Source: Dehalococcoidia bacterium (GTDB taxonomy: Bacteria > Chloroflexota > Dehalococcoidia > GIF9 > AB-539-J10). Taken from it: a stretch of DNA of 64,000 nucleotides. This document shows positions 1 to 64,000 of the stretch, piece by piece (position 1 is the stretch's first letter; the number at the start of each line of letters is the position of its first letter). The position numbers and the translations under genes were made by a program. Location of the stretch: the NCBI GenBank assembly GCA_030612025.1, contig JAUWOR010000006.1, positions 26,043 through 90,042 on the forward strand, given 5' to 3'. Under the pieces are notes generated by a model. It did no database searches. It was not told the DNA's origin and worked only from the letters and a program-made list of their open reading frames with translations.

Positions 1-1199
1 AGCGCCATGACCAATTTCGCGCCTCCCTGGCGACCCTACTCGTTTTACCTCGCCCGAGGAGAACGGAGGAAAATTATAATGGTGCATGAAGCGCTTGGTT
101 TCTGCCAAGCCTAAACCATCCAATAACTGCTCCTGTCTTGCCGACCCCAGGGTGGTGATAGTCAAAGTTTGTGTTCCTCCCCGGGCGAATAGACCCGAGC
201 CGTGAGCACGAGGTAGAAGGCCAACTTCACAGTGGATAGGGCGAATTTCATCAGCCTGGCGGCCATCCACGTGCCGTTTTCCCTGCAAAATCCTCTTCCT
301 TATCTCTGCTTTAAGCCGGGCTTCAAAGGCAAAATCCACCTCTTCCTCGGAGAAAGAGTCAACTAACTTCTGTTTCGCTTCATCCCTAAGCGATGCTAAA
401 ACTTGCTCTCGCTCTAATTTCCCTGGTTGCTCTAGAGCTTCGTTCAGCTTGTCACCAAGCAAAGTAGAGATATGAGCTGAGAGTTCAGGAGCAACCTCTC
501 TAGCTTTGACTTCCACTTTGGGTTTGCCATAAGCTTGCTGCAGCTCCTCCTGGAGTTTAATAATCTCTTGGTTAGCTTCATGCCCAAATTCGATTGCTTC
601 AAGCGCTAAGCTCTCAGAGGCCTCTTTGGCGCCTGCCTCCACCATCACTATATCTTGCCTAGTGCTAGCGACAGCTACATCGAGCAAACAGTTTTCAATT
701 TGGGGCAAAGTGGGATTTAGAACCAAATTATCATCTATGTAGCCAATATGCACTGCTGCTACCGGACCTGAAAATGGAATATCAGATATAGTTAAGGCTG
801 CTGAGGCACCGATGAGGGCGCAAATATCAGGGTCATTTTCCTTGTCGACGGAGAGCACCGTAGCTATAATTTGTAGCTCGTGGTTAAACTCCTTGAGAAG
901 AAGTGGTCTTAAGCATCGATCGATAAACCGGCAGGTTATAATTGCTCCCTCAGTGGGGCGTCCTTCTCGCCTGAAGAAACTACCTGGTATTTTACCAGCT
1001 GCGTACAGTTTTTCTTCATAGTCCACTGTTAGGGGCACGAAGCCCCTCCTCTCTGTAGGCTCATTGGCAGCACAGGCAGTGACCAACACCACTGTATCCC
1101 CATAACGGACAACGACAGCACCATTCGCCTGCTGTGCAAGTTTCCCTATTTCAATGGTAAGTATTCGACCGGCTATTGTGCGCTCAAAAATTTGAGACA
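1..1199 (-). CDS. pnp: polynucleotide phosphorylase (PNPase). Only the N-terminal ~399 aa are present; the gene continues beyond the window start.
   Basis: Manual reverse-strand translation from the ATG at 1199 gives MSQIFERTIAGRILTIEIGKLAQQANGAVVVRYGDTVVLVTA...PLTVDYEEKLYAAGKIPGSFFRREGRP, the classic PNPase N-terminus. It is absent from the ORF track because no stop codon lies inside the window. It sits immediately upstream of rpsO, the conserved rpsO-pnp arrangement. Confidence 0.85.
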
Positions 1200-1201
1200 T
1201 A

Positions 1202-1468
1202 TTATTTCCTCAAACCTAATCTGGCAGTAAGTGAGTCATATCGTTCCGGGTCTGCCCTATTAAGGTACTTCAGTAGTCGTCTGCGCTGCCCTAGCAGTTT
1301 AAGAAGAGCATGGCGCGAGTGATGGTCGTGGGAATGCGCCTTGAGGTGTTCCATTAATTGCTTTACCCTTTCAGTAAGCAACGCCACCTGAACTTCAACC
1401 GACCCAGTATCATCCTCACTAAGCCTAAATTGTGTAAAAATATCGCCTTTCTTTTCTTTTTCTAGCAT
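1202..1468 (-). CDS. rpsO: 30S ribosomal protein S15
   Basis: The ORF 1202..1498 translates to LSEDDTGSVEVQVALLTERVKQLMEHLKAHSHDHHSRHALLKLLGQRRRLLKYLNRADPERYDSLTARLGL, the S15 signature. The likely start is the internal Met (MLEKEKK), which gives about 88 aa. Confidence 0.9.
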   Translation of the reverse strand: MLEKEKKGDIFTQFRLSEDDTGSVEVQVALLTERVKQLMEHLKAHSHDHHSRHALLKLLGQRRRLLKYLNRADPERYDSLTARLGLRK

Positions 1469-1653
1469 ATAACCCCTCAATCTAATATAATATGGCACAT
1501 TATATCACAGCAGGAAAATCCCTGTATAGGATGAGGTAAGATAGTAGTATCCTCCTCAGCTGCCCTTTTTTTAAGAAGTAAAGACTATCAAGTATACCAA
1601 TAAATTGACCAAAAATTTATAACAGTCTATAATTTGCCACGAAGGCACCCTCA

Positions 1654-3066
1654 ATGCATGAGAGTTGCGGCATCTTTGGAGTTTATGCTCACAGAATAGA
1701 CATAGCTCGTCTCATCTTCTTCGGACTTTTTGCTCTCCAGCACCGCGGTCAAGAAAGCGCTGGCATCGCTGTCAGCAATGGTAGTGAAATAAAAATACAC
1801 ACTAAAATGGGGTTGGTTTCCCAGGCGTTCACAGAAAGTGACCTTGCTCAACTCAAAGGATATATTGGCATCGGGCATAACCGCTACTCTACTGCAGGCT
1901 CAAGCAAACCAGCCAATGCCCAACCTATTATAGCGAAATCAGAAGAGTTGACCCTTGCTTTAGCGCATAATGGTAATATTCTCAATGCCAAGTTACTCCG
2001 TGACGAGCTCCACGTGGATGGCTATAGCTTCCATACCTCCTCTGATTCCGAAGTCATCGCCAACCTAATTTTGGCCTCTCCTGGCAAAAGCTGGGAGGAA
2101 AGAATTAGACACGCTATGTACCGCCTCCAAGGAGCCTATTCGCTGGTAATCATGACCCAGAATAAGCTCATTGGGGTTCGTGACCCTATGGGTGTTCGCC
2201 CACTCTGTTTGGGAACTGTTGATAACGGCTGGGTAATCGCCTCGGAAAGCTGTGCCCTGGACCACATAGGCGCCCAGTTCACCAGAGAAATCAAACCTGG
2301 GGAAATTGTGGTTATCAATGCCGATGGAGTAAAGAGTTTTAAGGGCAAGAATGATAAAAGGGCTTTATGCATTTTCGAATATATTTATTTCGCCCGCCCT
2401 GACAGCATCATCCAAGGTAAACTGCTTTACCCAGCAAGACAAGCCATGGGTGAAATGCTAGCTCAAGAATACCCTGTTGAAGCTGATCTGGTCATGGGTA
2501 TTCCCGACTCAGCTACCGCTGCTGGCATTGGTTATTCTCATGTTTCAGGCATCCCCTATTGTGAAGGCTTACTTAAGAACCGCTATGTGGGACGCACCTT
2601 TATTGAGCCTGATCAAAGGCTGAGAGAGCTTGGCGTTCAGTTAAAATTCAATCCCCTCTCCCGGATAATCTCTGGAAAACGATTGGTGGTCGTTGATGAC
2701 AGTATCGTTCGCGGTACCACCACCCCTCGGGTAGTCAATCTACTAAGGAAAGCCGGTGCTAAAGAGGTGCATCTTCGTATTTGTGCTCCTCCTATTCGCC
2801 ATCCCTGCTTCTTGGGTGTGGATATGGCCACCGAATGGGAACTCATCGCTGCCAGAAAGACTACCCTGGAAATCAGGGATTACCTCGGTGCTGACTCACT
2901 TGGTTACCTTAGCCTCGACGGCTTGATTCGAGCTGTTGATCTGCCCAGAGAGATTTTTTGCCTGGCTTGCTTCACTGGAGACTATCCCATTCCAGTGCAG
3001 ATGGGAATGGATAAGCTAGCCCTGGAAACGATGCCCGAAGAGGAACCTATTGGAAGCCAGAAGTAA
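1654..3066 (+). CDS. purF: amidophosphoribosyltransferase
   Basis: 470 aa. The N-terminal propeptide is followed by catalytic CGIFGV. The PRPP-binding motif VVVDDSIVRGTT is present. C-terminal Cys residues fit a 4Fe-4S type PurF. Confidence 0.9.
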   Translation: MHESCGIFGVYAHRIDIARLIFFGLFALQHRGQESAGIAVSNGSEIKIHTKMGLVSQAFTESDLAQLKGYIGIGHNRYSTAGSSKPANAQPIIAKSEELTLALAHNGNILNAKLLRDELHVDGYSFHTSSDSEVIANLILASPGKSWEERIRHAMYRLQGAYSLVIMTQNKLIGVRDPMGVRPLCLGTVDNGWVIASESCALDHIGAQFTREIKPGEIVVINADGVKSFKGKNDKRALCIFEYIYFARPDSIIQGKLLYPARQAMGEMLAQEYPVEADLVMGIPDSATAAGIGYSHVSGIPYCEGLLKNRYVGRTFIEPDQRLRELGVQLKFNPLSRIISGKRLVVVDDSIVRGTTTPRVVNLLRKAGAKEVHLRICAPPIRHPCFLGVDMATEWELIAARKTTLEIRDYLGADSLGYLSLDGLIRAVDLPREIFCLACFTGDYPIPVQMGMDKLALETMPEEEPIGSQK

Positions 3067-4072
3067 GCAAACCTATGCTCTCGCTGGCGTCAATATTGAG
3101 GCAGCCGATAAGATTAAAAAAATAATCGCCAGGCAAGCTCAATCCACCTTCCGCCCTCAAGTCCTCAATTTTGGCTCCTTCGGCAGTATGTTTCAAATTA
3201 AAGGATATGATGAGCCTGTTTTAGTCTCCAGTGTAGATGGAGTAGGCACTAAGCTCAAGATCGCTTCGCTCTTAGATAAGAATGATGCTGTGGGCATTGA
3301 TATCGTTAACCATTGTGTTAACGACATTCTCTGCTGCGGTGCCGAGCCACTTTTCTTCCTCGACTATATTGCTATGGGTAAACTTGTGCCCCAGCAAATA
3401 GAGGCTATTATTACAGGCATAGCTCAAGCTTGTCAGGAAATTGGCTGCTCATTAATCGGCGGTGAAACTGCTGAGATGCCCGGCATTTACTCCCAAGGGA
3501 GCTATGATTTGGTTGGCTTTATTGTTGGAGTGGTAGAAAAGGGAAATATCATTGACGGCAGTTCCATAAATGCAGGCGATGTAATTCTTGGCTTGCCATC
3601 CTCTGGCTTACATACCAACGGCTACTCGTTAGTGCGGCGAGTTTTTAGAATAGAGGATAACCCCTCCTGCCTAAATAACTTTTATCCCGAGCTAGGGAAA
3701 ACTCTGGGCGAGGAACTGCTCCAGGTCCACCTCTGCTATTATCCTGAGCTTAAACCGATCTTATCCTTAATTAAAGGTTTAGCTCATATCACTGGCGGCG
3801 GGCTTATGGGGAATATACCTCGCATTCTACCTCAAGGTCTTGCTGCCCATCTGCACAAAGGTTCCTGGGATATTCCACCCATCTTCAAGCTGATACGAGA
3901 AAAGGGCAACGTAGAAGAGGCAGAAATGTATCGAGTATTTAATATGGGAATAGGCATGACCATTGTGTGTTCACCACAACAAGTAACTAAATTGACTGCT
4001 GCTTTACCCCAAGCCAAGGTTATTGGTGAGGTAGTCAAGGCAAAGGGTAAGGAAAGAGTAATAATGGGTTAA
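3050..4072 (+). CDS. purM: phosphoribosylformylglycinamidine cyclo-ligase (AIR synthetase)
   Basis: 340 aa with the PurM-family motifs (VDGVGTKL, GGETAEMPG) and a short overlap with purF. Confidence 0.88.
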   Translation: MEARSKQTYALAGVNIEAADKIKKIIARQAQSTFRPQVLNFGSFGSMFQIKGYDEPVLVSSVDGVGTKLKIASLLDKNDAVGIDIVNHCVNDILCCGAEPLFFLDYIAMGKLVPQQIEAIITGIAQACQEIGCSLIGGETAEMPGIYSQGSYDLVGFIVGVVEKGNIIDGSSINAGDVILGLPSSGLHTNGYSLVRRVFRIEDNPSCLNNFYPELGKTLGEELLQVHLCYYPELKPILSLIKGLAHITGGGLMGNIPRILPQGLAAHLHKGSWDIPPIFKLIREKGNVEEAEMYRVFNMGIGMTIVCSPQQVTKLTAALPQAKVIGEVVKAKGKERVIMG

Positions 4073-4081
4073 GGAAGTATC

Positions 4082-5677
4082 ATGCGTGCTATCATAAGCG
4101 TTTCAGACAAGTCAGGTATAGCTGATTTTGCTCGCGGCTTACAAGAGTTAGATATCGAGATTTTCAGCACCGGCGGCACTAAGAAGTCACTGGAAGGGTC
4201 TGGAATAAAAGTCCGCAGTATCTCAGAGCTTACTGGATTTCCTGAAATTCTCAACGGTAGAGTAAAGACGCTTCACCCTGCGGTTCATGGCGGCATTCTG
4301 GCAAGGCGCGACTTACCTCAACACTTAGCTGAGCTGGCTAAAAACCACATCGAAACTATCGGCATGGTTGTAGTAAATCTTTACCCCTTCATTGATACTG
4401 TGACCCAAAGCGAAGTTTCTTTGGACGGAGCGTTAGAGAACATCGATATCGGTGGCCCAACTATGATTCGCTCAGCAGCGAAGAATTTCCCCTCCGTCCT
4501 GGTAATTGTCGACCCTGAGGATTACGACCCCATTCTACAAAAGCTGCGCCGGGGCGATATAGATTTAGCAGAAAGAAAAAGATTAGCCCATAAAGCTTTC
4601 CAGCATGTGGCTATCTATGATACTGCCATCGCCCAATATCTTAGCGAAGAAACCTTTCCTGAGGAAATGACCATAGCTTTGAAGAAAGCTTATGACCTCC
4701 GTTATGGTGAGAACCCTCACCAAAAAGCCGCCTTTTATCTAGAGCAAAATGTGAGGCAACCACAAGCTGCCTTAGCTTCACTAACTCAACTCAAAGGTCC
4801 TGAAATTTCCTTCAATAACCTGCTTGATTTTGATGCTGCCTTAAATATTCTGCGCACCTTTACTGCTCCCACTGTGGCCATAATGAAACACACCAATTCC
4901 TGTGGGCTTGCCAGCCATGCTAATTTAGCTGAGGCTTACCGAAGAGCTTTGGCTGGAGACCCTGTAGCTGCCTTTGGTGGTGTAGTTGCTAGTAACCAAG
5001 TTATAGATTTAGCCACTGCCCGAGAAATAGACCAAACTCATTATGATGCTATCATTGCTCCAGAATATGAAAAGGAAGCCCTGGAGCTATTAAGACGTAA
5101 AAAGAGCTTACGCCTTGTTAAAATACCCCTCCAATATCATTCCGCGCTCTTCACTCCTCGTCATTCTGAGGGAGCAAAGCGACCGAAGAATCTCACTCAG
5201 GGTAAACTCCGTGAAGAATCTCATTTCGATTTCCGCTATGTCCAGGGTGGCTTTCTAATTCAAACACCAGACCTTTTCACTGAGTCAGAGCTTCAACCTC
5301 GCACAGTTACCAATCGCCAACCTACAGAGCAAGAACTATCAGACTTGCTTTTCGCCTGGAAAGCAGTCAAGGGTATAAAGTCCAATGCCATAGTTATTGC
5401 TAAGGACAAAACATTATTAGGTATGGGAGCAGGACAACCATCTCGTGTGGTAAGTGTTGAGCTGGCTTTAAGGAGAGCTGGCGAGCAAGCCAAGGGTAGT
5501 GTTCTCGCCTCAGATGCCTTCTTCCCTTTCGCCGATGGTCCTGAATTAGCCATTAGCCACGGAGTTACTGCCATTATCCAGCCCGGCGGCTCTGTAAGGG
5601 ATAAAGAGGTAATCGATGTGGCCAACAAGCATAGTGTAGCCATGGTATTCACCGGTATCCGCCATTTCAGGCACTGA
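4082..5677 (+). CDS. purH: bifunctional AICAR transformylase / IMP cyclohydrolase
   Basis: 531 aa. It has an MGS-like N-terminal domain (MRAIISVSDKSGIADFARGL...STGGT) and an AICARFT C-terminal domain. It follows purM in the operon. Confidence 0.9.
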   Translation: MRAIISVSDKSGIADFARGLQELDIEIFSTGGTKKSLEGSGIKVRSISELTGFPEILNGRVKTLHPAVHGGILARRDLPQHLAELAKNHIETIGMVVVNLYPFIDTVTQSEVSLDGALENIDIGGPTMIRSAAKNFPSVLVIVDPEDYDPILQKLRRGDIDLAERKRLAHKAFQHVAIYDTAIAQYLSEETFPEEMTIALKKAYDLRYGENPHQKAAFYLEQNVRQPQAALASLTQLKGPEISFNNLLDFDAALNILRTFTAPTVAIMKHTNSCGLASHANLAEAYRRALAGDPVAAFGGVVASNQVIDLATAREIDQTHYDAIIAPEYEKEALELLRRKKSLRLVKIPLQYHSALFTPRHSEGAKRPKNLTQGKLREESHFDFRYVQGGFLIQTPDLFTESELQPRTVTNRQPTEQELSDLLFAWKAVKGIKSNAIVIAKDKTLLGMGAGQPSRVVSVELALRRAGEQAKGSVLASDAFFPFADGPELAISHGVTAIIQPGGSVRDKEVIDVANKHSVAMVFTGIRHFRH

Positions 5678-6074
5678 ACTCAAGGAGAAAGATGGGCTGA
5701 CGCTGGAAAGAAGGCAGAGTGCATCGCCGATCTAGAAAATATGATAGAAATTGAACAACCTCACTAGATCGCGCTGATTATGGTTCCTGCTGTGGCAGTA
5801 TTTGCGGCTTGACGTACCAGATAGACAATGAAATAAACATATCGCAGAGAATCTCGGAGGCTTTGAAAGTGGATGATAGCGGGAAGGCAGCTTCTCTGCT
5901 AGAGGATTATATCGCTTTCTTGAAGCAAGACTATCGAGGCGAGCACCTTGAGCATTGATGGCAGAGCAACCCAAGGTCCTGAACCAGAGGATGACGAGCG
6001 AGGGATACAGAGCTTCTCACTAACTGCTGTTTGCACAGGAAGCCCAAGAAGTCCTATAATCGGTCATTGAGGCT

Positions 6075-7601
6075 ATGGCTAGGGTAGTACTTGTATCGGA
6101 CATGTTACGTGGGTTTTTCGAGGAAGGTTATCCACTTTACTGTGGCATCGACGCCCGAAGTATCATACCCAATGTCAAGAAACTGCTGGAGCGAGAGTTA
6201 GAGCAGAACTCGAAAATCTTCTATCTGTGTGACCACCATGCACCCGATGACCCAGAATTCAGAATGTTCCCGCCGCATTGTATTGAAGGTACCACTGAGG
6301 CTGAACTCATCCCTGAACTTTCCCCATATCCTGGTGAAATAATACCAAAAAGAACTTTTAGCAGTTTCTATGATACGCTTCTGGAAAAGAAACTAGAGGC
6401 ACTCAAGCCCGAAACTATAGTCGTCTGTGGTGTGTGCACTCATATTTGTGTTCTGCAGGCAGTAATTGATGCCAGAAACAGGGGCTACGAAGTTGAAATC
6501 CCCGTCGATTGTGTTGCTTCCTTCGACAATAGGGCTCATCTCTTCGCCCTGGACTATATGGAAAAGGTACTCGGTGCCAAGCTTATCAAACCTAAAGTCA
6601 ACCTGCCTAAACCAAAGTTTGAAATCCTTGACTCATGGCTAAGCGGGGAAACTGCCGATATTTACTTCCCTCACACAGTGGAGATACTTAAAAGGGAGGG
6701 TATCAACCCTGTAGCCACTATGGAGGTATTCCCCAGACAAGCCGGTATCCTCTGTGGTATAGAAGAGGTTAAAGCCCTATTAGCCAGGGTGCTTCCTGAA
6801 GATAATCGTGAAGTTTGGGCACTAGCGGAAGGCGAATCTTTTGACAAAAAAGAAGTAGTCCTGCGGATAAAAGCCCCCTACCAAAGCTATGGAACTTATG
6901 AAACAGTCTATCTGGGCATTCTTGCCCATTGCAGTGGCTGGGCCACTGCTGCTCGAGAATGCGTTAATGCTGCTCAAGGCATTCCTGTTATTAGTTTTGG
7001 CGCCCGTCATGTTCACCCTTCCGTAGTCGGCGTTATGGAGTACTCCGCTATTGTAGGGGGCTGTAGTGGCTGTGCTAGTACTGTTGGAGCTAAGCTTGCT
7101 GGCATGAAACCCATCGGCACCATACCTCATGCCCTCATCATTATTTTGGACAGCACTGCCAAAGCTACTCTCGCCTTTGATAAGTATATGCCTCCTGAAG
7201 TGCCGCGCATCGCCCTGGTGGATACCTTTGAGGATGAGGTTAGAGAAAGTGTCGCGGTGGCTAAAGCAATGCAGGGAAAGTTGCAAGGCGTAAGGTTAGA
7301 TACTCCTTCGGAAAGAGGTAGGGTCACCGCCGATTTAGTCAAAGAAGTGAGAGCTTGGCTAGACCTTGAGGGATTCAAAGAGGTGAAGATTGTCGTCAGT
7401 GGTGGGTTTAATCCAGAGCGCATCCGACATTTTATCAGCCAAAGGGCACCCGTTGACATCTTCGCTGTTGGCAGCTATATCAGCGATGCCGCGCCTATCG
7501 ATTTCACCGCAGACCTTCACGAGGTAGAAGGCAAGCCCATTGCCAAAAGGGGCAGAATGCCCGGCATCACCCCCAACCCTGGGCTAAAAAGGGTGATGTA
7601 A
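6075..7601 (+). CDS. fusion of a nicotinamidase/isochorismatase-family domain (N-terminal) and a nicotinate phosphoribosyltransferase-like domain (C-terminal)
   Basis: 508 aa. The N-terminal ~190 aa resemble isochorismatase/PncA, including the conserved Cys in VVCGVCTHICV. The C-terminal ~310 aa resemble archaeal-type NAPRTase (PncB). Confidence 0.65.
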   Translation: MARVVLVSDMLRGFFEEGYPLYCGIDARSIIPNVKKLLERELEQNSKIFYLCDHHAPDDPEFRMFPPHCIEGTTEAELIPELSPYPGEIIPKRTFSSFYDTLLEKKLEALKPETIVVCGVCTHICVLQAVIDARNRGYEVEIPVDCVASFDNRAHLFALDYMEKVLGAKLIKPKVNLPKPKFEILDSWLSGETADIYFPHTVEILKREGINPVATMEVFPRQAGILCGIEEVKALLARVLPEDNREVWALAEGESFDKKEVVLRIKAPYQSYGTYETVYLGILAHCSGWATAARECVNAAQGIPVISFGARHVHPSVVGVMEYSAIVGGCSGCASTVGAKLAGMKPIGTIPHALIIILDSTAKATLAFDKYMPPEVPRIALVDTFEDEVRESVAVAKAMQGKLQGVRLDTPSERGRVTADLVKEVRAWLDLEGFKEVKIVVSGGFNPERIRHFISQRAPVDIFAVGSYISDAAPIDFTADLHEVEGKPIAKRGRMPGITPNPGLKRVM

Positions 7602-7715
7602 AAAACCGCTTACGGAAAAACACTAAATACTAATATCTAAATCCTAAAAAATTAGGAATTGGGATTTTGAATTCGTTTAGAGTTTGGAGCTTAGAGATTA
7701 GGATTTAAGAACGTA

Positions 7716-8660
7716 ATGGCTGAAGCTGTAATAACGTTGGACAATGTCACCAAAATCCTAGCGGGTCGGCAGATTCTCAAGAATATTAGCTTTGTTGTGG
7801 AGCAGGGAGATATATTTGGCTACCTCGGCCCCAACGGAGCAGGCAAGACTACCACTATCAGGGTCATCCTGGGACTTTTCCCACCCACTTCAGGCAAGGC
7901 ATTTATTCTAGGCAAGAATGTCGGGTGTGATGATGCCAGAGAAAAGGTTGGCTTTGTTCTCGAGGCTGATGGACTGTATGACAATATGACCGCTTACGAA
8001 AATCTGGGTTACTATTGCCAGATTTATGGCATGCCCTCAGCTTTGAAAAGCAAAAGAATAGATGAAATGCTGGAGCTAGTGGAACTAAGCGACAGAGCAG
8101 GGGATAAAGTATCCTCTTATTCCAAGGGAATGAGGCAGAAGCTAGCGCTAGCACGGTCTATGGTTCATGAGCCCGACCTCCTTACCTTCGATGAGCCCAC
8201 CGCTGGCGTTGACCCTACAGGTCAGATGGAGGTGAGACAAATCATTCTTAACTTAGCACAGAGGGGTAAGACCATTTTCCTGAGCTCTCACAACCTGGAT
8301 GAAGTGCAGCGAATTTGCAACCGCATTGCCTTGATTGATAAGGGAGAGATAAAGCTCTATGGCGAGCTAGAGAAATTGAGAAGGGATATGGGCAGAAGAG
8401 AGGTAATCATAGAAACCGGGATAACAACTACGGAAGAAGCCAGGTTACTCGACGGGCTTGTGGCTGAGCTTGAAGCCTTACCTTATGTGACAAGCTGCCG
8501 CAGAGAAGCTCAAAAACTGCGTCTCCAGCTTGATGGCCGAGGTGACATCTCCGAGATAGTAGCCATGCTCTCCCAGAAGAGCATAGGTGTAGAGGAGGTC
8601 AGAAAGGGCGAAATATCCCTGGAGGAAATTTACGCCAAGGTGACAAAGGGAAGGGAATGA
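7716..8660 (+). CDS. ABC transporter ATP-binding protein (ABC-2 exporter type)
   Basis: Walker A (GPNGAGKTT), ABC signature (YSKGMRQKLALAR) and Walker B (LLTFDEPTAGVD) are all present. Confidence 0.88.
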   Translation: MAEAVITLDNVTKILAGRQILKNISFVVEQGDIFGYLGPNGAGKTTTIRVILGLFPPTSGKAFILGKNVGCDDAREKVGFVLEADGLYDNMTAYENLGYYCQIYGMPSALKSKRIDEMLELVELSDRAGDKVSSYSKGMRQKLALARSMVHEPDLLTFDEPTAGVDPTGQMEVRQIILNLAQRGKTIFLSSHNLDEVQRICNRIALIDKGEIKLYGELEKLRRDMGRREVIIETGITTTEEARLLDGLVAELEALPYVTSCRREAQKLRLQLDGRGDISEIVAMLSQKSIGVEEVRKGEISLEEIYAKVTKGRE

Positions 8661-9409
8661 TGAAAAAGATAATGGTGATTGTGAAAAAGGATTTGAGGGA
8701 AACTCTGCGCACCAAGGCTTTTTATGTCAGCATAGCCATGGTTTTATTCTTCATGGTAATGCTGGGCGGCGCAGTTAGAGGACAAATCAATACCTTAGTA
8801 GAGAAGGGTTTATCACCAGCAGAAATAAGCTCAGCCGCTCAACCACTCATGGGCACCACTGTCTTCATGCTTTCGCTCATGTTGATGATGCTATTTTGCA
8901 TGTATATCAACGCCTATACGCTTACCATGGAGAAAGTGAAACGCTCCATAGAGTCTTTACTATGTACACCATTGAGCCTAAGGCAAATTTGCCTCGGAAA
9001 AAGTTTGGCAGTATTTTTGCCCAGTGTGATTTTGGGTCTGCTATTTGCCTTTGGTGCAATAGCTGGCATAAATCAATTCTTTATAGCTCCTGAAATAGGG
9101 CAGTTTGTCATGCCTGGTGCAGCACCATTAGTAGCAACCCTGGTAGCTGTGCCTCTGATAGTCTTTTTCCTTGTTACTTTAATGATAGCGCTACAACTCA
9201 TAATCACCAACATCCGTTGGATTCACGCTGCCCTCATGGGCTTAATATTTGGTGTTGGCTTTGGGCTTTCTCCCGTCTTAAGGTTTGGCTCTGCATCATG
9301 GAGCATTGTCTTTATCTCCCTGGGAGTTGCCGCTGTCTTAGCCCTAGTGACAATTTACCTCTCCCGCTTAGTCACCAAGGAAAGAATCGTGCTCAGCAGC
9401 AAAGGATAA
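8657..9409 (+). CDS. ABC-2 family transporter permease
   Basis: 250 aa with multiple hydrophobic segments. It is translationally coupled to the upstream ATPase (ATGA overlap). Confidence 0.7.
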   Translation: MMKKIMVIVKKDLRETLRTKAFYVSIAMVLFFMVMLGGAVRGQINTLVEKGLSPAEISSAAQPLMGTTVFMLSLMLMMLFCMYINAYTLTMEKVKRSIESLLCTPLSLRQICLGKSLAVFLPSVILGLLFAFGAIAGINQFFIAPEIGQFVMPGAAPLVATLVAVPLIVFFLVTLMIALQLIITNIRWIHAALMGLIFGVGFGLSPVLRFGSASWSIVFISLGVAAVLALVTIYLSRLVTKERIVLSSKG

Positions 9410-9456
9410 GCTTGGCAAATGGCTGTGCTCCGATGTTTTCCCAGTTTTAGGGCTTG

Positions 9457-10491
9457 CTACTTAAAGCCAATCCCTTCTATCTCTATGAAATCGTCCTTAA
9501 TTCTTGTTTTGGCGCCCAGAAATTCCTCAATCAACCACAGGTTTGTCTCTACGTGTTCGGTAATTCTAGGAATCGAGTACCTGCTAGTTCCATCAGCCAA
9601 GCCAGCATAGATTATGAGCTGGTCTGCTATATACCTATCAACCGCGGCACCAGTTTTAACATCCTCTACAAAGCTTTGGGCTACATACCTCCCGATAGAC
9701 TCGGAGCTTCTTCCCGGCCTTCCTGCTCTATCCAAGCCAATTCTGCTACCTAAACTCGTCTTAGCATATATCGCCAGGGCAGCACCTTCCTGAAGCGAAC
9801 TCTCATCGTAAATTTCCTCGATTTCAGCCTTATAGCCATAAGAGCTTAATACCTTCTGGCATTCCTCTGCCATCCTGTGGCTCACTTCCCTTCCCTTCAA
9901 ATGAGAGGAGAGGGCGATTCCTTTGATATTGAGAATCCTGCCTTGCTCAGTAAGATTTAAAGGTTTTAATTTCTTTACCGGCTCAACTTCAATTTCTATA
10001 ATCCCGCCTCCTCGTGGCACGTAGCCAGGGCGAACTATCTCAAGCTCAGCCTGAATTCCCAGCTGTTCCAAAATTGGAAGCAAGACAAATTTCATATGAT
10101 AGGCAGAGGGGGCAAAATCCTGGAATATCCCGCCTTCGAGCCTGAATTTCGAGGGCTTTCCCGCAAAGCAGGCTAAAGGCAGAAGAGTTTGTGCCATCAT
10201 TGTGGTTGACCCTGCTGTCCCTATATCCCAGTGATACTCCCCTCCTTTAAACCTTCCCTTTGGAGCATAGGTAATCTCCTTAGAGCCCACCACGGCATTA
10301 CTCGCTGTGCCTTGGCACATCTCCTGACAAGCCTGGATAACCTTAAGGTGCTGCCTCCTTAGCCCTGGCCTATCCCTCTTCGCCCTGATATTTTGTATCT
10401 TTACCTCTTTCCCGAGCAGGCTAGCCAGAGCTACAGAATAGCGCACTATGGTTCCACTTCCAGACTTGGCGCCGCCATCTATAACCTTCAT
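9457..10491 (-). CDS. rtcA: RNA 3'-terminal phosphate cyclase
   Basis: 344 aa. The N-terminus (IDGGAKSGSGTIVRYSVALASLLGK) and overall length match RtcA. Confidence 0.85.
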   Translation of the reverse strand: MKVIDGGAKSGSGTIVRYSVALASLLGKEVKIQNIRAKRDRPGLRRQHLKVIQACQEMCQGTASNAVVGSKEITYAPKGRFKGGEYHWDIGTAGSTTMMAQTLLPLACFAGKPSKFRLEGGIFQDFAPSAYHMKFVLLPILEQLGIQAELEIVRPGYVPRGGGIIEIEVEPVKKLKPLNLTEQGRILNIKGIALSSHLKGREVSHRMAEECQKVLSSYGYKAEIEEIYDESSLQEGAALAIYAKTSLGSRIGLDRAGRPGRSSESIGRYVAQSFVEDVKTGAAVDRYIADQLIIYAGLADGTSRYSIPRITEHVETNLWLIEEFLGAKTRIKDDFIEIEGIGFK

Positions 10492-10544
10492 GTTGAGGCA
10501 ATACTATTTATATGCTGAGTAGGCAAAGTCAGTCAGTAGTCTCA

Positions 10545-10808
10545 TCATTTACGGTATGCTTCTCCACGATGACGGACATGATAAATGGTCACGACTTTCG
10601 TTTTGACGTCCACTTGGTAGATTACCCTGTAATCCCCAACTCGAATTCGATAATCTCGTTCTGAGCCTCGAAGTTTACGGCATTGTGATGGAAATAGATT
10701 TTCTACAAGGGACTCAACTGCTTGAATAATCCGAGGGATTTGCTGTGGATCAATATTCCGTAAGTCTCGCTCTGCTGACCCTTTCCATCGAATCTCATAA
10801 GAGGCCAT
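10545..10808 (-). CDS. RelE/ParE family type II toxin
   Basis: 87 aa. The RelE/ParE C-terminal signature is present (YRIRVGDYRVIYQVD...VVTIYHVRHRGEAY). It overlaps the upstream antitoxin gene. Confidence 0.8.
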   Translation of the reverse strand: MASYEIRWKGSAERDLRNIDPQQIPRIIQAVESLVENLFPSQCRKLRGSERDYRIRVGDYRVIYQVDVKTKVVTIYHVRHRGEAYRK

Positions 10809-10986
10809 CTTTTTCTAACTTCTTTTTGAGTTCTTCAAAAGTTATAGTAGGCTCATCTCTACGTTCAGCGATAATTGCAAGGTCATGAATATCTTCTAGA
10901 AGCTCTTCATATTCCTCAACCGGAATAATTACTGCTGTTTTTTGTCCTTTTTCATCTACAACATATTGCTCTTGAAATTTTGCCAT
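10795..10986 (-). CDS. Phd/YefM-type antitoxin
   Basis: 63 aa and acidic. Its 3' end overlaps the toxin gene start by 14 nt. A palindrome, AGTATATACT, lies about 40 nt upstream. Confidence 0.7.
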   Translation of the reverse strand: MAKFQEQYVVDEKGQKTAVIIPVEEYEELLEDIHDLAIIAERRDEPTITFEELKKKLEKDGLL

Positions 10987-11039
10987 GCTTGTCCTCCTGT
11001 TAGATTTTCAACAATTGAGTTCGTATAACTTAGTATATA

Positions 11040-11235
11040 CTATACGACTCAACTTCCATCACTGCTTGCTCAAAAGGGATAACTTCACCGCCGGAGACTT
11101 TGGCTGCGTCATAGGCACGAATAGAATCTAGCCCCTCAAGCTCCTGAGTAAATGATGGTAATCCTTCATATCAAGGACCACGCCAATACGATTGCCACTG
11201 TTATCCACTAAATATCGCTCTTTGATATTACTCAT
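11040..11235 (-). pseudogene. orphan, frameshifted antitoxin-like ORF
   Basis: Manual translation gives MSNIKERYLVDNSGNRIGVVLDMKDYHHLL...(frameshift)...QELEGLDSIRAYDAAKVSGGEVIPFEQAVMEVES. The antitoxin-like character of the protein is inferred. The reading frame breaks near position 11140, and no cognate toxin gene follows. Confidence 0.35.
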
Positions 11236-11258
11236 CCCTAGCTCCGTTTACATGGATT

Positions 11259-11447
11259 TTAGCACTGCTGATATTCAAATGCTAGCTGTAGGTTTATTTC
11301 CTTCGCGAGCAGGCTCGCCAGAACTACAGAATAGCGGACTATAGTTCCGCTTCCAGACTTTGCACTGCCATCTATGGTTATCATGTGCTGTTGTTTCTCC
11401 TCTTTGAAAAAGGCCTGTAACATTTTATATCTTTTGTTATACTCCAA
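11259..11447 (-). pseudogene. divergent 5' fragment of rtcA (partial duplicate)
   Basis: The ORF encodes ...MITIDGSAKSGSGTIVRYSVVLASLLAKEI, which matches the RtcA N-terminus. The stretch 11288-11390 is about 85-90% identical in nucleotide sequence to the 5' end of rtcA at 10400-10491. Confidence 0.7.
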
Positions 11448-11475
11448 AATACAATTTGCGCCTCTAAATGAGGGT

Positions 11476-11639
11476 GTTTAAAAATGTAGTTGCCCAATTT
11501 ATTGGGCGACTGTGCCTGATAAATCAGGCAACTACAAAAATTTAGGGTGAAACACCTCTGAGGTGGCTGAAATTGAACGGGAAATCAAAATTAAACAGCC
11601 TTTAAATAATTAGGAGGAAAATTTAAAAAGAGCCAAAAG
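11476..11639 (+). repeat. structured leader repeat, copy 1 (66-nt triple-hairpin core, then ~75-nt leader and RBS), upstream of the first PAC2 gene
   Basis: A near-identical inverted copy lies at 62756-62906. The core sequence is gtagttgcc-caatttattggg-cgactgtgcctgataaatcaggcaactac. It has two inner hairpins and one outer stem. Confidence 0.6.
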
Positions 11640-12554
11640 ATGGGAATAAGACTTTTTAAAGAGCCTGAGCTGGAAAAACCTGACCTGATTTGCGGCTGGC
11701 CAGGGATTGGGAATATTGGGCTAATTGCTGTTGATACCTTGAAGGGGGAGCTGGTAGCAGAAGAGTTTGGAGAAATAGAACCCTGGGACTTTTTCTACCC
11801 CAAGAAGGTCTCCGTCAGGGACGGTTTGCTCGAAAACTTAGAGTTCCCCACCAACAAATTTTATTATCAGCGGCTGAGAAGGAAAGATTTAATATTTTTC
11901 CTTGGAGAAGAACAGCCGACTGAGGGAGAGAGAGTGTACGCCACGGGAGAAAAGGCTTACCACATGGCCAATCTAGTTTTAGATGTAGCTGAAAAGTTTG
12001 GCTGCCAGAGAGTTTATACTTCAGGTGCCTGTGTTTCACCCATTCACCATACTGTGAAACCAAGAGTTATTTCAGTGGTAAGTTCTGAGAAGTTAGTAGA
12101 GGAGGTAATAAGGTACCAAAATACAATTTTAATAAGCGAAATGGGAGGAAGAGGTGAAGGGGTTATTACCGGATTAAACGGTCTTTTGCTGGCAGTGGCT
12201 AAAAAGAGGGGGTTAGAAAGTATTTGTTTAATGGGGGAGATACCAGATTGGCTTTCTGGTTCTCCCTTCCCCTATCCCAAGGCTTCAAAATCAGTGCTCG
12301 AGGTTTTTGCTGACATTCTCGGAATCAGAATTGATTTTATAGTTCTCGATAAGATGGTTGCCCAGATGGAAGAGGTTATTGAAAAGATCTATGAAGAATT
12401 CCCTTCAGAAATAAGGGAGCGATATGATGAAAGAAAGCTTATTGCCCAAGCTAAGCCAGGAGGGATAACTGAAGAGGATGCCAAATGGATTAAAGAGCAC
12501 ATTGATGAATTTTTTAAGAAAAGGGGGGAACAGGGTGGACAAAGCTCTGTTTGA
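11640..12554 (+). CDS. PAC2 (proteasome assembly chaperone-like) family protein
   Basis: 304 aa. The N-terminal motif LICGWPGIGNIGLIAVDTL is typical of the PAC2/DUF75 family. Confidence 0.65.
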   Translation: MGIRLFKEPELEKPDLICGWPGIGNIGLIAVDTLKGELVAEEFGEIEPWDFFYPKKVSVRDGLLENLEFPTNKFYYQRLRRKDLIFFLGEEQPTEGERVYATGEKAYHMANLVLDVAEKFGCQRVYTSGACVSPIHHTVKPRVISVVSSEKLVEEVIRYQNTILISEMGGRGEGVITGLNGLLLAVAKKRGLESICLMGEIPDWLSGSPFPYPKASKSVLEVFADILGIRIDFIVLDKMVAQMEEVIEKIYEEFPSEIRERYDERKLIAQAKPGGITEEDAKWIKEHIDEFFKKRGEQGGQSSV

Positions 12555-13353
12555 GCTCTATCAGTCTCCCCAGCTTCGCAACCCATCTTTGATTGTCGGT
12601 TGGCAGACCCACGATGTTGGGAAGTTGAGCTCTGAGGTTATCCATTTTTTGAATGAGAAACTGGAAGGTCAGCAAATTGCTGAAATCAAGCCCTCAGGCT
12701 TTTTCCCATTGGGAGGAGCAATATTTAAGGATAACTTGATCCAGGTTCCAGAAAGCAAATTCTGTGCTTGCCAGAAAAACGACCTCTTAATTTTTCAAAG
12801 CGAGGAGCCTAAATATGAATGGTATAAATTTTTGAATGCAGTTTTGGATTTTGCTCAACATTATTGTCATATCAAAGAGCTATATACCATCAGCGCGAGG
12901 CCCTCTCTTAGCGCCCATACTACTCCTCGGAGGATACTTACGGTTTACAATCAGCCAGAATTTCAAAAAACACTCCAAAGCTACGGACTAGAGGATATGA
13001 CCTGGGAAGGACCACCAGCCATAAGTAGTTACCTTCTGTGGGCAGCTGAAAGGAGAAGCATCCCCGGGATAAGCCTTTGGCCCGAGATACCATTTTACCT
13101 CGCTGCCGGAGAAGACCCCACAGCAATAAAGCTTACCCTTTCCTTTCTGGATAGCAGATTTAGCCTGGGGCTGGATTTGGGTGAGCTTGACTCGGATATC
13201 GGAAATCAGAATGAGAAAATAGCTCAGCTAAGAGAGGAAGATGCTGAAATCAATGAATATATCAACCGCCTGGAAAGTGGACTCAGCCTAAACGAAGAAG
13301 AGCAGGTAAGATTAGCCAGAGAAGTGTATGAACTTCTCGAGAAAAGAGGCTGA
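12478..13353 (+). CDS. PAC2 family protein, second tandem paralog. The start is uncertain and may be a downstream GTG or ATG.
   Basis: 291 aa with LIVGWQTHDVGKLSSEVIHFL, similar to the upstream paralog. The two ORFs overlap by 77 nt, so the true start is probably around 12505-12535. Confidence 0.6.
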   Translation: MPNGLKSTLMNFLRKGGNRVDKALFELYQSPQLRNPSLIVGWQTHDVGKLSSEVIHFLNEKLEGQQIAEIKPSGFFPLGGAIFKDNLIQVPESKFCACQKNDLLIFQSEEPKYEWYKFLNAVLDFAQHYCHIKELYTISARPSLSAHTTPRRILTVYNQPEFQKTLQSYGLEDMTWEGPPAISSYLLWAAERRSIPGISLWPEIPFYLAAGEDPTAIKLTLSFLDSRFSLGLDLGELDSDIGNQNEKIAQLREEDAEINEYINRLESGLSLNEEEQVRLAREVYELLEKRG

Positions 13354-13369
13354 ATTTGGTTGAGCCTCA

Positions 13370-13470
13370 AGGAAAAATCGCTCTCTTTCATCTACAACAT
13401 ACCACCTTGAAATTTTCTCATGCTTATTCCCCTGTTAGATTTTCACCAACCGATTTCGCATAACATTTTC
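13370..13470 (-). repeat. remnant of an antitoxin gene 5' end with its upstream region (a toxin-antitoxin cassette scar)
   Basis: The stretch 13379-13466 is about 85% identical to 10958-11030, which is the Phd antitoxin start and its upstream sequence. No intact toxin-antitoxin genes are adjacent. Confidence 0.4.
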
Positions 13471-13541
13471 GGCTTTCTGAAGTGCCAAGCATTTAGGCAA
13501 ACGAAGCGAGCCGCAAAGCCCGTGTTATGCGCAGTGCTGGC

Positions 13542-14150
13542 TTAGTTGGATGATTCATGTTCAAGATATGATTGGACTATGAGAGCGGCCTTAGATAGAT
13601 TCTCTGCGAAATGTCTAGGTTCAATTGGTAGTGTCCCCTCTTCTCTTCCTCCTTTACCAGTTTTGACCAAAATAGTCACACACCCCATGCTCTCGCCCGC
13701 TGCGATGTCAGAAGTTTTGTCGCCGATAAGAAAGCTTTTGGATAAATCAAGTTCGAAATCCTTAGCTGCTTCTAATAGCATTCCCGGCGAAGGCTTTGAG
13801 CACGGACAAGGGGAAACTGTTGGCGGCAGTTGGTTGGCTTCGAGATGCGGACAAAAGTAAAAAGCATCAATGTGTCCTCCGGCGTGCTCAACTCTGAATC
13901 GAAGCTGCGCATTGAATTGGGACATCTGCTCGCGTGTGAAAATGCCAAGTGCTATTCCTGCTTGGTTAGATAGAACGATAATATCGAGTGGGAGCGTCGC
14001 CAGAAGTCTCAGACCATCAATGGCCTTGGGAATAAACTCAAGCAACTGAACTTGGTGAGGAAAGTGCGAATCGACGTTGATGGTTCCGTCCCGGTCCAAG
14101 AACACCGCACGTCGATAATGTGCATTAGGCTTCGGGGGCCAATCTCTCAT
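13542..14150 (-). CDS. HAD-IIIA family phosphatase (GmhB-like D,D-heptose-1,7-bisphosphate phosphatase, or a histidinol-phosphatase-like enzyme)
   Basis: 202 aa. HAD motif I is present (AVFLDRDGTIN), as is motif III (LIGDKTSDIAAG). Confidence 0.7.
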   Translation of the reverse strand: MRDWPPKPNAHYRRAVFLDRDGTINVDSHFPHQVQLLEFIPKAIDGLRLLATLPLDIIVLSNQAGIALGIFTREQMSQFNAQLRFRVEHAGGHIDAFYFCPHLEANQLPPTVSPCPCSKPSPGMLLEAAKDFELDLSKSFLIGDKTSDIAAGESMGCVTILVKTGKGGREEGTLPIEPRHFAENLSKAALIVQSYLEHESSN

Positions 14151-14676
14151 GTGTCTTACTTCCTCCTTTTCTATGAAAGACTACAGTTATCACTATAGCT
14201 GCCAAGCCATAGGCTGCTGTAGCAACACTTAGAACTGTGCATCCGGCTTGCTCGATCTCTGTTAACCAAAGATACAGAAGTGATAGAGCACATACCGCCC
14301 ACAGCGCCACCAGGAAGAACCCCCGTCGAATTCCAGGCACCTCTTGAGTCTTATAGTACGTTTCCCATTCTTTCTCGGGAGGAGTTCCGCACAGACGAGC
14401 CAGTTCGGGTTCGATCTCCTCGCGAAGGTATTTTGCCAGAACCTCATGGACCCGATAGCTGTACAGAATTAGAACCGTGAAGTAGATAGAAACCAGTGGC
14501 GCAGCGATAAGAACCATACGAAGGCCAGTCGTAGAGAAAGAAATAGCTACTAAGACACCCAAAGCAATAGTTAGTTGGATTGAATATTTATCCCGTTGCT
14601 CGATCCGTCTTTTGGTCTCGTCCCGTATATCCTGTCGTAACGTTTCAAAATGAGCTATTGCCTTCTCTTCAGTCAT
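14125..14676 (-). CDS. hypothetical membrane protein
   Basis: 183 aa with about four predicted transmembrane segments. It overlaps the downstream HAD phosphatase start by 26 nt. Confidence 0.5.
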   Translation of the reverse strand: MTEEKAIAHFETLRQDIRDETKRRIEQRDKYSIQLTIALGVLVAISFSTTGLRMVLIAAPLVSIYFTVLILYSYRVHEVLAKYLREEIEPELARLCGTPPEKEWETYYKTQEVPGIRRGFFLVALWAVCALSLLYLWLTEIEQAGCTVLSVATAAYGLAAIVITVVFHRKGGSKTHERLAPEA

Positions 14677-14972
14677 TGAGGAATTCCTCGCGTTAGGCTA
14701 GCGCTCTAGCATCTGGCCAGCATTGCATATAACTCGTGCATAACCGCACTGCGTTTATTTTTCATTTAGCTCCATCCTATCCAATGGATTTTGGGGCCCC
14801 CGCACCATCTTATTGGAAACATAGGTCATCTTCCCTGCTTCTTTTTTAAGATGATCATTTTGCACAATTAGTATATACGAAATTCTCTTTTTGTTCAGTA
14901 GCTTATTGCACAGGTATTGGATGCCCTCACTATTTCCATTAAGCACTACAAAAAGTTACCTGCTAATTCCAG

Positions 14973-17900
14973 CTATCTTGAAATCTCGATGGTCTCTTTT
15001 TCAATATTCGCATAGAGGCTGTCTATCTTCTGTTGAACTTCCATTGTCTTTTTCAAAGCAGTTACAACCCGGCAGTAATGTTTTACATCCTCAAGAGATA
15101 CCTCCCGTCCTCTTCTATCCTTAAGCCACTTATCCAAGACCTGGTAACCACCAATTTGGTATTCCCAGACCTCTTTTTCTATTCCCTCAAAGTATTGATC
15201 ATTGTTGATGTAAACCCGCATTTCCTTTTCGCTATATCTTGGCCTCTCAACTTTATTATCACCACTGCCCTCAAATTTGGCAATTGGGTTATTTAGCTCC
15301 GCCGACTTTATCAGATGTAAATCAGCAAGCTTGCTGCCACATTTGCCTATCCTGTTAAACAATTCATGGTCTTTAGTAAAAGGCACTCTGGGGAAATCAA
15401 TTTTCAAAAATTCAGCGTATTTGCTGCGATAGATGTTGGAATAAAGAATGCTATATATGTAATAGAATATTTCCTCTGGAGTTGGTTCTTTGCCATAAGC
15501 CTCAGCTAAAGATTCGACCAGCTTGAGATTAAGGTTTGGCTTTCTTCTCCGAGCTTCCTCTTGGTTGAACATATCTCCTTTGCCTAGATAGAGGTAGAGG
15601 GGAAAGAGATAGCTAATTTCTCTCGTTTTGTTAGAAACAACGCAAGATTCGACAATATTTTCGCAAATAAAAGCATGGTGAAATCCTAGCGTATTTTGTC
15701 GGCAGGTCAATAACCCCAAGTTCTCCCTCATCATGTGGTGCATGACTTCTAAAAGGGGTCTTTCGACAACTATATTTGTATAGTAGATATTTCTCTTATC
15801 AAAAGGACGATATGAAATCTGAGTAAAGTATTTGTCCCAATTCTTATCTTTAGAAAGGGTCTCTCGCGATTTCCTAAACTTAAATGTGCTTGTATCCTTT
15901 AATTTGAAAGCCTGTTTAATAAGTTCATCCGGCATTGATAGATTTCTAAACATCACAATCTGCCTTTTTAAGACATCCCTATCAAAATCAATTACAAACT
16001 TGTCTCGTGCAGTAACAATGCCTACACAATTTATTGGGAAAACATCGGTTATCTTCCAGAATTTTTCGTAAACATTTCTGTAGGTTTCCGCTCTTGGGAC
16101 AAAGAAATAATATGGGCTATCTGGTTTTAGTTGTTGCCACTCGATTGTGTTCACATCATTCCCCAGAAGCCAATCATATTTATCTTTCTGCAAGCCCCAG
16201 AGTTCAGAATGGAAAACTTTCTTCTCTAAGCCCTTTCTTTTAATGAACAGTGAAATGGCAACTCCTTGTTGGATATCAAAAACATTTTCATCCTTAGAGC
16301 CATCAGGACATCTTTCCCTTTTTAGGCTGTTGCCGTGCAAATCCAATAGATAGAGCTCGTTAAAGCTATTCATCAAAGATTGACGCATTCCCCTAAAGGT
16401 CGGGCTATCCAGATAGCTATGATTGGTAATGAATCCCAAAACGCCTTCACCTGCTTGGTCTATCTTCCACTGGGCAAAGCGAATGAATTTAACATAGTCA
16501 TCTTGAAGCCACTGTTTTCTCTCACCTAACCACTGGCCATCTATTACCTTATAGTGTTCTATTAGTTCGCCAATCCAGGTTTTCTGCTTTATTTTCATTT
16601 TTCTTCTTGCCTCTTTTGTTTGAGGAATCAATTTATAACAGCCATTTAATTTATCCTCTTGAATCTGGTAATTAGTTACATATCTGTTCCCCTTCTCAAC
16701 AGTTACTTTCCTCTCGCTTAAATTTGCTGATATTCCCGAATATGGAGGATTCCCCAGAATAACTAGGATGGGCTCTTCCTTCTTTACCTTGCCAGCGAGA
16801 TGTGATTCCTCAGCCAGGGAAGCCATCCCTGGAAGAACAGTTTGCTCCAGTTCTTCCATTTCCAAAGTATTGGTAAGATAGAACTTGAAGCGCTCATCCT
16901 CACGGAGCTTATAGCCCAATTCTTCTAATAGCAGTGCCACCTTCAAATGTCCTAAGGCATAGGGAGCCATCATTAGCTCGAAGGCGTAAAAGTTCTTCAA
17001 GATATGCTCTTTGATAAAGCTCTCCTTTCCTCCCTTCCCATATTTGGCGATAAATTGCTCTAATGCCAATTTGCTTGCCTCAGCAGGGAAGGTCAGAGTG
17101 CCAGCGGCTGGGTCTAAAACAGTGACGGAATTGGAGGCAAATCCATCTGGTCTGTCAAAGCGCTCTTTGAGGATGATATCTAAGGAACGAACGATATAAG
17201 AAACTACTGATTCAGGAGTGTAATAAACGCCCCTTCTTTCCCTTTCCTCAGGATTATACTTAGCTAGAAAAGTCTCGTAGGAATAGTAAACAGGGTCTCT
17301 TCCTTTTGCTTCATGATAAAACTTGTCTAGAATCTCATTGACATCAGCCACTGCCAGAACCTGGGAAATCTCATCCACAATCCATTCCATTTGCTTGGGT
17401 AATTCTTCTAGGGAAATGAAGCTAAAAACATCTCGCAGGATACCAATAGTTCGGGGGATGTAGTCATAAGCTAGCTTGCGGTTAAAGCCATTTTTACAGC
17501 GAGTGCGGGCAGCAAAAAGCCCATAAGTGATAGTCTGAGCATATAAATCGGCAAAACCATCTTGGGTCAGCCCGGCAATGAGATATTTCTGAAATGCTTC
17601 ATAAAATCCAAGAACGGAGCTTCTCTCTTCTTTCAATTCTTCCACAATGACTTGTTCTTTTAAGAAGCTAGTCCTTTTTGCCAGTTCGACGGCTAAAGAC
17701 TCTGCTGTATAGGCCTTAGGGAGTGAGAAGGAGAGGAACTTATTTAGCAGATTGAGAAAACCATCCCTGTTCTCTACAGGAGGTACTGTTTTCAATTGAT
17801 GAATGATAAAGGGTCTAGCCAGCAAGGCTTTATCAACTAGCCTTCCATTGCGATACAGGCGAAATTCAAAGAAGTTGGTTAAGATGAGATTGGGAAATGT

Positions 17901-18188
17901 ATGTCTATAGCGCTTTAGCTGTTCACCGTTCTCAATGTAGTCAAGATTTTCTGTGAGAGGCTCTTTTGCCTCAATATAACCAACAATGTTTTGCCTCCCA
18001 TCCCAAACCCTGAAATCAGGGTTGCCTGCCTCAGTCTTCTTGGGCAAGGTGGTGATATGAATATGCTTTTTGTTAATAGAATCAGCAAGGGCCCTTAGGA
18101 GCTCCTCTAAACTTGAGTAATAGCTTTCCTCCCGAGCATCGCCAGTCTGGGTAACCTCATATAATCTCTTAAGGTATGTCTTTAGCAT
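14973..18188 (-). CDS. single-polypeptide restriction-modification enzyme, MmeI-like type IIL/IIG, with fused N-terminal PD-ExK endonuclease, N6-adenine methyltransferase and target-recognition domain
   Basis: 1071 aa. The N-terminus carries PDFRV...GYIEAKEP, a D-x(n)-EAK nuclease motif. Methyltransferase motif I (VLDPAAGTLTF) and motif IV (LGNPPYSG, NPPY, gamma-class) are present. The large C-terminal region fits a specificity domain. Confidence 0.75.
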   Translation of the reverse strand: MLKTYLKRLYEVTQTGDAREESYYSSLEELLRALADSINKKHIHITTLPKKTEAGNPDFRVWDGRQNIVGYIEAKEPLTENLDYIENGEQLKRYRHTFPNLILTNFFEFRLYRNGRLVDKALLARPFIIHQLKTVPPVENRDGFLNLLNKFLSFSLPKAYTAESLAVELAKRTSFLKEQVIVEELKEERSSVLGFYEAFQKYLIAGLTQDGFADLYAQTITYGLFAARTRCKNGFNRKLAYDYIPRTIGILRDVFSFISLEELPKQMEWIVDEISQVLAVADVNEILDKFYHEAKGRDPVYYSYETFLAKYNPEERERRGVYYTPESVVSYIVRSLDIILKERFDRPDGFASNSVTVLDPAAGTLTFPAEASKLALEQFIAKYGKGGKESFIKEHILKNFYAFELMMAPYALGHLKVALLLEELGYKLREDERFKFYLTNTLEMEELEQTVLPGMASLAEESHLAGKVKKEEPILVILGNPPYSGISANLSERKVTVEKGNRYVTNYQIQEDKLNGCYKLIPQTKEARRKMKIKQKTWIGELIEHYKVIDGQWLGERKQWLQDDYVKFIRFAQWKIDQAGEGVLGFITNHSYLDSPTFRGMRQSLMNSFNELYLLDLHGNSLKRERCPDGSKDENVFDIQQGVAISLFIKRKGLEKKVFHSELWGLQKDKYDWLLGNDVNTIEWQQLKPDSPYYFFVPRAETYRNVYEKFWKITDVFPINCVGIVTARDKFVIDFDRDVLKRQIVMFRNLSMPDELIKQAFKLKDTSTFKFRKSRETLSKDKNWDKYFTQISYRPFDKRNIYYTNIVVERPLLEVMHHMMRENLGLLTCRQNTLGFHHAFICENIVESCVVSNKTREISYLFPLYLYLGKGDMFNQEEARRRKPNLNLKLVESLAEAYGKEPTPEEIFYYIYSILYSNIYRSKYAEFLKIDFPRVPFTKDHELFNRIGKCGSKLADLHLIKSAELNNPIAKFEGSGDNKVERPRYSEKEMRVYINNDQYFEGIEKEVWEYQIGGYQVLDKWLKDRRGREVSLEDVKHYCRVVTALKKTMEVQQKIDSLYANIEKETIEISR

Positions 18189-18262
18189 TTTCTGACACTC
18201 GAACTCCGACCTTATTCATATTATAATACTTAAAGCTGAAAAAAGCATAAGCAGCTTGAGAC

Positions 18263-18469
18263 ATGTCTAGCTCAGGACAGAGAACCGGGATTGCCAATTT
18301 GCCACTTCACTATGGCAAAGTGCCTCCGTGGCTGTTTGGGCGGATGTGCCAGCTTGCTCGGGAGATAGCCATTGTCATTGTTGATGAATTTGGAGCTGAG
18401 GAGATGCTCCGCCGCTTCTTGAACTGTTTTCATCAGCCACCTCCTTTGTTGTCCTCAATAACATTATAG
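18263..18469 (+). pseudogene. divergent 5' fragment of the DUF763 gene
   Basis: MSSSGQRTGIANLPLHYGKVPPWLFGRMCQLAREIAIVIVDEFGAEEMLRR matches the N-terminus of the intact gene at 19426. Nucleotide identity is about 90% over 160 nt, and the sequences diverge after that. Confidence 0.7.
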
Positions 18470-18594
18470 GATGATAGTCAGCGCAATTTGAGTTTTCGCC
18501 AAATGTTCCCGGTGTAAAAGGAGTTCTGCGTAACCAGAATTTCGACGGGGTGAGGCGTAGTCTTTTATACCATGTTATACAAAAAGTGAGAGCA

Positions 18595-18936
18595 TCATTC
18601 TGCTTCTTCCAAAATTCGCAAAACTTTCGGTTTCAGCTCCGGTAAATCCCTTTCCACAACTGCCCAGACCCGCTCCAGATTTACACCAAAATATCCATGA
18701 ATGAGAACATCCCTCATTCCTGCAATCTGCTTCCAAGGGATATTGGGATACTTACTCTTAAAATCCTCGGGTATGTTCTTTACAGCTTCTCCTACAATTT
18801 CCAACCTTCGAATTATAGCATCTTGAGTCCGAATATCCTCCATAAAGTGTGCTTTGCTCATACCTTGAGAGTATTCCTCTATCCTGTCAGCGCTTTCCTT
18901 AATATCTTCGAGGAAAACCCTTATTTCTTTCTTCAT
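18595..18936 (-). CDS. HepT-like (DUF86, HEPN) toxin of a HepT/MNT toxin-antitoxin pair
   Basis: 113 aa. The HEPN motif R-x4-HGY is present in GMRDVLIHGYF. It is coupled to the MNT gene by an ATGA overlap. Confidence 0.8.
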   Translation of the reverse strand: MKKEIRVFLEDIKESADRIEEYSQGMSKAHFMEDIRTQDAIIRRLEIVGEAVKNIPEDFKSKYPNIPWKQIAGMRDVLIHGYFGVNLERVWAVVERDLPELKPKVLRILEEAE

Positions 18937-19220
18937 ACCACCGACACCTGTTCATTGAGAATCCGTTCTTTCAATAAAGGATGAATTGTAGAATATTCAA
19001 CAAGATCAACTTTTCTTCCTAACGCTTCCTCAAGTTCCAACTTCAATGCTACAAGATCGAGCAAACTTTTCTCTTCGGGCAATTCTACAAGGATATCAAT
19101 GTCGCTCCCTTCTTTCATCTCCCCCTTCACAAGGGATCCAAATACTGCAGCTTGCACAACGCCATGACCCGTCAATATAGGAACTATTTTGCTTCTAACT
19201 TCCTCAATGTATTTCTCCAT
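18933..19220 (-). CDS. MNT-type nucleotidyltransferase antitoxin
   Basis: 95 aa. The nucleotidyltransferase motif is present (AAVFGSLVKGE...GSDIDILVEL, i.e. GS...DxD). Confidence 0.8.
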   Translation of the reverse strand: MEKYIEEVRSKIVPILTGHGVVQAAVFGSLVKGEMKEGSDIDILVELPEEKSLLDLVALKLELEEALGRKVDLVEYSTIHPLLKERILNEQVSVV

Positions 19221-19425
19221 AATTGATCACCATTTCCATCTGATGCCGTCATTTCATATAACTTTAGTATATACGAAATTCGCTTTTTATTCAGTAGGTT
19301 ATCAGCATATACATATACTTGGGTAGCTGCTCCCTTTCAAAGCCAGCCGCACCTCTGGCAACTTTTCGTCATGCGGCAAATATCGGTCAAGGTAACGCTG
19401 TTGTATAATATCTGTAGAAAAGGAT

Positions 19426-20514
19426 ATGTCCACCTCAACACAAAGAACCGGGATTGCTAATTTGCCTTTGCACTATGGCAAGGTGCCTCCGTGGCTTTTT
19501 GGGCGGATGTCTCAGCTTGCTCGGGAGATTGCCATTGTCATTATTGATGAATTTGGAGCTGAGGAGATGCTCCGCCGCCTTTCTGACCCTTTCTGGTTTC
19601 AAGCTTTTGGCTGTGTCCTGGGCTACGACTGGCATTCCAGCGGCGTTACTACCACTGTTTGCGGGGCTCTGAAAGAAGGGATGCGAGGCTTAGAAAAAGA
19701 ACTTGGCCTGTTCGTTGCCGGCGGCAAGGGCAGGACTTCACGAAAAACCCCAGCGGAGATAGAAAGCTTTGGGCATCTGCTAAAAGTAAATCCATCGCCT
19801 CTAATCTATGCCAGTCGGATGTCAGCCAAGGTAGATAACTCAGCCCTTCAAGACGGCTATCAGCTCTATCACCATACTTTCTTCTTTACCAGAGACGGCT
19901 CCTGGGCAGTAATTCAGCAGGGCATGAATGAGATTAACCGCTATGCGCGGCGTTATCACTGGCTAGGAGAAAAAGTCGTTGATTTTGTTTGTGAGCCTGA
20001 GGCAGCTATTTGCTCCCAAGCTAGAGGCGAAGCACTAAACTTGGTAGCATCAGAGAGCACACAAGCGCGAAACGTCATCACCGATATTGCTGCTGAGGAA
20101 AAGCCGGAGAATATCGTAACCCAATTGAAGAAGCTAAAAACCTTGACTCTGCCCCGGCGATCTTACATCAGCCTCGAAGACATTCATCCCGACCGACTGA
20201 GCAAGCTCTTCACCATCGCTTATGAGCATCAACCAGAAAACTTTGAGTCACTGCTGGGGCTTGAAGGTATAGGACCAAAGACGCTTCGCGCTTTGAGTCT
20301 TATCTCAGAATTGGTTTACGATACACCGGTTAGCCTGCATGACCCGGCAAGCTACAGTTTTGCCCATGGTGGCAAGGATGGTCATCCCTATCCTGTGGAT
20401 AGGAAGACTTATGATGCTAGCATCGAATTTCTGGCTCAGGCGGTAGATAAAGCCAAGATTGGCGATAAAGAGAAGCTTGATGCCTTCAGACGCCTAAAAG
20501 TTTGGACTGTATAA
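19426..20514 (+). CDS. DUF763-family protein, conserved hypothetical and archaeal-like
   Basis: 362 aa. Partial, divergent copies of its 5' end (18263-18469) and 3' end (22407-22510) flank two inserted cassettes. Confidence 0.7.
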   Translation: MSTSTQRTGIANLPLHYGKVPPWLFGRMSQLAREIAIVIIDEFGAEEMLRRLSDPFWFQAFGCVLGYDWHSSGVTTTVCGALKEGMRGLEKELGLFVAGGKGRTSRKTPAEIESFGHLLKVNPSPLIYASRMSAKVDNSALQDGYQLYHHTFFFTRDGSWAVIQQGMNEINRYARRYHWLGEKVVDFVCEPEAAICSQARGEALNLVASESTQARNVITDIAAEEKPENIVTQLKKLKTLTLPRRSYISLEDIHPDRLSKLFTIAYEHQPENFESLLGLEGIGPKTLRALSLISELVYDTPVSLHDPASYSFAHGGKDGHPYPVDRKTYDASIEFLAQAVDKAKIGDKEKLDAFRRLKVWTV

Positions 20515-20540
20515 CTAATAGTGATAACTAAGGTACAGGC

Positions 20541-20963
20541 TTAAAAGTTTAATGATTGACGAATAGTTGCTAAATCTCTTTGGAAAAAGCCTTTTACGTC
20601 ACTATTACTAAAATATTCCTGAACTGGCTTTTCAAGAAATTCTCTTTCTGCGGGGAAGTGAAGATACCTAGCAATTCTGCTTTGCTCATAAAGTTTCCTA
20701 AACGATTGCCACACCTTAAATGAGTAGTTTTCTAAAATCATCTCGGTTCTGTAGTCATGATAGCTTCCTTTGTAATTACGAGGTTTGCTTATTTCGGTAT
20801 GCACGATTTTGGGATTCTGAAAGAAGGCAGCTTCAACATAATGGATAGCAGCGTAAAAGGTTGCAGTTATAATCCAATCCTTATATTCCAAGCTGGCTAA
20901 TAGTTGCCGGGCTAGACTTTCATTATGTCGTGCTTGTCGCAAATGAGCTTGTAGAGATGCCAT
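20541..20963 (-). CDS. hypothetical protein, gene 3 of the uncharacterised cassette
   Basis: 140 aa with no recognisable motifs. It lies last in a co-directional three-gene string. Confidence 0.5.
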   Translation of the reverse strand: MASLQAHLRQARHNESLARQLLASLEYKDWIITATFYAAIHYVEAAFFQNPKIVHTEISKPRNYKGSYHDYRTEMILENYSFKVWQSFRKLYEQSRIARYLHFPAEREFLEKPVQEYFSNSDVKGFFQRDLATIRQSLNF

Positions 20964-21567
20964 CTAGACTTCTTGACCAAATCAGTTTCACATCTGGATT
21001 GAATATCTGAGCTAAAGACTCAAACTCAGTGAGCCTGGGGATATATTCAAAGGAAAGAGGAACATCCTTAAATTGCAATCGAACATTTCTCTCACTGATG
21101 AGAAGCCGATTCATTAATTCGTCGTCATACTTTTCATTCGTTGTTAGTATAAGGAACCTTTTTCTCTGCAGGTATTCATCGGAATAAATCGAAAACACCT
21201 GCTCTATTCCTTCAAAAATGCCTATAACCTTCCGTTCTATGCGAAATTCACTACTCTCCTCCTCAGCTTTCGTTGAGAACTCAACCCATCTAATAAGTGT
21301 ACCAGAGTTCAGAGAAAAGACCTCTTCCCACATAGCCTCCAAGGTGGTTACAAGCTGGCGATCTAATAAATCGATAGCTTTAGAACACTGCTTAACTTTC
21401 TCAACCCCGAGATATTGTGTAACCTCTTTGCCAGCAGTAACTTCTTTAAAGGCATTCAGCAAAATCTCAGAAAACATCTTAAAGGTTGTATTCTCCACAT
21501 CTTCTCGCCTTAGCCTCCATGGTGTATAAGGCTGGGTAACAGTGGATATAGAAGCAAGAGCACACAT
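20923..21567 (-). CDS. hypothetical protein, gene 2 of the cassette. The probable start is MCALAS at 21567.
   Basis: An ATG at 21565-21567 is preceded by GAGGAGGA, which lies within the last codons (FTEED*) of the upstream gene. The start was reassigned from the ORF-track position of 21633. Confidence 0.5.
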   Translation of the reverse strand: MCALASISTVTQPYTPWRLRREDVENTTFKMFSEILLNAFKEVTAGKEVTQYLGVEKVKQCSKAIDLLDRQLVTTLEAMWEEVFSLNSGTLIRWVEFSTKAEEESSEFRIERKVIGIFEGIEQVFSIYSDEYLQRKRFLILTTNEKYDDELMNRLLISERNVRLQFKDVPLSFEYIPRLTEFESLAQIFNPDVKLIWSRSLDGISTSSFATSTT

Positions 21568-21569
21568 AC

Positions 21570-22277
21570 TTAATCCTCCTCTGTAAACAAAGACTTTAAA
21601 TCGCTTTCCACAAAAGTGAAAACTTGGGAACAAAAAGCTGGAATCTGTTCTGCACTAAAATCATATTTCATCTCTGAGACTGTATTTATATCTGTCTCAA
21701 TGAGCAAAGCATTAGCTTCTTCTAAGGTTTCTTTACCCTCAGGGCTAAGGCATCTAAATCTGTGCCATCTGTTTACCTTAAATTCTCCTAGAGCAAACTT
21801 GTGCAAAAAGTTCAGATTAAGTTCGCGCGGATCGACAATCGTTCCTGACTTCAAGAACTTTTTCATTAAGAAATCCACGGGGGACTCTTCTGGAAACACA
21901 GCTGAGTTTACAACAATCCCCATGCGCTCAACTTTCACTCTAAGTTCTGTTTTTACAGCCCTAGCAATGTTGGCAAGCTGAGTCAAAAAATCATCTTGCA
22001 CCTCTTCAAGCTTTTTATTTTCACCTTTCTTCTGTCTTAAAAAAAACTCAAGTCTTTTAGGGCTTATGTGGCAATGAAACATCTTATTCTTATCCCCAAG
22101 GATAATGCGCGGAATTTCAACGGGAGCATCATCAGGTATCGGTAAAATAGTCTGTTCACCACTAAACAAGTTTTTTGTAGCTTTGTTTAGATTTTGAGCA
22201 ACTTCTATTCTGTCAGACAGAGCTATATCGCTGAAAAGAACTACTAAAATTCTTCGGATAAAAATTTCCATTGCCAC
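21570..22277 (-). CDS. hypothetical protein, gene 1 of the cassette
   Basis: 235 aa with no recognisable motifs. Its stop codon abuts the RBS and start of gene 2. Confidence 0.5.
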   Translation of the reverse strand: MAMEIFIRRILVVLFSDIALSDRIEVAQNLNKATKNLFSGEQTILPIPDDAPVEIPRIILGDKNKMFHCHISPKRLEFFLRQKKGENKKLEEVQDDFLTQLANIARAVKTELRVKVERMGIVVNSAVFPEESPVDFLMKKFLKSGTIVDPRELNLNFLHKFALGEFKVNRWHRFRCLSPEGKETLEEANALLIETDINTVSEMKYDFSAEQIPAFCSQVFTFVESDLKSLFTEED

Positions 22278-22406
22278 CTCTCTTATATTAGATTCAAACC
22301 CCGGCGAAAAGTATCAAACGCCTCATCAATATACGCCAAAAAACACTTCTTGACAATAGGGGGGACTTTGCACAATCCCGGTAGAACTTTCTTAAACAAT
22401 CTGGCC

Positions 22407-22510
22407 TTATACGATGCTAGCATTGAATTTCTGGCTCTGGCAGTGGACAAAGCCAAAATTGGCGATAAAGAGAAGCTTGATGCCTTCAGAAGATTAAAGG
22501 CTTGGCGGTA
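22407..22510 (+). pseudogene. divergent 3' fragment of the DUF763 gene
   Basis: About 88% nucleotide identity to 20405-20514. It encodes ...DASIEFLALAVDKAKIGDKEKLDAFRRLKAWR*. Confidence 0.65.
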
Positions 22511-22534
22511 AAGGAGGTTTTAGGGTGAGTTTTT

Positions 22535-22588
22535 CACCCTCACCTTAATCCTCTCCCGTCAAGGGAGAGGAAATTTGGCTCGCAATGA
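22535..22588 (+). repeat. REP-like hairpin element, copy A (caccctcaccttaatcctctccc-N-caagggagaggaaat)
   Basis: Further copies lie at 56274-56316 and 58304-58357, all in the same orientation. A degenerate relative is at 24464-24495. Confidence 0.7.
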
Positions 22589-22638
22589 CATAGTGAAGTT
22601 ATTGTTACAAGGCTCTATAATATAGGGTAAGCAGTAAA

Positions 22639-23979
22639 ATGACCCATTTTGATATCGCATCTTATGTGTCCCACATCGAGGCTAATAGGTCAGTCAAGGA
22701 TGCCCTGATGCAAAAGTTAAAGACTCGCCGGCCTCCATACCATATTTCAGTAACTGACCTGACTAACCTGAAGCAGGCTTACTTTAAGAGAAAATACCCG
22801 GAAATCGTTCCACCTCTGGAAAAACAACAGCTTCTGTGGGCTGGCACCGGGTTTCACAAGATCTTTGGTTCGGCTGTTTCCAGCGAAGAATATCTGGAGC
22901 AGTTTGTCGAAGCTGAGGGCATCGTAGGCAAAATTGATATCTATGAAAATATACCCATAGAGGTGAAAACAACCTCAACCCTGGTAAGCACGGGAGACTT
23001 GGCTAAATATAGGCCGACTTATGTGGAACAACTGGGCATATACTGTGCTATGGTCAACTCCCTCCAGGGGAAAATCATTATTTACCAGCGCCACGATTCT
23101 ACAGAATCACCCCAAGCTCCGCTTATTGCCTACCAGGTTACTTTTCCCGATCTGGAAGCAATCCGAGAGGAAATGCGGCAAAGGCGAGATCTCTTGGTAC
23201 AAGCACTCATCTCAAATGACCCCAGTAATCTGCCTATCTGTGCTTGGTTTAATAGGGGATGTGATTATTCAGAAGTATGTGACTGCAGGACTACTTCGGT
23301 GCCGCTATCATACACGATTGCTGAACTAGCAGGGCAAATCCAAATTGACGAGCCCACTTGCCAACAACTCCTTGATAAGCTTGCCAAGCCACAGCCATCT
23401 CGACTATTTCGAACCAACGACCTCGTCTTCCCCCGTAAGGCATACTTTAAGCGTGCCAAGCCGCAAGAAATCGCCATTGACCAAGGGTTGCCGCAAGAAA
23501 AAGAAGAGCATCTTCGTTCCATGGATGAACTAGGCTTTCTCGATGCGCTTCGTGATGCGTTACGCTACGGCGCTCCAGGCGAAGTGGAAAGGATTCCCAT
23601 ACAACATAGACTATTGGCTGACCTGGTCCAAGTCTGTCAGAACTTGCCCACCATCTTGCGCGACCCAAAGTTCTATTCCCTGGTGGAAAGGGAACGCTTG
23701 CCCTGGACATTCCCTCATTATTTCCTCCGCCTGGGATTCGAGTGCGCCCTAACAGACCATCCCCAGGGCAGGCTACTGCTTTATTACGCTAACGTTCCTA
23801 GAGAAGATGCTAAACTAATGGTCTATGATGCGACCTTTAGAAATTTGCATGCCCTCAAGACGGAGGCATTACGCCGCGTTGAGCTTTTGCAAAAAGCAAC
23901 GTCTCCACTTCAGCTTCCAAAATGTCCCTCATGGATGTGTCCTAACTGTAGCTATAAGTTTGAATGTGGTGAAGCATGA
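22639..23979 (+). CDS. Cas4/RecB-like PD-(D/E)XK nuclease domain protein with two cysteine clusters (putative Fe-S centres)
   Basis: 446 aa. The nuclease motifs are GKIDIYENIPIEVKTT (D...ExK) and YVEQLGIY (QxxxY). The first Cys cluster is CAWFNRGCDYSEVCDC. The C-terminal Cys cluster is CPSWMCPNCSYKFEC (C-x4-C-x2-C-x5-C). Confidence 0.55.
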   Translation: MTHFDIASYVSHIEANRSVKDALMQKLKTRRPPYHISVTDLTNLKQAYFKRKYPEIVPPLEKQQLLWAGTGFHKIFGSAVSSEEYLEQFVEAEGIVGKIDIYENIPIEVKTTSTLVSTGDLAKYRPTYVEQLGIYCAMVNSLQGKIIIYQRHDSTESPQAPLIAYQVTFPDLEAIREEMRQRRDLLVQALISNDPSNLPICAWFNRGCDYSEVCDCRTTSVPLSYTIAELAGQIQIDEPTCQQLLDKLAKPQPSRLFRTNDLVFPRKAYFKRAKPQEIAIDQGLPQEKEEHLRSMDELGFLDALRDALRYGAPGEVERIPIQHRLLADLVQVCQNLPTILRDPKFYSLVERERLPWTFPHYFLRLGFECALTDHPQGRLLLYYANVPREDAKLMVYDATFRNLHALKTEALRRVELLQKATSPLQLPKCPSWMCPNCSYKFECGEA

Positions 23980-24467
23980 ACTGGCTGGATATAGTTATCA
24001 TAATAGTTACTCTCTTACTCGGCATGCTGGGATTATGGAGAGGAGCTATCAAGGCTGTATTTGGTATCGTCGGGTTAATAGGAGGTATAGCTCTAGCAGG
24101 GCATTACTACCTGCCACTTGCCAGCATACTCTCCTCCGGTGAAGCTATTTGGTCGAGGATAGCTGCCTACGCTATTATCCTGGTGGCCACTTTGATTGTA
24201 GCTAGCGTAATCGGCTGGTTTGTAGCTCGCTTGGTTCACATCGTGATGCTCGGCTGGGTAGATAGGCTTATTGGTTTCATCCTTGGAGCCGCCATAGGTA
24301 GCATGCTATGCGCCGCTGTCCTTGCCATTGTAAGCAAGTATTTATCAGTCATGGGGGGAGTTATCTCTCAGTCTGTAATGGCAAAACTCTTGATGGAGCA
24401 ATTTCCTTTGTTATTAGCGCTCCTCCCCGAGGAATTTGACTTCATTGCTGACTTCTTTTCACTCTAA
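23976..24467 (+). CDS. cvpA: CvpA-family membrane protein
   Basis: 163 aa with four transmembrane segments and CvpA-like topology. It overlaps the nuclease gene stop by 4 nt (ATGA). Confidence 0.65.
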   Translation: MNWLDIVIIIVTLLLGMLGLWRGAIKAVFGIVGLIGGIALAGHYYLPLASILSSGEAIWSRIAAYAIILVATLIVASVIGWFVARLVHIVMLGWVDRLIGFILGAAIGSMLCAAVLAIVSKYLSVMGGVISQSVMAKLLMEQFPLLLALLPEEFDFIADFFSL

Positions 24468-24501
24468 TCCACTCCCATCATGGGAGAGGGAGACTTGTTA
24501 T

Positions 24502-24828
24502 TTACTCCTCTAAAAGGTCATCCAGTATCTTCTTAAGTTCTTTCTTCGATTTGAGACCAATGATTTGCTGAACCGGCTGGCCGTCCTTAAATATAAGCAT
24601 AGTGGGAATAGCAGCAATGCCATATTTAGCAGCTAGAGAACTATTGCCATCCACATTGACTTTAGCAAAGTTTATTTTACCAGCATATTCTTTAGCTAGT
24701 CCCTCCAAAATGGGAGCAGCAGCCAGGCAGGGAGCACACCAATTTGCCCAGAAATCTACCAAAGTCGGTAATTTCGATTGTACTACAGCCTTTTGAAAGT
24801 TGTCCTCACCTAGTATTGATTGCATCAT
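24502..24828 (-). CDS. trxA: thioredoxin
   Basis: 108 aa. The active site WCAPC is present. Confidence 0.9.
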   Translation of the reverse strand: MMQSILGEDNFQKAVVQSKLPTLVDFWANWCAPCLAAAPILEGLAKEYAGKINFAKVNVDGNSSLAAKYGIAAIPTMLIFKDGQPVQQIIGLKSKKELKKILDDLLEE

Positions 24829-24851
24829 TGGCTTGACCTCCCATAAATAAT

Positions 24852-25628
24852 TTAAAAAGCTACGTCTAAAGCGAAGAAATTGATGGCATTTCTTGTTGTC
24901 AGCTCAGCAATTGTAGCCTCGTCAATTTCTTTAAGCTGAGCTGTGGCTTTTAAACTCCTCACTACATCAGCAGGTTTAGATTCATACTTTACCTCCCTGC
25001 CATAGGTAACAGGGCAATCTGTTTCCAAAAGTAACCTATTGAGAGGCGTTTCCTTAACTGCCCTTCTATGCTCTTCATGATACTCGGTGGCTGGCGTGGC
25101 AGAAACAAAATAGCCAGCGGTAATTATATCCCTGAGAACGCTGGAAAAACCAGTGAACCAATGGAAAACAGCCTTATCTACTCCAGCATCTTGGACTAAT
25201 TGGAATGAATCCCTCCAGGCATATCTACTATGGATTATCGCTGGTTTGGCATATTTCTTAGCTAAATCTAAAAGACGCCTCAAAACATCCTTCTGTAATT
25301 CCTTTGACGCGGCTTTCACTACCCTCTTATCATAGTCCAAGCCTATCTCGCCGATGGCAACCGCTGTGGCGATATTCTGCTCAATAAACTGTAAATTGTC
25401 ATCGAACTGAGGAGCCCCAAGACTACCTAGCTGCCAAGGATGCAAACCTAAAGCCGGATAGACGAAGGAGCAATATAGTTGAGAAATTTCCAATATTTTC
25501 ACATTTGATTGATAGCCTGAGCCCACAGCCACTATAGCGCTAATGCCATTTTCTTTAGCTTCTTCAAGTATTAAATCAAGATTTTGTAGTTCGTCTAGGT
25601 GAGCATGGGTATCGATGAGCTTATACAC
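24852..25628 (-). CDS. TatD-family metal-dependent hydrolase/DNase
   Basis: 258 aa. The N-terminus is LIDTHAHLD, and the conserved His and Asp residues follow. Confidence 0.85.
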   Translation of the reverse strand: MYKLIDTHAHLDELQNLDLILEEAKENGISAIVAVGSGYQSNVKILEISQLYCSFVYPALGLHPWQLGSLGAPQFDDNLQFIEQNIATAVAIGEIGLDYDKRVVKAASKELQKDVLRRLLDLAKKYAKPAIIHSRYAWRDSFQLVQDAGVDKAVFHWFTGFSSVLRDIITAGYFVSATPATEYHEEHRRAVKETPLNRLLLETDCPVTYGREVKYESKPADVVRSLKATAQLKEIDEATIAELTTRNAINFFALDVAF

Positions 25629-25939
25629 TAAATTCTCTTTTCGTCGACCATGCCTTTATAGTACTTAAGCCCCGCTTCCGTCGGCTTATAGCCATAAAGG
25701 GAAAACCTATCTCCTGGCTCCTTAGTAACTAGATTTGCTGATACCAATGCTCTCAGCATTGCCTCACCAAAATATCCCGCCAAATGAAGATGGTGGTCAG
25801 GGACAGTTCTATTGGTGGCTTCATATTCTCGGCAAATTGTGCCTAAGAGCTTGGCCGGCTCCTCATCGAGGCTTTCAAGGAGAGCCTGCATAGTTTGTGT
25901 TTTCCTGATTATAGCGACAAAATCTTCAAAGTCACCCAT
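25628..25939 (-). CDS. hypothetical protein
   Basis: 103 aa. It lies between tatD and the J-domain gene, co-directional with both. Confidence 0.4.
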   Translation of the reverse strand: MGDFEDFVAIIRKTQTMQALLESLDEEPAKLLGTICREYEATNRTVPDHHLHLAGYFGEAMLRALVSANLVTKEPGDRFSLYGYKPTEAGLKYYKGMVDEKRI

Positions 25940-25944
25940 GTCTG

Positions 25945-26706
25945 CTAATTTTTAATCCTGACGGTAATATAGAGGGCGCCAGGATTTCCTCCTTTCAATC
26001 CCATTCCTCTCAACCTTATCTTTGTCCTGTCTGTAACGCCTGCTGGCACCTTGACCACAAGCTTTTTCTTTTCCTTGCCTCTTTGGTATTTAATCTTCTT
26101 CTCCACCCCAGCAACGGCCTCGTTCTGAGAAAGGGCAATCTCATGATATAAGTCCGTTCCTTGATAAGGAAAGCTCCCTACACCCAGCATTCTTTTAAGG
26201 GCAAATTTCATTACCTTGCCTATTAGCCGCAACAAGAGGGGCGGTTTATATTGTGTAGAAGAATATTGCTGACCTCTCCAATCTGGCTGGCCAGAGAAAA
26301 CAAAGGTAAATCCTCTGCCGCCAAAGAACATATTGTCTACAAATCCCTCATCGAACCTCAAACCTGCTCCTTGAAACATCTTCACGAACTCCTGAAACAA
26401 ATATGGATTGGTAAATGCGTCCCTGAACACCTGCTCCTGAGTATAATATCGCCCACCGGTGTATTGAGGACCATATCCAGCTCCAACAAAACCAGCCCAT
26501 CTCATCCTATCATATTCCCGTCTCTTCCCCTCATCACCCAATACGACATAAGCTTCATTGATATCCTTGAATTTTTCTCCAGCCCATTCCTCGTTTCCCA
26601 AGTTTCTATCGGGGTGGTATTTCATAGCAAGCCTTCTGAAGGCATGCTTTATCTCCTCCTCGCTAGCCCCTTCAGGCATACCAAGAATAGAATAATAATC
26701 TTTCAT
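25945..26706 (-). CDS. J-domain (DnaJ-like) protein
   Basis: The N-terminal J domain is [32 protein letters not shown] with the HPD motif. The remainder is not a canonical DnaJ. Confidence 0.7.
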
Positions 26707-26855
26707 GGCACGGTTACTTACTCCAAAGTAAACTAGCTAACATTTTAGCGGTTGGGGGTCACTTTTAGCAAGCGAAGCTATTATAGCTGCCATTGACAGT
26801 GGAAGTATCCTCGGCTACAGTAAGAAGAAATTCAGAATATAGCTGGGGGTACTAG

Positions 26856-27194
26856 ATGATGGATTATGGACGTGAGTTGCTCAAAGGGAATACCGATTGC
26901 TTACTTCTTTGTTTAATCAACAATCAACCCACATACGGTTATCAAATCATAAAGGAATTGGAGAAGAGGAGCAACGGATATTTCCAATTCAAAGAGGGAA
27001 CTTTGTATCCTGCTCTCCACCGCATGGAGAAGGAGCAGCTTATTAAGGGCGAATGGCAAATGCTACCTAATGGGCAACAAAGACGGTATTACCATATAAC
27101 TAAAAGGGGAAAGCAAGTTTTAGCCAAAAGGCTGGCTGTGTGGCAAGATTTCTCTACCGCGGTTAGATTAGTTACACAACCAGCAACAACTTAG
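26856..27194 (+). CDS. PadR-family transcriptional regulator
   Basis: 112 aa. The winged-helix region PTYGYQIIKELEK...GTLYPALHRMEKEQLI is typical of PadR. Confidence 0.8.
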   Translation: MMDYGRELLKGNTDCLLLCLINNQPTYGYQIIKELEKRSNGYFQFKEGTLYPALHRMEKEQLIKGEWQMLPNGQQRRYYHITKRGKQVLAKRLAVWQDFSTAVRLVTQPATT

Positions 27195-27201
27195 CACCAC
27201 G

Positions 27202-28091
27202 ATGGCAAACAATTTAAGCGATTACCTAGATAGTATTAAAATCTGCCTCAAGTGCGATTCGGCAGTTAAGGCGAGTGTGACTCGTGAACTTCAGACACAC
27301 CTCGAGGATAAAAGCCAAGAGCTAAGGGAAACCGGGCTTAGTGAGGATGAGGCAAATAACATCGCCACAGAATCCTTCGGCTCCCCTCAATTAATCGCTC
27401 AGCAAATCTACGAAGTCCATAGCCAGGGTACGTGGCAAGAAGCTTTTTTCGCTGCCTTGTCTCATTTGCTGGTTGCCTTGCTTTTTTTGCTTCATACTAT
27501 TGGCAAAACATCATCTGCTTATCAATCATATTAGTAGCGGTTACTTGTATAGTAATTTATGGCTGGTGTCATAACAAACCAATGTGGTTTTTCCCCTGGT
27601 TAGGATATTATCTACTCCCAGTAATAATTACTGGTATGCTATTAATTTACTTGCCTCATGGCTGGGTTTGGTTAGCGACACTTGCTTACTTTCCTTTAGC
27701 TCTATTTGCGTTTGCCTACATAATGAAACAAACTGCAAGTCGCGATTGGCTTTATGTGTCGTTAATGCTAGCCCCACTTCCAGTAGTATTCAGTTGGTCA
27801 TTAGCCCTAGGCATAAATGAGTCCTTGCCAAGCAACATGCTGTCAGCACGATTGCAACCAGCTATTCCCTGGATAGTTATTAGTTTCCTTGTTTTGGCTG
27901 TGGCAACCTTTGCATACGCTCGTGTAAGGCAGAGGTGGTGCAAAGCTGCTACTTTGTTAATTCCGCCAAGCGTAATCCTGGTTTCAGTAACTCTAGTAAA
28001 CAGAGGAAATATTGGTTTCTGGGGTTGGCTGATATTACTCTTCTCTTTATTCGCTCTCGCTAGCCCAGCCTGGCTGCAAGCCAGGTCATAG
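27202..28091 (+). CDS. PadR-associated membrane protein split over two overlapping frames (27202-27534 and 27432-28091). Either a frameshift at a T7 run or two separate genes.
   Basis: The N-terminal part has a soluble helical domain followed by a transmembrane segment. A T7 homopolymer at 27482-27488 lies in the 103-nt overlap. Adding one T would fuse the two frames into one continuous multi-TM protein. Confidence 0.4.
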
Positions 28092-29186
28092 CTACGAAGT
28101 CTGAGCTTGCTCGTGGTTCCACAGACCTACTTGAGGTTGACAAACCTTTTTATAAGGCAAACCCAAGTGTTCGTAAGCAAGCCTCGTAGCTGCTCTACCG
28201 CGGGGTGTACGGTCCAAAAAGCCTAACTGAAGAAGATAGGGTTCGTAAACATCCATAATAGTATCAGCCTCTTCACTAATAGAGGCAGCGATGGTATCTA
28301 GACCTACAGGTCCACCATCAAATTTATCAATTATTGTATGGAGCACCCTGCGATCCACATCGTCCAAGCCTACAGAGTCTATTTCGAGTTTTGAAAGCCC
28401 CTCCAGAGCTACTTCCCTAGTAATCACCCCATCCGCCATGACCTGAGCATAATCCCGCAGTCGCTTTAGGAGACGATTAGCCACCCGTGGCGTGCCTCTA
28501 GCACGCCGAGCAACTTGAACAAGCCCCTCCCCCTCCACTGGCACCTTAAGAATGGCTGAAGAGCGCTTTAGAATCATCTCTATCGCCGACTTATCATAGA
28601 AATCAAGGTGATATATCGCTCCGAATCTGTCGCGAAGTGGGGGACTCAATAAGGCGAAGCGAGTGGTGGCTCCAATTAAGGTGAAATGGGGTAAATTCAA
28701 GCGCAAACTCCTGGCTGCTGGACCTTTACCCAGAAAGATATCAAAAACGAAGTCCTCCATTGCTGGATAGAGCTTCTCTTCTACGATGCGACTAAGCCGA
28801 TGAACCTCATCAAGGAAAAGAATATCGCCCTCGCGCAGGTTAGTTAGAATAGCTGCCAAATCTCCGGGGCGTTCTATCGCTGGCCCTGAACTAACTTTAA
28901 TATTGACCCCCATCTCAGCAGCAATGATGTAAGCAAGGGTAGTCTTTCCTAAACCAGGAGGCCCATAGAGGAGGATATGATCTAGAGACTCTTGCCTTTT
29001 CTGAGCAGCAGCAATAGCTATTTTCAAGTTCTCCTTAACTTTTTCTTGACCTACAAATCCACTGAGGCGCTTGGGGCGAAGGTTTAAATCGATAGGTATA
29101 TCCTCACTAGCCGGTTTGCCAGAAACCACACGGCCCTCGTCAGATAAAGGGGAGTGTGGCGAGGACATCCCTTGAACATTTGACAT
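28092..29186 (-). CDS. ruvB: Holliday junction DNA helicase RuvB
   Basis: 364 aa. The AAA+ Walker A ([11 protein letters not shown]) and Walker B (LFLDEVHR) are present, along with the winged-helix C-terminus. Confidence 0.9.
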
Positions 29187-29207
29187 AATGCCGTTCCTTT
29201 ATTATTG

Positions 29208-32200
29208 TTAGGGGGTAATCTGGGTATCTAGCTGCAAGCTTGTCGTCTTAGTTTCCTCATGTCCCTCACCAGATAAGGGATAGGAGGGCCTTCCTTCACT
29301 CTCATCCAGCACCCGAGCTGGAATAAGCTTGCCCAGAATAACATTTTCCTTAAGTCCACGAAGTTTATCTACCTTGCCTTTGGTCGCCGCATCAGTAAGC
29401 ACTCGCCCAGTCTCTTGGAAAGAAGCAGAAGCTAACCAGCTATCCTTGCTTAAGCTGGCTCTAGTTATCCCTAAAAGAACAGCTTGTGCGGTTGCTGGCT
29501 CACCCCCCTCAGCTAGCACCTTAGCATTTACCTCTTCATAATCAAAGCGATCAATCATCTCGCCCGACAGGAACTCTGTATCACCCGAGGAAATAATTCC
29601 CACTTTTCTCAACATCTGACAAGCGATGATAGCAATATGCTTATCATGTATGTTCACCCCTTGAGAGCGATATACTTTTTGTATTTCATCGATTAAATGC
29701 CTCTGCACTGCTTCTTTCCCTATAATTTGTAATATATCATGTGGGTCAATGATCCCCTCAGCAAGTTGTTCACCGGCTTTAACCTTGCTCCCTGTTTTAA
29801 CAAGTAACCTTGTGCCATGTGGAACAATGTATTCTCTTTCCTCCCTTTCCTCATATTTGATATAAAAACGGCCATCTTCAATAACGACTTCACCAGCAAC
29901 TCTAGCCACTATAGGTCGTTGTTCAGCTATTGCCGGCAACTGCATGTCCCTTTCCTCAGTCTCCTCTGAAGGAGGGACAGGATGAAGCAGGATAGTGCCA
30001 ACATCAACTAATTGTCCATCATCTACAGCAGCTTTCATCCCTGGTGACAATTCATATTCATCAAGACAAAATTCAGAGCTAGTAATCCTGACCTTGTTTC
30101 CCTCATCTGTATCAATTACCTCAACATTGCCATCAATTTCAGAAATAATGGCACTACCCTTCGGTATTCTAGCTTCAAAAAGTTCCTCTACCCGCGGCAG
30201 CCCACTGGTGATATCAGTACCAACTACACCACCTGTATGGAAAGTACGCAAGGTAAGCTGAGTGCCCGGTTCGCCAATGCTTTGAGCGGCAATAATGCCT
30301 ACGGCGGTACGAGGATTTACTAACCGTCCTCTAGATAGATCCCTACCATAGCAGCACTGACAAACTCCAAATCGAGAGCGACAGCTAAGGGGTGACCTCA
30401 CATATACTTGATTGATGCCAGCCTTGATAATTCGTTTCACCCTTTCCTCATCGATTTCTTCATCGCGATCAACAATAACCTTGCCCGTAGCTGGGTCAAC
30501 AATTTGACTTGCTGCTAGATAGCCAATAATCCGTTCACCCAACGAAGGCAAAGAGCCTCCCCTATCCTCCCCTGATATCCAAACTCCTTCAGTGGTGCCA
30601 CAATCCCTCTCAGCTACAATGACATTTTGGGCCACATCTATGAGACGCCGAGTAAGATAACCGCTATCTGACGTCCTCAAGGCGGTATCAGCCAATCCTT
30701 TGCGAGCACCATGGGTAGAAATAAAATATTCCATAGGGGACAGCCCATCTCGGAAGCTTGACCTAATGGGAAAGTCCATTATCTTCCCTGACGGATCGGT
30801 CATCAATCCGCGCATTCCTGCTAGCTGCCTAATCTGGGAGATATTACCCTTTGCTCCCGATGTAGCCATCATGTAGATCCCACCATAGCGGTCTAAGGAT
30901 TGAGATACATCCTCAGTAACTTTATCTGTGGTCTCCATCCATACTTGAACTACACTCTCATAACGTTCGTCCTCAGTAATGAAGCCACGGTTAAATTGAT
31001 CTTCAGCCATACTAACTAGCTTATCAGCCTCCTTAAGAAGCTTAGCTTTTCCCGGGGGCTCTATTATATCGTTCATGGCAATAGAAATCCCTGACTTCGT
31101 GGCATAGGAGAAGCCTAATTGCTTAAGATTGTCAAGGACAGCAGCAGTAGTTTCATTGCCTAATAAACGAATGCAATCAGATACCAGAGTCCTCAAGGCA
31201 GCTTTATCTGCTACTTCATTGTAAAAACGAAGCTGCGGGGGCAAAGCATCGTTGAATAAAATCCGTCCCACTGTAGTCTTTATCCGCTCTCCTTGCTTAT
31301 CACCACCTTGCACCTCGATCTCGGCACAAAGATCAATTATGCCCAATTCGTAAGCTAGTTTGGCCTCATCGAAATTGCTGAAAATTTTTCCTTCCCCTCT
31401 AGCCCCGGCCTTAATGACAGTAAGATAATAGCAACCAAACACCATATCAAGGCTGGGCACTGTTGTCGGCTCACCACAACTTGGTAGCAACATATTGTTG
31501 GGGCTGAGCAACTGCTCTCTTGCTTCCCTCACTGCCATCTTGGATAAGGGTACATGAACCGCCATCTGATCACCATCAAAATCAGCATTAAAGGCAGTGC
31601 AAACCAAGGGATGAAGTTGAAAGGCACTCCCATCAATTAAGACCGGCTCAAAGGCTTGAATGCTCAACCGATGTAATGTAGGGGCACGATTAAGCAATAC
31701 TGGGCGTTCTTTAACCACTTCACTAAGTAAATCCCAAACCTCAGGGCTGGCTCTCTCCACTTGGCGTCGAGCAATCTTTACATTATTAGCATAACCCTTC
31801 TCTATAAGCTTATGCATAACGAAAGGTTTAAATAACTCTAAGGCTATATGCCGTGGCAAACCACATTGATGAAGCTTAAGATCGGGACAAACAACAATGA
31901 CCGAGCGCCCACTGTAGTCTACTCGCTTGCCCAAGAGATTTTGCCGAAACCGCCCCTGCTTCCCCTTCAACATAGCTGAGAGAGATTTCAAAACATGATT
32001 ATTGCCAGTAGTAACTGCACGCCCCCTCCGTCCATTATCAATGAGGGCATCAACAGCTTCCTGCAGCATACGTTTTTCATTACGAATAATGGCTTCGGGG
32101 GCTCCTAACCCTATAAGACGGCGGAGACGATTATTACGGTTAATGACACGCCGATAAAGGTCATTAAGGTCACTAATAACGAAACGACCGCCATCTAGCT

Positions 32201-33143
32201 GGACTACAGGACGAAGTGCCGGTGGTAGTACTGGAAGCACAGTTAAAATAACCCATTCAGGTTTGTTTCCACTAAGCCTGAAGGCTTTGACTAACTGTAA
32301 CCTTTTGCTAATCTTCTTGTGGGACTGCCCAGAGGCGGTGCGCATTTCTTCAAGGAGTTCCTGATGTAACTTCTCTATATCAATTTTCTTCAGAATCTCT
32401 AGAATAGCTTCAGCACCCATACTAGCTTCAAAAATATCACCATATTTATCCTTAAATTCTTGGTATCCCTCCTCATTAAGCAGCTTCAATGGCTTAAGAT
32501 TTTCTATCTCTCCCTTTTTTACCTTCAGTTCCTCTTCAAGTCCCGTTTTCCGCTCTGCAAATTTAGCACGGAGCTGATTCACTTCCTTCGCTATAGTCTC
32601 CTCATCCACTTCAGCTTTAACCTGCAATTCTTCAACTTCCCTGTTTACACGCTCCTCCTCTTCAGCAATCCTTCGAGACGTTTCTTCCTCAAGCTGATGA
32701 ACCTTCCCTTGGCGAGCTTCCTCATTGACTGAGGTAATGATATATCGGGCAAAATAGATGACCGATTCTAAGTTTCGTGGAGAGAGATTGAGAAGAAGGC
32801 CAAGCCGACTAGACACCAATTTGACAAACCAAATATGAGTCACTGGGGCAGCTAACTCGATATGCCCCATACGCTCCCGGCGTACGCTGGAATGAGCTAT
32901 CTCAACTCCACACTTATCGCAAATAACGCCTTTGTATCTTACTTTTTTGTATTTGCCACAATGACACTCGAAGTCCTTGGTAGGACCGAAGATCCTCTCA
33001 CAAAAGAGACCGTCTCTTTCCGGCTTCAGAGTACGGTAATTTATCGTCTCCGCTTTAGTCACCTCACCATGAGACCAACTCCTGATTTGATCCGGTGAGG
33101 CAAGACTTATTCCTATACCACTCAGCTCGTCAAATTGAACCAT
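29208..33143 (-). CDS. rpoC: DNA-directed RNA polymerase subunit beta'
   Basis: 1311 aa. The zinc-finger Cys motif, NADFDGD and trigger-loop signatures are present. Confidence 0.95.
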
Positions 33144-33172
33144 CTTTGTTTATCACCTCACGTCCCTCGCCA

Positions 33173-33262
33173 GATAAAGGATAAGAAAATCAAAAATCAA
33201 ACATCAAAAGTCAAAATCACAGATTTATTTTTGCATTTTTATCTTTGACTTTCCGCCTCGTC
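33173..33262 (-). promoter_or_regulatory. hairpin plus tandem TGATTTT repeat element between rpoB and rpoC
   Basis: The minus-strand sequence reads aaagtcaaag...ctttgacttt (a 9-bp stem) and then tgatgtttgatttttgatttt. A related element lies at 56941-57051. Confidence 0.45.
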
Positions 33263-33272
33263 ACCTCTATAC

Positions 33273-36200
33273 TTATAATCTAGCTTTAAATTTTGGCTTT
33301 ACCTCGGCGAAGAAATTTATTTTCTCCTCATCTTCATTGAGTAGCTCAACAGCAAAACCCAAGCTACGTAGTTCCATAAACAAAACTTTACACGACTCCG
33401 GGACACCAAGTTGATAGATATCTTCACCTTTAATAATAGCCTCGTAGGTTTTGGCTCGACCCATCACATCATCCGACTTTACAGTAAGCATTTCTTGAAG
33501 CATATGTGCGGCACCATAGCCTTCCAACGCCCATACCTCCATCTCACCAAAGCGCTGACCACCAAATTGAGCTTTCCCACCCAAAGGCTGCTGCGTGATG
33601 AGTGAATATGGACCGGTAGAGCGAGCATGCGCTTTATCTTCCACAAGGTGTAGCAACTTCATCATGTAGACATTGCCTATGGTTATTGGTTGGTCAAAGG
33701 ATTCACCAGTCCTTCCATCACGAAGCTCTATCTTGCCAAAGATAGGTGGATAAAGCCTTCGCTCTTCATAAAATCTTTTTGCCATCTGCTCCAAATCATC
33801 GTCACTTAGATCTCGCACATTCATGCCCAATTCCTCAAGCCACAAACAAAGGGAAGCCCTTTTAGCCCTTCCTCGATATTTTTCATCCATTATTTCCTCA
33901 GCAGTAAAACCATGCTGGGCTAGCCATGTCTTGATCTTCTCCTGATTAGCTGCTATTGAGTTTTCTGAGTTAAGGCTAACAGCGCCGGCTTCCCAAGCTA
34001 TCCAGGCCCTAGCTAAAGCATCCTCAATAGCTACGGCATCAGCTCCATCAAAAACTGGATTAATTGCTCTAAAACCCAATACATGGGCTGCCCAACCCAA
34101 ATGAGCCTCTAAGACTTGTCCAATATTCATACGGGATGGAACGCCCAGCGGATTAAGAATAATATCCACAGGTGTGCCATCAGGCAGAAATGGCATGTCT
34201 TCCTCAGGCACTATGATGGAGATAACCCCTTTATTGCCATGCCTGCCTGACACTTTATCACCGACTGAGATCTTGCGTTTTTGGGCAACCCACACTCGCA
34301 CAATCTTATTAACTCCCGCCGACAATTCATCATGCTTATCACGGGAGAAGACTCTTGTATCAATCACTCTCCCCCACCCTCCAGGCGATACCTTGAGAGA
34401 GCTATCCTTCACCTCACGCACCTTCTCCCCAAAAATAGCTCGTAGTAATTTCTCCTCTGCTGAAGGCTCAGTCTCACCTTTGGGGGTGATCTTCCCTACC
34501 AAGATATTGCCAGCGCTTACCTCAGCACCAATACGGATAATGCCCTGCTCATCAAGATCACTCAGGCTTTCCTCACTTACATTGGGTATATCCCTGGTGA
34601 TTTCCTCCGGTCCAAGCTTTGTATCTCGCGCCTCTATTTCATACTTCTCAATGTGGATAGAGGTATAGGTATCGTCTTTAACCAGCCTTTCACTGATGAT
34701 AACGGCATCTTCAAAATTATACCCTCGCCAGCTCATAAAGGCACAGGTAACATTCTGCCCCAAGGCAAGTCCTCCATCATCGATTGCGGTACTGTTTACT
34801 AAGACTTGACCCTTTTTAACCCTATCTCCCTTGTTTACTATGGGATATTGGTTAATACACGTTCCTTGATTAGTTCTGACGAACTTAATTAGCTCGTAAA
34901 CATGATTTTTGCCCCTCTCATCTTCAATTACAATTTGCGAGCTGGTTGCGGAAGTCACTACACCATCTTCGGGAGCAAATATCACTTGTCCGCTGTATTT
35001 AGCTACTTCCCTCTCCATCCCCGTGGCCACTAAGGGAGCCCGAGGGCGTAGCAGCGGTACTGCCTGGCGCTGCATATTCGAGCCCATTAAAGCGCGATTA
35101 GCATCATCATGCTCCAGAAATGGAATAAGCGAGGCAGATACACTGAATATCTGCTTCGGGGAAACGTCCATGAAATCTATTTTGTCTGCCGCTTCCTTAA
35201 AATACTTGCTCCCCATCTTAACCTCAATTTTTTCTTCCGCAAACTCATTCCTCTCATTTAGAGGAACCTTAGCCTGAGCAATGGCATATTGATCCTCCTC
35301 ATCAGCGGTTAGATAAGTAACTTGATTGGAAACGAAAGGAACCACTTTGATAGTTTGCGTAGAAAGCGAAGCTAACTTTTGCGCCACCTCTTCTGTAACT
35401 AATATGCCAGATTTAGCTATAAGACAGCCTTCATTATCCACTATATCCTCTCGGATCGTCCTCCCTAATAACTCTGATACAGCATTAGGAACTTCATGGA
35501 TAACTCTGCGATACGGAGTTTCCACAAAACCATATTTATTAATTGAAGCATAAATAGCTAGAGAGCCGATCAAACCGATATTAGGACCCTCAGGCGTCTC
35601 TATGGGGCAAATTCTTCCGTAATGGGAATGATGCACATCACGAACTTCAAAGCCAGCCCGCTGCCTAGAGAGCCCACCAGGACCGGTAGCAGATAGGCGA
35701 CGCTTATGAGTCAGTTCGGCTAACGGATTAGTTTGATCCATAAACTGTGATAATTGAGACCGACCAAAAAAATCCCTCATAGTAGCTACTATAGGACGAA
35801 TATTGATCAAAGTAGAAGGAGTTGCTTCAGGACCAAGGATGCTCATCCGCTCTTTAATAGCTCTCTCTAAATGGAATAACCCAATCCGAAATTGATTTTG
35901 TGTCAGAAAACCTACGGTATGTGCTCGCCGATTGCCTAAGTGGTCAATATCATCAGAAGTCTCTTTGCCATTATTGATCAAAATAATGTGGCGCACTATC
36001 TGCACTATATCTTCAGGTTTTAAGCCAAGATAATCCTTAGGGACGTTAACCCCTAACTTCTTATTAAGCTTGTAGCGGCCAACCTCGCCTAAGCTATAGC
36101 GCCGAGGATTGAATAGGAAATTCTTCAGCAACGTTTGGGCACTATCGAGGCTAGGAGGCACACCAGAGGATAATTTGCGATAAACATCAACTAACGCTTC

Positions 36201-36911
36201 AGCTTTGCTCCTAATCAAAGGGTCTCGCTCTATTGTGGACCGAATAAAAGAATGGTCAGGAGCGTCATCTACGTCTTGGAAAAGAGCTAATAAAGCATCA
36301 TCGCTACCAAAGCCTATAGCGCGTAACAAAGTGGTAACAGGTATTTTCCGTTTCCCATTCACTTTGACTGAAATCACATCACGACCGGAAGTATCAAAAT
36401 CAAGCCATGCCCCGCGCTCAGCAACCAGCTTAGCAAAGCATAACTCTCGTTTTCCCACACTATCCTTCTCTAAAGTAAAGTAAACGCCTGGAAAGCGGGT
36501 CAACTGGCTGACTACTACCCGCTCCGCTCCAGAAATAATAAAAGTGCCTTTGTCCGTCATCAAAGGAAAATCGCCAAAAAATAACTCCTGTTGCTTAATC
36601 TCACCTGTCCCTTTAGCCACTAGACGAACTAAAACATGGAGAGGCGAGGAATAAGTCATACCTCGCTCAAGGCACTCTTCGATGGAATGCTCAGGCTCAC
36701 GAAACTCATAATCGGAAAAATATAGCTCCCCCCTAGTACCAGTATAATCCTGGATAGGCGAAATCTCCTCAAATAGCTTCTTCAGACCTTCTTCCTGAAA
36801 CCAATGAAAGGAATCAAGCTGAACTCGAATTAGGTCAGGTACCTCTACCATCTCAGGCAACTTAGCAAAAGATTTCACTAACACGTGCTTAGACATCAAC
36901 GAAACAGCCAT
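33273..36911 (-). CDS. rpoB: DNA-directed RNA polymerase subunit beta
   Basis: 1212 aa with conserved RpoB blocks throughout. Confidence 0.95.
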
Positions 36912-37181
36912 AATCTTTTCTCCTCAAAACAAAAGTGAAACCTAATCTTTGTAAGGCATTTAAACTGTAAGATGTTCACTAGAGGAAAATTTAAAGCTAA
37001 TAAGAAGGAGGGGAAGGGCAATAAACATAACGCAAACTTATAATCTAACATTAATAAAATATTTTGTCAAGTCCCAGGGACCTAAAAACAGCGATTGAAA
37101 AAATTTTTGCCACCCAGATGCCACCATAGTCCTCAAAATTGTCCCAGAGGCTAGCGATAGGTTGCTATATTTATACCCAAA

Positions 37182-39728
37182 TTATTTCTCCTTGGCCACT
37201 CGTTTGAGTTCATAAAGCTTGCCAATAGCTTCTAAGGGCGACATGGAATCAATGTCGAGTTTAGCAATCTCATCGGCTAATAAAGAGTCTTTCGGGAAAA
37301 GGGAAAGTTGCTGTGCTTTCCGCCGAAGGGTCTTGCTTTTCTTGGAAGCATGGCTCTCTTCCAACTCAATTAAAACTTCCTGAGCTCGATTAATCACCGA
37401 TCTTGGCAAGCCAGCTAGCTGAGCCACATGAATACCATAACTCCTGTCAGTGCCTCCGGGAACAATTTTATGCAAAAAGACGACCTTGTCCCCCTCTCCA
37501 GCCACAGCCACATTGAAGTTTTTCACCCTGGGCAAGGTATTAGCTAAATCCACCAACTCATGATAGTGGGTGGCAAAAAGAGTTTTTGCGCCTAGCCTGG
37601 GTGACCCATGAATAAACTCAGCCACTGCCCAAGCGATGGAAAGCCCATCGTAAGTGCTCGTACCCCGCCCAATTTCGTCCAAGATGACCAAAGAACGAGG
37701 AGTGGCATTATGTAAGATATTTGCCGTCTCGGTCATCTCCACCATGAAAGTAGACTGCCCGGCAGCTAAGTCTTCTTGAGCGCCAATTCGGGTGAAGATG
37801 CGGTCAATAATACCAATGGTGGCAGAATCCGCAGGAACAAAGCTGCCTATTTGAGCCAAAAGAACTATCAAGGCTACCTGTCTCAAATAAGTGGATTTCC
37901 CCGACATGTTTGGACCGGTAAGTATGATAAGTTGGTTATCCTTATTACATAAGTAAGTGTCGTTGGGGATAAAATTATCGCTACCTATACTTCTCTCCAC
38001 TATAGGATGGCGCCCTCCTTTAATATCTATGATATCTCCGGTAGTTAATTTTGGCCTAACATAGGCATAGCGTGCTGCCACCTCAGCAAGCCCACAGAAG
38101 GTATCAATCTGGGCGATAGCCCTGGCGGTAGCCAAAATTTGCTCACCAGCAGCACCTATTTGCTGACAAACTTGTCGAAAAATGGCACTCTCTAGGTCAG
38201 CCATCTTTTCCTGTGAAGTTAAGATCAGCGACTCATATTCCTTAAGCTCGGGAGTAAAAAACCTTTCCGCTTCCGCCAATGTTTGCTTGCGGATGTAATC
38301 ATGAGGAACCACCTTGAGATTAGCCCGAGAGACCTCAATATAATAGCCAAACACCCTGTTGTAACCTACCTTTAAGGATTTAATTCCTGTGCGCTGCCTT
38401 TCTCTCTGCTCCAGGCTAGCCAGATGCTGCTTAGCCTCCTTTGAGTTGTGGCGAAGCTCATCTAATTCAGGGGAGAAACCTTCCTTTATTACTCCACCTT
38501 GCTCAAAATCCCCAGGTTCATCGGCGATAGATTGCCTAATTAAATCCACAATGTCAGGGCAAGGCTTCAATTTGGCTGCTAACCAATCTACAAACTCTCC
38601 GACTTCCATCACTGCCTTTAGTTCAGGTATCTTCTCCAAGCTAGAGCGTAGCGTTATTAGCTCTCGGGGCATGACTTTGCCACTTCTGACCCGATTAATT
38701 AAGCGTTCCAAGTCAGCAATATCTGCCAGAAGTGTCACAGCTTTATGGCGAGCCAAAGTGTTGTGATAAAACCAGGCGACAGCTTCTTGGCGTTGATTCA
38801 ACTCTACTGTGTCAACAAGGGGATGCCCGAGCCAACTTTTCAGCAGTCTGCCACCCATAGCCGTCTTGGTTAAGTCAACAATGGAAAGAAGCGAGTTGCT
38901 GGTCGCTCCCCACCTGCCACCCTGAAAAAGCTCCAAGTTGCGGCATGTTTGACCATCGAGGACCATGAAGGAATCTGTAGAGTAGGTGGTGAGACTGGTT
39001 AGCTGTGACAGGGCTTCCTTTTGGGTCTCTCTGACATAATGGATTAATGAGCCCGCAGCCCTTATGGCTAAAGGCAAATGGGCACAGCCATAGCCCTCCA
39101 GAGTAGCCACGCCAAAATGTTCCAATAAAGCTTGTTGAGCAATTTCCAAATCAAACCAATAGTCATCAAGCTTAGTGATAGTGAATGGCAATTGACCATA
39201 ATCATTGGCATTCTCAGAAATAAGAAGCTCGCTTGGCTGAAGACGTTCCAATTCAGGGAGAATCCTACCAGCAGGAAGCTGAGTAGTAGCAAACTCGCTT
39301 GTAGTTATATCAACATAGGCAATTCCTGCCTTCTCATCCTCAACAACTAAACTAGCCAGATAGTTATTGCTCTTACTTTCAAGTAGGTTAGGCTCAATCA
39401 CTGTTCCTGGCGTCACGACCCGGATAACATCTCTTTCCACCAACCCTTTGCCTGGAGGGCTAAGCTGCTCACAAATAGCCACCTTGTAGCCCCGGTTGAT
39501 GAGCCTGGCTAAATAATTATCTAAAGCATGATGAGGTATCCCCGCCATGGGCACTTTGTGCCCCTTACCCATCCCACGAGAGGTTAAGACAATATCCAGC
39601 TCCTTAGAAGCAACTCTGGCATCTTCATCAAAGGTCTCATAAAAGTCGCCCAATCGAAAGAAAACTATAGCCTCAGGATACCTCTGCTTAACCCTGAGAT
39701 ACTGTTGCCTGAGTGGAGTTATCGCCAT
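37182..39728 (-). CDS. mutS: DNA mismatch repair protein MutS
   Basis: 848 aa. The Walker A is GPNMSGKST. The N-terminal mismatch-binding region has F in GDFYETF. Confidence 0.9.
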   Translation of the reverse strand: MAITPLRQQYLRVKQRYPEAIVFFRLGDFYETFDEDARVASKELDIVLTSRGMGKGHKVPMAGIPHHALDNYLARLINRGYKVAICEQLSPPGKGLVERDVIRVVTPGTVIEPNLLESKSNNYLASLVVEDEKAGIAYVDITTSEFATTQLPAGRILPELERLQPSELLISENANDYGQLPFTITKLDDYWFDLEIAQQALLEHFGVATLEGYGCAHLPLAIRAAGSLIHYVRETQKEALSQLTSLTTYSTDSFMVLDGQTCRNLELFQGGRWGATSNSLLSIVDLTKTAMGGRLLKSWLGHPLVDTVELNQRQEAVAWFYHNTLARHKAVTLLADIADLERLINRVRSGKVMPRELITLRSSLEKIPELKAVMEVGEFVDWLAAKLKPCPDIVDLIRQSIADEPGDFEQGGVIKEGFSPELDELRHNSKEAKQHLASLEQRERQRTGIKSLKVGYNRVFGYYIEVSRANLKVVPHDYIRKQTLAEAERFFTPELKEYESLILTSQEKMADLESAIFRQVCQQIGAAGEQILATARAIAQIDTFCGLAEVAARYAYVRPKLTTGDIIDIKGGRHPIVERSIGSDNFIPNDTYLCNKDNQLIILTGPNMSGKSTYLRQVALIVLLAQIGSFVPADSATIGIIDRIFTRIGAQEDLAAGQSTFMVEMTETANILHNATPRSLVILDEIGRGTSTYDGLSIAWAVAEFIHGSPRLGAKTLFATHYHELVDLANTLPRVKNFNVAVAGEGDKVVFLHKIVPGGTDRSYGIHVAQLAGLPRSVINRAQEVLIELEESHASKKSKTLRRKAQQLSLFPKDSLLADEIAKLDIDSMSPLEAIGKLYELKRVAKEK

Positions 39729-39806
39729 TGGTGCTATTTTACTACAAAGGCCTCGTTGAAACGAGTTGAGTCGTCTGTTATGATGCTCTAATTAGATACT
39801 TCTTAA

Positions 39807-40280
39807 ATGATAGAAGAAATCGGCATTCACACTGAGCAGAAATTCAAAGGTTGTGTTGATGAGGAGTGGGTCAGAAAAATAGCTCATGAGGTTCTCGAGG
39901 CTGAAGGCGTAGTTCCCCCTTACGAAGTGAGCCTGGTTTTCACCGATTCTGAGACGGTGCAAAAACTCAATCGAGACTACCGAGGCGTGGATGAGCCCAC
40001 AGATGTGCTTGCCTTCAATATGCTTCCTCAAAAAGAAACCTCTCCCCCTTTTGTTCTGCCTCCCGATGGCGTAGCTCGCCTGGGCGAGGTAATCATTTCC
40101 TATCCCCAAGCAGTGGAGCAAGCCAAGGAACAAGGGCATTCCGTTAATAAAGAGCTAGCACTGCTAATTATTCATGGCATACTTCATCTCTTAGGCTATG
40201 ACCATGAGCAACCAGAGGAAGAAGCCAAAATGAGAGCCAGGGAAAAGGAGCTTTTAGCCAGGGCTACCTCCGGGAGATAG
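39807..40280 (+). CDS. ybeY: rRNA maturation RNase YbeY
   Basis: 157 aa. The metal-binding motif HGILHLLGYDH is present. Confidence 0.85.
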   Translation: MIEEIGIHTEQKFKGCVDEEWVRKIAHEVLEAEGVVPPYEVSLVFTDSETVQKLNRDYRGVDEPTDVLAFNMLPQKETSPPFVLPPDGVARLGEVIISYPQAVEQAKEQGHSVNKELALLIIHGILHLLGYDHEQPEEEAKMRAREKELLARATSGR

Positions 40281-40587
40281 GGGGCTATGAGCAAGCCTTT
40301 TCATATACGGGGAAATATTTATATCCTCGGCAACGCTGAGATATCACTCCCATATGCTTGCCGTTTATTTAGCGAAAACACACTGACCACAAAGCTGACA
40401 TACTGTGCGAAGGGCATTTCGGCATCTACCAACCAGCAAATGAGGTTAAAGATTACATAGAAGACTATCTTTGTCAGCTCTCTACCAGGCATATGTAACT
40501 GCACAATTTGTAATATAGCTCCTTAACATTACCTCAAGCTCTTTATAATCTAGGAAATACCTAGTCATATCCTTCTTAAATTACTTT

Positions 40588-40842
40588 GAGTGGTCGAAAT
40601 GCTTCAAGTGTCTCCTTACTACCATATCCGAGGGAGAAACTACCATCCTCAAACCACGGGATGGTAGAAAGGCTTATTCGGACAATTAAAGAAGAAGAGA
40701 GCTATGTTAATGACTATCCTGCCCCTTTAGATGCTCAAAGGAAGCTTGATGTGTGATGATACACTGTAACCATGAACGCCCACACCAGACCCTGGGATAT
40801 AAAACGCCTTCAAAATTGATGATGAAAGTGGCCTACAAATAA
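40588..40842 (+). pseudogene. transposase (rve/DDE integrase core) C-terminal remnant, multiply frameshifted
   Basis: Manual translation gives ...SPYYHIRGRNYHPQTTGW / ERLIRTIKEEESYVNDYPAPLDAQRKL / NHERPHQTLGYKTPSKLMMKVAYK* across three frames. Confidence 0.55.
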
Positions 40843-41126
40843 TAAATATACTATTGGATAAGGCAGGCGGATTAGAGCCTGAACTGCAAGACTATTGCTC
40901 AAGTTTGCTGAGTATCTGAAAGGTCTTTCTACAAATGAAGAAACATAGTCTGTTTTTGCTGACTGAGCTTTATCTGCCTGCTTCATTCATACCTATTTAC
41001 ATACAATGTTAAATTTTTGTTGATATTATGTCAAAATCGTAGAACATTAACACCCATTGAATTCCATGTCTTGACAAAGGCTCAGTGTTAATAATATGCT
41101 TCACTAACTACTTTGATGTTGATTAA

Positions 41127-41603
41127 GTGTCTGATATGGTAGAAGACAAGAACGAAGAATTATATGACCTATGGACATTGTTGCTTCGTGCTACCCGCTT
41201 GGCTGCAAAAGCGAGAGAGAAAGAACTTAGACCATACGGTATCTCACGTGCAGAGGCAGGAGTGCTACGCGTTATATTTCAAAAACAAGGCCGGTTAACG
41301 CCGTCGGATATTGCAAGACAAACGAGAAGAGAGATCCACACTGTTAATGCGCTACTGCATAGGATGCAAGGAAGGGAAATGCTGCAAATCGTAAGGGGTG
41401 AGAACAGAAAGGATATTGTCGAAATGCATTTAACGGATAAGGGGTATCAAGCCTATGAAAACAGCCTTAGACTAGACTCCGTTTCCGAAATACTGTCTAT
41501 CCTATCAAAGGATGAACGTACATCTCTTGCATCAATTATGCGTAAGGTTGGAAATTCTGCTCTAGAGGTTATCAAGGAATGCGATCATCCGCGCTTTTCA
41601 TAG
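41127..41603 (+). CDS. MarR-family transcriptional regulator
   Basis: 158 aa. The winged helix-turn-helix region is ISRAEAGVLRVIFQKQGRLTPSDIARQT...VNALLHRMQ. Confidence 0.75.
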   Translation: MSDMVEDKNEELYDLWTLLLRATRLAAKAREKELRPYGISRAEAGVLRVIFQKQGRLTPSDIARQTRREIHTVNALLHRMQGREMLQIVRGENRKDIVEMHLTDKGYQAYENSLRLDSVSEILSILSKDERTSLASIMRKVGNSALEVIKECDHPRFS

Positions 41604-41770
41604 TTTTCCCCTGGAAAACAAACTAGGCACGCACGTTGAAGGCAGACAATGGCGCCCACAATTGGGGGGTGGATTGCTCTGTTAATTTATCAAAGAAACT
41701 TTCAATATATCCATTCTCCTGGGGACTGTCAGGATTAATAAGCGGAGTCTGGCTGCCTAGAGCTTCCTAG

Positions 41771-42049
41771 TCACTGGCAGACCGCCCTAGCAACAAACTC
41801 AGAGCCGTTGCCACTGTGAATAAACTTCGGCACCCCACGGGTCAGCAGCAAACACTCCGGCCTCCTCACTACCGCCGAAGCTGGTATTGCGGGTGCAATC
41901 CTGGTGGCCAGGCACTGCCGGGCGGACGCATCAATTACAGCCAGAGTCCCGAGCTTATGACCTCGCTCGGTCCTGTCCTCCATGAAGTCGTAGCTCCAGA
42001 CATGATGGGATGTATTCTGTTTTTTTTCAAATTTCTGCCAGTGTTGCAT
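41771..42049 (-). pseudogene. transposase (rve integrase core) internal fragment
   Basis: The 92-aa ORF contains HVWSYDFMEDRTERGHKLGTLAVIDASARQ...FIHSGNGSEFVA. This fits the D..D / HSDNGSEF core of IS3/IS481-like integrases. Confidence 0.55.
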
Positions 42050-42225
42050 AAATCATATGTATAGTTTAATATATAGGTGTACTTAGCAGTAGATATATAT
42101 GTGTAATTATAAGTTGACGCATTTGACTTTTATGATTAGAGTTGTTAGAATGCAGCAAAATCGATGACAAGAAGGGGTATTGTACATTGTCGCCGCCTGT
42201 TCACCTACCGGGAGGCTACTCATAA

Positions 42226-42442
42226 ATGATAACAAGGAAAGACGATAAGGCTTAGCGAACAGAAGTGGGTAGAAGTGGAAGAAGCAAGAAAATTAGGCAT
42301 ATCCGTTACAGCTTTCTTAAAGCTTCTGATTAAGCAATATTTTAATAATATTAAATTTAAACGAGAGCGGAAGGAAAAGGTTTGTAGGTCGAGCAAAACA
42401 AAATGCTTCAAATCAGGATGTTGGTTAAATGAAGTGGATTAA
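42226..42442 (+). pseudogene. ribbon-helix-helix (CopG/MobC-like) protein gene with a 1-nt frameshift after codon 8
   Basis: MITRKDDK(A*) is followed, in the +1 frame, by RLSEQKWVEVEEARKLGISVTAFLKLLIKQYFNN... This is the typical RHH beta-strand and helix seen in plasmid mobilisation and antitoxin proteins. Confidence 0.4.
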
Positions 42443-42655
42443 TATCTATATTTTGGGCGTTTTTCATTTTTCACCTCCATTAAAACATAAGCCCGCTCTG
42501 GTCAAGAGCGGGCCTATGTTTAGCCTGTTATCTGAGCAAAGAGTTGTGCGATGAAATAGTAAAACTTGGTAAAAAATTGGTAAAGATGTTAACGAGTTTG
42601 TTGATAAAGTTGTGACGGAAGCATTAAAGAAAGAGCAAAAGGAGGAGAAGAGGAG

Positions 42656-43480
42656 GTGATGCTTAGCAAGAAACAAAAAGTAGCTTCCATACAATACGAG
42701 TTTTCTGATAAGCTTTCTAAGGAAGATAGAATAAAGAAGGCAGAAAAATTTATAGATAGCTGTGCTGATGCAGATTTAATCCTTTTGCCTGAGTTATGGA
42801 ATTTTGGTTGGCATAGTTTAGTTGATAAAGATATAGCTTCCATTGATAGACTTCGCACCCTCAGTGAGACCCTTGAAGGTGAAACAATTTCAAGAATGGC
42901 TGAAGGGGCGAGAAAGGTTAATTCTTATATTGTAGCTGGTAGTATCCTAGAAAGGAGGAATGATTCCTTCTATAATACTGCCGTTCTTTTAGACCCCAAA
43001 GGAAAAATTATTGCTACTTTTAGCAAGATGCACCTAGCTAATTATCTGGGATATCAAGAAGCAGCATTATTGAAACCTGGGCGAGATATCACTGCAGTTA
43101 GAACAGAGTTGGGTGTTCTTGGATTTAGTATCTGTTATGACCTACGCTTCCCAGAACTCTACCGTAAAATGGCTGTTAATAAAGGGGTAGAAGTTTTCTT
43201 GCTCATAGCAGCATTCGCCATGACAAGGTTAGAAAATTGGTTGCATTTATGTCACGCACGAGCTATCGAAAACCAGTGTTATCTAATTTCCTGTGATGCT
43301 GTTGGTAGTGATCGTGGTCACCAATATCTTGGGTATAGTGCCATTATTGACCCAAGAGGTATAACTATCGCAGGCTCAGGTACTTCTGAATGTATAGTTA
43401 AAGGTGAGATAGATTTGGAGGAGCTTTATAAATTTAGAAAAGTTATGCCCAATCTTCAAAATAGAGTCCTTTCAGTATGA
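42656..43480 (+). CDS. carbon-nitrogen hydrolase (nitrilase-superfamily amidase)
   Basis: 274 aa. The Glu-Lys-Cys catalytic triad context is present: LPELW, SKMHL and ICYDLRFPE. Confidence 0.8.
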   Translation: MMLSKKQKVASIQYEFSDKLSKEDRIKKAEKFIDSCADADLILLPELWNFGWHSLVDKDIASIDRLRTLSETLEGETISRMAEGARKVNSYIVAGSILERRNDSFYNTAVLLDPKGKIIATFSKMHLANYLGYQEAALLKPGRDITAVRTELGVLGFSICYDLRFPELYRKMAVNKGVEVFLLIAAFAMTRLENWLHLCHARAIENQCYLISCDAVGSDRGHQYLGYSAIIDPRGITIAGSGTSECIVKGEIDLEELYKFRKVMPNLQNRVLSV

Positions 43481-43497
43481 GAGGAGGAATTATTAGA

Positions 43498-44196
43498 ATG
43501 TTTGAGTTAATTGTTGAAAATGATGGTAGTAAGAAGTTGTCCTTTGAGATTAGGAAATTAATTAATGTGGGGCGCTCTACTCGCGATGTAAGTGGGGTGA
43601 AGAAACACCTGAATGAGTTACGGAAGAGTGGCGTTGCGATACTAGAACCAAACAAATTCCCAATTTTCTTCCCCAAAACAACAGATAGGATTACTACCAG
43701 CAATCGATTTGAAGTTCTTCCTGGTAGTAAAACATCTGGTGAGGTGGAATATGTGCTTCTACTTGATGGTGACAATATCTATGTTACTGTGGGTAGCGAC
43801 CATACAGACCGAGAACTTCAAAAAACTAGCGTTCTAGCATCAAAGGAGATTTGCTACAATGTTTTTGCACCAAAGGTGTGGCGCTATGAGGATGTAAAAG
43901 AATATTGGGACGACTTAATTATGCGGTCTTGGGTGGAAAAGAACGGCCAGCGCCAGTTATATCAGGAAGGCAAGCTGGTGAAAATGATAAGACCTGAGAA
44001 ATTGATCGAGGAAGTGAAATCGCATGTTGCGGGAAATCTAAACGGTATGGTTATATTCTCAGGGACATTACCTACCATCGGTGGTGAACTATGTTACAGC
44101 CCATATTTTGAAATAGAGCTAGTTGATGAGCATGCTGGAAGAACTATCAAACATGCTTATTCTGTGGAGACTATTACTTGGTATAAAGGAGGATAA
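43498..44196 (+). CDS. hypothetical protein. The likely start is MFELIV at 43498, preceded by the RBS GAGGAGG.
   Basis: About 232 aa with no recognised motif. It is co-directional with the C-N hydrolase and cupin genes and tightly spaced between them. Confidence 0.5.
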   Translation: MFELIVENDGSKKLSFEIRKLINVGRSTRDVSGVKKHLNELRKSGVAILEPNKFPIFFPKTTDRITTSNRFEVLPGSKTSGEVEYVLLLDGDNIYVTVGSDHTDRELQKTSVLASKEICYNVFAPKVWRYEDVKEYWDDLIMRSWVEKNGQRQLYQEGKLVKMIRPEKLIEEVKSHVAGNLNGMVIFSGTLPTIGGELCYSPYFEIELVDEHAGRTIKHAYSVETITWYKGG

Positions 44197-44197
44197 A

Positions 44198-44563
44198 ATG
44201 GCTAAACCGGAATTGGAGTTTTTTGATACTGCGCTTATCCCCTGGAAGCCGATAGAGGGAGCACCCGGGAAATATGAAAAAATATTGAGTAGGGACCCAG
44301 AGACAGGCTCTTATACTCGGTTACTTATGAGTGAGCCAGATATGGATGCTTATGTCGAACATCCAGAGGTTGCACCGGGCAAGACTCTTTGTCATGATGA
44401 TTTTGTGGAAGAGTGTTTTGTGATTAGAGGTACCCTTGTAGATACAGTAAACAACAAGACTTATAAGGCAGGATATTATGCTTGTCGCCCTCCAGGTATG
44501 AAACATGGCCCATTTTTCCATCCTACAGGTGCTGTATCTCTGGAAATTAGAATTCGCGTGTAA
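44198..44563 (+). CDS. cupin-domain protein
   Basis: About 121 aa starting MAKPELEFF. AAAGGAGG lies 6 nt upstream. The beta-rich C-terminus with His residues is typical of the cupin_2 fold. The ORF-track start of 44123 is probably too far upstream. Confidence 0.6.
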   Translation: MAKPELEFFDTALIPWKPIEGAPGKYEKILSRDPETGSYTRLLMSEPDMDAYVEHPEVAPGKTLCHDDFVEECFVIRGTLVDTVNNKTYKAGYYACRPPGMKHGPFFHPTGAVSLEIRIRV

Positions 44564-44608
44564 CTTGCAGTGTCTCTTTTAGTTGAGCGAGCGACATTGT
44601 AGTGAAGG

Positions 44609-45904
44609 TTGGGAGATATGGCTTACAAAAAGGAAAAAATGCAGCTAAATGGAGAGCAAAGGAAGATACTGGATGGAAAGGAAGGAAAAATCCTACAGGA
44701 GGCGATGGAGTCTCTCATTAAGTATGGCACTGCTATGGGTGCTAGGGAATTCATCAGAATCTCCAGTGCTCATACCTTGTTCACGTTAAGGAGCAAGGTA
44801 GCTAGGTGCTTCCTTCCGCGTGGTGTTCTGTTAACCAAAGAGGATATTGATAAGTTTAGCAAAGAGATAATTGGTACCCAAGTAAGAGTCAAGACCACAG
44901 TTAACCCTGGAGCAATAGACCGTGAGAAGTGGCAGCAGATGGGTGCTGAGGAGGCCACTTATAATTCAGTGATGCAAACGGTAGAGATTGGTAAGAGGTG
45001 TGGGTTTATGATGACTTATACCTGCATCCCTTACCTTACAGATAATATTCCTTTAATAGGTCAACACGTTGCTTGGTCTGAGTCTAGTGCTTATCTTTAC
45101 ATTAACAGCTTCTTAGGAGCTCGGTCAAACCGTGATTCCTGCGAGATATCCTTATATTCATCCTTGCTAGGCATTGCTCCGAACTTTGGCCTGCACCTTG
45201 ATGAGAATAGGAGGGGTACTGACTTAATTAATGTGCAATGTGAGTTAAAAGGTCCCATCGATTGGGGTGCACTAGGTTACTTTACAGGAGATAGAGTGGG
45301 TATAGGTATTCCGGTATTCAAAAATTTGAGGAGACCAACTACAGAGGAAGCAGTACAATTAAGTGCATCCATGAGTTCCTCTGGTGCTGTACCTATGTTA
45401 CATATTGTGGGTGTGACACCTGAGGCGCCAACTATTGAGACAGCTTTCAGAGGGAACACGCCAAGGCAAACATATATCTTCGATGAATCTGCCAAAGGAG
45501 AGGTTTACCAGCTTCTCAATTACAAACCTGAAGGGAAGGTGGATATCGTTTTCCTTGGCTGTCCACATGCAACTCTCTACGAGATAAAAGAGATAGCTCG
45601 AATGCTTGAAGGTAAGCATGTGGCCAATGATATTAGACTTTGGGTCATGACATCGTCTTCCATTAGAGCTTCGGCAGAACAGCTGGGGTATGCTGAGATA
45701 ATTGAGGATAGTGGGGGGGAACTATTTGCTGATGGATGCTTTCTCTGCTACTACGTAAATGCTCCTAATAAAAAGCCCAAGATGGATCGTATAGCAACCA
45801 ATTCAGCCAAGCAGGCTTTCGGTGCAAGAAGGTCATTTAACAGCAATGTATTTTTTGGAGACACGGAGCGTTGTATCCAGATTGCTATTGATGGAGGTGC
45901 TTAA
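44609..45904 (+). CDS. AcnX-type (aconitase X, DUF521) dehydratase large subunit, pair 1
   Basis: 431 aa and paralogous to 50436-51695. Shared blocks include YGTAMGA, W[SA]ES..YLYINS.LGA.SNR and ATNSAK.AF.ARRSF.SN.FFG. A DUF126-type small subunit follows immediately. Confidence 0.65.
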   Translation: MGDMAYKKEKMQLNGEQRKILDGKEGKILQEAMESLIKYGTAMGAREFIRISSAHTLFTLRSKVARCFLPRGVLLTKEDIDKFSKEIIGTQVRVKTTVNPGAIDREKWQQMGAEEATYNSVMQTVEIGKRCGFMMTYTCIPYLTDNIPLIGQHVAWSESSAYLYINSFLGARSNRDSCEISLYSSLLGIAPNFGLHLDENRRGTDLINVQCELKGPIDWGALGYFTGDRVGIGIPVFKNLRRPTTEEAVQLSASMSSSGAVPMLHIVGVTPEAPTIETAFRGNTPRQTYIFDESAKGEVYQLLNYKPEGKVDIVFLGCPHATLYEIKEIARMLEGKHVANDIRLWVMTSSSIRASAEQLGYAEIIEDSGGELFADGCFLCYYVNAPNKKPKMDRIATNSAKQAFGARRSFNSNVFFGDTERCIQIAIDGGA

Positions 45905-46320
45905 TGGCAGCAGCATCAAAAATATTCAGGGCGAAAAAAATCGTTCCAGGTAAGGTTTCAGGGCCAGCTCTGGTTACTAGGGGGTGTCTCTCCTTTCAGG
46001 GCTTTATTGATCCAAAGCGAGGGGTATTTTCTGCACCAGTGACTGAGTTGCAAGGAGCTTCATTTGTTGGAGCAGTATTAATTTTCACTTCGGGGAAAGG
46101 TCCTTCCGTTGGGCCGAGTGTACTTGACCTCGCCTGTCGTTTTGGAAATGCCCCAGCAGCAATCATTAACTTGGAGATAGACCCCATGATAGTTGCAGGC
46201 TGTGCTTTGCAAAACATCCCGCTGGTGCAGGTAAAGGATTCAGGCATTTTCGACCAAGTAAAGAACGGAGATATAGTAACGGTGGATGCAGACAGAGGTG
46301 AGGTGACAATTTCTAAATAG
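45904..46320 (+). CDS. AcnX swivel-domain small subunit (DUF126), pair 1
   Basis: 138 aa with AKKIVPGKVSGPALVT...SFQGFIDPKRGVF. It is start/stop coupled to the large subunit. Confidence 0.65.
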   Translation: MAAASKIFRAKKIVPGKVSGPALVTRGCLSFQGFIDPKRGVFSAPVTELQGASFVGAVLIFTSGKGPSVGPSVLDLACRFGNAPAAIINLEIDPMIVAGCALQNIPLVQVKDSGIFDQVKNGDIVTVDADRGEVTISK

Positions 46321-46407
46321 TAATAATAGAAGTTGAATTCTATATTAACCTTAAAGCTGGGTGATAAAGTAATTTAAGTAAATTGAGTAAAAGGAGGGAG
46401 AAACGAA

Positions 46408-47328
46408 ATGATATTCCAAGAAACTAGAGCATATTTAAAGAAAATAGGACTCCCTGAAGGTGACCTAAACGATTTACCCACTTCGGGCAAGACATTCCCA
46501 GACGGGGCTCACTTTAGGATCGAGGTTCCTACTGTAAATTCAGGTGAAGCAATGAGTGCCTTATTGAAAAGGGCTGATGAATTGGGCATCGTTATTAACC
46601 GGGTAACTGAGACGTATGGGATTTTCCGACACACCGTTGGGGAACTTAAGGAATATATTCAAATGGCAAAGGATTATGCTTGTGAGGTTGTTCTCTCTTG
46701 CGGACCTAGGGCAACTTACGATACAGGGGCAACTGTCCTTTCTCCACAAGGAGTGCGGATAGGTTATCGATTGAGAGGCATGGAACAGGTAATTCGTGCT
46801 ATTGAGGATGTGAAGAGAGCGGTGAATATAGGAGCTAGGGCTATTTTGGTTTATGATGAAGGACTCCTTTGGGTTCTTAATCAGATGCGAAAAGACGGAG
46901 AGCTCCCCAAGGATATTCACTTTAAGATATCAGCTCACTGTGGTCACTGCAACCCTGCTTCCTTTAAAGTTTTGGAGCAACTAGGAGCAGATACCATAAA
47001 TCCAGTTAGGGATTTGCAACTGCCAATGATAGCAGCACTAAGGGCAGCAGTTGGAATACCTTTGGATTTACACACTGATAACCCTCCAGCTTCAGGTGGG
47101 TTCATTAGGACCTATGAAGCACCCGAAATGGCAAGAATAGCTTCCCCCTGTCATCTAAAGACTGGTAACTCGGTTGTAGCTGGGCATGGGATTATTACAT
47201 CTGCGGTAGATGGCAACCGCATGGCGGAGCAGGCAAGCATTATTGTGGAGATGGTGAACAAGTATTATCCCAAATTAAAACAAAGTGAGAAAGTAAAGGA
47301 GGTGATGTGTATGAGTAAACATGAATAA
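46408..47328 (+). CDS. hypothetical protein, possibly a TIM-barrel enzyme
   Basis: 306 aa, preceded by AAAGGAGGGAG. No confident family assignment could be made. Confidence 0.45.
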   Translation: MIFQETRAYLKKIGLPEGDLNDLPTSGKTFPDGAHFRIEVPTVNSGEAMSALLKRADELGIVINRVTETYGIFRHTVGELKEYIQMAKDYACEVVLSCGPRATYDTGATVLSPQGVRIGYRLRGMEQVIRAIEDVKRAVNIGARAILVYDEGLLWVLNQMRKDGELPKDIHFKISAHCGHCNPASFKVLEQLGADTINPVRDLQLPMIAALRAAVGIPLDLHTDNPPASGGFIRTYEAPEMARIASPCHLKTGNSVVAGHGIITSAVDGNRMAEQASIIVEMVNKYYPKLKQSEKVKEVMCMSKHE

Positions 47329-47371
47329 AGGGTGGAGGGGTGGATAAAATCAAATTAAAAAGGAGGATTAA

Positions 47372-48454
47372 ATGAGACATAAAATAGTAATGGTGATGTT
47401 ATCAGTAGCACTTATTGTGGGTTTGGTTCTTATTGGCTGTGTTGAACCAGCGGCACCACCTGTGACACCGCCTGAAGAACCTGTTGAAGAACCAGAGCCC
47501 GAACCGGAACAAGAAAGAGAACCACACTTGATATTTGGAAGTGGATCAAAACCTTTATCCGGTTACTTTCCTTACCATACGGTAGTATTCCAGCTTGTAG
47601 ATGCTGCTCCGGGTGTTAGGTTTACGATGACTTTGCCGGGTGGTTCTGTAGCGGGTGCATTGGAAATCTTACGTGGTGAGATGGATATGACTGGTGGTCT
47701 TGCAATGGCTGCTTGGTATCAAATGACTCGTGGATTAGGTAAGTTTGAAGGCCAGGCTGTTCCTAATGACCTTAGAGCACTTTTTAGTTCTGCCACTGGG
47801 ATTTGTCCTCTACTTGTTCGTGTTGATAGTGATATAGATACTGTTTATGACTTTGATGGTAAATTGTACATGTCAGGGCTTCAAGGTTCTAGTGGAGAAG
47901 TATTGTTGACTGCGGCTTTTGAGGCACTTGGGATAGAAGTAGAGACATATCGTGGTAGTTATACTGATGCAGTCGCCGATATAAAGGATGGTAGGCTGAT
48001 AGGGTGCTCTAAAAACATGAAAGGGCATTCACTTGATCCTGGCATGATGGACGTTCAAACACGGATTCCTATCAAGATAGTTAGCTTCACTGAAAGTGAT
48101 GTAGAGAAAGTTAAGTCTAAAGTTCCTTACGTTACTTTCATGACATTAAAAGCAAATCACTATGTTCAGCTTGAGCACCCAGAAGTGATTGTATTGACAA
48201 CTCCCACAATGTGGGTTTGTCACAAAGACTTGGATGAGGTTATTGCATACGAAATAACTAAGTCCTATGCTGAAGGATTTGAAGAAAAGCTCCTTAAAGT
48301 ATTTGGTGAAGATATGGCAAATGCTCATCCTCTGGAAACTCCTTCGTTTGTGGGTCGATGTGAGGACGTATATATTCACCCAGGAGCTATTAGGTATTAT
48401 AGAGAAATGGGTGTTGAAATACCTGATTCTGTTGTTCCTCCTGAAATGAAGTAG
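47372..48454 (+). CDS. TAXI-family TRAP transporter solute-binding lipoprotein
   Basis: 360 aa. A signal peptide and lipobox (LIGC) are present, followed by a Pro/Glu-rich linker. The periplasmic-binding fold sits immediately upstream of a fused TRAP permease. Confidence 0.65.
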   Translation: MRHKIVMVMLSVALIVGLVLIGCVEPAAPPVTPPEEPVEEPEPEPEQEREPHLIFGSGSKPLSGYFPYHTVVFQLVDAAPGVRFTMTLPGGSVAGALEILRGEMDMTGGLAMAAWYQMTRGLGKFEGQAVPNDLRALFSSATGICPLLVRVDSDIDTVYDFDGKLYMSGLQGSSGEVLLTAAFEALGIEVETYRGSYTDAVADIKDGRLIGCSKNMKGHSLDPGMMDVQTRIPIKIVSFTESDVEKVKSKVPYVTFMTLKANHYVQLEHPEVIVLTTPTMWVCHKDLDEVIAYEITKSYAEGFEEKLLKVFGEDMANAHPLETPSFVGRCEDVYIHPGAIRYYREMGVEIPDSVVPPEMK

Positions 48455-48498
48455 GTGTTGTTGGGCATATATTAAATATAGGCCTACTTGTATTTTAG

Positions 48499-50439
48499 AT
48501 GCAAGCGGGCCTATATATCTATAGGAGAGTAGGTATGTCCAAGCTTGAAAGAGTATGGTGTAATATATCTAGATTTATAGCTATTTCTTTGTGCTGTTTT
48601 CATATATATACGGGTATATTCGGTTGCTTTCCTAACTTCGAACAGAAAGCAATTCATATAGGACTAGCACTAAGCCTTGTTTTTCTATTGTATCCTCTTA
48701 GGAAGAAAGCAACCACAGTAAAGAAGAGTCCATCGGTTATTGATTTGCTTATTATAGCTGTTTTGTTGTTTTCTTGTATCTTTATATTTGCAAATTACTT
48801 AGAATTTACTCCATTTATGGTACGTCCTATAAACAATTTTGAGATTGTCTTATGTATATTAACTGCTCTGATAATGCTTGAGGCAACACGTAGAACAATA
48901 GGATGGGCATTGTCAATTGTAGCTGCTACTGCTTTTCTATACGCTTTACTTGGTCAGTATATACCCGGTTATTGGGCACATCCCGGCTTCGCGCTATCTA
49001 ACATTTGTACTCATCTTTATCTATCCGCTGATGGGATGTGGGGATTTATGACTGGGTTATCTGCAACATACATAGCCATGTTTATTATATTTGGCTCTTT
49101 GCTACTAGCTTCAGGAGCGGGAGAGACACTAGTGGAGATAGCTAAGTATCTCACAGGGAGATTCCGAGGAGGCCCTGCCAAGGTAGCAATTTTATCTAGT
49201 GGATTTTTCGCAATGATATCTGGTAGTCCAACAGCGAATGTTGCAACCACAGGAGCTTTTACTATACCGATGATGAAGAAACTAGGTTATAAGCCTGAAT
49301 TTGCTGCCGGGGTAGAAGCAGCAGCCTCAAGTGCGGGAGTGTTAACGCCTCCTATTATGGGAGCAGCAGGATTTATAATAGCAGAGATATTGGGAGTGAC
49401 ATATCTGAAGGTGGTAATTGCTGCTGCTATCCCAGCGTACTTGTTCTACGTTGCTGCCTTCATGGGTGTTCACTTCCAAGCTGTTAGGCTAGATTTGAAA
49501 CCATTACCCAAGGAGGAGATACCTGCCGCTAGTTCTATTCTTATTCCTTCAAAAATGACTACCCTTGTTATACCAATTGGTATTCTTCTCTATATGCTAA
49601 TTAAAGGATATTCCTTAATGCTTGTAGGTACTAGTGCTTGTGTTGCTGTGTTGATAACCTATGTTATATCTGGTTTTTCTATAGAAGCAATTAAAAGAAG
49701 GATAATAAGAGTTCCTTCAATGTTGGAAAAAGCCGGTAGAACACTTGTTATTATCCCTGCAATTCTGGTAACTGCACAAATGTTATTATTCTTTCTCGAG
49801 TATACTGGCCTGAACTTAAAATTTTCTATTTTTGTTATGAGTATGGGAACTGAACTTTTATTGAATAAATTAATATTATTAGGTATATTGGTAATGGTAT
49901 TAGGAACAGGTTTACCAGTTTCGGCTGCATATTTGCTTGGGTATAGTGTAGCAGGTACCGCTTTAGTAGAACTTGGTTTGCTACCGATGTCCATACATTT
50001 ATTTATATTGTATTATGCTGTAATGGCAAACCTAACTCCTCCTCTTTGTCCTGCAGTATATGTAGCCTCAACTATAGCAGGGTCAAATTGGCTTAAAAGT
50101 GCTGGGGTGGCACTAAAATTGAGTCCGTTACTTTACCTGATGCCTTTTATATTTGTTTTTGATCCAACTTTTATAATGATAGGAGCGCCTGCTCATATTC
50201 TAATTAATGTGTTAACTGCCACAATTGGAGCAGTGCTCATGTCTAGCGGTCTAATTGGTCAATTAGTTATTAGATGTAATTTTTTAGAACGTATTGCTTC
50301 GACTTCTTCAGGTGTTCTTTTGCTTCTACCCGGATATAAAACGGACTTTTTAGGTGTTATTTTAATTTGCTTAATACTCATAGAACAAATGGTTAGGTCT
50401 GGTAAAAGACCAAATATTAGGTTTAGGAGGAAAAAATGA
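48499..50439 (+). CDS. TRAP transporter fused permease (4TM/12TM DctQM-type). The likely start is MSKLERV at 48535.
   Basis: 646 aa and highly hydrophobic, with about 16 or more transmembrane segments. It follows the TAXI solute-binding gene. Confidence 0.7.
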   Translation: MQAGLYIYRRVGMSKLERVWCNISRFIAISLCCFHIYTGIFGCFPNFEQKAIHIGLALSLVFLLYPLRKKATTVKKSPSVIDLLIIAVLLFSCIFIFANYLEFTPFMVRPINNFEIVLCILTALIMLEATRRTIGWALSIVAATAFLYALLGQYIPGYWAHPGFALSNICTHLYLSADGMWGFMTGLSATYIAMFIIFGSLLLASGAGETLVEIAKYLTGRFRGGPAKVAILSSGFFAMISGSPTANVATTGAFTIPMMKKLGYKPEFAAGVEAAASSAGVLTPPIMGAAGFIIAEILGVTYLKVVIAAAIPAYLFYVAAFMGVHFQAVRLDLKPLPKEEIPAASSILIPSKMTTLVIPIGILLYMLIKGYSLMLVGTSACVAVLITYVISGFSIEAIKRRIIRVPSMLEKAGRTLVIIPAILVTAQMLLFFLEYTGLNLKFSIFVMSMGTELLLNKLILLGILVMVLGTGLPVSAAYLLGYSVAGTALVELGLLPMSIHLFILYYAVMANLTPPLCPAVYVASTIAGSNWLKSAGVALKLSPLLYLMPFIFVFDPTFIMIGAPAHILINVLTATIGAVLMSSGLIGQLVIRCNFLERIASTSSGVLLLLPGYKTDFLGVILICLILIEQMVRSGKRPNIRFRRKK

Positions 50440-51695
50440 GGTTAACTGAAGTACAGCAAAATATAATTAATGGTGATAAAGGGAGACTTCTTAGAGAAGC
50501 ACTTATTAACCTGGTTAAATATGGCACTGCCATGGGTGCTGAGGAATTTATCCCCATCACCAGCGCCCATATTGCGTTTTCAGCAATGGACGTTGTGGCT
50601 TTGTGCTTCTCTCCACGTGGTAGGGAGCTAACAAAAGCTGAGATTGATAGGATTACCGAAGAGATGAGAAATATTAAAGTTAATGTTAGAACCACCGTTA
50701 ATTCAGGAATAATTGATCGTAGAAGGTGGCAACAAATGGGTGCTGACGAGTCAATTTATAATTCTGTAATGCAGGCAGTTGAAGTTGCAAGAGAGTGTGG
50801 GATAATGCCTACCTTCAGTATCACACCCCATCTAACTGATAATATCCCACTTATGGGAGAGCATTGTGCATGGGCTGAGTCTGGAACGCATTTATATATT
50901 AACAGTATTTTGGGAGCACAATCTAACAGAGAGTCGTATGAGTCAGCTTTTTACTCATGCCTACTAGGTATTACTCCAAACTTTGGCATGCACCTTGATG
51001 AGAATAGAAAAGGTACAGACTTGGTTGATATCCAGTGCGAGCTAGAATATGGTAGTGATTGGGGTGCATTAGGATATTTCACTGGTGATAGTATTGGTAT
51101 AGGTATACCTGTATTTAAAAATCTAAAAAGGCCAGTTGTTGAGCAGGTAAATCAACTTTGTTTTGCAACAAACTCTCCTGGTGCTATTCCAATGCTGCTT
51201 ATTCCCGGTGTGTCTCCTGAGGCTCCAACTCTTGAGGCGGCCTTTAGAGGAAACAAACCCAGGAATACATACTTTTTTGATGATAAAGCCAAACAAAGAA
51301 TTTACAATTCTCTCAACTATAATTCTAAAGGAGAAGTGGACTTAATTTCTTTTAGATGTCCTACTTTATATGAGTTAAGTAAAATAGCTAAAATGATTGA
51401 GGGAAAGAAAGTTCACAAAAATACTAGATTATGTGTAATGACTTCTGATTCTATTAGACACTCTGCGGAGCAAATAGGCTATGCTCAGATAATTGAGGAC
51501 AGCGGTGCAGAGCTATTTGCTGATGGTACACTACTTATTTTCTACATAAATGCACCTGCAAAGAAACCTAAGATGAATAGGATAGCAACAAATTCAGCCA
51601 AGCTTGCTTTTGCCGCAAGACGGTCATTTCACAGCAACATATTTTTTGGAAGCACAGAGCGCTGCATCGAAATAGCCATTAAGGGAGGTGTGTAA
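50436..51695 (+). CDS. AcnX-type (DUF521) dehydratase large subunit, pair 2
   Basis: 419 aa and paralogous to 44609-45904. Confidence 0.65.
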   Translation: MRLTEVQQNIINGDKGRLLREALINLVKYGTAMGAEEFIPITSAHIAFSAMDVVALCFSPRGRELTKAEIDRITEEMRNIKVNVRTTVNSGIIDRRRWQQMGADESIYNSVMQAVEVARECGIMPTFSITPHLTDNIPLMGEHCAWAESGTHLYINSILGAQSNRESYESAFYSCLLGITPNFGMHLDENRKGTDLVDIQCELEYGSDWGALGYFTGDSIGIGIPVFKNLKRPVVEQVNQLCFATNSPGAIPMLLIPGVSPEAPTLEAAFRGNKPRNTYFFDDKAKQRIYNSLNYNSKGEVDLISFRCPTLYELSKIAKMIEGKKVHKNTRLCVMTSDSIRHSAEQIGYAQIIEDSGAELFADGTLLIFYINAPAKKPKMNRIATNSAKLAFAARRSFHSNIFFGSTERCIEIAIKGGV

Positions 51696-51696
51696 T

Positions 51697-61576: not shown

Positions 61577-62755
61577 TCATGTTCCACTTTCTAGTTTTCC
61601 TTCATAGGCTTTCTCAAAGAGTCTAACCATGCCTTCCTCTGTGACTTTACGCGGATTGCGTGCTACATGTGCGGTGCTCTTAAAAACGTTCTTCGCTATT
61701 GAGGGAATCATGTCCCTTGTTACGCCGACTTCTTTAATTGATGTTGGCATATTTAAATCTATTAAAAGTTTCTTAAAAGCCAGGGCGGATCTGAATGCTG
61801 CCTCTCGTAAGGATAATTCTGAGGTAGGCTCTCCTAAGAGCTCCGCAATGGTGGCATGCTTTCGCAGATTCGAAATAGCATTATATTCCAGCACATAGGG
61901 CATTGTAATAGCTATTGAATAGCCATGTGGGAAGTGAAATTTCGTCGCTGGATATACATAAGCATAACCACATGCATGTCCAATCACAGTTCCCGCGTTT
62001 CCAAAAGCCAGGCCAGCCATTAAAGATGCCAGGGACATGCCTGATCGGGCCTCCATGTTATCTCCGTAAGCATAAGCTGCTCTGAGATTTTCAGCAACAA
62101 GACTCATGGCCTCCACTGCTAGAGCATCTGTTATCGGATTAGCTTTTAAGGATACATAGGCCTCGATAGCATGACACAATGCATCTATACCTGTATTGGC
62201 CGTCGTGCGGGCAGGCACCGTTCTGGTCAATTCAGGATCAACAAGTGCAATATCTGGGTACATAAGTGAGCTATACAATACATATTTGACTTCGGGGGTA
62301 GCAAAAACCGCTGCGTTGGAAACCTCACTCCCGGTTCCAGATGTAGTTGGGATAAGCACAAGTGGAGCTAATGGTTTTTCAAAAACTTCCTTAACCCACT
62401 CCTTAAGGCTTCCGGGATTGGTGATTGAGACAGCCGCTGCCTTAGCAGTATCCATTACGCTGCCACCACCAAGCCCGATAACGCTATCGTATTTCCCCTC
62501 CCTGGTGAATTGTATTGCTGCTTCACCAACTTCTAAAGCCGGTTCGGGCTCTACTTTATCCCAAACCGCATAATCAAACCCACCCTTTTCCAGCATACCC
62601 GTTACTTTATCAACCCATCCAGCCTTTTTAACCACTGGACCAGTTATAATAGCTATTTTCTTGGCGCCGATATCTTTTAGTTCCCTGCCAAGCTGTTCTA
62701 CAGCGCCCACGCCGAAAAGAATCTTCTTAGCTGTAACAAATGAATATGTCTTCAT
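61577..62755 (-). CDS. iron-containing alcohol dehydrogenase family protein
   Basis: 392 aa. The Fe-ADH fold is indicated by the GGGSVMDTAK glycine-rich NAD motif and the downstream His residues. Confidence 0.8.
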   Translation of the reverse strand: MKTYSFVTAKKILFGVGAVEQLGRELKDIGAKKIAIITGPVVKKAGWVDKVTGMLEKGGFDYAVWDKVEPEPALEVGEAAIQFTREGKYDSVIGLGGGSVMDTAKAAAVSITNPGSLKEWVKEVFEKPLAPLVLIPTTSGTGSEVSNAAVFATPEVKYVLYSSLMYPDIALVDPELTRTVPARTTANTGIDALCHAIEAYVSLKANPITDALAVEAMSLVAENLRAAYAYGDNMEARSGMSLASLMAGLAFGNAGTVIGHACGYAYVYPATKFHFPHGYSIAITMPYVLEYNAISNLRKHATIAELLGEPTSELSLREAAFRSALAFKKLLIDLNMPTSIKEVGVTRDMIPSIAKNVFKSTAHVARNPRKVTEEGMVRLFEKAYEGKLESGT

Positions 62756-62906
62756 AGTTTCACCTCCTAATTATTTTGAGGCTGTTTAATTTTGGTTTTC
62801 CGTTCAAATTTGGGCATTTTGAAAGCCTTTCACCCCCAGATTTTTGTAGTTGCCTGATTTATCAGGCACAGTGGCCCAATAAATTGGGCAACTACATTTT
62901 TAAACA
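62756..62906 (-). repeat. structured leader repeat, copy 2, inverted orientation, directly upstream of the Fe-ADH gene
   Basis: Its reverse complement matches 11476-11639. The 66-nt core has 1 mismatch. The leader is partly conserved, with an identical RBS context taattaggagg. Confidence 0.6.
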
Positions 62907-63625
62907 GCCTTATTTTGAACTCACAGATTGCTTTCGTGGGAGTACTTCAAATGGGCACTCACCGCAGTGTTTCCAAATTGATATAGCTTTTTAGCTCCAA
63001 TACCTCCTTTATTGGCCCTGCCAATACTGCCATATTCGCACCGCTTACTAGCGTATCACCTCTTGCGGTATTTGTTAATATAGTAACCCTCTACACATTA
63101 TTTAACCACCTTGTAGTCTTAAGATAGCTGCCAGCCCTTCTCTGGAACTTGGCTCTATGGTGGGAGAAATTGCCTTTTAAGCCACTGCCAACTGATGAGC
63201 AAATCGGAACCTTAGTTTAGAGCTGGATAGCTGATTTGTGAAAAGTCAACACAAACCTATTAACATTCGCTATTTTGGGTAGTAGGATTGAATTAAGGCA
63301 GTAGCACTAGAGTAATTAACAGCTTGATAGTGCTGTCCGCACAAGGCTAGTCTATTGTTCATAAGGACAATATGCATATGGGGCGGGAGTGCCTGTGATA
63401 ACTGAGGCATTCCCCTTGTTTTTATGCACCAGAAGAAGAGGTGATGCCTATTAAGACAAAAGACGCTCAGGAAAGACTAGTAGGAAAGATGAAAAAACCC
63501 CGCTATTTTAGTGCTGTTGAAGCCGTTTGCTGGGGTTTATTTTCTCCGCGAGTTCAATTATTATTAGAGGGATGAGTATTAAGTTAAGAGTTTATTATCA
63601 TTGCATTTTTGAGCAGAAAGAAAAA

Positions 63626-64000
63626 TGGAGTTAAAGTACGGCAAAGGAAGTGTTAGCTTACCCTTAGAGGGGAAGAATGTAATACAAATATTACATTCAA
63701 AAGAGAAAGAGGTTTTATCAAATCCAGAACATAAGCTAAAAAGGTTACTAAAGAACCCCATAGATAGTCTTTCTTTAAGAGAATTAATCCTTCAGAAAAA
63801 AGCGCAAAATATACTGGTTATTGTAAATGATGTAACCAGGCCTACCCCCTATAAGATAATCTTGCCGCCATTATTAGATGAGTTAAGGGAAGCGGGGGTA
63901 AAGATAGAAAATATCAAATTTATCATTGCTACCGGGATTCATCGAGCTAATTCTGAGGAAGAGATGCGAAGCATATTTGGAGAAGATATAATCTCCACCT
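63626..64000 (+). CDS. LarA-like (nickel-dependent lactate racemase family, DUF2088) protein. Only the N-terminal part is present; the gene runs off the window end.
   Basis: Manual translation from the ATG at 63626 gives MELKYGKGSVSLPLEGKNV...ILVIVNDVTRPTPYKIILPPLLDELREAGV. The D.TRPTP motif is characteristic of the family. Confidence 0.55.

Follow-up and report, generated by a model that had tools for sequence, protein, structure and literature searches.

Between 10.5 and 22.5 kb of the 64-kb window, the whole stretch of Dehalococcoidia DNA analysed here, we see what is probably the fill of one recombination hotspot, whose conserved anchors are rtcA, DUF763, a PD-(D/E)XK nuclease gene and cvpA, in that order. 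The process that we favour, and regard as probable, is a homology-anchored, integrase-independent displacement of gene ends, after which ordinary recombination and gene conversion act on the gene as well as on the displaced fragment.

Partial copies of rtcA and DUF763

The relevant features of the window are as follows.

9457..10491, minus strand: intact rtcA (Pfam RTC), a mosaic
10492..10986, minus strand: 53-nt spacer, ParE toxin (10545-10808) and RelB-like antitoxin (10795-10986) (Pfam)
~11033-11235, minus strand: orphan RelB-like antitoxin pseudogene, frameshifted (translations; alignment with L002, L015 and L012)
11286..11384, minus strand: displaced rtcA 5' fragment of 33 codons (self-BLAST, repeats; homology ends at ~nt 93-99)
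11385-11462, minus strand: native rtcA promoter and RBS, upstream of the fragment (aligns with empty-site L004/L017)
13383..13464, minus strand: RelB 5'-end remnant and upstream region, after PAC2b (82% identical to 10947-11029)
14973..18188, minus strand: Type ISP/IIG restriction-modification (RM) gene, variable hotspot fill (Pfam; PADLOC REase_MTase_IIG, E=1e-268)
18189..18418, plus strand: L002/L003-type upstream region (18189-18262) and DUF763 5' fragment (18263-18418; 52 codons) (self-BLAST, Pfam, alignments)
18419..19425, minus strand: imported block of spacer, HepT (18595-18936), MNT (18933-19220) and L014-type DUF763 promoter region (Pfam, alignments)
19426..20514, plus strand: intact DUF763 (Pfam), a mosaic
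20541..22277, minus strand: three-gene cassette encoding 140, 236 and 235 aa (L006 synteny)
22410..22510, plus strand: DUF763 3' fragment, 33 codons and stop (self-BLAST, alignment; junction 100% in L162-L164)
22529-22587: REP-like double hairpin, after the DUF763 3' fragment

The partial gene copies reported in a preliminary description of this DNA exist, since self-BLAST of the window and a repeat search recover all three pairs. In the self-BLAST the DUF763 5' pair (19423-19578 and 18260-18415) is 89.7% identical over 156 nt (E=2e-54), the DUF763 3' pair (20410-20505 and 22410-22505) 87.5% over 96 nt (E=2e-27) and the rtcA 5' pair (10394-10482 and 11287-11375) 84% over 89 nt (E=8e-21); aligned in codon register, the rtcA pair shows 20 differences in 99 nt, i.e. 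80% identity. The fragments are thus divergent from the intact genes as described, although the range is 80-90% and not 85-90%. They are also present where described, but the intervals 11259-11447 and 18263-18469 given for them are ORFs containing the fragments, the homologous parts proper being 11286-11384, 18263-18418 and 22410-22510. Pfam matches in the window comprise RtcA, ParE, RelB-like, HepT, MNT and DUF763, and the 68-aa fragment ORF itself matches Pfam DUF763 (E=5e-14).

The window evidently stems from metagenomic assembly of a population with diverse strains, a setting in which chance similarity, or the joining of strain variants by the assembler, has to be considered. We give this reading practically no weight and rejected it: the E-values lie between ~1e-21 and 1e-54, the fragments are in frame, and the junctions are 100% identical in L162-L166, which come from other samples and other assemblers. 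The rtcA junction is also found in the diverged relative L002, and the DUF763 5' junction in L081. Because these loci reproduce the junctions, the structure is not an assembly artefact.

One hotspot with variable cargo

In L030 and L019 rtcA and DUF763 are divergently transcribed with only 54-126 nt between them. Because the two genes are divergent neighbours in these simplest relatives, the two loci are two edges of a single hotspot, and the earlier view of two independent loci has to be given up. Gap sizes across 80 related loci range over 54-7764, 17-1936 and -1 to 4226 nt, and cargo differs between the same anchors, including HicAB, an ABC transporter and a PAC2 pair in relatives. The proposal that these genes serve as anchors at which cassettes are swapped, to be checked by looking for the same anchors with different cassettes, agrees well with what the related genomes contain, namely such anchors with variable gaps and cargo, empty sites and fragment-free cassettes. 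L002, L001, L003 and L004 have a single DUF763 copy and no cassette; the toxin-antitoxin (TA) genes are absent at rtcA in L004 and L017. The 'clean' sites of L005 and L006 carry the same cassettes without fragments. In L006 the three-gene cassette lies between DUF763 and PD-(D/E)XK, with 71-80% amino acid and 81% nucleotide identity; searches of its proteins in the window against Pfam, PADLOC and NCBIfam gave no match. The RM gene is only 80% identical at the nucleotide level to its L002 counterpart, compared with 91-95% for neighbouring genes. The L014-type DUF763 promoter region, TGTTGTATAAT, contains a 39-nt motif at 19264-19302 that is repeated at 14868-14906.

The layout also occurs beyond these anchors. 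Direct repeats tightly bracket 6 of 54 unrelated MNT/HepT pairs, compared with 0.3% of control segments (P=1e-8), and the repeat pair at one of them, L131, has a pN/pS of 0.14 (P=5e-9).

Origin of the divergent copies

Both intact genes are mosaics. Sliding-window identity shows that the first ~200 nt of rtcA (~10292-10491) were imported with the cassette, while the remainder is L004/L002-like. The spacer and the ParE end align with L005, whose own copy of this pair abuts rtcA, and the ParE-RelB cassette has 87% nucleotide identity to the L005 copy versus 68-81% for host genes. Intact DUF763 is L014-like to ~nt 215 and L002-like thereafter, and in the 3' alignment L006/cassette-linked sequence makes up its last ~15 nt and continues downstream. 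The spacer of the imported block is 100% shared with L081, which is 97% identical over 1043 nt. Informative sites matching donor (D; L005, L014, L006) or recipient (R; L004, L002) proxies, which are imperfect and like all sequences used are MAGs or metagenome contigs, number D18/R18 at nt 1-200 of rtcA versus D28/R165 at nt 201-1000 (Fisher P=9e-6), and D10/R1 at nt 101-215 of DUF763 versus D33/R116 in the rest (Fisher P=7e-6).

The differences between the copies are biased to synonymous sites, with pN/pS values of 0.31, 0.22 and 0.13 in the three pairs and a pooled value of 0.21 (P=2.6e-8 versus neutral decay); judged by these ratios, the copies diverged as functional alleles under purifying selection. 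The sequence directly upstream of the 5' fragments is the native one of empty-site relatives, and the intact genes adjoin cassette-linked sequence found in L005, L014 and L006. The native/foreign polarity is ambiguous at the DUF763 3' end, where the fragment resembles L001/L003 and the intact copy resembles L002. The synonymous bias, the native and cassette-linked flanks and the foreign 5' tracts together support the preliminary description in regarding the fragments as leftovers of a divergent allele and not as simple target-site duplications.

An insertion in situ with a long target duplication would duplicate ~100-150 nt of the recipient, the copies diverging later because the fragment decays, the gene undergoes allelic replacement, or both. 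Cassettes within long direct repeats, of which empty-site genomes have one copy, and without mobility genes are what Furuta et al. 2010 used as their criterion, and near-identical pairs do occur in some relatives (L048, 100% over 92 nt; L067, 97% over 142 nt; L003, 96% over 469 nt), which at 96-100% could be true in-situ duplications. For the window we consider such an origin unlikely. Its copies are 80-90% identical to each other and 84-89% to orthologs in other lineages, and are thus no closer to each other, unlike the H. pylori repeats, whose similarity to each other exceeds that to the target; in addition, the gene-proximal copy is donor-linked. Apart from the synonymous bias, the intact copies lie on donor-type flanks and the imported tracts run past the repeat, and to rescue the duplication an extra step of later allelic replacement is required at all three sites.

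The imported tracts reach ~nt 200 in rtcA and ~nt 215 in DUF763, while the fragments end at nt ~93-99 and 156, respectively (P~1e-5 each). Tracts longer than the fragments are predicted by replacement between two crossovers. A Campbell-type single crossover of a circle carrying one gene-end arm and the cassette, formed by recombination between fragment and gene in the donor, would give the same layout from RecA only, and the cassette-flanking repeats can excise such circles, recombination from copy to copy being evident. This route predicts donor sequence within the arm, yet the foreign tracts exceed the arms of 99 and 156 nt, and circular junctions were not observable in the data available; we regard this route as quite improbable. 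Gene 5' ends may be general hotspots of recombination or variability, which would inflate the apparent imported tracts.

Gene conversion and patch recombination can be seen when relatives are compared. The intact rtcA of L002 contains a tract identical to the rtcA fragment of the window; L081 has a decayed ortholog of the DUF763 5' fragment behind an identical junction, the copy in the window being 'refreshed'; and of the 11 SNPs in L161, a strain of 99.87% identity, 10 are confined to -13..+18 of DUF763. The final 35 nt of the DUF763 5' fragment are identical to the intact copy, which we ascribe to gene conversion because L081 lacks this identity behind the same junction. The fragments themselves are recombinationally active, in that they undergo gene conversion and serve as anchors.

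Breakpoints and search for mobility genes

The junction of the rtcA fragment is common to the window, L002, L012 and L015. It is a single ancient junction, and different TA pairs, RelB-ParE versus HicAB, lie between it and rtcA. In the window, L002 and L015 the orphan RelB-like gene adjoins the fragment, and the TA pairs proximal to it differ. It has an intact ortholog in L015 (Pfam RelB-like); the pseudogene is what is left of an older TA pair after displacement of the toxin. At least three breakpoints occur at the rtcA 5' end, each with its own cargo (nt ~57, PAC2 pair; ~74, ABC transporter; ~93-99, orphan antitoxin), and L015 has an array of three rtcA 5' copies. The remnant at 13383-13464 sits where L004/L017 hold an rtcA 5' fragment, as seen in the alignment downstream of PAC2b. 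Altogether six gene ends are used (rtcA 5' and 3', DUF763 5' and 3', PAC2b 3' and crotonase 3'). Within the rtcA pair, identity extends uninterrupted for at most 13 nt, at an internal position, and no shared core motif was found at the breakpoints.

No integrase, transposase or tRNA was found within the 64-kb window, and Rfam gave no match of any kind. No recombinase is present among the 25 most frequent of 58 cargo families (105 gap ORFs), a sample in which rare ones could be missed, and a recombinase may be encoded elsewhere in the genome. An integron cassette array was rejected: the window encodes no IntI-type integrase, and fragments of genes stand at the cassette borders in place of attC-like hairpins.

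Gene ends are the targets of integrases that bring a surrogate end with them, as with the dusA-associated integrases, e14 in icd and CIME accretion at fda. Sequence of the element restores the target gene, the displaced end comes to lie at the far border and tandem accretion is possible; a tyrosine recombinase and a fixed core are needed. A trans-acting integrase of this type, with att sites within gene ends, would produce the layout seen here, which is that of attL/attR around target-restoring elements; the tandem array in L015 resembles CIME-like accretion of elements lacking an integrase, and the run of 35 identical nt coincides exactly with the DUF763 5' breakpoint. Nevertheless we hold such an integrase to be highly improbable. 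None is encoded in the window or among the cargo families inspected, the rtcA 5' end alone has several breakpoints, the gene ends used share no common core motif, the imported tracts exceed the fragments in length, and the 35-nt run is accounted for by gene conversion. Unlike such elements, the inserts here are only 0.6-4 kb long, with multiple, variable breakpoints.

Discussion

In the end displacement that we favour, cassettes (TA pairs, RM genes, accessory genes) would come on DNA of another lineage, already beside the anchor gene. This DNA would undergo homologous recombination at one end, inside the anchor gene, and at its other end would be joined to the resident gene within its first or last ~50-160 nt or immediately outside them. 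This second join may be illegitimate (homology-facilitated illegitimate recombination, HFIR) or, once the donor has a fragment, may use that fragment as second homology arm, in a double crossover with overlapping arms. The predicted product is the displaced resident gene end, the cassette and the imported gene end fused to the resident body, so that the anchor gene stays intact. Subsequent imports beside the anchor would push out earlier cargo, which would explain the orphan antitoxin and the fragment arrays, while gene conversion and allelic replacement would continue at both gene and fragment. Since the insert can be lost precisely through its two repeats, cargo of the addictive kind, such as TA and RM genes, would be preferentially retained.

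More tentatively, and with considerable doubt, we suggest that the fragment, more than a mere scar, may have a function in an integrase-free mobile unit consisting of fragment, addiction cassette and gene end, its flanks being overlapping pieces of one gene. A linear form could insert by RecA double crossover into any genome with the gene, whatever the neighbours, and recreate the layout, TA or RM cargo penalising precise repeat-mediated deletion. If true, TA pairs (and RM genes) would have a general, still unnamed mode of mobility, and their scattered chromosomal distribution would be explained without transposases or integrases. Integrase-free spread of addiction cassettes has earlier been noted mainly for restriction-modification and polymorphic-toxin loci.

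The long target duplication of RM units produces long (30-420 bp), variable direct repeats, often over gene ends, of which genomes with an empty site have only one (Nobusato et al. 2000; Furuta, Abe & Kobayashi 2010, PMC2853133), and a 2013 review credits this mode to RM only. Here, too, addiction-type cassettes without mobility genes lie between direct repeats of more than 30 bp (96-156 nt), which match a single copy in insert-free relatives (L002, L001, L003, L004). In contrast, type II TA pairs predominate in the cargo here, the repeats represent functional alleles that have diverged (pN/pS 0.21) and not twin copies of the recipient target, and the gene-proximal copy is linked to donor flanks.

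For Rhs/CDI/T6SS effector-immunity arrays HFIR has been proposed and an integrase is not involved (Jackson et al. 2009; Kirchberger et al. 2017, PMC5361080). As in these arrays, the incoming module replaces the resident gene end, the displaced end is kept alongside, an orphan immunity gene (here an antitoxin gene) is retained and pushed outward, and successive events lead to arrays. There, however, the anchor is the toxin gene itself and its toxic tip is changed, whereas here the anchors, rtcA and DUF763, are housekeeping or conserved genes whose function is merely preserved, the exchanged ends encode the same conserved sequence and both 5' and 3' ends are used.

The minimal mobile elements of Neisseria (Saunders & Snyder 2002; Snyder et al. 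2007), as far as these are portrayed in the article citing them (PMC3787668), likewise have cassettes that differ among close relatives within an unchanged pair of conserved flanking genes, with exchange by homologous recombination in the flanks and without dedicated mobility genes. Comparison of the relatives shows mosaic tracts and patch recombination at the anchors here, and a cassette more similar than the host genes. In that portrayal the classical elements undergo a clean swap with both flanks homologous and no partial copies, whereas here one-sided events would leave gene ends as extra anchors. Compared with these known systems, what appears to be new, as far as sequence can tell, is the combination of TA cargo, conserved-gene anchors and displaced ends that are diverged functional alleles.

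Results

Divergent gene ends flank the cassettes

Partial copies of rtcA and DUF763 had been claimed in the preliminary description, and all three were recovered here by self-BLAST and repeat finding. The genes, fragments and cassettes are arranged as follows (L-numbers in the text designate compared loci or contigs from other genomes or metagenomes).

9457-10491 (-), intact rtcA, with a RelB-ParE toxin-antitoxin (TA) pair beside it
about 11033-11235 (-), orphan antitoxin, a RelB-like gene, frameshifted
11286-11384, rtcA 5' fragment
14973-18188, Type ISP/IIG restriction-modification (RM) gene
18263-18418, DUF763 5' fragment
19426-20514 (+), intact DUF763, with a HepT/MNT pair on its 5' side
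20541-22277, three-gene cassette (140, 236 and 235 aa), at the same site in L006
22410-22510, DUF763 3' fragment

The DUF763 5' copies (18260-18415 and 19423-19578) are 89.7% identical over 156 nt (E=2e-54), the DUF763 3' copies (22410-22505 and 20410-20505) 87.5% over 96 nt (E=2e-27) and the rtcA 5' copies (11287-11375 and 10394-10482) 84% over 89 nt (E=8e-21); in codon register the rtcA pair shows 20 differences in 99 nt. Independent assemblies from other samples (L162-L166) are 100% identical at every junction, and the structure is therefore no assembly artefact. In the three fragment/gene pairs the differences are mainly synonymous, with pN/pS values of 0.31, 0.22 and 0.13 (pooled 0.21, P=2.6e-8 versus neutral decay), which argues that the copies diverged as working genes in separate lineages. 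A long target duplication generated in situ is less likely, given this low pN/pS and a similarity between the repeats that does not exceed their similarity to orthologs.

One hotspot across relatives

With the DUF763 protein of the window, which belongs to a Dehalococcoidia bacterium, 80 loci were recovered, all from Dehalococcoidia or Chloroflexota MAGs, over which the order rtcA(-)...DUF763(+) - PD-(D/E)XK(+) - CvpA(+) is conserved. rtcA and DUF763 are divergent neighbours, 54 nt apart in L030 and 126 nt in L019. The two loci previously described as independent are therefore the two edges of one hypervariable gap, together with the adjacent gap. In loci with full-length anchor genes the three gaps span 296-7764, 17-1936 and -1 to 4226 nt, and the window has the largest fill of the first two (8934 and 2124 nt). 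Among the cargo (105 gap ORFs) are DNA methylases and HicAB as well as ABC-2 transporters, PAC2 pairs and various enzymes. With such different cargo and variable gaps, the earlier proposal of the genes as anchors of cassette exchange between strains is supported. The closest relative, L002, has the rtcA fragment and the TA pair while both DUF763 sites are empty; in L004 the TA pair is absent at rtcA. The ParE-RelB cassette is 87% identical to that of L005, where the host genes are 68-81% identical.

Site-specific integration would call for a recombinase and a defined target. Recombinase families are missing from the 25 commonest of the 58 cargo families (105 gap ORFs), all ORFs outside the region that reach a length cutoff of 120-170 aa are housekeeping genes (PurF/M/H, RpoB/C, MutS, RuvB, PdxS and others) and include no recombinases, and the 64-kb window is free of tRNA and tmRNA genes. 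These absences weaken the site-specific model, which is made less likely also by the variable breakpoints and the many different gene ends used.

Imported tracts in the intact genes

The rtcA fragment carries the upstream region, with promoter and RBS, of the rtcA gene in L004 and L017, two empty-site relatives with no TA pair there. Upstream of the intact rtcA lie the ParE 3' end and a 53-nt spacer; this stretch aligns with L005, in which rtcA likewise has this TA pair as its direct neighbour. The DUF763 5' fragment sits on L002/L003-type upstream sequence and the intact gene is preceded by an L014/L004-type 'TGTTGTATAAT' promoter region; the sequence downstream of intact DUF763 aligns with L006, in which the three-gene cassette likewise lies between DUF763 and PD-(D/E)XK.

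We then analysed informative sites matching a donor (D) or recipient (R) proxy, these proxies being approximate and the comparators all MAGs or contigs. Nucleotides 1-200 of the intact rtcA contain D18/R18 compared to D28/R165 further on (P=9e-6), and after nt 200 there are 27 recipient-type sites in succession. In intact DUF763, nt 101-215 contain D10/R1 compared to D33/R116 in the rest (P=7e-6). For the DUF763 3' pair, polarity with L006 or L001 versus L002 as proxies involves too few informative sites. The site patterns thus show apparently foreign tracts at the 5' ends of both intact genes. These extend beyond the fragment ends (rtcA nt ~93-99; DUF763 nt 156), which fits replacement between two crossovers rather than a single crossover in the arm, i.e. 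the gene-end homology in the fragment, or in an att core. Campbell integration by such a single crossover is less likely and was rejected as the main route, as the imported tracts exceed the arm length. Along with the low pN/pS and the flank identity, the tracts support the earlier interpretation of the fragments as leftovers of recombination with a divergent, cassette-carrying allele.

Recurrence, breakpoints and stacking

The same layout is found with HicAB at the rtcA 5' end (L012, L015) and 3' end (L053), with a ParE-type pair at a crotonase 3' end (L005), with a TM2 protein (L054) or a DUF5667 protein (L067) at the DUF763 3' end, with a secreted protein of 506 aa at the DUF763 5' end between 100% identical repeats (L048) and with a metabolic insert of 4 kb at the 3' end of PAC2b (L003). 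In individual events in-situ duplication or another of the rival models may hold, above all for the near-identical pairs in L048, L067 and L003. At the rtcA 5' end there are at least three breakpoints.

about nt 57, PAC2 pair (L004, L017)
about nt 74, ABC transporter (L015)
about nt 93-99, orphan antitoxin (window, L002, L012, L015)

L015 carries an array with three rtcA 5' copies, and also an intact ortholog of the orphan RelB-like antitoxin. Between the nt 93-99 junction and rtcA lies either RelB-ParE or HicAB, depending on the genome; judged from the alignments, a common junction with different TA pairs is the product of sequential displacement retaining the old antitoxin. Recent horizontal transfer of the orphan-antitoxin junction was rejected: window and L015 are only 72.5% identical here, near host divergence, and the junction is therefore old.

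A RelB start remnant with its upstream region (13383-13464) directly follows PAC2b in the window and also in L002, and is 82% identical to 10947-11029. The corresponding place in L004 and L017 is occupied by an rtcA 5' fragment that ends at ~nt 57, which implies that the PAC2 pair too came in by this type of event.

Ongoing recombination

A tract identical to the rtcA fragment of the window is found inside the intact rtcA of L002. The HepT-spacer-fragment junction is exactly common to L081 and the window; the L081 fragment is frameshifted and decayed, while the window has an intact fragment that ends in 35 nt identical to the window's own gene copy. A DUF763 5' remnant follows HepT in L081, L082 and L083, each with a different upstream RM system. 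In a 99.87% identical strain (L161, ERZ4220366 NODE_17), 10 of the 11 SNPs over 8.4 kb lie within -13 to +18 of intact DUF763, a 31-nt cluster (window 19413-19443) spanning its start. All five in-gene changes match the fragment and the upstream five do not, which indicates a third allele or two separate events. Thus, gene and fragment are both live recombination substrates.

Gene content and structured repeats

Pfam matches in the region comprise RtcA, ParE toxin, RelB-like antitoxin, two PAC2 genes, HAD phosphatase, Type ISP/IIG RM enzyme, HepT, MNT, DUF763, PD-(D/E)XK nuclease and CvpA. For the three-gene cassette, Pfam, PADLOC and NCBIfam give no match, and exact-protein lookup of its 235-aa ORF was empty, probably owing to a differing called start codon. 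Its 140-aa protein, for which this lookup was successful, has, by eye only, an R-x5-H motif like that of HEPN nucleases.

The RM gene shares only 80% nt identity with that of L002, compared to 91-95% for adjacent genes, which suggests that it may itself undergo allelic turnover; different RM systems occupy the equivalent position in L081 and L082. A 39-nt motif (TTAGTATATACGAAATTC...) occurs at 14868-14906 and 19264-19302; in many relatives it lies upstream of DUF763, at a distance of ~100-160 nt. In the window and in L002 a second copy directly follows the Type ISP gene, which implies insertion of the RM gene between motif and DUF763.

DUF763, a 446-aa PD-(D/E)XK protein and CvpA follow each other in constant order throughout the clade (window 19426-24467). 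The 446-aa protein has weak Cas4-like matches and a C-terminal Cys cluster, and a functional link between DUF763 and this nuclease is possible. A scan of 10.4-11.7 kb gave 4 promoter-like sites, each on the + strand, versus 2.8 expected, and no terminator.

At the gathering threshold the whole window has no Rfam match, so the junction-adjacent repeats are no known RNAs. A 156-nt, strongly structured repeat (11463-11617 and, inverted, 62763-62918; copies 85% identical) forms a long perfect hairpin (MFE z about -7, both strands). It appears to be a MITE-like insertion that separates the native rtcA promoter from PAC2a, as the homologous spacer of L002 is without it. A REP-like double-hairpin (CCTCTCCC-N4/5-GGGAGAGG core) has three copies in the window (22529-22587, 56269-56319, 58297-58355) versus 0 expected. 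Relatives have it in the DUF763/PD-(D/E)XK spacer with 93-99% conservation, amid far more diverged flanking genes, and L005, L010 and L048 carry it at other positions too.

Cumulative GC skew has its minimum near 41 kb (~40000-42600), where gene orientation changes from minus (24-40 kb) to plus (42.6-55 kb). Such a pattern fits an origin or terminus of replication some 20 kb away from the hotspot; a dnaA gene was not noticed.

Bracketed MNT/HepT pairs beyond the clade

The survey of MNT/HepT pairs covered 54 unrelated metagenomic cases with adequate flanking sequence, a small sample beyond this clade. Direct repeats of 43-235 nt tightly bracket 6 of them (11%), compared to 0.3% of random same-size segments of the same loci (P=1e-8). 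The repeats are diverged in L131 (3965-5217), L110, L119, L154, L085 and L104. In both L131 and L110 the upstream gene ends in one of the copies; in L131 this is a 1388-aa gene, whose 231-nt 3' fragment has a pN/pS of 0.14 (P=5e-9).

Discussion

The most economical explanation of the region is integrase-independent end displacement. Foreign DNA in which a cassette already adjoins an anchor gene would recombine homologously within that gene, and its other end would join within or near the end of the resident gene. This second join may be illegitimate (homology-facilitated illegitimate recombination) or may use a donor fragment as second homology arm, and selection would limit visible events to those restoring the anchor gene. 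Selection would likewise account for the enrichment of addictive cargo, since a cassette between flanking repeats is easily and precisely lost.

Type II TA pairs are notorious for their mobility; to our knowledge, most chromosomal copies are without a recognisable vehicle. The hotspot, its 80 relatives and the MNT/HepT survey point to one such vehicle, homology-anchored displacement of conserved gene ends, which leaves a datable and stackable record of fragments and orphan antitoxins. If general, a single integrase-free mechanism would be common to TA, RM and polymorphic-toxin loci, recent cassette gains could be found by a simple signature (a gene-end repeat with low pN/pS), and the idea could be tested with linear DNA in any transformable model organism. 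Genome plasticity in Dehalococcoidia is discussed mostly as site-specific islands; the building of defence and TA islands in this group is documented here.

In the literature, insertion with long target duplication is credited to RM systems only. A TA-specific description of this insertion mode was not found in the literature searched, though absence there is no proof. Rhs/T6SS end-displacement arrays with orphan immunity genes (PMC5361080) follow the same logic as the window, where the anchors are, in contrast, housekeeping genes. Compared to the minimal mobile elements of Neisseria (cited in PMC3787668), the window adds one-sided events that leave fragments.

Follow-up and report, generated by a model that had tools for sequence, protein, structure and literature searches.

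A probable MITE carrying a REPIN 5' of a PAC2-family gene and an iron-containing alcohol dehydrogenase gene

Two genes of the 64-kb window (the whole stretch of DNA that was analysed) are preceded by a shared module of about 132 nt. Copy A (11470-11602, + strand) lies 5' of a PAC2-family gene (11640-12554, +), and copy B (62778-62911, - strand) lies 5' of an iron-containing alcohol dehydrogenase (Fe-ADH) gene (61577-62755, -); these are the only two copies in the window. A repeat search of the window returned them as inverted arms (11463-11595 and 62786-62918; 133 nt, 79%), together with a second inverted arm pair (11536-11631 and 62749-62844). A core of 66 nt is identical at 65 positions, the sole difference being G/C at 11508, and when the copies are aligned the same way round their similarity spans about 165 nt, up to AGGAGG. 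The first-pass annotation had described an inverted module with a one-mismatch core of this length, shared by two unrelated genes, and this description held, as did the sequences that it gave for the outer arms (GTAGTTGCC/GGCAACTAC) and for the two palindromes (GCCCAATTTATTGGGC and TGCCTGATAAATCAGGCA).

In copy A (all features on the + strand), the left terminal inverted repeat (TIR), GAGGGTGTTTAAAAA (11470-11484), departs by one mismatch from the family consensus GAGGCTGTTTAAAAA and is the reverse complement of the right end, where the right TIR reads TTAAACAGCCT(T) (11591-11602). The pentamer TAAAT stands on both sides as left (11465-11469) and right (11603-11607) target-site duplication (TSD), abutting the element at the family's (1,1) offset. 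Between the ends lies a REPIN (11486-11535) with a GTAG head and an imperfect palindrome, in which REP1 is made up of GTAG (11486-11489) and the palindrome at 11492-11507, and the inverted REP2 of the palindrome at 11513-11530 and ACTAC (11531-11535). The REPIN is followed by a right arm (11536-11590) comprising AAAAATTT-AGGGTGAAACACCTCT, a G-run/CU-tract hairpin with a variable segment of 'class II', and then AAATTGAACGGGAAATCAAAA. Beyond the right duplication come AATT and the AGGAGG of the PAC2 gene (11612-11617), which lies 4 nt past the duplication, 22 nt before the ATG at 11640 and outside the mobile element.

Copy B (all features on the - strand) is bordered by AAAAT, present as left duplication at 62912-62916 and again as right duplication at 62773-62777. 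Its left TIR, AAGGCTGTTTAAAAA (62897-62911), is followed by a GTAG...CTAC REPIN (62846-62895), which contributes to the 65/66 core and is likewise predicted to form a long hairpin, by a right arm with a 'class I' variable segment, GGCTTTCAAAATGCCC (62790-62845), and by the right TIR TTAAACAGCCT(C) (62778-62789). The AGGAGG of the Fe-ADH gene (62763-62768) is separated by 4 nt from the duplication and by 7 nt from the ATG (62755-62753). An identical ribosome-binding context a few nucleotides before each ATG had been proposed for the two genes; this applies to copy B but not to copy A, with its spacing of 22 nt, and there is no alternative in-frame start between the AGGAGG of copy A and the PAC2 ATG.

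The module is bounded in both copies by an 11-nt inverted repeat, AGGCTGTTTAA ... TTAAACAGCCT, found at 11471-11481 and 11591-11601 in copy A and at 62779-62789 and 62900-62910 in copy B. Allowing at most one mismatch, this end motif occurs eight times in the window, against about two occurrences expected by chance, and four of the eight are the ends of copies A and B. Neither this inverted repeat nor the 5-nt direct repeats flanking the module had been noticed in the first-pass annotation. Outside the element, copies A and B continue to resemble each other: upstream of it about 25 nt are weakly alike, and downstream of it 14 nucleotides, AAATAATTAGGAGG, are identical, an extra similarity for which simple independent transposition does not account.

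The core is laid out as GTAG-TT-GCCCAATTTATTGGGC ... TGCCTGATAAATCAGGCA-A-CTAC, that is, as two imperfect palindromes in inverted orientation with GTAG at each foot. A conserved 5' GTAG beside a hairpin, recognised by REP-associated tyrosine transposases, is the hallmark of REPs (PMC3479197), and inverted REP doublets folding into one hairpin are known as REPINs (PMC3337134, PMC3116915). ViennaRNA predictions pair REP1 with REP2 in a single long hairpin of about 24 bp (-29.5 to -30.5 kcal/mol, z -4.7 to -8), so that the two separate inner hairpins envisaged earlier are replaced, in the predicted minimum-energy fold, by one REP1-REP2 hairpin of about -30 kcal/mol. A scan for the exact 18-mer TGCCTGATAAATCAGGCA, with one genome per species, returned at least 110 stretches. 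Among the matches listed, about a dozen are chance matches that have no ACTAC tail and the rest carry it, most of the latter with an upstream partner of the pattern GTAGTTGCyCrATTyATyGrGC. Variants of the partner show compensatory changes from C-G to T-A at pair 3/14 and from A-T to G-C at pair 5/12, and GTAG/CTAC stays constant while the stems covary. The hosts among the matches listed are mostly Dehalococcoidia MAGs; Zixibacteria, Omnitrophota, Actinomycetota, Planctomycetota, Elusimicrobiota, Ignavibacteria and Ratteibacteria are also represented, giving at least eight phyla in all, a breadth to which binning errors may contribute.

A candidate enzyme for this REP family was found in three related loci, in which REPINs of the same family stand on both sides of a Y1 transposase gene (L017, 1593-1991; L040, 5087-5482; L030, 588-977). 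The three proteins, of 130-132 aa, match Pfam Y1_Tnp (PF01797) and align full-length to E. coli TnpA-REP (PDB 4er8). Their best NCBIfam model is REP_Tyr_transpos ("REP-associated tyrosine transposase"), with 69-72 bits, below the curated cutoff of 80, and their IS200 scores (25-44 bits) are well under those values. REP-associated tyrosine transposase genes have been described as "always flanked by BIMEs" (PMC3479197). The window itself gave no RAYT-like gene in a tblastn search with a RAYT-like protein. Judged by its sequence, the near-identical core is thus a REPIN of a GTAG-REP family that in related genomes is accompanied by a Y1 (RAYT-like) transposase of its own.

The REPIN occupies only the 5' half of the module, which extends as a whole to the termini (G)AGGCTGTTTAAAAA ... 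TTAAACAGCCT(C), belonging to 15-nt TIRs. These TIRs (GAGGCTGTTTAAAAA and TTAAACAGCCTC) bound copies A and B as well as the 51 copies that were aligned. Their covariation was left out of the evidence, since the right TIR was fixed by the search pattern and transposon TIRs co-vary anyway. When a profile built from the two window copies was run on the retrieved loci, about 25 copies reached past the REPIN through the right arm, and a profile of the right arm only matched 19 copies, each directly after a REP ending in ...CTAC; the right arm is kept in all 19 and in the 51 aligned copies. To sample the family without selecting on the REPIN, JGI metagenomes were scanned with the right-end 29-mer TTGAACNNNNAANCAAAATTAAACAGCCT, which occurred in at least 120 stretches, corresponding to 92 unique loci among those listed. 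Full-length matches number 96 in the 1.6 Mb of retrieved loci, and the distinct copies recovered, at least 100 in total, come from Dehalococcoidia MAGs and metagenomes and lie 5' of unrelated genes, with several copies in single MAGs, for example PCSL01 (L008, L009, L032, L043) and WJOY01 (L024, L069). The element is 131-134 nt long in most copies, with a peak at 131-133 nt, and non-coding: no consistent ORF was found, and the spurious frames differ from copy to copy.

Insertion is recorded most directly by the flanks. Perfect flanking direct repeats of at least 5 nt are found in 55% of 55 canonical copies, as compared with 1.3% of mismatched left/right pairs, and repeats of at least 6 nt in 31%, as compared with 0.4% (binomial p = 5e-28). 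The register used allowed one extra TIR base per side and duplications of 5-8 nt; a test with a fixed 8-mer gave a weak signal. The length of the duplication is variable, between 5 and 8 nt. Three pairs of related loci, moreover, represent the same site empty and occupied: L146 and L184 (flanks 95% identical) differ by a precise 134-nt insertion with duplication of TAAAG, L115 and L173 (91%) by a precise insertion with duplication of AAAAAG, and L203 and L174 (92%) by a precise insertion with duplication of GATTAA, at a distance of 5 nt from the downstream GGAGG that belongs to an aspS-like gene. Precise insertion with target duplication at these sites identifies the module as a transposable, non-autonomous element. 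An autonomous element with the same TIRs was found neither in the 1.6 Mb of retrieved loci nor in viral contigs; in the former, TIR pairs 0.5-5 kb apart enclose ordinary genes and no transposase, and in the latter, a scan with the 15-nt TIR gave 46 chance matches, none of which was the element.

We conclude, with a probability of roughly 0.85, that both window loci carry one copy of a MITE of about 132 nt bounded by TIRs, with a REPIN inside. Of the two readings that the first-pass annotation had offered, a cis-regulatory RNA and a MITE-type mobile element now forming part of 5' leaders, it is the second that is borne out by the TIRs, the duplications, the empty and occupied sites and the at least 100 copies before unrelated genes.

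The relation between the MITE and its REPIN was assessed in 86 evaluable unique copies selected by their right end only. A type-1 REPIN with both REPs is present in 52 of the 86 and a partial one in 13, whereas eight contain a second GTAG...CTAC REPIN (GTAGTGCGAGGCTTTAGCCTCGTGC...GGGTCGCACTAC) at the same position and the remaining 13 hold other repeats or nothing. This last group includes a 76-nt form that has no REPIN (L191) and a minimal hairpin of about 42 nt (L137, L200). Because other copies hold a second REPIN type, other repeats or nothing, the REPIN is a separable cargo of the MITE. Internal segments also move between copies. L123 matches window positions 61566-63242 at 91% identity and carries the element at the corresponding site 5' of the Fe-ADH gene; its variable segment is of 'class II', as in copy A, whereas copy B contains 'class I'. 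The occurrence of class II in this orthologous locus indicates that copies of the element exchange internal segments by gene conversion.

According to the first-pass annotation, many copies at random positions would make the module a plain repeat family; the copies are indeed many, but they are strongly tied to gene starts. Under a strict test demanding a Shine-Dalgarno (SD) sequence, a start codon and an ORF, a gene start adjoins the right end in 36 cases and the left end in four. The same asymmetry was obtained independently of gene calls, with an SD-like GGAG/GAGG motif at +9..+15 on the right in 33 cases and on the left in three (p = 2e-7). The right end lies 20-29 nt from the start codon in 30 of 33 copies (median 23), whereas the gap from the left end to the nearest ORF ranges from 0 to 600 nt. 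Between the end of the right duplication and the SD there are 3-5 nt in 18 of 24 copies, most often 4, and both window copies, with duplication, AATT and AGGAGG in succession, conform to this canonical geometry of the family. In many cases the element starts 0-15 nt behind the stop codon of an upstream gene that runs in the same direction.

Two explanations of this placement may be considered, targeting next to GGAGG and selection, and they concern the cause of the bias only, not the identity of the element. According to the first, the element homes to ribosome-binding sites: its machinery would recognise a GGAGG-like motif and insert about 4 nt upstream of it in one orientation, making the bias mechanistic rather than selective. 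The narrow spacing between duplication and SD and the unconstrained left-side gap favour such homing, and so does the frequency with which GGAG/GAGG starts at +11..+14, which is 74% in copies with a gene and still 39% in copies where no gene could be called, as compared with 0-3% in control windows. The motif is likewise found in 14 of 17 copies with perfect duplications of at least 6 nt, presumably young ones; two of the three recent insertions with known empty sites adjoin GGAGG, and the TIR tip GAGGCTG resembles GGAGGTG. However, about 40% of copies have no motif, some of the sites scored as having no gene may be miscalled genes, and the clean recent insertion that distinguishes L146 from L184 is not beside an SD-like motif, so that any targeting is not absolute. 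Selection against disruption of genes and promoters and against a terminator-like reverse orientation could, moreover, account for a large part of the pattern: in the antisense direction AUUUUUAAAC (AUUUUU, terminator-like) comes after the REPIN hairpin, whereas in the sense direction an A-run does. We therefore regard homing as a tentative proposal. Its full form is equally tentative: a transposon that inserts about 4 nt upstream of GGAGG in fixed orientation would provide many unrelated genes with one and the same strongly folded 5' leader, composed of the TIR stem and the REPIN hairpin, and would also spread a REPIN, and with it a RAYT substrate, within and possibly between phyla.

The same tight position and orientation could be read differently, namely as those of a mobile promoter, retained for an outward-facing promoter in its right arm from which the downstream gene would be expressed. 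The spacing from the start codon is compatible with a promoter, the occurrence of similar sequence 5' of non-homologous coding sequences fits the definition of a putative mobile promoter (PMC3488235), Correia elements and other MITEs carry promoters (PMC10969869), and TTGAAC and A/T-rich blocks are conserved in the right arm. Yet a consensus scan of both loci found no sigma-70 promoter, that is, no -35/-10 pair, inside either copy, and by inspection the distance from TTGAAC is 13 nt to the closest -10-like hexamer (TAAACA) and 23 nt to the end of the element. The same scan placed a promoter-like site upstream of copy A, at 11404-11433, independent of the element. The many copies that closely follow a co-directional stop codon suggest operon-internal sites, and in L174, where the element is missing, the aspS-like gene has an identical SD and start. 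Of the description of the module as a mobile promoter/leader element, the mobile leader is thus supported, whereas a promoter within it is considered unlikely. Three further candidate sites were inspected by eye and rejected: a sigma-54 -24/-12 site in TGGCTGAAATTGAAC, which has the wrong spacing and is not kept in copy B; an IHF consensus in AATCAAAATTAAA, also with the wrong spacing; and integron attC R-boxes, which gave no match.

The other reading of the first-pass annotation, a riboswitch or attenuator-like leader, is very improbable, and so is its wider form, in which a riboswitch, attenuator or thermosensor would be conserved across the 5' UTRs of a regulon. The complete leaders do have a strong predicted fold (-50 kcal/mol, z about -4.6), in which pairing of the TIRs closes a multi-hairpin domain just 5' of the SD, and a G-run and a CU-rich, anti-SD-like tract lie about 45 nt upstream of the SD. 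Against this, Rfam gave no match at the gathering threshold in the whole window, and at E<=10 the region 11400-11700 gave far-sub-threshold chance matches only, the best with 26 bits against a gathering score of 88. Covariation was assessed by RNAalifold only: the 51 aligned copies yielded -11.3 kcal/mol with a covariation term of -1.18, supporting just the outer stem of the REPIN and a low-information G-run/CU-tract hairpin that varies by G-C/G-U changes only. The SD is unpaired in the predicted minimum-energy folds, no terminator/antiterminator alternative is apparent, and a scan detected no sense-strand intrinsic terminator at either locus. The downstream genes, which include PAC2, Fe-ADH and argG-, aspS- and miaB-like starts, are functionally unrelated; internal parts of the module are swapped or missing in many copies; and TIRs, duplications and empty sites mark it as inserted DNA. 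The two palindromes of 16-18 bp could also be imagined as tandem operators for a dimeric transcription factor co-regulating both genes, being perfect, with 2-nt centres, a common pattern (TGCCyrATwwATyrGGC) and a spacing of 22 bp between centres, about two helical turns, but this is highly implausible, given that the degenerate pattern is not above chance elsewhere in the window, that GTAG/CTAC heads are typical of REPs and the palindromes flank Y1 transposase genes, that they recur in hundreds of contexts across several phyla, and that compensatory stem changes indicate hairpin formation rather than fixed protein contacts.

For the MITE with its REPIN cargo, the following course of events may be envisaged. 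The element would be moved in trans by a transposase, probably of the DDE type as suggested by the anatomy of TIRs and duplications, and its insertion duplicates 5-8 bp of target. Since the right end nearly always faces the gene, about 4 nt from GGAGG and 20-29 nt from the start, the element is probably transcribed as part of the 5' UTR, where it would form a structured leader. In the usual orientation, the A-run after the hairpin and the unpaired SD, as modelled, would allow expression to be tolerated. In the reverse orientation, the hairpin would be followed by the terminator-like AUUUUU, and insertions between promoter and gene might be counter-selected and lost.

For genome annotation, a false riboswitch candidate is removed, and a repeat family with defined consensus, termini and duplication becomes available for masking and tracking in Dehalococcoidia genomes and metagenomes. 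For the study of mobile DNA, a REPIN packaged in an element bounded by TIRs and TSDs means that two transposition systems share one sequence. In addition, a GTAG-REP/Y1-transposase system occurs beyond the Proteobacteria, the group on which most work on REPINs has been done, with the same REP 18-mer in MAGs of several phyla. A predicted structured leader of about 130 nt stands before many housekeeping genes, and its unusually precise and oriented placement just 5' of the SD makes the choice between target preference and selection directly testable. Should the element home to ribosome-binding sites, it would provide a naturally occurring 'portable leader' that might influence mRNA stability, insulation or translation, and would exemplify SD-guided target choice.

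Within the library of papers covered, full-text searches with the REP and TIR sequences returned no relevant paper, nor did a search on MITEs of Dehalococcoidia yield anything specific. Putative mobile promoters have been defined as stretches of at least 50 nt with at least 80% identity 5' of non-homologous coding sequences (Matus-Garcia et al. 2012; PMC3488235), a study in which Dehalococcoides and Chloroflexi are not mentioned. The element fits this positional definition, the class being defined by position only. Pneumococcal BOX, RUP and SPRITE belong to the small interspersed repeats; they insert into each other, and some have terminator-like hairpins (PMC10969869). They differ in sequence and hosts, and their nesting is sporadic, whereas a MITE with a nested type-1 REPIN is the dominant form here (52/86 copies).

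ERIC/IRU elements of enterobacteria and Yersinia are imperfect palindromes of about 127 bp inserted between genes in transcribed DNA, and they affect flanking mRNA in a manner that depends on their orientation. They have no sequence relation to the present element, and their orientation effects were measured, whereas ours are suggested by orientation bias. Work on ERIC/IRU is among the references of PMC3488235 (ref. 24). A further likeness is seen in the Correia elements (CREE/NEMIS) of Neisseria, MITEs of 100-155 bp with TIRs and TSDs that lie mostly immediately 5' of genes, are co-transcribed, form stable hairpins and can alter the expression of neighbouring genes (PMC10969869). The two families have in common a short MITE bounded by TIRs and TSDs, a position upstream of genes and stable hairpins. 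In contrast, Correia elements duplicate TA, have demonstrated sigma-70 promoters and IHF sites, and have no reported strict orientation or fixed SD spacing, whereas the present element has duplications of 5-8 bp, no detected promoter and a REPIN inside.

The cargo, in turn, resembles the REP/BIME/REPIN-RAYT systems of E. coli, Pseudomonas and Stenotrophomonas, in which GTAG likewise stands at the foot of an imperfect palindrome (PMC3479197, PMC3337134, PMC3116915). Inverted doublets, one long hairpin, multiple extragenic copies and a Y1/HUH gene flanked by repeats on both sides are further shared features. Unlike those systems, the REPIN described here sits within a larger element bounded by TIRs and TSDs, and it occurs not in Proteobacteria but in Dehalococcoidia and further, mostly uncultivated phyla. 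The associated Y1 proteins, at 130-132 aa, are small and score under the NCBIfam RAYT cutoff, and the REP 18-mer is found in MAGs of at least eight phyla, whereas described REPINs are mostly vertical and lineage-specific. The element thus joins two known kinds of repeat, a REPIN of the GTAG-REP/Y1 type and a TIR/TSD-bounded MITE comparable to the Correia and ERIC elements.

The copy of the MITE, the approximately 132-nt TIR- and TSD-bounded element with REPIN cargo, that precedes the Fe-ADH gene (copy B, 62778-62911, minus strand) has a counterpart at the same Fe-ADH site in the related locus L123 (1678-1812), and the two loci are 91% identical over 1.7 kb, with the Fe-ADH start codon being GTG in L123 and ATG in the window. 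Yet the variable segment of about 30 nt in the L123 element belongs to the other subfamily, not to that of copy B, and this combination of a shared site with a non-matching segment indicates that gene conversion has acted between dispersed MITE copies. Upstream of copy B, the 91% similarity between the window and L123 ends at 63242, and no ORF longer than 60 aa was present in the roughly 1 kb of DNA at 62995-64000.

The neighbourhood of copy A (11470-11602, plus strand), which precedes the PAC2 gene, is rearranged, as evident from three features. A second, truncated copy of the 5' end of rtcA lies at about 11259-11386 on the minus strand (81% identity, 10394-10493 versus 11287-11386); a ParE/RelB toxin-antitoxin pair (10545-10808, 10795-10986) is bracketed by the rtcA 5' end and this fragment; and the antitoxin start with its upstream region (10971-11029) recurs downstream of the PAC2 genes at 13406-13464 (83%). 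The rtcA gene itself, encoding RNA 3'-phosphate cyclase, occupies 9457-10491 on the minus strand. Rearrangement around copy A may be the cause of the 22-nt distance between the AGGAGG motif and the PAC2 ATG.

Duplicated segments were also observed elsewhere in the window. The start and end of the gene at 19426-20514 recur as short segments with 88-92% identity (18260-18415 versus 19423-19578; 20410-20505 versus 22410-22505), together with a 39-nt upstream motif (14868-14906 versus 19264-19302). Such segments probably represent either pieces of genes or promoter regions that were duplicated. Three collinear repeat blocks with 71-78% identity, offset by 5.8 kb (45572-46306 versus 51363-52096), indicate that two paralogous gene clusters lie on the plus strand. 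A second interspersed repeat family is represented by three copies (22529-22587, 56268-56326, 58297-58355; 76-93%) whose core consists of CCTCTCCC-N4-GGGAGAGG palindromes (CACCCTCACCTTAATCCTCTCCC.TCAAGGGAGAGGAAAT); similar sequences are present in related loci, e.g. L093 and L109.

Further GTAG/CTAC-headed REP families share genomes with this REPIN (GTAGTGCGAGGCTTTAGCCTCGTGC...GGGTCGCACTAC; TCGGGGACAAGCCCCGACCCTAC; GTAGCGGCGGGGTTTATCCCCGCC; in related loci, e.g. L008, L024, L069, L124, L135, L198, L212, L215), often stacked side by side and adjoining a GTCATTGCGAGG...GAAGCAATCTC repeat. The MITE copy in L211 (around 50-183; TSD TTTATAG) lies directly 3' of an apparent tRNA 3' end (ggttcgaatcccgtcacccgct).

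The cargo of the MITE varies: in L136, L148, L192, L203 and L213 an AT-rich repeat (tttgaatttggaatttagaattt...) replaces the REPIN. Comparable AT-rich heptamer-like repeats (GAAAATCAAAAATCAAACATCAAAAGTCAAAAT) occur in the window at 33185-33252 and 56950-57006. Genome contig matches placed the same REPIN core inside different but related inverted-repeat shells (e.g. GAGCCTGTTGCATAAA, CAGACTGGGTCACAAT, GGGCTGTTGAAAAAG, GCTCTGTAACATAAATT) in MAGs of other phyla (L036, L079, L103, L033, L002, L073, L080, L078, L090), and the L073 shell is flanked by a 6-nt direct repeat, CTTTAG. These matches suggest that TIR-plus-REPIN composites form a broader superfamily, or that the REPIN has been captured repeatedly.

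What the first reader, a model, noticed from the sequence alone, without database searches (positions are those of the whole stretch)
20541..22277. Uncharacterised three-gene cassette lodged between a DUF763 gene and a divergent partial copy of its 3' end
Three co-directional ORFs are tightly coupled. Gene 1 ends with its stop codon inside the GAGGAGGA RBS of gene 2, and genes 2 and 3 overlap. They encode proteins of 235, about 214 and 140 aa, and I can recognise no family motifs in any of them.

They sit on the opposite strand to their neighbours. The neighbourhood is a defense island holding an MmeI-like restriction-modification enzyme, a HepT/MNT pair and a RelE/Phd pair.

The cassette is bounded by the intact DUF763 gene on one side. 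On the other side is an ~88%-identical 3' fragment of that same gene. This is the signature of a cassette imported by homologous recombination from a divergent lineage.

That context makes it a candidate new defense or abortive-infection module, or another kind of accessory module.
Basis: partly seen in the sequence, partly recalled or inferred. Interest (0 to 1): 0.72.

Follow-up and report, generated by a model that had tools for sequence, protein, structure and literature searches.

The report
Rare three-gene HEPN module, function untested
Three tightly linked genes of a Dehalococcoidia genome form a rare, mobile operon whose last gene is predicted to fold like a HEPN RNA-cutting toxin, so it is a plausible but untested toxin-antitoxin or anti-phage module with two partner proteins of no known family.

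Summary
Three minus-strand genes (233, 214 and 140 aa) are tightly coupled, with a 2-nt gap and a 41-nt overlap. They sit between an intact DUF763 gene and a 96-nt, 87.5%-identical copy of its 3' end.

Gene 1 is a confident double beta-alpha-beta4-alpha saddle with no close solved relative. Gene 2 shares only a ~100-aa C-terminal domain with about 180 other clusters.

The order g1-g2-g3 recurs wherever contigs are long enough, down to about 28-35% identity. Five of eight independent contexts lie beside restriction-modification genes. Thirty-two related genomes have DUF763 directly next to the downstream nuclease gene, so the trio is an insertion.

A 5' remnant of DUF763 also exists. The imported unit is therefore a 4-kb block (HepT/MNT, intact DUF763, trio) nested in the resident gene.

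Best reading: a new three-component HEPN toxin-antitoxin or abortive-infection-type module. Function is not demonstrated.

The parts
21570..22271 (-). g1, 233 aa. Predicted double beta-alpha-beta4-alpha (TBP-like/AdoMetDC-like) saddle. Carries the near-invariant loop LPIPDDAPxEIPR plus VNRW and DINT motifs.
20923..21567 (-). g2, 214 aa, acidic (pI 4.9). Variable N-terminal half and a conserved C-terminal domain of about 100 aa (E..V..IY..Y..F.IL...YDD.LM..LL..E...SF.YIP...LI..R). No known family.
   Evidence: Profile search of 1.84 billion representatives gave 178 hits, all to the C-terminal domain only. No Pfam, PADLOC or PDB match. hhalign against MNT, g1 and g3 found nothing. pI.
20541..20963 (-). 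g3, 140 aa, basic (pI 9.3). HEPN-fold protein of the AF0298/AbiV type: E44 in helix 2, H55 in the helix 2-3 insert, R99-Y100 at the end of helix 3.
22328..22356 (-). Promoter-like site TTGTCA-17-TATATT upstream of g1, inside the inserted DNA.
   Evidence: Only sigma-70-like match in 20300-22700, 10 of 12 positions. Both hexamers are conserved in five trio loci (window, L005, L001, L018, L099).
21574..21581 (-). GAGGAGGA Shine-Dalgarno sequence of g2, within the last codons of g1. The g1 stop follows at 21572-21570 and the g2 ATG at 21567.
   Evidence: Read directly from the sequence.
22410..22505 (+). 3' remnant of the resident DUF763 gene (nt 985-1080). It is contiguous with the ancestral intergenic region and the PD-(D/E)XK gene.
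   Evidence: 87.5% over 96 nt. Colinear with empty-site relatives L013-L016 from DUF763 nt 985 into the PD-(D/E)XK gene.
18263..18415 (+). 5' remnant of the resident DUF763 gene (nt 1-153). It is contiguous with the ancestral flank towards the Type ISP/MmeI-like gene.
   Evidence: 90% over 153 nt. Colinear with L014 and L015 from the restriction gene into DUF763 nt 153.
18416..22409 (.). 3,994-nt block that replaces nt 154-984 of the resident DUF763. It holds HepT (18595-18936, -), MNT (18933-19220, -), the intact DUF763 (19426-20514, +) and the trio.
   Evidence: L005 has the same breakpoints.

Best explanation
The trio is a self-contained, horizontally mobile three-component module of the toxin-antitoxin / abortive-infection type, built around a HEPN effector.

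Shown:
- The three genes form one operon with its own conserved promoter and tight translational coupling.
- The order g1-g2-g3 is conserved across very divergent homologues and unrelated genomic contexts.
- The module is an insertion at this site.
- g3 has a HEPN fold.

Inferred:
- g3 is the effector. It is basic and keeps the acidic residue in helix 2 (E44), a His in the helix 2-3 insert (H55) and the Arg at the end of helix 3 (R99). This is the alternative active site proposed for AF0298-like HEPN-T proteins and AbiV. It would act as a metal-independent RNase on host or invader RNA.
- g2 is the direct neutraliser or adaptor of g3. It is acidic and its 3' end overlaps the g3 start.
- g1, a double TBP-like saddle, is a separately encoded substrate-binding or trigger-sensing subunit. 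The analogy is the TBP1-TBP2 domains fused to the HEPN domain in RnlA, where TBP1 is needed for RNA binding.
- Release or activation of g3 on infection or loss of the element would arrest growth.
For: - Operon anatomy.
- g1-g2 gaps of 1-57 nt and g2-g3 overlaps of 1-44 nt hold in seven loci.
- Conserved synteny at 28-87% identity: L001, L005, L007-11, L018, L093-99, L102, L105, L108, L109.
- Purifying selection, dN/dS 0.14-0.37.
- HEPN fold of g3.
- E44, R99 and Y100 invariant, H55 nearly so, in a 14-sequence alignment down to 28% identity.
- These residues fit the AF0298/AbiV description in PMC3710099.
- pI of g3 is 9.3, g2 4.9, g1 5.6.
- g1 fold.
- RnlA precedent for TBP-like domains plus HEPN: PMC8266594.
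- Insertion status: 32 empty sites against 1 occupied among species representatives.
- GC 0.38-0.40 against 0.48-0.49 for the flanking genes.
- Restriction-modification genes adjacent in 5 of 8 independent contexts.
- Very distant g1-like proteins carry different downstream genes (L110, L012). This fits a conserved sensing or binding module with exchangeable effectors.
Against: - No experiment exists. No sequence-level match to any HEPN, toxin-antitoxin or defence profile was found.
- The canonical catalytic His of Rx4-6H is not conserved, so RNase activity is uncertain. HEPN domains without it can be nucleotide- or substrate-binding.
Its antitoxin role rests only on gene position and charge.
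- No DNA-binding antitoxin domain is present.
- The context sample is small. Three of eight contexts show no defence genes.
Confidence: 0.5

Rival explanations
1. Enzyme-controlled (type VII-like) module. g1 is not a passive binder but a nucleotide-using enzyme on an arginine-kinase/glutamine-synthetase-like saddle. It covalently modifies g3 at the invariant R99-Y100 pair, or makes a small signal, and so switches the HEPN protein off or on. This would parallel MntA AMPylating the Tyr next to RX4H in HepT.
For: - g1 has invariant polar residues typical of a pocket: D48, E52, R55, N167, D194, N196, T197.
- g3 keeps an invariant Arg-Tyr pair at the HEPN motif position.
- AMPylated HEPN toxins are among g3's structural neighbours (8xdj, 7ae2).
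Against: - No nucleotide-binding motif was recognised.
- No profile match to any kinase or nucleotidyltransferase was found.
- The role of g2 is unexplained.
Confidence: 0.15
2. Pure addiction (post-segregational killing) cassette. It stabilises the mobile block it travels in and has no role against phages.
For: - It travels in a block together with another toxin-antitoxin pair (HepT/MNT) nested in a disrupted gene.
- A ParE/RelB pair in the same window shows the same gene-end duplication.
- Its distribution is sporadic.
Against: - It was not found on any plasmid or phage record.
- It sits in chromosomal sites beside restriction-modification genes, as defence islands do.
- Three components are more than simple addiction needs.
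Confidence: 0.15
3. Non-catalytic HEPN. g3 is a ligand- or nucleotide-binding subunit, like the sacsin HEPN domain or the C-terminal domain of kanamycin nucleotidyltransferase. The trio would then be a small accessory RNA-metabolism or regulatory complex, not a conflict system.
For: - The His of Rx4-6H is not conserved.
- The closest folds are the classical HEPN-T proteins and sacsin. Nucleotidyltransferase-fused HEPN-like domains are also hit (4ebj, 3jyy, 6nlt).
- PMC3710099 notes loss of the motif in substrate-binding HEPN domains.
Against: - Many invariant polar residues in a 140-aa protein suggest chemistry (H7, Q10, N14, H41, E44, R72, R99, Y100).
- No nucleotidyltransferase partner is present.
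- The patchy, insertion-type distribution, the low GC and the restriction-modification neighbours are atypical for housekeeping genes.
Confidence: 0.15

Closest known systems
AF0298-like HEPN-T proteins (PDB 2hsb; Pfam HEPN PF05168 clade) and AbiV
   Different: No sequence-profile match to PF05168 or to any AbiV model. HEPN-T proteins are normally paired with, or fused to, a minimal nucleotidyltransferase. Here the partners are two unrelated proteins of no known family.
RnlA/LsoA (RNase LS) toxin with RnlB/Dmd antitoxins
   Same: It combines two TBP-like domains with a HEPN RNase domain and a separate protein inhibitor, and it acts in anti-phage defence. TBP1 is needed for RNA binding (PMC8266594). 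g1 (double TBP-like topology), g3 (HEPN) and g2 (inhibitor?) would be the same parts on three polypeptides.
HepT-MntA (HEPN-MNT, type VII toxin-antitoxin), an example of which lies 1.3 kb away at 18595-19220
   Same: A small HEPN protein is encoded downstream of, and overlapping, its partner gene. A conserved Tyr sits next to the motif Arg.
   Different: There is no nucleotidyltransferase. g2 lacks the GS/DxD motifs and hhalign against MNT gives probability 0.1%. g3 does not match the HepT-like profile PF01934, which the neighbouring HepT matches at 1.6e-33. A third gene is obligatory.
Tripartite toxin-antitoxin systems (for example toxin-antitoxin-chaperone TAC)
   Same: Three co-transcribed small genes, one of them an RNase-type toxin.
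   Different: No SecB-like chaperone, no HigBA-type proteins and no shared families.

Membership tests
HEPN superfamily | Up-down four-helix bundle with HEPN topology | tested here: met
HEPN superfamily | Rx4-6H motif at the end of helix 3 | tested here: not met
   R99 is invariant and R96 is frequent at the end of helix 82-100. The His (H102 in the window protein) is replaced by Y, C, K, N, E, I or L in homologues.
HEPN superfamily (AF0298/AbiV variant) | [quoted passage not shown] | tested here: met
   R99 and E44 are invariant and H55 is nearly invariant (>=90% of 14 sequences). Helix boundaries. Criterion taken from PMC3710099.
HEPN superfamily | Sequence-profile match to a curated HEPN family | tested here: not met
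   Pfam, NCBIfam and PADLOC give nothing at E<=1. All 14 members scanned at E<=5 give no HEPN family. The PDB profile search gives nothing.
HEPN superfamily | Metal-independent RNase activity in a dimer | not testable with these tools
   Needs biochemistry.
HEPN-MNT (HepT/MntA) toxin-antitoxin | Adjacent minimal nucleotidyltransferase with GS...DxD motifs | tested here: not met
   No NTP_transf_2 or Polbeta match for g1 or g2. hhalign of g2 against MNT gives probability 0.1%. No conserved Gly-Ser or DxD in g2.
RnlA/LsoA (RNase LS) | TBP-like domains fused N-terminally to a HEPN domain with a canonical R...H motif | tested here: not met
Known anti-phage systems in PADLOC-DB v2 | Match of any component to a system model | tested here: not met
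   No match for g1, g2 or g3, nor for 75 members of the g2 family beyond noise.
Toxin-antitoxin modules (generic) | Small co-transcribed, translationally coupled genes with a basic toxin and an acidic partner, patchy mobile distribution | tested here: met
Toxin-antitoxin modules (generic) | Toxicity of one component that is neutralised by another | not testable with these tools
   Needs expression experiments.

The most novel reading that the evidence does not exclude
A new family of three-component immune modules. A free-standing double TBP-like saddle protein (g1) would be a conserved RNA- or trigger-recognition subunit that is wired, through an adaptor or inhibitor (g2), to exchangeable effectors. 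In most members the effector is an AF0298/AbiV-type HEPN RNase. In distant branches (L110, L012) it is an unrelated protein. This would be the RnlA logic split over separate genes, and a new anti-phage system class found mainly in uncultured anaerobes.
Probability: 0.3. Interest if true: 0.6.

Novelty: new variant of a known kind. Interest (0 to 1): 0.5.

Why it matters
If it is confirmed, several things follow.
- A HEPN-based conflict system would be added whose two partner proteins belong to no described family.
- It would give an experimental handle on the poorly understood HEPN active site that lacks the canonical His (the AF0298/AbiV type).
- It would show that the TBP-like-plus-HEPN arrangement of RnlA can exist as separate subunits.

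The locus also documents how Dehalococcoidia acquire such cargo. Three cassettes in this one window are flanked by duplicated ends of the gene they landed in. The DUF763 / PD-(D/E)XK gene pair acts as a recurrent landing site.

Tried and rejected
- Sequence family searches of all three proteins (Pfam, NCBIfam, PADLOC, PHROGs, PDB profiles) gave nothing useful. The only hits were two weak PHROGs of unknown function for g1.
- g2 as a cryptic or inactivated MNT nucleotidyltransferase was considered because HEPN-T proteins usually pair with MNT. hhalign gave probability 0.1% and no GS/DxD motif is conserved, so there is no support.
- Internal relatedness was tested (g2 against g1, g2 against g3, g1 N-half against C-half). 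None is detectable by hhalign.
- g1 in plasmid and phage records by tblastn: no match.
- Viral contigs gave one distant g1-like protein with different neighbours.
- Rfam search of 18000-24000: nothing.
- I tried to tell which DUF763 end is 'native' from identity to relatives. The segments are too short to resolve this. Colinearity with empty-site relatives settled it instead.
- A functional link of the trio to DUF763 or the PD-(D/E)XK gene is rejected. The trio occurs without them in L007-L011 and L093-L098.
- The AFDB fold libraries were unavailable.

Full report
**Observation**

The window carries three minus-strand ORFs:
- g1 at 22271..21570, 233 aa from an ATG preceded by GAGAGGTGG.
- g2 at 21567..20923, 214 aa.
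- g3 at 20963..20541, 140 aa.

The g2 Shine-Dalgarno sequence GAGGAGGA (21581..21574) lies in the last codons of g1. The g1 stop (21572..21570) follows it and lies two bases before the g2 ATG. g2 and g3 overlap by 41 nt.

The flanking genes are on the other strand: DUF763 (19426-20514) and a PD-(D/E)XK/Cas4-like gene (22639-23979). A 96-nt copy of DUF763 nt 985-1080, 87.5% identical, lies at 22410-22505.

The neighbourhood holds a Type ISP/MmeI-like restriction-modification enzyme, a HepT/MNT pair and a ParE/RelB pair. The description is therefore correct. The only changes needed are the position of the stop codon relative to the RBS and one omission, described under origin below.

**Are they real genes and a unit?**

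Each protein has only about 20 relatives among 5.8 billion clusters. None carries a Pfam domain, and the contig lengths are shared between the three hit lists.

Contexts fetched for close and distant relatives show the same three genes in the same order:
- L001, L005, L018 and L099 at the same chromosomal site.
- L007-L009, L010 and L011, where g1 is only 33-38% identical, in unrelated sites.

A profile of g2 searched against 1.84 billion representatives found 178 proteins that share only its C-terminal ~100-residue domain. Four of these were looked up, and all lie in g1-g2-g3 trios (L093, L094/95, L096/97, L098). A metagenome scan with g1 gave 12 loci. In nearly every one with enough DNA downstream, g2 and then g3 follow g1. 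The exceptions are L110 and, on a short contig, L106.

The g1-g2 gap is 1-57 nt and the g2-g3 overlap is 1-44 nt in seven loci. dN/dS against three orthologous loci is 0.14-0.37. That is purifying selection, but looser than for most comparisons of the flanking genes (0.04-0.11, with one at 0.31).

A promoter-like site, TTGTCA-17-TATATT, lies at 22356..22328. It is the only such match in the region, and both hexamers are conserved in five loci.

**What the proteins are**

None of the three matches Pfam, NCBIfam or PADLOC at E<=1. g1 has two weak PHROG matches of unknown function.

- TT1696 at 13.0, ST0689 at 12.9 and the sacsin HEPN domain at 12.4.
- Then HEPN toxins (5yep, 8xdj, 7ae2), Csm6, AbiA, LsoA, RnlA and AbiV.

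In a 14-sequence alignment reaching 28% identity, the invariant residues are H7, Q10, N14, W30, F36, Y37, H41, E44, R72, R99 and Y100. H55 and H69 are nearly invariant.

The canonical Rx4-6H motif sits at the end of helix 3 (PMC3710099). g3 has R99 there, at the end of helix 82-100. The His (H102 in this protein) is not conserved.

The same paper describes exactly this situation for the AF0298-like HEPN-T family and for AbiV. The His is lost, the basic residue is kept, and an alternative conserved His comes from the insert between helices 2 and 3. A conserved acidic residue lies in helix 2. g3 has H55 in that insert and E44 in helix 2.

I therefore place g3 in the HEPN superfamily by fold and by this motif variant. 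I do not place it in any curated sequence family.

*g1.* The model is also confident (pLDDT 89, pTM 0.86). Its element order is beta-alpha-beta4-alpha followed by beta-alpha-beta3-alpha, a duplicated saddle.

The family has a striking, nearly invariant proline-rich loop, LPIPDDAPxEIPR, together with VNRW and DINT motifs.

*g2.* It has no detectable relative in Pfam, PADLOC or the PDB. It shows no similarity to MNT, g1 or g3 by hhalign.

g3 is basic (pI 9.3). g2 (4.9) and g1 (5.6) are acidic.

**Distribution and context**

A scan of species-representative genomes with DUF763 returned 80 Dehalococcoidia or Chloroflexota MAG loci. By tblastn:
- 32 have DUF763 followed directly by the PD-(D/E)XK gene, with gaps of 17-240 nt.
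- Two have other ~0.9-kb inserts there. One holds a 108-aa ORF that reads to me like a HicB-type antitoxin (my reading, not tested).
- Only L018 carries the trio.

The trio's GC is 0.38-0.40, against 0.48-0.49 for the flanking genes. It is therefore an insertion between two co-directional, normally adjacent genes.

Restriction-modification genes lie beside the trio in five of eight independent contexts:
- This site (Type ISP/MmeI-like).
- L010 (N6_N4 methyltransferase, HepT).
- L011/L106 (Eco57I/TaqI_C enzyme directly upstream).
- L096 (HTH, methyltransferase and a 403-aa protein directly upstream).
- L093 (Eco57I-type enzyme 3 kb away).

L007, L103 and L108 show none. No copy was found on plasmid or phage records.

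Two very distant g1-like proteins have different downstream genes. They are L110 (24% identity) and L012 (on a viral contig next to an AAA_15/AAA_21 ATPase).

**Origin at this site**

There is also a 5' fragment of DUF763 (18263-18415, nt 1-153, 90% identical), upstream of HepT/MNT.

In the empty-site relatives L014 and L015, the stretch from the restriction gene into DUF763 nt 153 is colinear with window 18100-18415. In L013-L016, the stretch from DUF763 nt 985 into the PD-(D/E)XK gene is colinear with window 22410-22700.

The two fragments are therefore the remains of the resident gene. A 3,994-nt block (18416-22409) replaces its nt 154-984. The block carries HepT/MNT, a complete DUF763 and the trio.

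L005 has the same breakpoints, although its DUF763 is about 11% diverged at the DNA level, so the event is old. L001, L018 and L099 carry the trio between the DUF763 stop and the PD-(D/E)XK promoter without any fragment.

I cannot tell from these data whether the nested structure arose in one illegitimate event or in two Campbell-type insertions of circles that carried a gene-end homology.

A third case in the window looks the same: an 89-nt, 84% copy of the RtcA 5' end flanks the ParE/RelB pair.

**Mechanism**

The best-supported reading (confidence about 0.5) is a three-component toxin-antitoxin or abortive-infection-type module.
- g3 is a HEPN effector, probably an RNase that uses the alternative E44/H55/R99 site.
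- g2 is its translationally coupled acidic neutraliser or adaptor.
- g1 is a separately encoded binding or sensing subunit.

The nearest architectural precedent is RnlA. There, two TBP-like domains are fused to a HEPN RNase, TBP1 is needed for RNA binding, and a separate protein, RnlB, blocks the active cleft (PMC8266594). PMC3710099 also notes TBP-like fusions in the RNase LS family.

The operon, the synteny, the insertion status and the HEPN fold are shown. The roles of g1 and g2, RNase activity and any defence phenotype are inferred.

Rivals:
- g1 may be an enzyme that modifies g3 at the invariant R99-Y100 pair. This would be type VII-like, and is prompted by the arginine-kinase/McsB fold matches and by g1's invariant polar residues.
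- The trio may be a pure addiction cassette.
- g3 may be a non-catalytic, ligand-binding HEPN.

**Verdict**

The interpretation as a candidate defence or abortive-infection module is reasonable and is now better founded, because the module has a HEPN core, conserved synteny, insertion status and restriction-modification neighbours. It remains unproven.

The proposed mode of import needs correcting. The imported unit is a nested 4-kb block, and the event is an old one.

I rate it a new variant of a known kind (HEPN-based conflict systems), with moderate interest.

Noticed in passing
window 18263-18415: A 5' remnant of DUF763 (153 nt, 90% identical to the intact gene) lies upstream of HepT/MNT. 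Together with the 3' remnant it shows that a 4-kb block is nested inside the resident gene. Locus L005 has the same breakpoints.
   Followed up: yes
window 10394-10482 and 11287-11375: An 89-nt, 84%-identical direct duplication of the 5' end of the RtcA (RNA 3'-phosphate cyclase) gene flanks the ParE/RelB toxin-antitoxin pair at 10545-10986. This is the same gene-end-duplication signature seen around HepT/MNT and the trio, and it suggests a common route of cassette capture in this lineage.
   Followed up: partly
window 19426-23979; loci L013-L078: DUF763 and a 446-aa PD-(D/E)XK/Cas4-like protein form a conserved, co-directional adjacent gene pair in 32 of the Dehalococcoidia MAG loci fetched. 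The spacer between them, and the regions on either side, carry variable cargo: restriction-modification genes, toxin-antitoxin pairs, the trio, and other ~0.9-kb inserts in L017 and L027. The function of the pair is unknown. DUF763 shows a weak helix-hairpin-helix match.
   Followed up: partly
window 22529-22587, 56273-56313, 58297-58355: A hairpin-forming intergenic element (CCTCTCCC-GTCA-AGGGAGAGG core) occurs three times at 90-95% identity, resembling a REP-type repeat. One copy lies just after the DUF763 3' remnant.
   Followed up: no
window 11463-11617 and 62763-62918: A 156-nt inverted repeat, 85% identical, links two intergenic regions 51 kb apart.
   Followed up: no
window 44718-46306 and 50515-52096: Two stretches of about 1.6 kb are 69.5% identical, probably paralogous genes. 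They were not examined.
   Followed up: no
window 20541-22271 compared with L005 and L018: Synonymous divergence is mosaic inside the trio. Against L005, dS is 0.18 for g1, 0.51 for g2 and 0.12 for g3. g2 is closer to L018 (dS 0.37) than g1 and g3 are (about 0.8-1.0). This suggests that g2 was exchanged by recombination within the cassette.
   Followed up: partly
L110 5849-7672; L012 9884-11577: Very distant g1-like proteins that keep the PxPxDAPxE[IL]PR loop are followed by unrelated genes. L110 has a 232-aa and a 141-aa protein that do not match the g2 or g3 profiles. L012 has a 99-aa and a 216-aa protein, with an AAA_15/AAA_21 ATPase upstream. None has a Pfam match.
   Followed up: partly
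L026 369-740 (-): A solitary g3-like HEPN ORF (28% identity, HMM E 1e-15) lies 3 kb upstream of DUF763 in another Dehalococcoidia MAG. No g1 or g2 was detected beside it.
   Followed up: no
window 14868-14906 and 19264-19302: A 39-nt direct repeat (92%) occurs just downstream of the restriction-enzyme gene and again between MNT and the intact DUF763. It could mark cassette boundaries.
   Followed up: no

Follow-up and report, generated by a model that had tools for sequence, protein, structure and literature searches.

A putative tandem Cas4-like nuclease with one intact and one apparently inactivated domain, conserved in Dehalococcoidia and many archaea

Cas4 (COG1468) is a one-domain PD-(D/E)XK nuclease, represented by the structures of SSO0001 (PDB 4IC1) and Pcal_0546 (PDB 4R5Q), which binds an Fe-S cluster (PMC5704561) through a module composed of a Cys in the N-terminal helix and a C-terminal CX2CX5C motif. 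Cas4 acts on ssDNA as a 5'-3' exo/endonuclease. CAS-Cas4 proteins are encoded together with cas1 and cas2 beside a CRISPR array; solo-Cas4 proteins lie outside CRISPR loci, stand alone and appear to be vertically inherited; they are frequent among archaea and certain small-genome bacteria, and what they do is an open question (PMC5704561). AdnA and ACE1 are also Fe-S nucleases (PMC12094033). AddB, AdnA and RecB-type nuclease domains are defined by fusion to, or an obligate complex with, an SF1 helicase, and ACE1 (PDB 9IAB) is a Cas4-family enzyme associated with pAgo (PMC12094033). Inactivated copies of such domains have been described as well: the C-terminal domain of RecC in RecBCD is an inactivated PD-(D/E)XK copy, and the TTV1 nucleocapsid protein TP1 derives from Cas4, the inactivated copy having been reused for DNA binding (PMC4625639). 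Here we describe a hitherto uncharacterised family of tandem Cas4-like proteins, conserved in Dehalococcoidia and many archaea, in which a predicted active copy and a predicted dead copy are fused in one chain. Our search of the literature for tandem or duplicated Cas4-like nucleases found nothing.

The gene was studied in a 64-kb stretch of Dehalococcoidia DNA (hereafter the window), where it is complete and occupies positions 22639-23979 on the + strand, the strand of all features given below. It starts with ATG and encodes 446 residues, the coordinates including the stop codon. Two nuclease-fold domains account for the whole protein: an N-terminal Cas4-like domain with intact catalytic residues and its own Cys cluster (22741-23286, approximately residues 35-216) and a degenerate C-terminal Cas4-like domain (23404-23976, residues 256-446), joined by a poorly conserved linker (23287-23403, residues 217-255). 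The AF2 model of the protein has a pLDDT of 79 and a pTM of 0.61, with only moderate confidence in the packing of the domains. We consider it fairly probable that this chromosomal gene encodes a pseudo-dimer in one chain, its two homologous PD-(D/E)XK domains of Cas4-like type having arisen by an ancient internal duplication, and that the protein acts as a housekeeping Fe-S DNA-end nuclease.

The N-terminal domain retains all catalytic residues, namely H73, E87, D100, E108-x-K110 and Q131-x3-Y135. D100, E108 and K110 (motifs II-III, 22936-22968) are contained in GKIDIYENIPIEVK, which begins at residue 97, and the Q-x3-Y motif of RecB/Cas4-type nucleases (23029-23043) is provided by Q131 and Y135 of YVEQLGIY, which begins at residue 128. 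The open reading frame and both motifs are located where the first-pass annotation had placed them. We counted conservation in 88 full-length relatives with 21-58% identity to the query and found D100, E108, K110, Q131, Y135, C208, C214 and C216 invariant (88/88) and H73, E87 and C201 conserved in at least 95%. Because the motif residues are conserved in homologs, the nuclease reading, which their loss would have undermined, survives. In profile searches, PF12705 (PDDEXK_1) matched residues 94-215 with 31.1 bits, above the Pfam gathering threshold of 22. As only 33 of the 88 members reach E<=0.01 with this model, the family lies at its edge.

The Cas4/RecB-like motifs noted at first pass are conserved, but the thresholds of the Cas4 models were not reached. 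TIGR00372 has a cutoff of 65 bits and scored 15.8, over residues 413-443 only; PF01930 matched neither the query at E<=1 nor any family member at E<=0.01 (0/88), and the Cas4 models of PADLOC matched the query weakly (E=2.5e-5 to 2.6e-3). Judged by these model thresholds, the tandem nuclease is not a member of the Cas4 family (TIGR00372, PF01930, COG1468). The family profile matches the Cas4 structures 4IC1 and 4R5Q, and the protein shares with Cas4 the three-dimensional fold, the D...ExK and QxxxY motifs, the N-terminal VTDL..PR helix and a C-terminal Cys motif. The helix itself differs in that VTDLVRCPRR of 4IC1 corresponds to VTDLLN-PR, which leaves the tandem nuclease without the N-terminal Cys and without the arrangement of the Cas4 Fe-S module.

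The relationship between the two halves of the protein is readily detected. The N-terminal and C-terminal halves of the query align in BLASTP with E=1e-17 and 26% identity across 222 aa, and hhalign of the family halves against each other gave a probability of 99.9% (E=1e-31). The order of secondary structure elements is identical in both halves of the AF2 model. In the C-terminal domain, the counterparts of the catalytic residues are Q331, I339, R341, R364 and E368; across the family, residues that are hydrophobic or of swapped charge stand at the positions equivalent to D100, E108, Q131 and Y135, and R or K stands at that of K110. The domain keeps a DL..PR.AY helix at its N-terminus, the basic residue at the Lys position and a Cys cluster of its own. 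The C-terminal domain is predicted to retain the PD-(D/E)XK fold and, from these substitutions, to be catalytically dead. It is nonetheless under constraint, with conservation nearly that of the active copy: mean pairwise identity over the whole family is 35% for the N core, 27% for the C core and 16% for the linker, and in the close clade the N and C domains reach 81% and 77%. As in RecC and TP1, an inactivated copy has been kept, but here it shares one polypeptide with its active paralog, retains its own metal cluster and is found outside any helicase machine or virion.

A conserved Cys cluster closes each domain, and in alignments it coincides with the C-terminal Cys motif of the PDDEXK_1 and Cas4 profiles. 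Cluster 1 (C201-x6-C208-x5-C214-x-C216, 23239-23286), whose presence had been reported at first pass, is 99-100% conserved, with all of its ligands C-terminal of the nuclease core; the match to the PF12705 profile runs over it to the last profile position (247 of 247). Cluster 2 (C429-x4-C434-x2-C437-x5-C443, followed by G-E445; 23923-23973) was likewise found as described, and its weak match is to the C-terminal end of TIGR00372. C429, C437 and C443 are conserved in 98% of the 88 relatives, but C434 in only 15%, and the Cas4-like CX2CX5C spacing is specific to the query lineage (9-10 of 79 representatives), most family members having C-x7-C-x5-C-x-C. The interpretation of this cluster as a second Fe-S module of a single nuclease did not stand, as it belongs to the second, dead, duplicated Cas4-like domain. 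The fourth position of cluster 2 varies between a terminal CxC, an internal CxxC and an Asp/Glu at +2. The internal Cys and the terminal CxC never occur together (0/50/10/19 among 79 representatives; Fisher p=1.4e-5), and among the 19 members with neither, 9 have Asp/Glu. This pattern points to C434 as one of several alternative fourth ligands. C136, the first Cys of the protein, and C369 occupy equivalent sites of the two halves, are each conserved in approximately 75%, and are possible ligands.

By homology, both clusters are probably [4Fe-4S], in which case the fourth ligand of each would come from the same C-terminal segment, in contrast to Cas4, where it comes from the N-terminal helix as an "iron staple". 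The same feature invites a different assignment, that the clusters are structural zinc sites, which would make the protein an ordinary nuclease stabilised by metal and lacking a redox-active cofactor: four ligands per cluster are supplied by one short C-terminal segment, unlike the staple of Cas4 and AddB, the N-terminal Cys of Cas4 is absent, and Zn can occupy four-Cys sites. We regard zinc as quite unlikely, given the alignment to the profile Cys motifs mentioned above and a spacing that differs from the CxxC...CxxC pattern of zinc ribbons. Dna2 and Exo5 are Fe-S nucleases, and several of the closest structural neighbours of the tandem nuclease (AdnA, ACE1, Cas4, Dna2 and Exo5) belong to this class. 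Asp/Glu, which replaces the fourth Cys in 9/79 members, is known as a fourth ligand of [4Fe-4S] sites and is unusual for structural Zn(Cys)4.

Full-length homologs of the tandem nuclease number in the hundreds and were found in Dehalococcoidia, Gemmatimonadales and many archaea. We infer the archaeal origin of the divergent representatives from their neighbouring genes, which include those for eIF2-gamma, ribosomal S6e, PRPP synthetase, the proteasome and FttA. No conserved helicase or recombinase partner was present among the neighbours of the related loci, and a divergent DEAD-box helicase occurs near the nuclease only in L073 and L075, two archaeal loci that are close relatives of each other. 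The protein thus has neither a helicase domain nor a conserved helicase partner, in contrast to AddB and AdnA, and no conserved pAgo partner, in contrast to ACE1; relative to all three, it adds a dead copy and places the fourth Cys ligand elsewhere. The absence of a CRISPR array and cas genes, noted earlier, was confirmed: no CRISPR-like spaced repeats were detected in the 64-kb window, no cas genes were detected among its scanned ORFs of at least 100 aa, and neither was seen in the related loci for which gene content was listed. In this respect the gene differs from CAS-Cas4 and resembles solo-Cas4. Fold searches retrieved as the best viral matches C287 of Sulfolobus virus Ragged Hills, rudivirus and lipothrixvirus nucleases and a "Cas4-like exonuclease" of an uncultured archaeal virus. 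These viral and phage proteins are single-domain, approximately 200-300 aa long, and cover no more than a single half of the query (TMq ~0.3).

We gathered related loci by a genome scan with a 13-sequence alignment of closer relatives. In the Dehalococcoidia clade the gene order is DUF763-nuclease-cvpA-trx-tatD, and cvpA, the product of which is Colicin_V (PF02674, Pfam E=5.6e-26), follows the nuclease in 54/58 clade loci. The translational coupling to cvpA (23976-24467) that had been proposed is real in the window, where stop and start overlap as ATGA at 23976-23979, but of 54 related loci only about 4 keep the overlap. Upstream, the spacer between DUF763 and the nuclease (22512-22638) is ancestral; it aligns with L005, L007, L043, L068 and L069 and is shared with the first four of these. 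It contains two hairpins (22522-22540 and 22550-22570) that fold well (RNA fold z=-5.2), a block strictly conserved in the related loci (22579-22625) and, within that block, a conserved -10-like TATAAT box (22616-22621); beyond this box, promoter calling on the + strand upstream of the nuclease gave no canonical sigma-70 promoter. The hairpins had been annotated as a REP-like element. We rejected a REP or other dispersed repeat, as there is a single copy in the window, the orthologous spacer is found in relatives and the spacer matched no Rfam family.

The position of DUF763 raises the question of whether, in Dehalococcoidia, the nuclease and the upstream protein form a two-gene module in which DUF763 may bind DNA via a helix-hairpin-helix. 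In 34/44 clade loci, DUF763 is the immediate upstream gene in the same orientation, within 237 nt in 30 of these 34, and it has a weak HhH match, which is however below the Pfam cutoff. We find such a module doubtful. The adjacency is lost in all more distant members (L063, L064, L067 and L073-L090), inserts separate the pair in several genomes including this one, and the conserved block upstream of the nuclease persists despite the insertion of a cassette in the window and in L069. The AF2 model of DUF763 is poor (pLDDT 52, the usable homologs all being at least 81% identical), and no sequence relatives in the PDB and no functional literature were found for DUF763.

The other neighbours of the gene in the window are a type IIG R-M enzyme (PADLOC E=6e-268), a HepT/MNT pair and an unknown three-ORF cassette, and insertion hot-spots are present on both flanks. 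In addition, the most divergent branch of the family adjoins integrase, Hjc and P4-cII-like genes, and stand-alone Cas4-family nucleases are known to aid defence (PMC12094033, PMC5704561). Because of these R-M, HepT/MNT and mobile-element neighbours, a role in defence or with mobile elements is conceivable for at least part of the family, and for the nuclease at hand this would mean an accessory activity against mobile elements, comparable to ACE1 with pAgo or to Cas4-like proteins linked to R-M systems or helicases, exerted together with the island genes or with unlinked systems. We judge this unlikely, given that the nuclease gene is kept while its neighbours vary. Whether it varies with the island had been a question from the start, and the comparison gave the opposite picture: it is a core, syntenic and vertically inherited gene of its Dehalococcoidia clade, from most members of which the island genes are missing, and it is not island cargo. 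In archaea and Gemmatimonadales, family members lie among unrelated genes, most of them housekeeping; clustering of neighbours from 15 distant loci gave no family common across lineages, with unreliable ORF calls in the high-GC Gemmatimonadales loci. Sequence searches of viral contigs, phage genomes and plasmids found no relative of the tandem family, and PADLOC-DB gave no match to a defence-system model beyond the weak Cas4 hits. The tandem nuclease appears unrelated to CRISPR and to the neighbouring island, and these searches placed it on no mobile element.

By analogy with its structural neighbours, from which we infer its substrate and cellular role, the most likely role of the protein is that of a housekeeping Fe-S nuclease acting on DNA ends or ssDNA as a single-chain pseudo-dimer. 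Cutting would be carried out by the N domain alone, as a Mg/Mn-dependent nuclease on ssDNA or on 5' tails or flaps, like Cas4, Dna2, Exo5, MGME1 and AdnA. That it processes RNA and is not a DNase appears very improbable. The dead domain would take the place of the partner subunit in a Cas4-type dimer and may hold the DNA, as the other strand or downstream ssDNA, or stabilise the enzyme. In the cell, such an activity would serve DNA-end processing, repair or recombination as a housekeeping function and not adaptive immunity. A bolder version of this proposal, to which we would give only little weight, is that of an ancient family of pseudo-dimers with two Fe-S clusters, spread widely among archaea and passed on by transfer to Dehalococcoidia and Gemmatimonadales, that act as helicase-independent, strand-discriminating end processors analogous to a miniature RecB/RecC or AddA/AddB. 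The active domain would then cut one strand of a frayed end, with the dead domain threading or clamping the other; if true, the family could provide end resection where the classical machines are missing.

These results correct the reading of the locus: the nuclease gene belongs to the stable core and flags an insertion hot-spot, and it is not cargo of the neighbouring island. The fused pair of an active and a dead copy amounts to a natural dissection of the features needed for catalysis from those needed for something else, the dead copy having retained the fold, the metal cluster and one basic residue. In cluster 2, the predicted fourth ligand has been relocated several times, always with compensation. 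Should both sites prove to be [4Fe-4S], the family would offer a small, tractable nuclease with two clusters in which to ask what Fe-S clusters are for in DNA enzymes.

The nuclease gene occupies positions 22639-23979 of the plus strand and encodes, from an ATG start, a protein of 446 aa, in which all four sequence features described in the first-pass annotation were found where it had placed them. The GKIDIYENIPIEVK motif begins at residue 97 and supplies D100, E108, and K110; YVEQLGIY begins at residue 128 and contributes Q131 and Y135; and the two cysteine clusters read C201-x6-C208-x5-C214-x-C216 (cluster 1) and C429-x4-C434-x2-C437-x5-C443 (cluster 2). Searched exhaustively, a set of 1.84 billion cluster representatives yielded 404 relatives with E<=1e-3, 86 of them with E<=1e-30, with the full-length architecture of ~450 aa retained down to ~25% identity. 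Across an alignment of 88 full-length members, which share 21-58% identity with the query protein, D100, E108, K110, Q131, Y135, C208, C214, and C216 are invariant. Conservation reaches at least 95% for H73, E87, C201, C429, C437, and C443 and just 15% for C434. The conservation of the motif and cysteine features far exceeds chance.

Comparison of residues 1-225 with residues 226-446 gave a BLASTP match over 222 aa (E=1e-17, 26% identity), and when the family alignment was split in two, profile-profile comparison of the halves reached 99.9% probability (E=1e-31, 199 columns). The N-terminal helix VTDL..K.AY pairs with NDLVFPRKAY, the beta-meanders pair too, the QLGIYC helix is matched to RLGFEC, and the cysteine tail LPICAWFNRGCDYSEVC is matched to LPKCPSWMCPNCSYKFEC. 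These alignments show that the two halves, hereafter the N domain and the C domain, are homologous to one another. When the catalytic positions of the N domain were mapped onto the C domain across the family, D100 corresponded to Q331 in the query (L/P/A/T/V in the family), E108 to I339 (L/I/V), K110 to R341 (R or K), Q131 to R364 (mostly E), and Y135 to E368 (mostly R). Because of this family-wide pattern, the C domain is predicted to be catalytically dead throughout the family. Its mean pairwise identity is 27% family-wide, next to 35% for the active core and 16% for the inter-domain linker, and 77% versus 81% for the active core within the close clade, so the dead copy remains under constraint.

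PDDEXK_1 (PF12705) of Pfam matches residues 94-215 at 31.1 bits against a cutoff of 22, and only 33 of the 88 relatives reach E<=0.01 with this model, which makes the protein a marginal member of PDDEXK_1. The NCBIfam cas4 model TIGR00372 aligned its C-terminal end to residues 413-443 far below threshold (15.8 bits, cutoff 65), and the family profile finds both solved Cas4 proteins (4IC1, E=8.4e-5; 4R5Q, E=1.1e-3). In an AlphaFold2 model built on a 45-sequence alignment (mean pLDDT 79, pTM 0.61), the secondary-structure elements follow the same order in both halves. After the top ones, its structural matches include Dna2, a Cas4-Cas1 fusion, phage exonucleases, MGME1, Exo5, and type I-C Cas4, and then RecE, lambda exonuclease, Pcal_0546 Cas4, AdnA, and ACE1. 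Foldseek against the PDB was consistent with these matches and returned no entry spanning both domains; among viral proteins, the fold matched only single-domain Cas4-like nucleases, each covering one half. In the model the query protein folds like Cas4, and it would work like it. However, 4IC1 carries a cysteine in its N-terminal helix (VTDLVRCPRR), which is the first Fe-S ligand of Cas4, whereas the tandem family has no cysteine there, the first one in the query being C136. The protein lies outside the Cas4 family as defined by curated models, lacks the N-terminal cysteine ligand, and is not CRISPR-associated. Where sources give a name at all, it is "hypothetical protein" or "PD-(D/E)XK nuclease family protein".

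Of the four cysteines of cluster 1, three are invariant and C201 is at least 95% conserved; all four lie in a single segment C-terminal to the nuclease core, which aligns with the extreme end of the Pfam PDDEXK_1 profile. Cluster 2 has three cysteines conserved to at least 95% (C429, C437, and C443) and a fourth ligand position that varies. Among the 79 representatives that could be anchored at this site, 50 have only a terminal C-x-C and 10 only an internal cysteine, nine of the latter with the exact CxxC spacing that produces a Cas4-like CX2CX5C, as in the query; none has both (Fisher p=1.4e-5). The other 19 include nine with Asp or Glu at +2, four with a later cysteine, and several with other four-Cys spacings. 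In the query lineage, C434 and E445 are both present. The way in which the fourth ligand is compensated indicates that cluster 2 is a genuine four-ligand site.

Downstream of the nuclease gene, the window carries housekeeping genes (cvpA, thioredoxin, TatD, a DnaJ-like protein, PadR, RuvB, RpoC, RpoB, and MutS); the upstream zone is variable, with a type IIG R-M enzyme, a HepT/MNT pair, DUF763, and three ORFs. Relatives of ~76% identity show the order DUF763, nuclease, cvpA, trx, tatD ... ruvB, rpoC. In 34 of 44 Dehalococcoidia loci from species-representative genomes, DUF763 precedes the nuclease gene on the same strand, at no more than 237 nt in 30 of them; cvpA follows it in 54 of 58. Inserts of 0.46-5 kb separate the nuclease gene from cvpA in 35 of the 54 loci, and inserts of 0.8-3.6 kb separate it from DUF763 in 4 of the 34 (Dehalococcoidia clade, loci L001-L072). 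This synteny is kept while both junctions take inserts, so the nuclease gene is a core gene, a fixed point flanked by two insertion hot-spots and not island cargo, which answers the core-or-variable question raised in the first-pass annotation. The reported overlap with cvpA (Pfam Colicin_V, E=5.6e-26) was confirmed, the TGA of the nuclease gene and the ATG of cvpA sharing ATGA at 23976-23979. This coupling is a local trait of the query lineage, since a stop/start overlap occurs in only ~4 of 54 loci.

Upstream of the gene lies a 127-nt spacer whose orthologue separates DUF763 from the nuclease in four related loci (L005, L007, L043, and L068). Its block 22579-22625 (CTCGCAATGACATAGTGAAGTTATTGTTACAAGGCTCTATAATATAGG), upstream of the start codon, is near-identical in five related genomes, among them that of locus L069, where the upstream DNA differs and the same three-ORF cassette as in the window is inserted. 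The block includes a TATAAT box (22616-22621) 17 nt before the ATG, with no canonical -35 element, and could serve as a promoter or operator, perhaps yielding a very short leader. The spacer hairpins are well folded (z=-5.2) and have no match in Rfam. Because they are single-copy in the window and lack an Rfam match, and the spacer is orthologous in relatives, their earlier description as a REP-like element is not supported.

The variable zone 14973-19220, between RtcA and the nuclease, holds a type IIG restriction-methyltransferase of 1071 aa (PADLOC, E=6e-268) and a HepT/MNT toxin-antitoxin-like pair; relatives have other cargo at this place, such as an RnlA-like toxin, RNase HII, and an ABC transporter in locus L002. 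At 20541-22277 on the minus strand, three overlapping ORFs of 140, 236, and 235 aa have no match in Pfam, NCBIfam, or PADLOC. They form a mobile cassette, which recurs at the same DUF763-nuclease site in a second Dehalococcoidia genome (L069, 4100-5821) with 70-80% amino-acid identity. DUF763 is present in the window as a full gene (19426-20514), a 5' fragment (18260-18469), and a 3' fragment (22350-22511), the 5'-fragment repeat 18260-18415 being 90% identical in DNA to 19423-19578 and the 3'-fragment repeat 22410-22505 88% identical to 20410-20505. On one side the fragments enclose the HepT/MNT pair, on the other the three-ORF cassette, and the 3' fragment and spacer correspond by orthology to the end of DUF763 in relatives. 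It looks as if cassettes with partial DUF763 copies were inserted by homology (Campbell-type). As noted earlier, the 64 kb show no CRISPR array: neither tandem nor spaced direct repeats of this type were found, and Pfam scans of ORFs of at least 100 aa across the window detected no cas genes.

Elsewhere in the window, the heptamer AAAATCA occurs in 4.4 tandem copies at each of two distant intergenic sites, 33186-33216 (rpoC-rpoB) and 56951-56981 (RNase HII/MnmA-like). Cumulative GC skew has its minimum near 41 kb (-2.88), and near ~41000-42000 gene orientation turns from mostly minus to mostly plus, a pattern expected of a replication origin; no dnaA was present among the window ORFs scanned. 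Gene pairs also occur in duplicate: an AcnX and AcnX-swivel pair stands on either side of a TRAP-type transporter gene (44609-46320, 50436-52107), and two PAC2-family genes lie next to each other further upstream, at 11640-13353.

A genome scan found 157 relatives. The best 80 of these 157 loci are mostly from Dehalococcoidia MAGs and include Gemmatimonadales (~45% identity) and a Thermoplasmata and a Methanobacteriota archaeon (~44%). Neither DUF763 nor cvpA lies near the more distant members, and no neighbour family common to different lineages was found. The archaeal pair L073/L075 neighbours a proteasome beta subunit, FttA, and a divergent DEAD-box helicase that does not recur elsewhere. 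The high-GC loci L085 and L088 show archaeal housekeeping synteny (archaeal-type phosphopantothenate synthetase, PRPP synthetase, eIF2-gamma, and ribosomal S6e), and L086 adjoins TFB and DUFs named after haloarchaea. Two very divergent members (~23-28% identity) lie in what looks like a mobile-element context: L087 (7384-8509) beside an Hjc resolvase and a phage-type integrase, and L089 (3899-4699) with a Phage_P4_cII-like gene and many small ORFs. This suggests that one archaeal branch of the family is tied to mobile elements. Searches of viral contigs (IMG/VR), phages (GenBank), and plasmids (PLSDB) returned no relatives.

The gene is chromosomal and vertically inherited within the Dehalococcoidia clade, and its product joins in one polypeptide an intact and a dead Cas4-like domain, both of which carry a conserved four-ligand cysteine site. 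Judging by the family's structural neighbours, the N domain would be a nuclease that needs divalent cations and cuts ssDNA or 5' tails and flaps. The dead C domain would stand in for a partner subunit, holding DNA or stabilising the enzyme, a role for which RecC and the Cas4-derived TTV1 nucleocapsid protein (PMC4625639) offer precedents. Each cluster most likely binds [4Fe-4S], given the homology to the Cas4/AddB motif and the presence of Fe-S proteins among the structural neighbours; structural zinc sites are a less likely alternative.

The cellular role would be DNA-end processing in repair or recombination. All of the strong structural matches are DNases, which weakens the case for an RNase. 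The enzyme might instead be a defence accessory, in the manner of ACE1 (PMC12094033) or of Cas4-like proteins linked to R-M systems and helicases (PMC5704561); this reading is weakened because the synteny is stable while the neighbours change and because the family was not found in mobile-element collections. A clade-specific module with DUF763 would fit the pairing within Dehalococcoidia but is weakened because that pairing is missing outside the clade. Cas4 phylogenomics has described solo-Cas4, phage forms, UvrD fusions, and helicase-linked pfam12705 proteins, with no tandem form (PMC5704561), and our search of open-access papers and bioRxiv found no description of a tandem active/dead Cas4-like architecture. 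The broad class of stand-alone Cas4-like Fe-S nucleases was already recognised; new here are the fused active/dead arrangement, its two clusters, and the compensatory ligand swapping.
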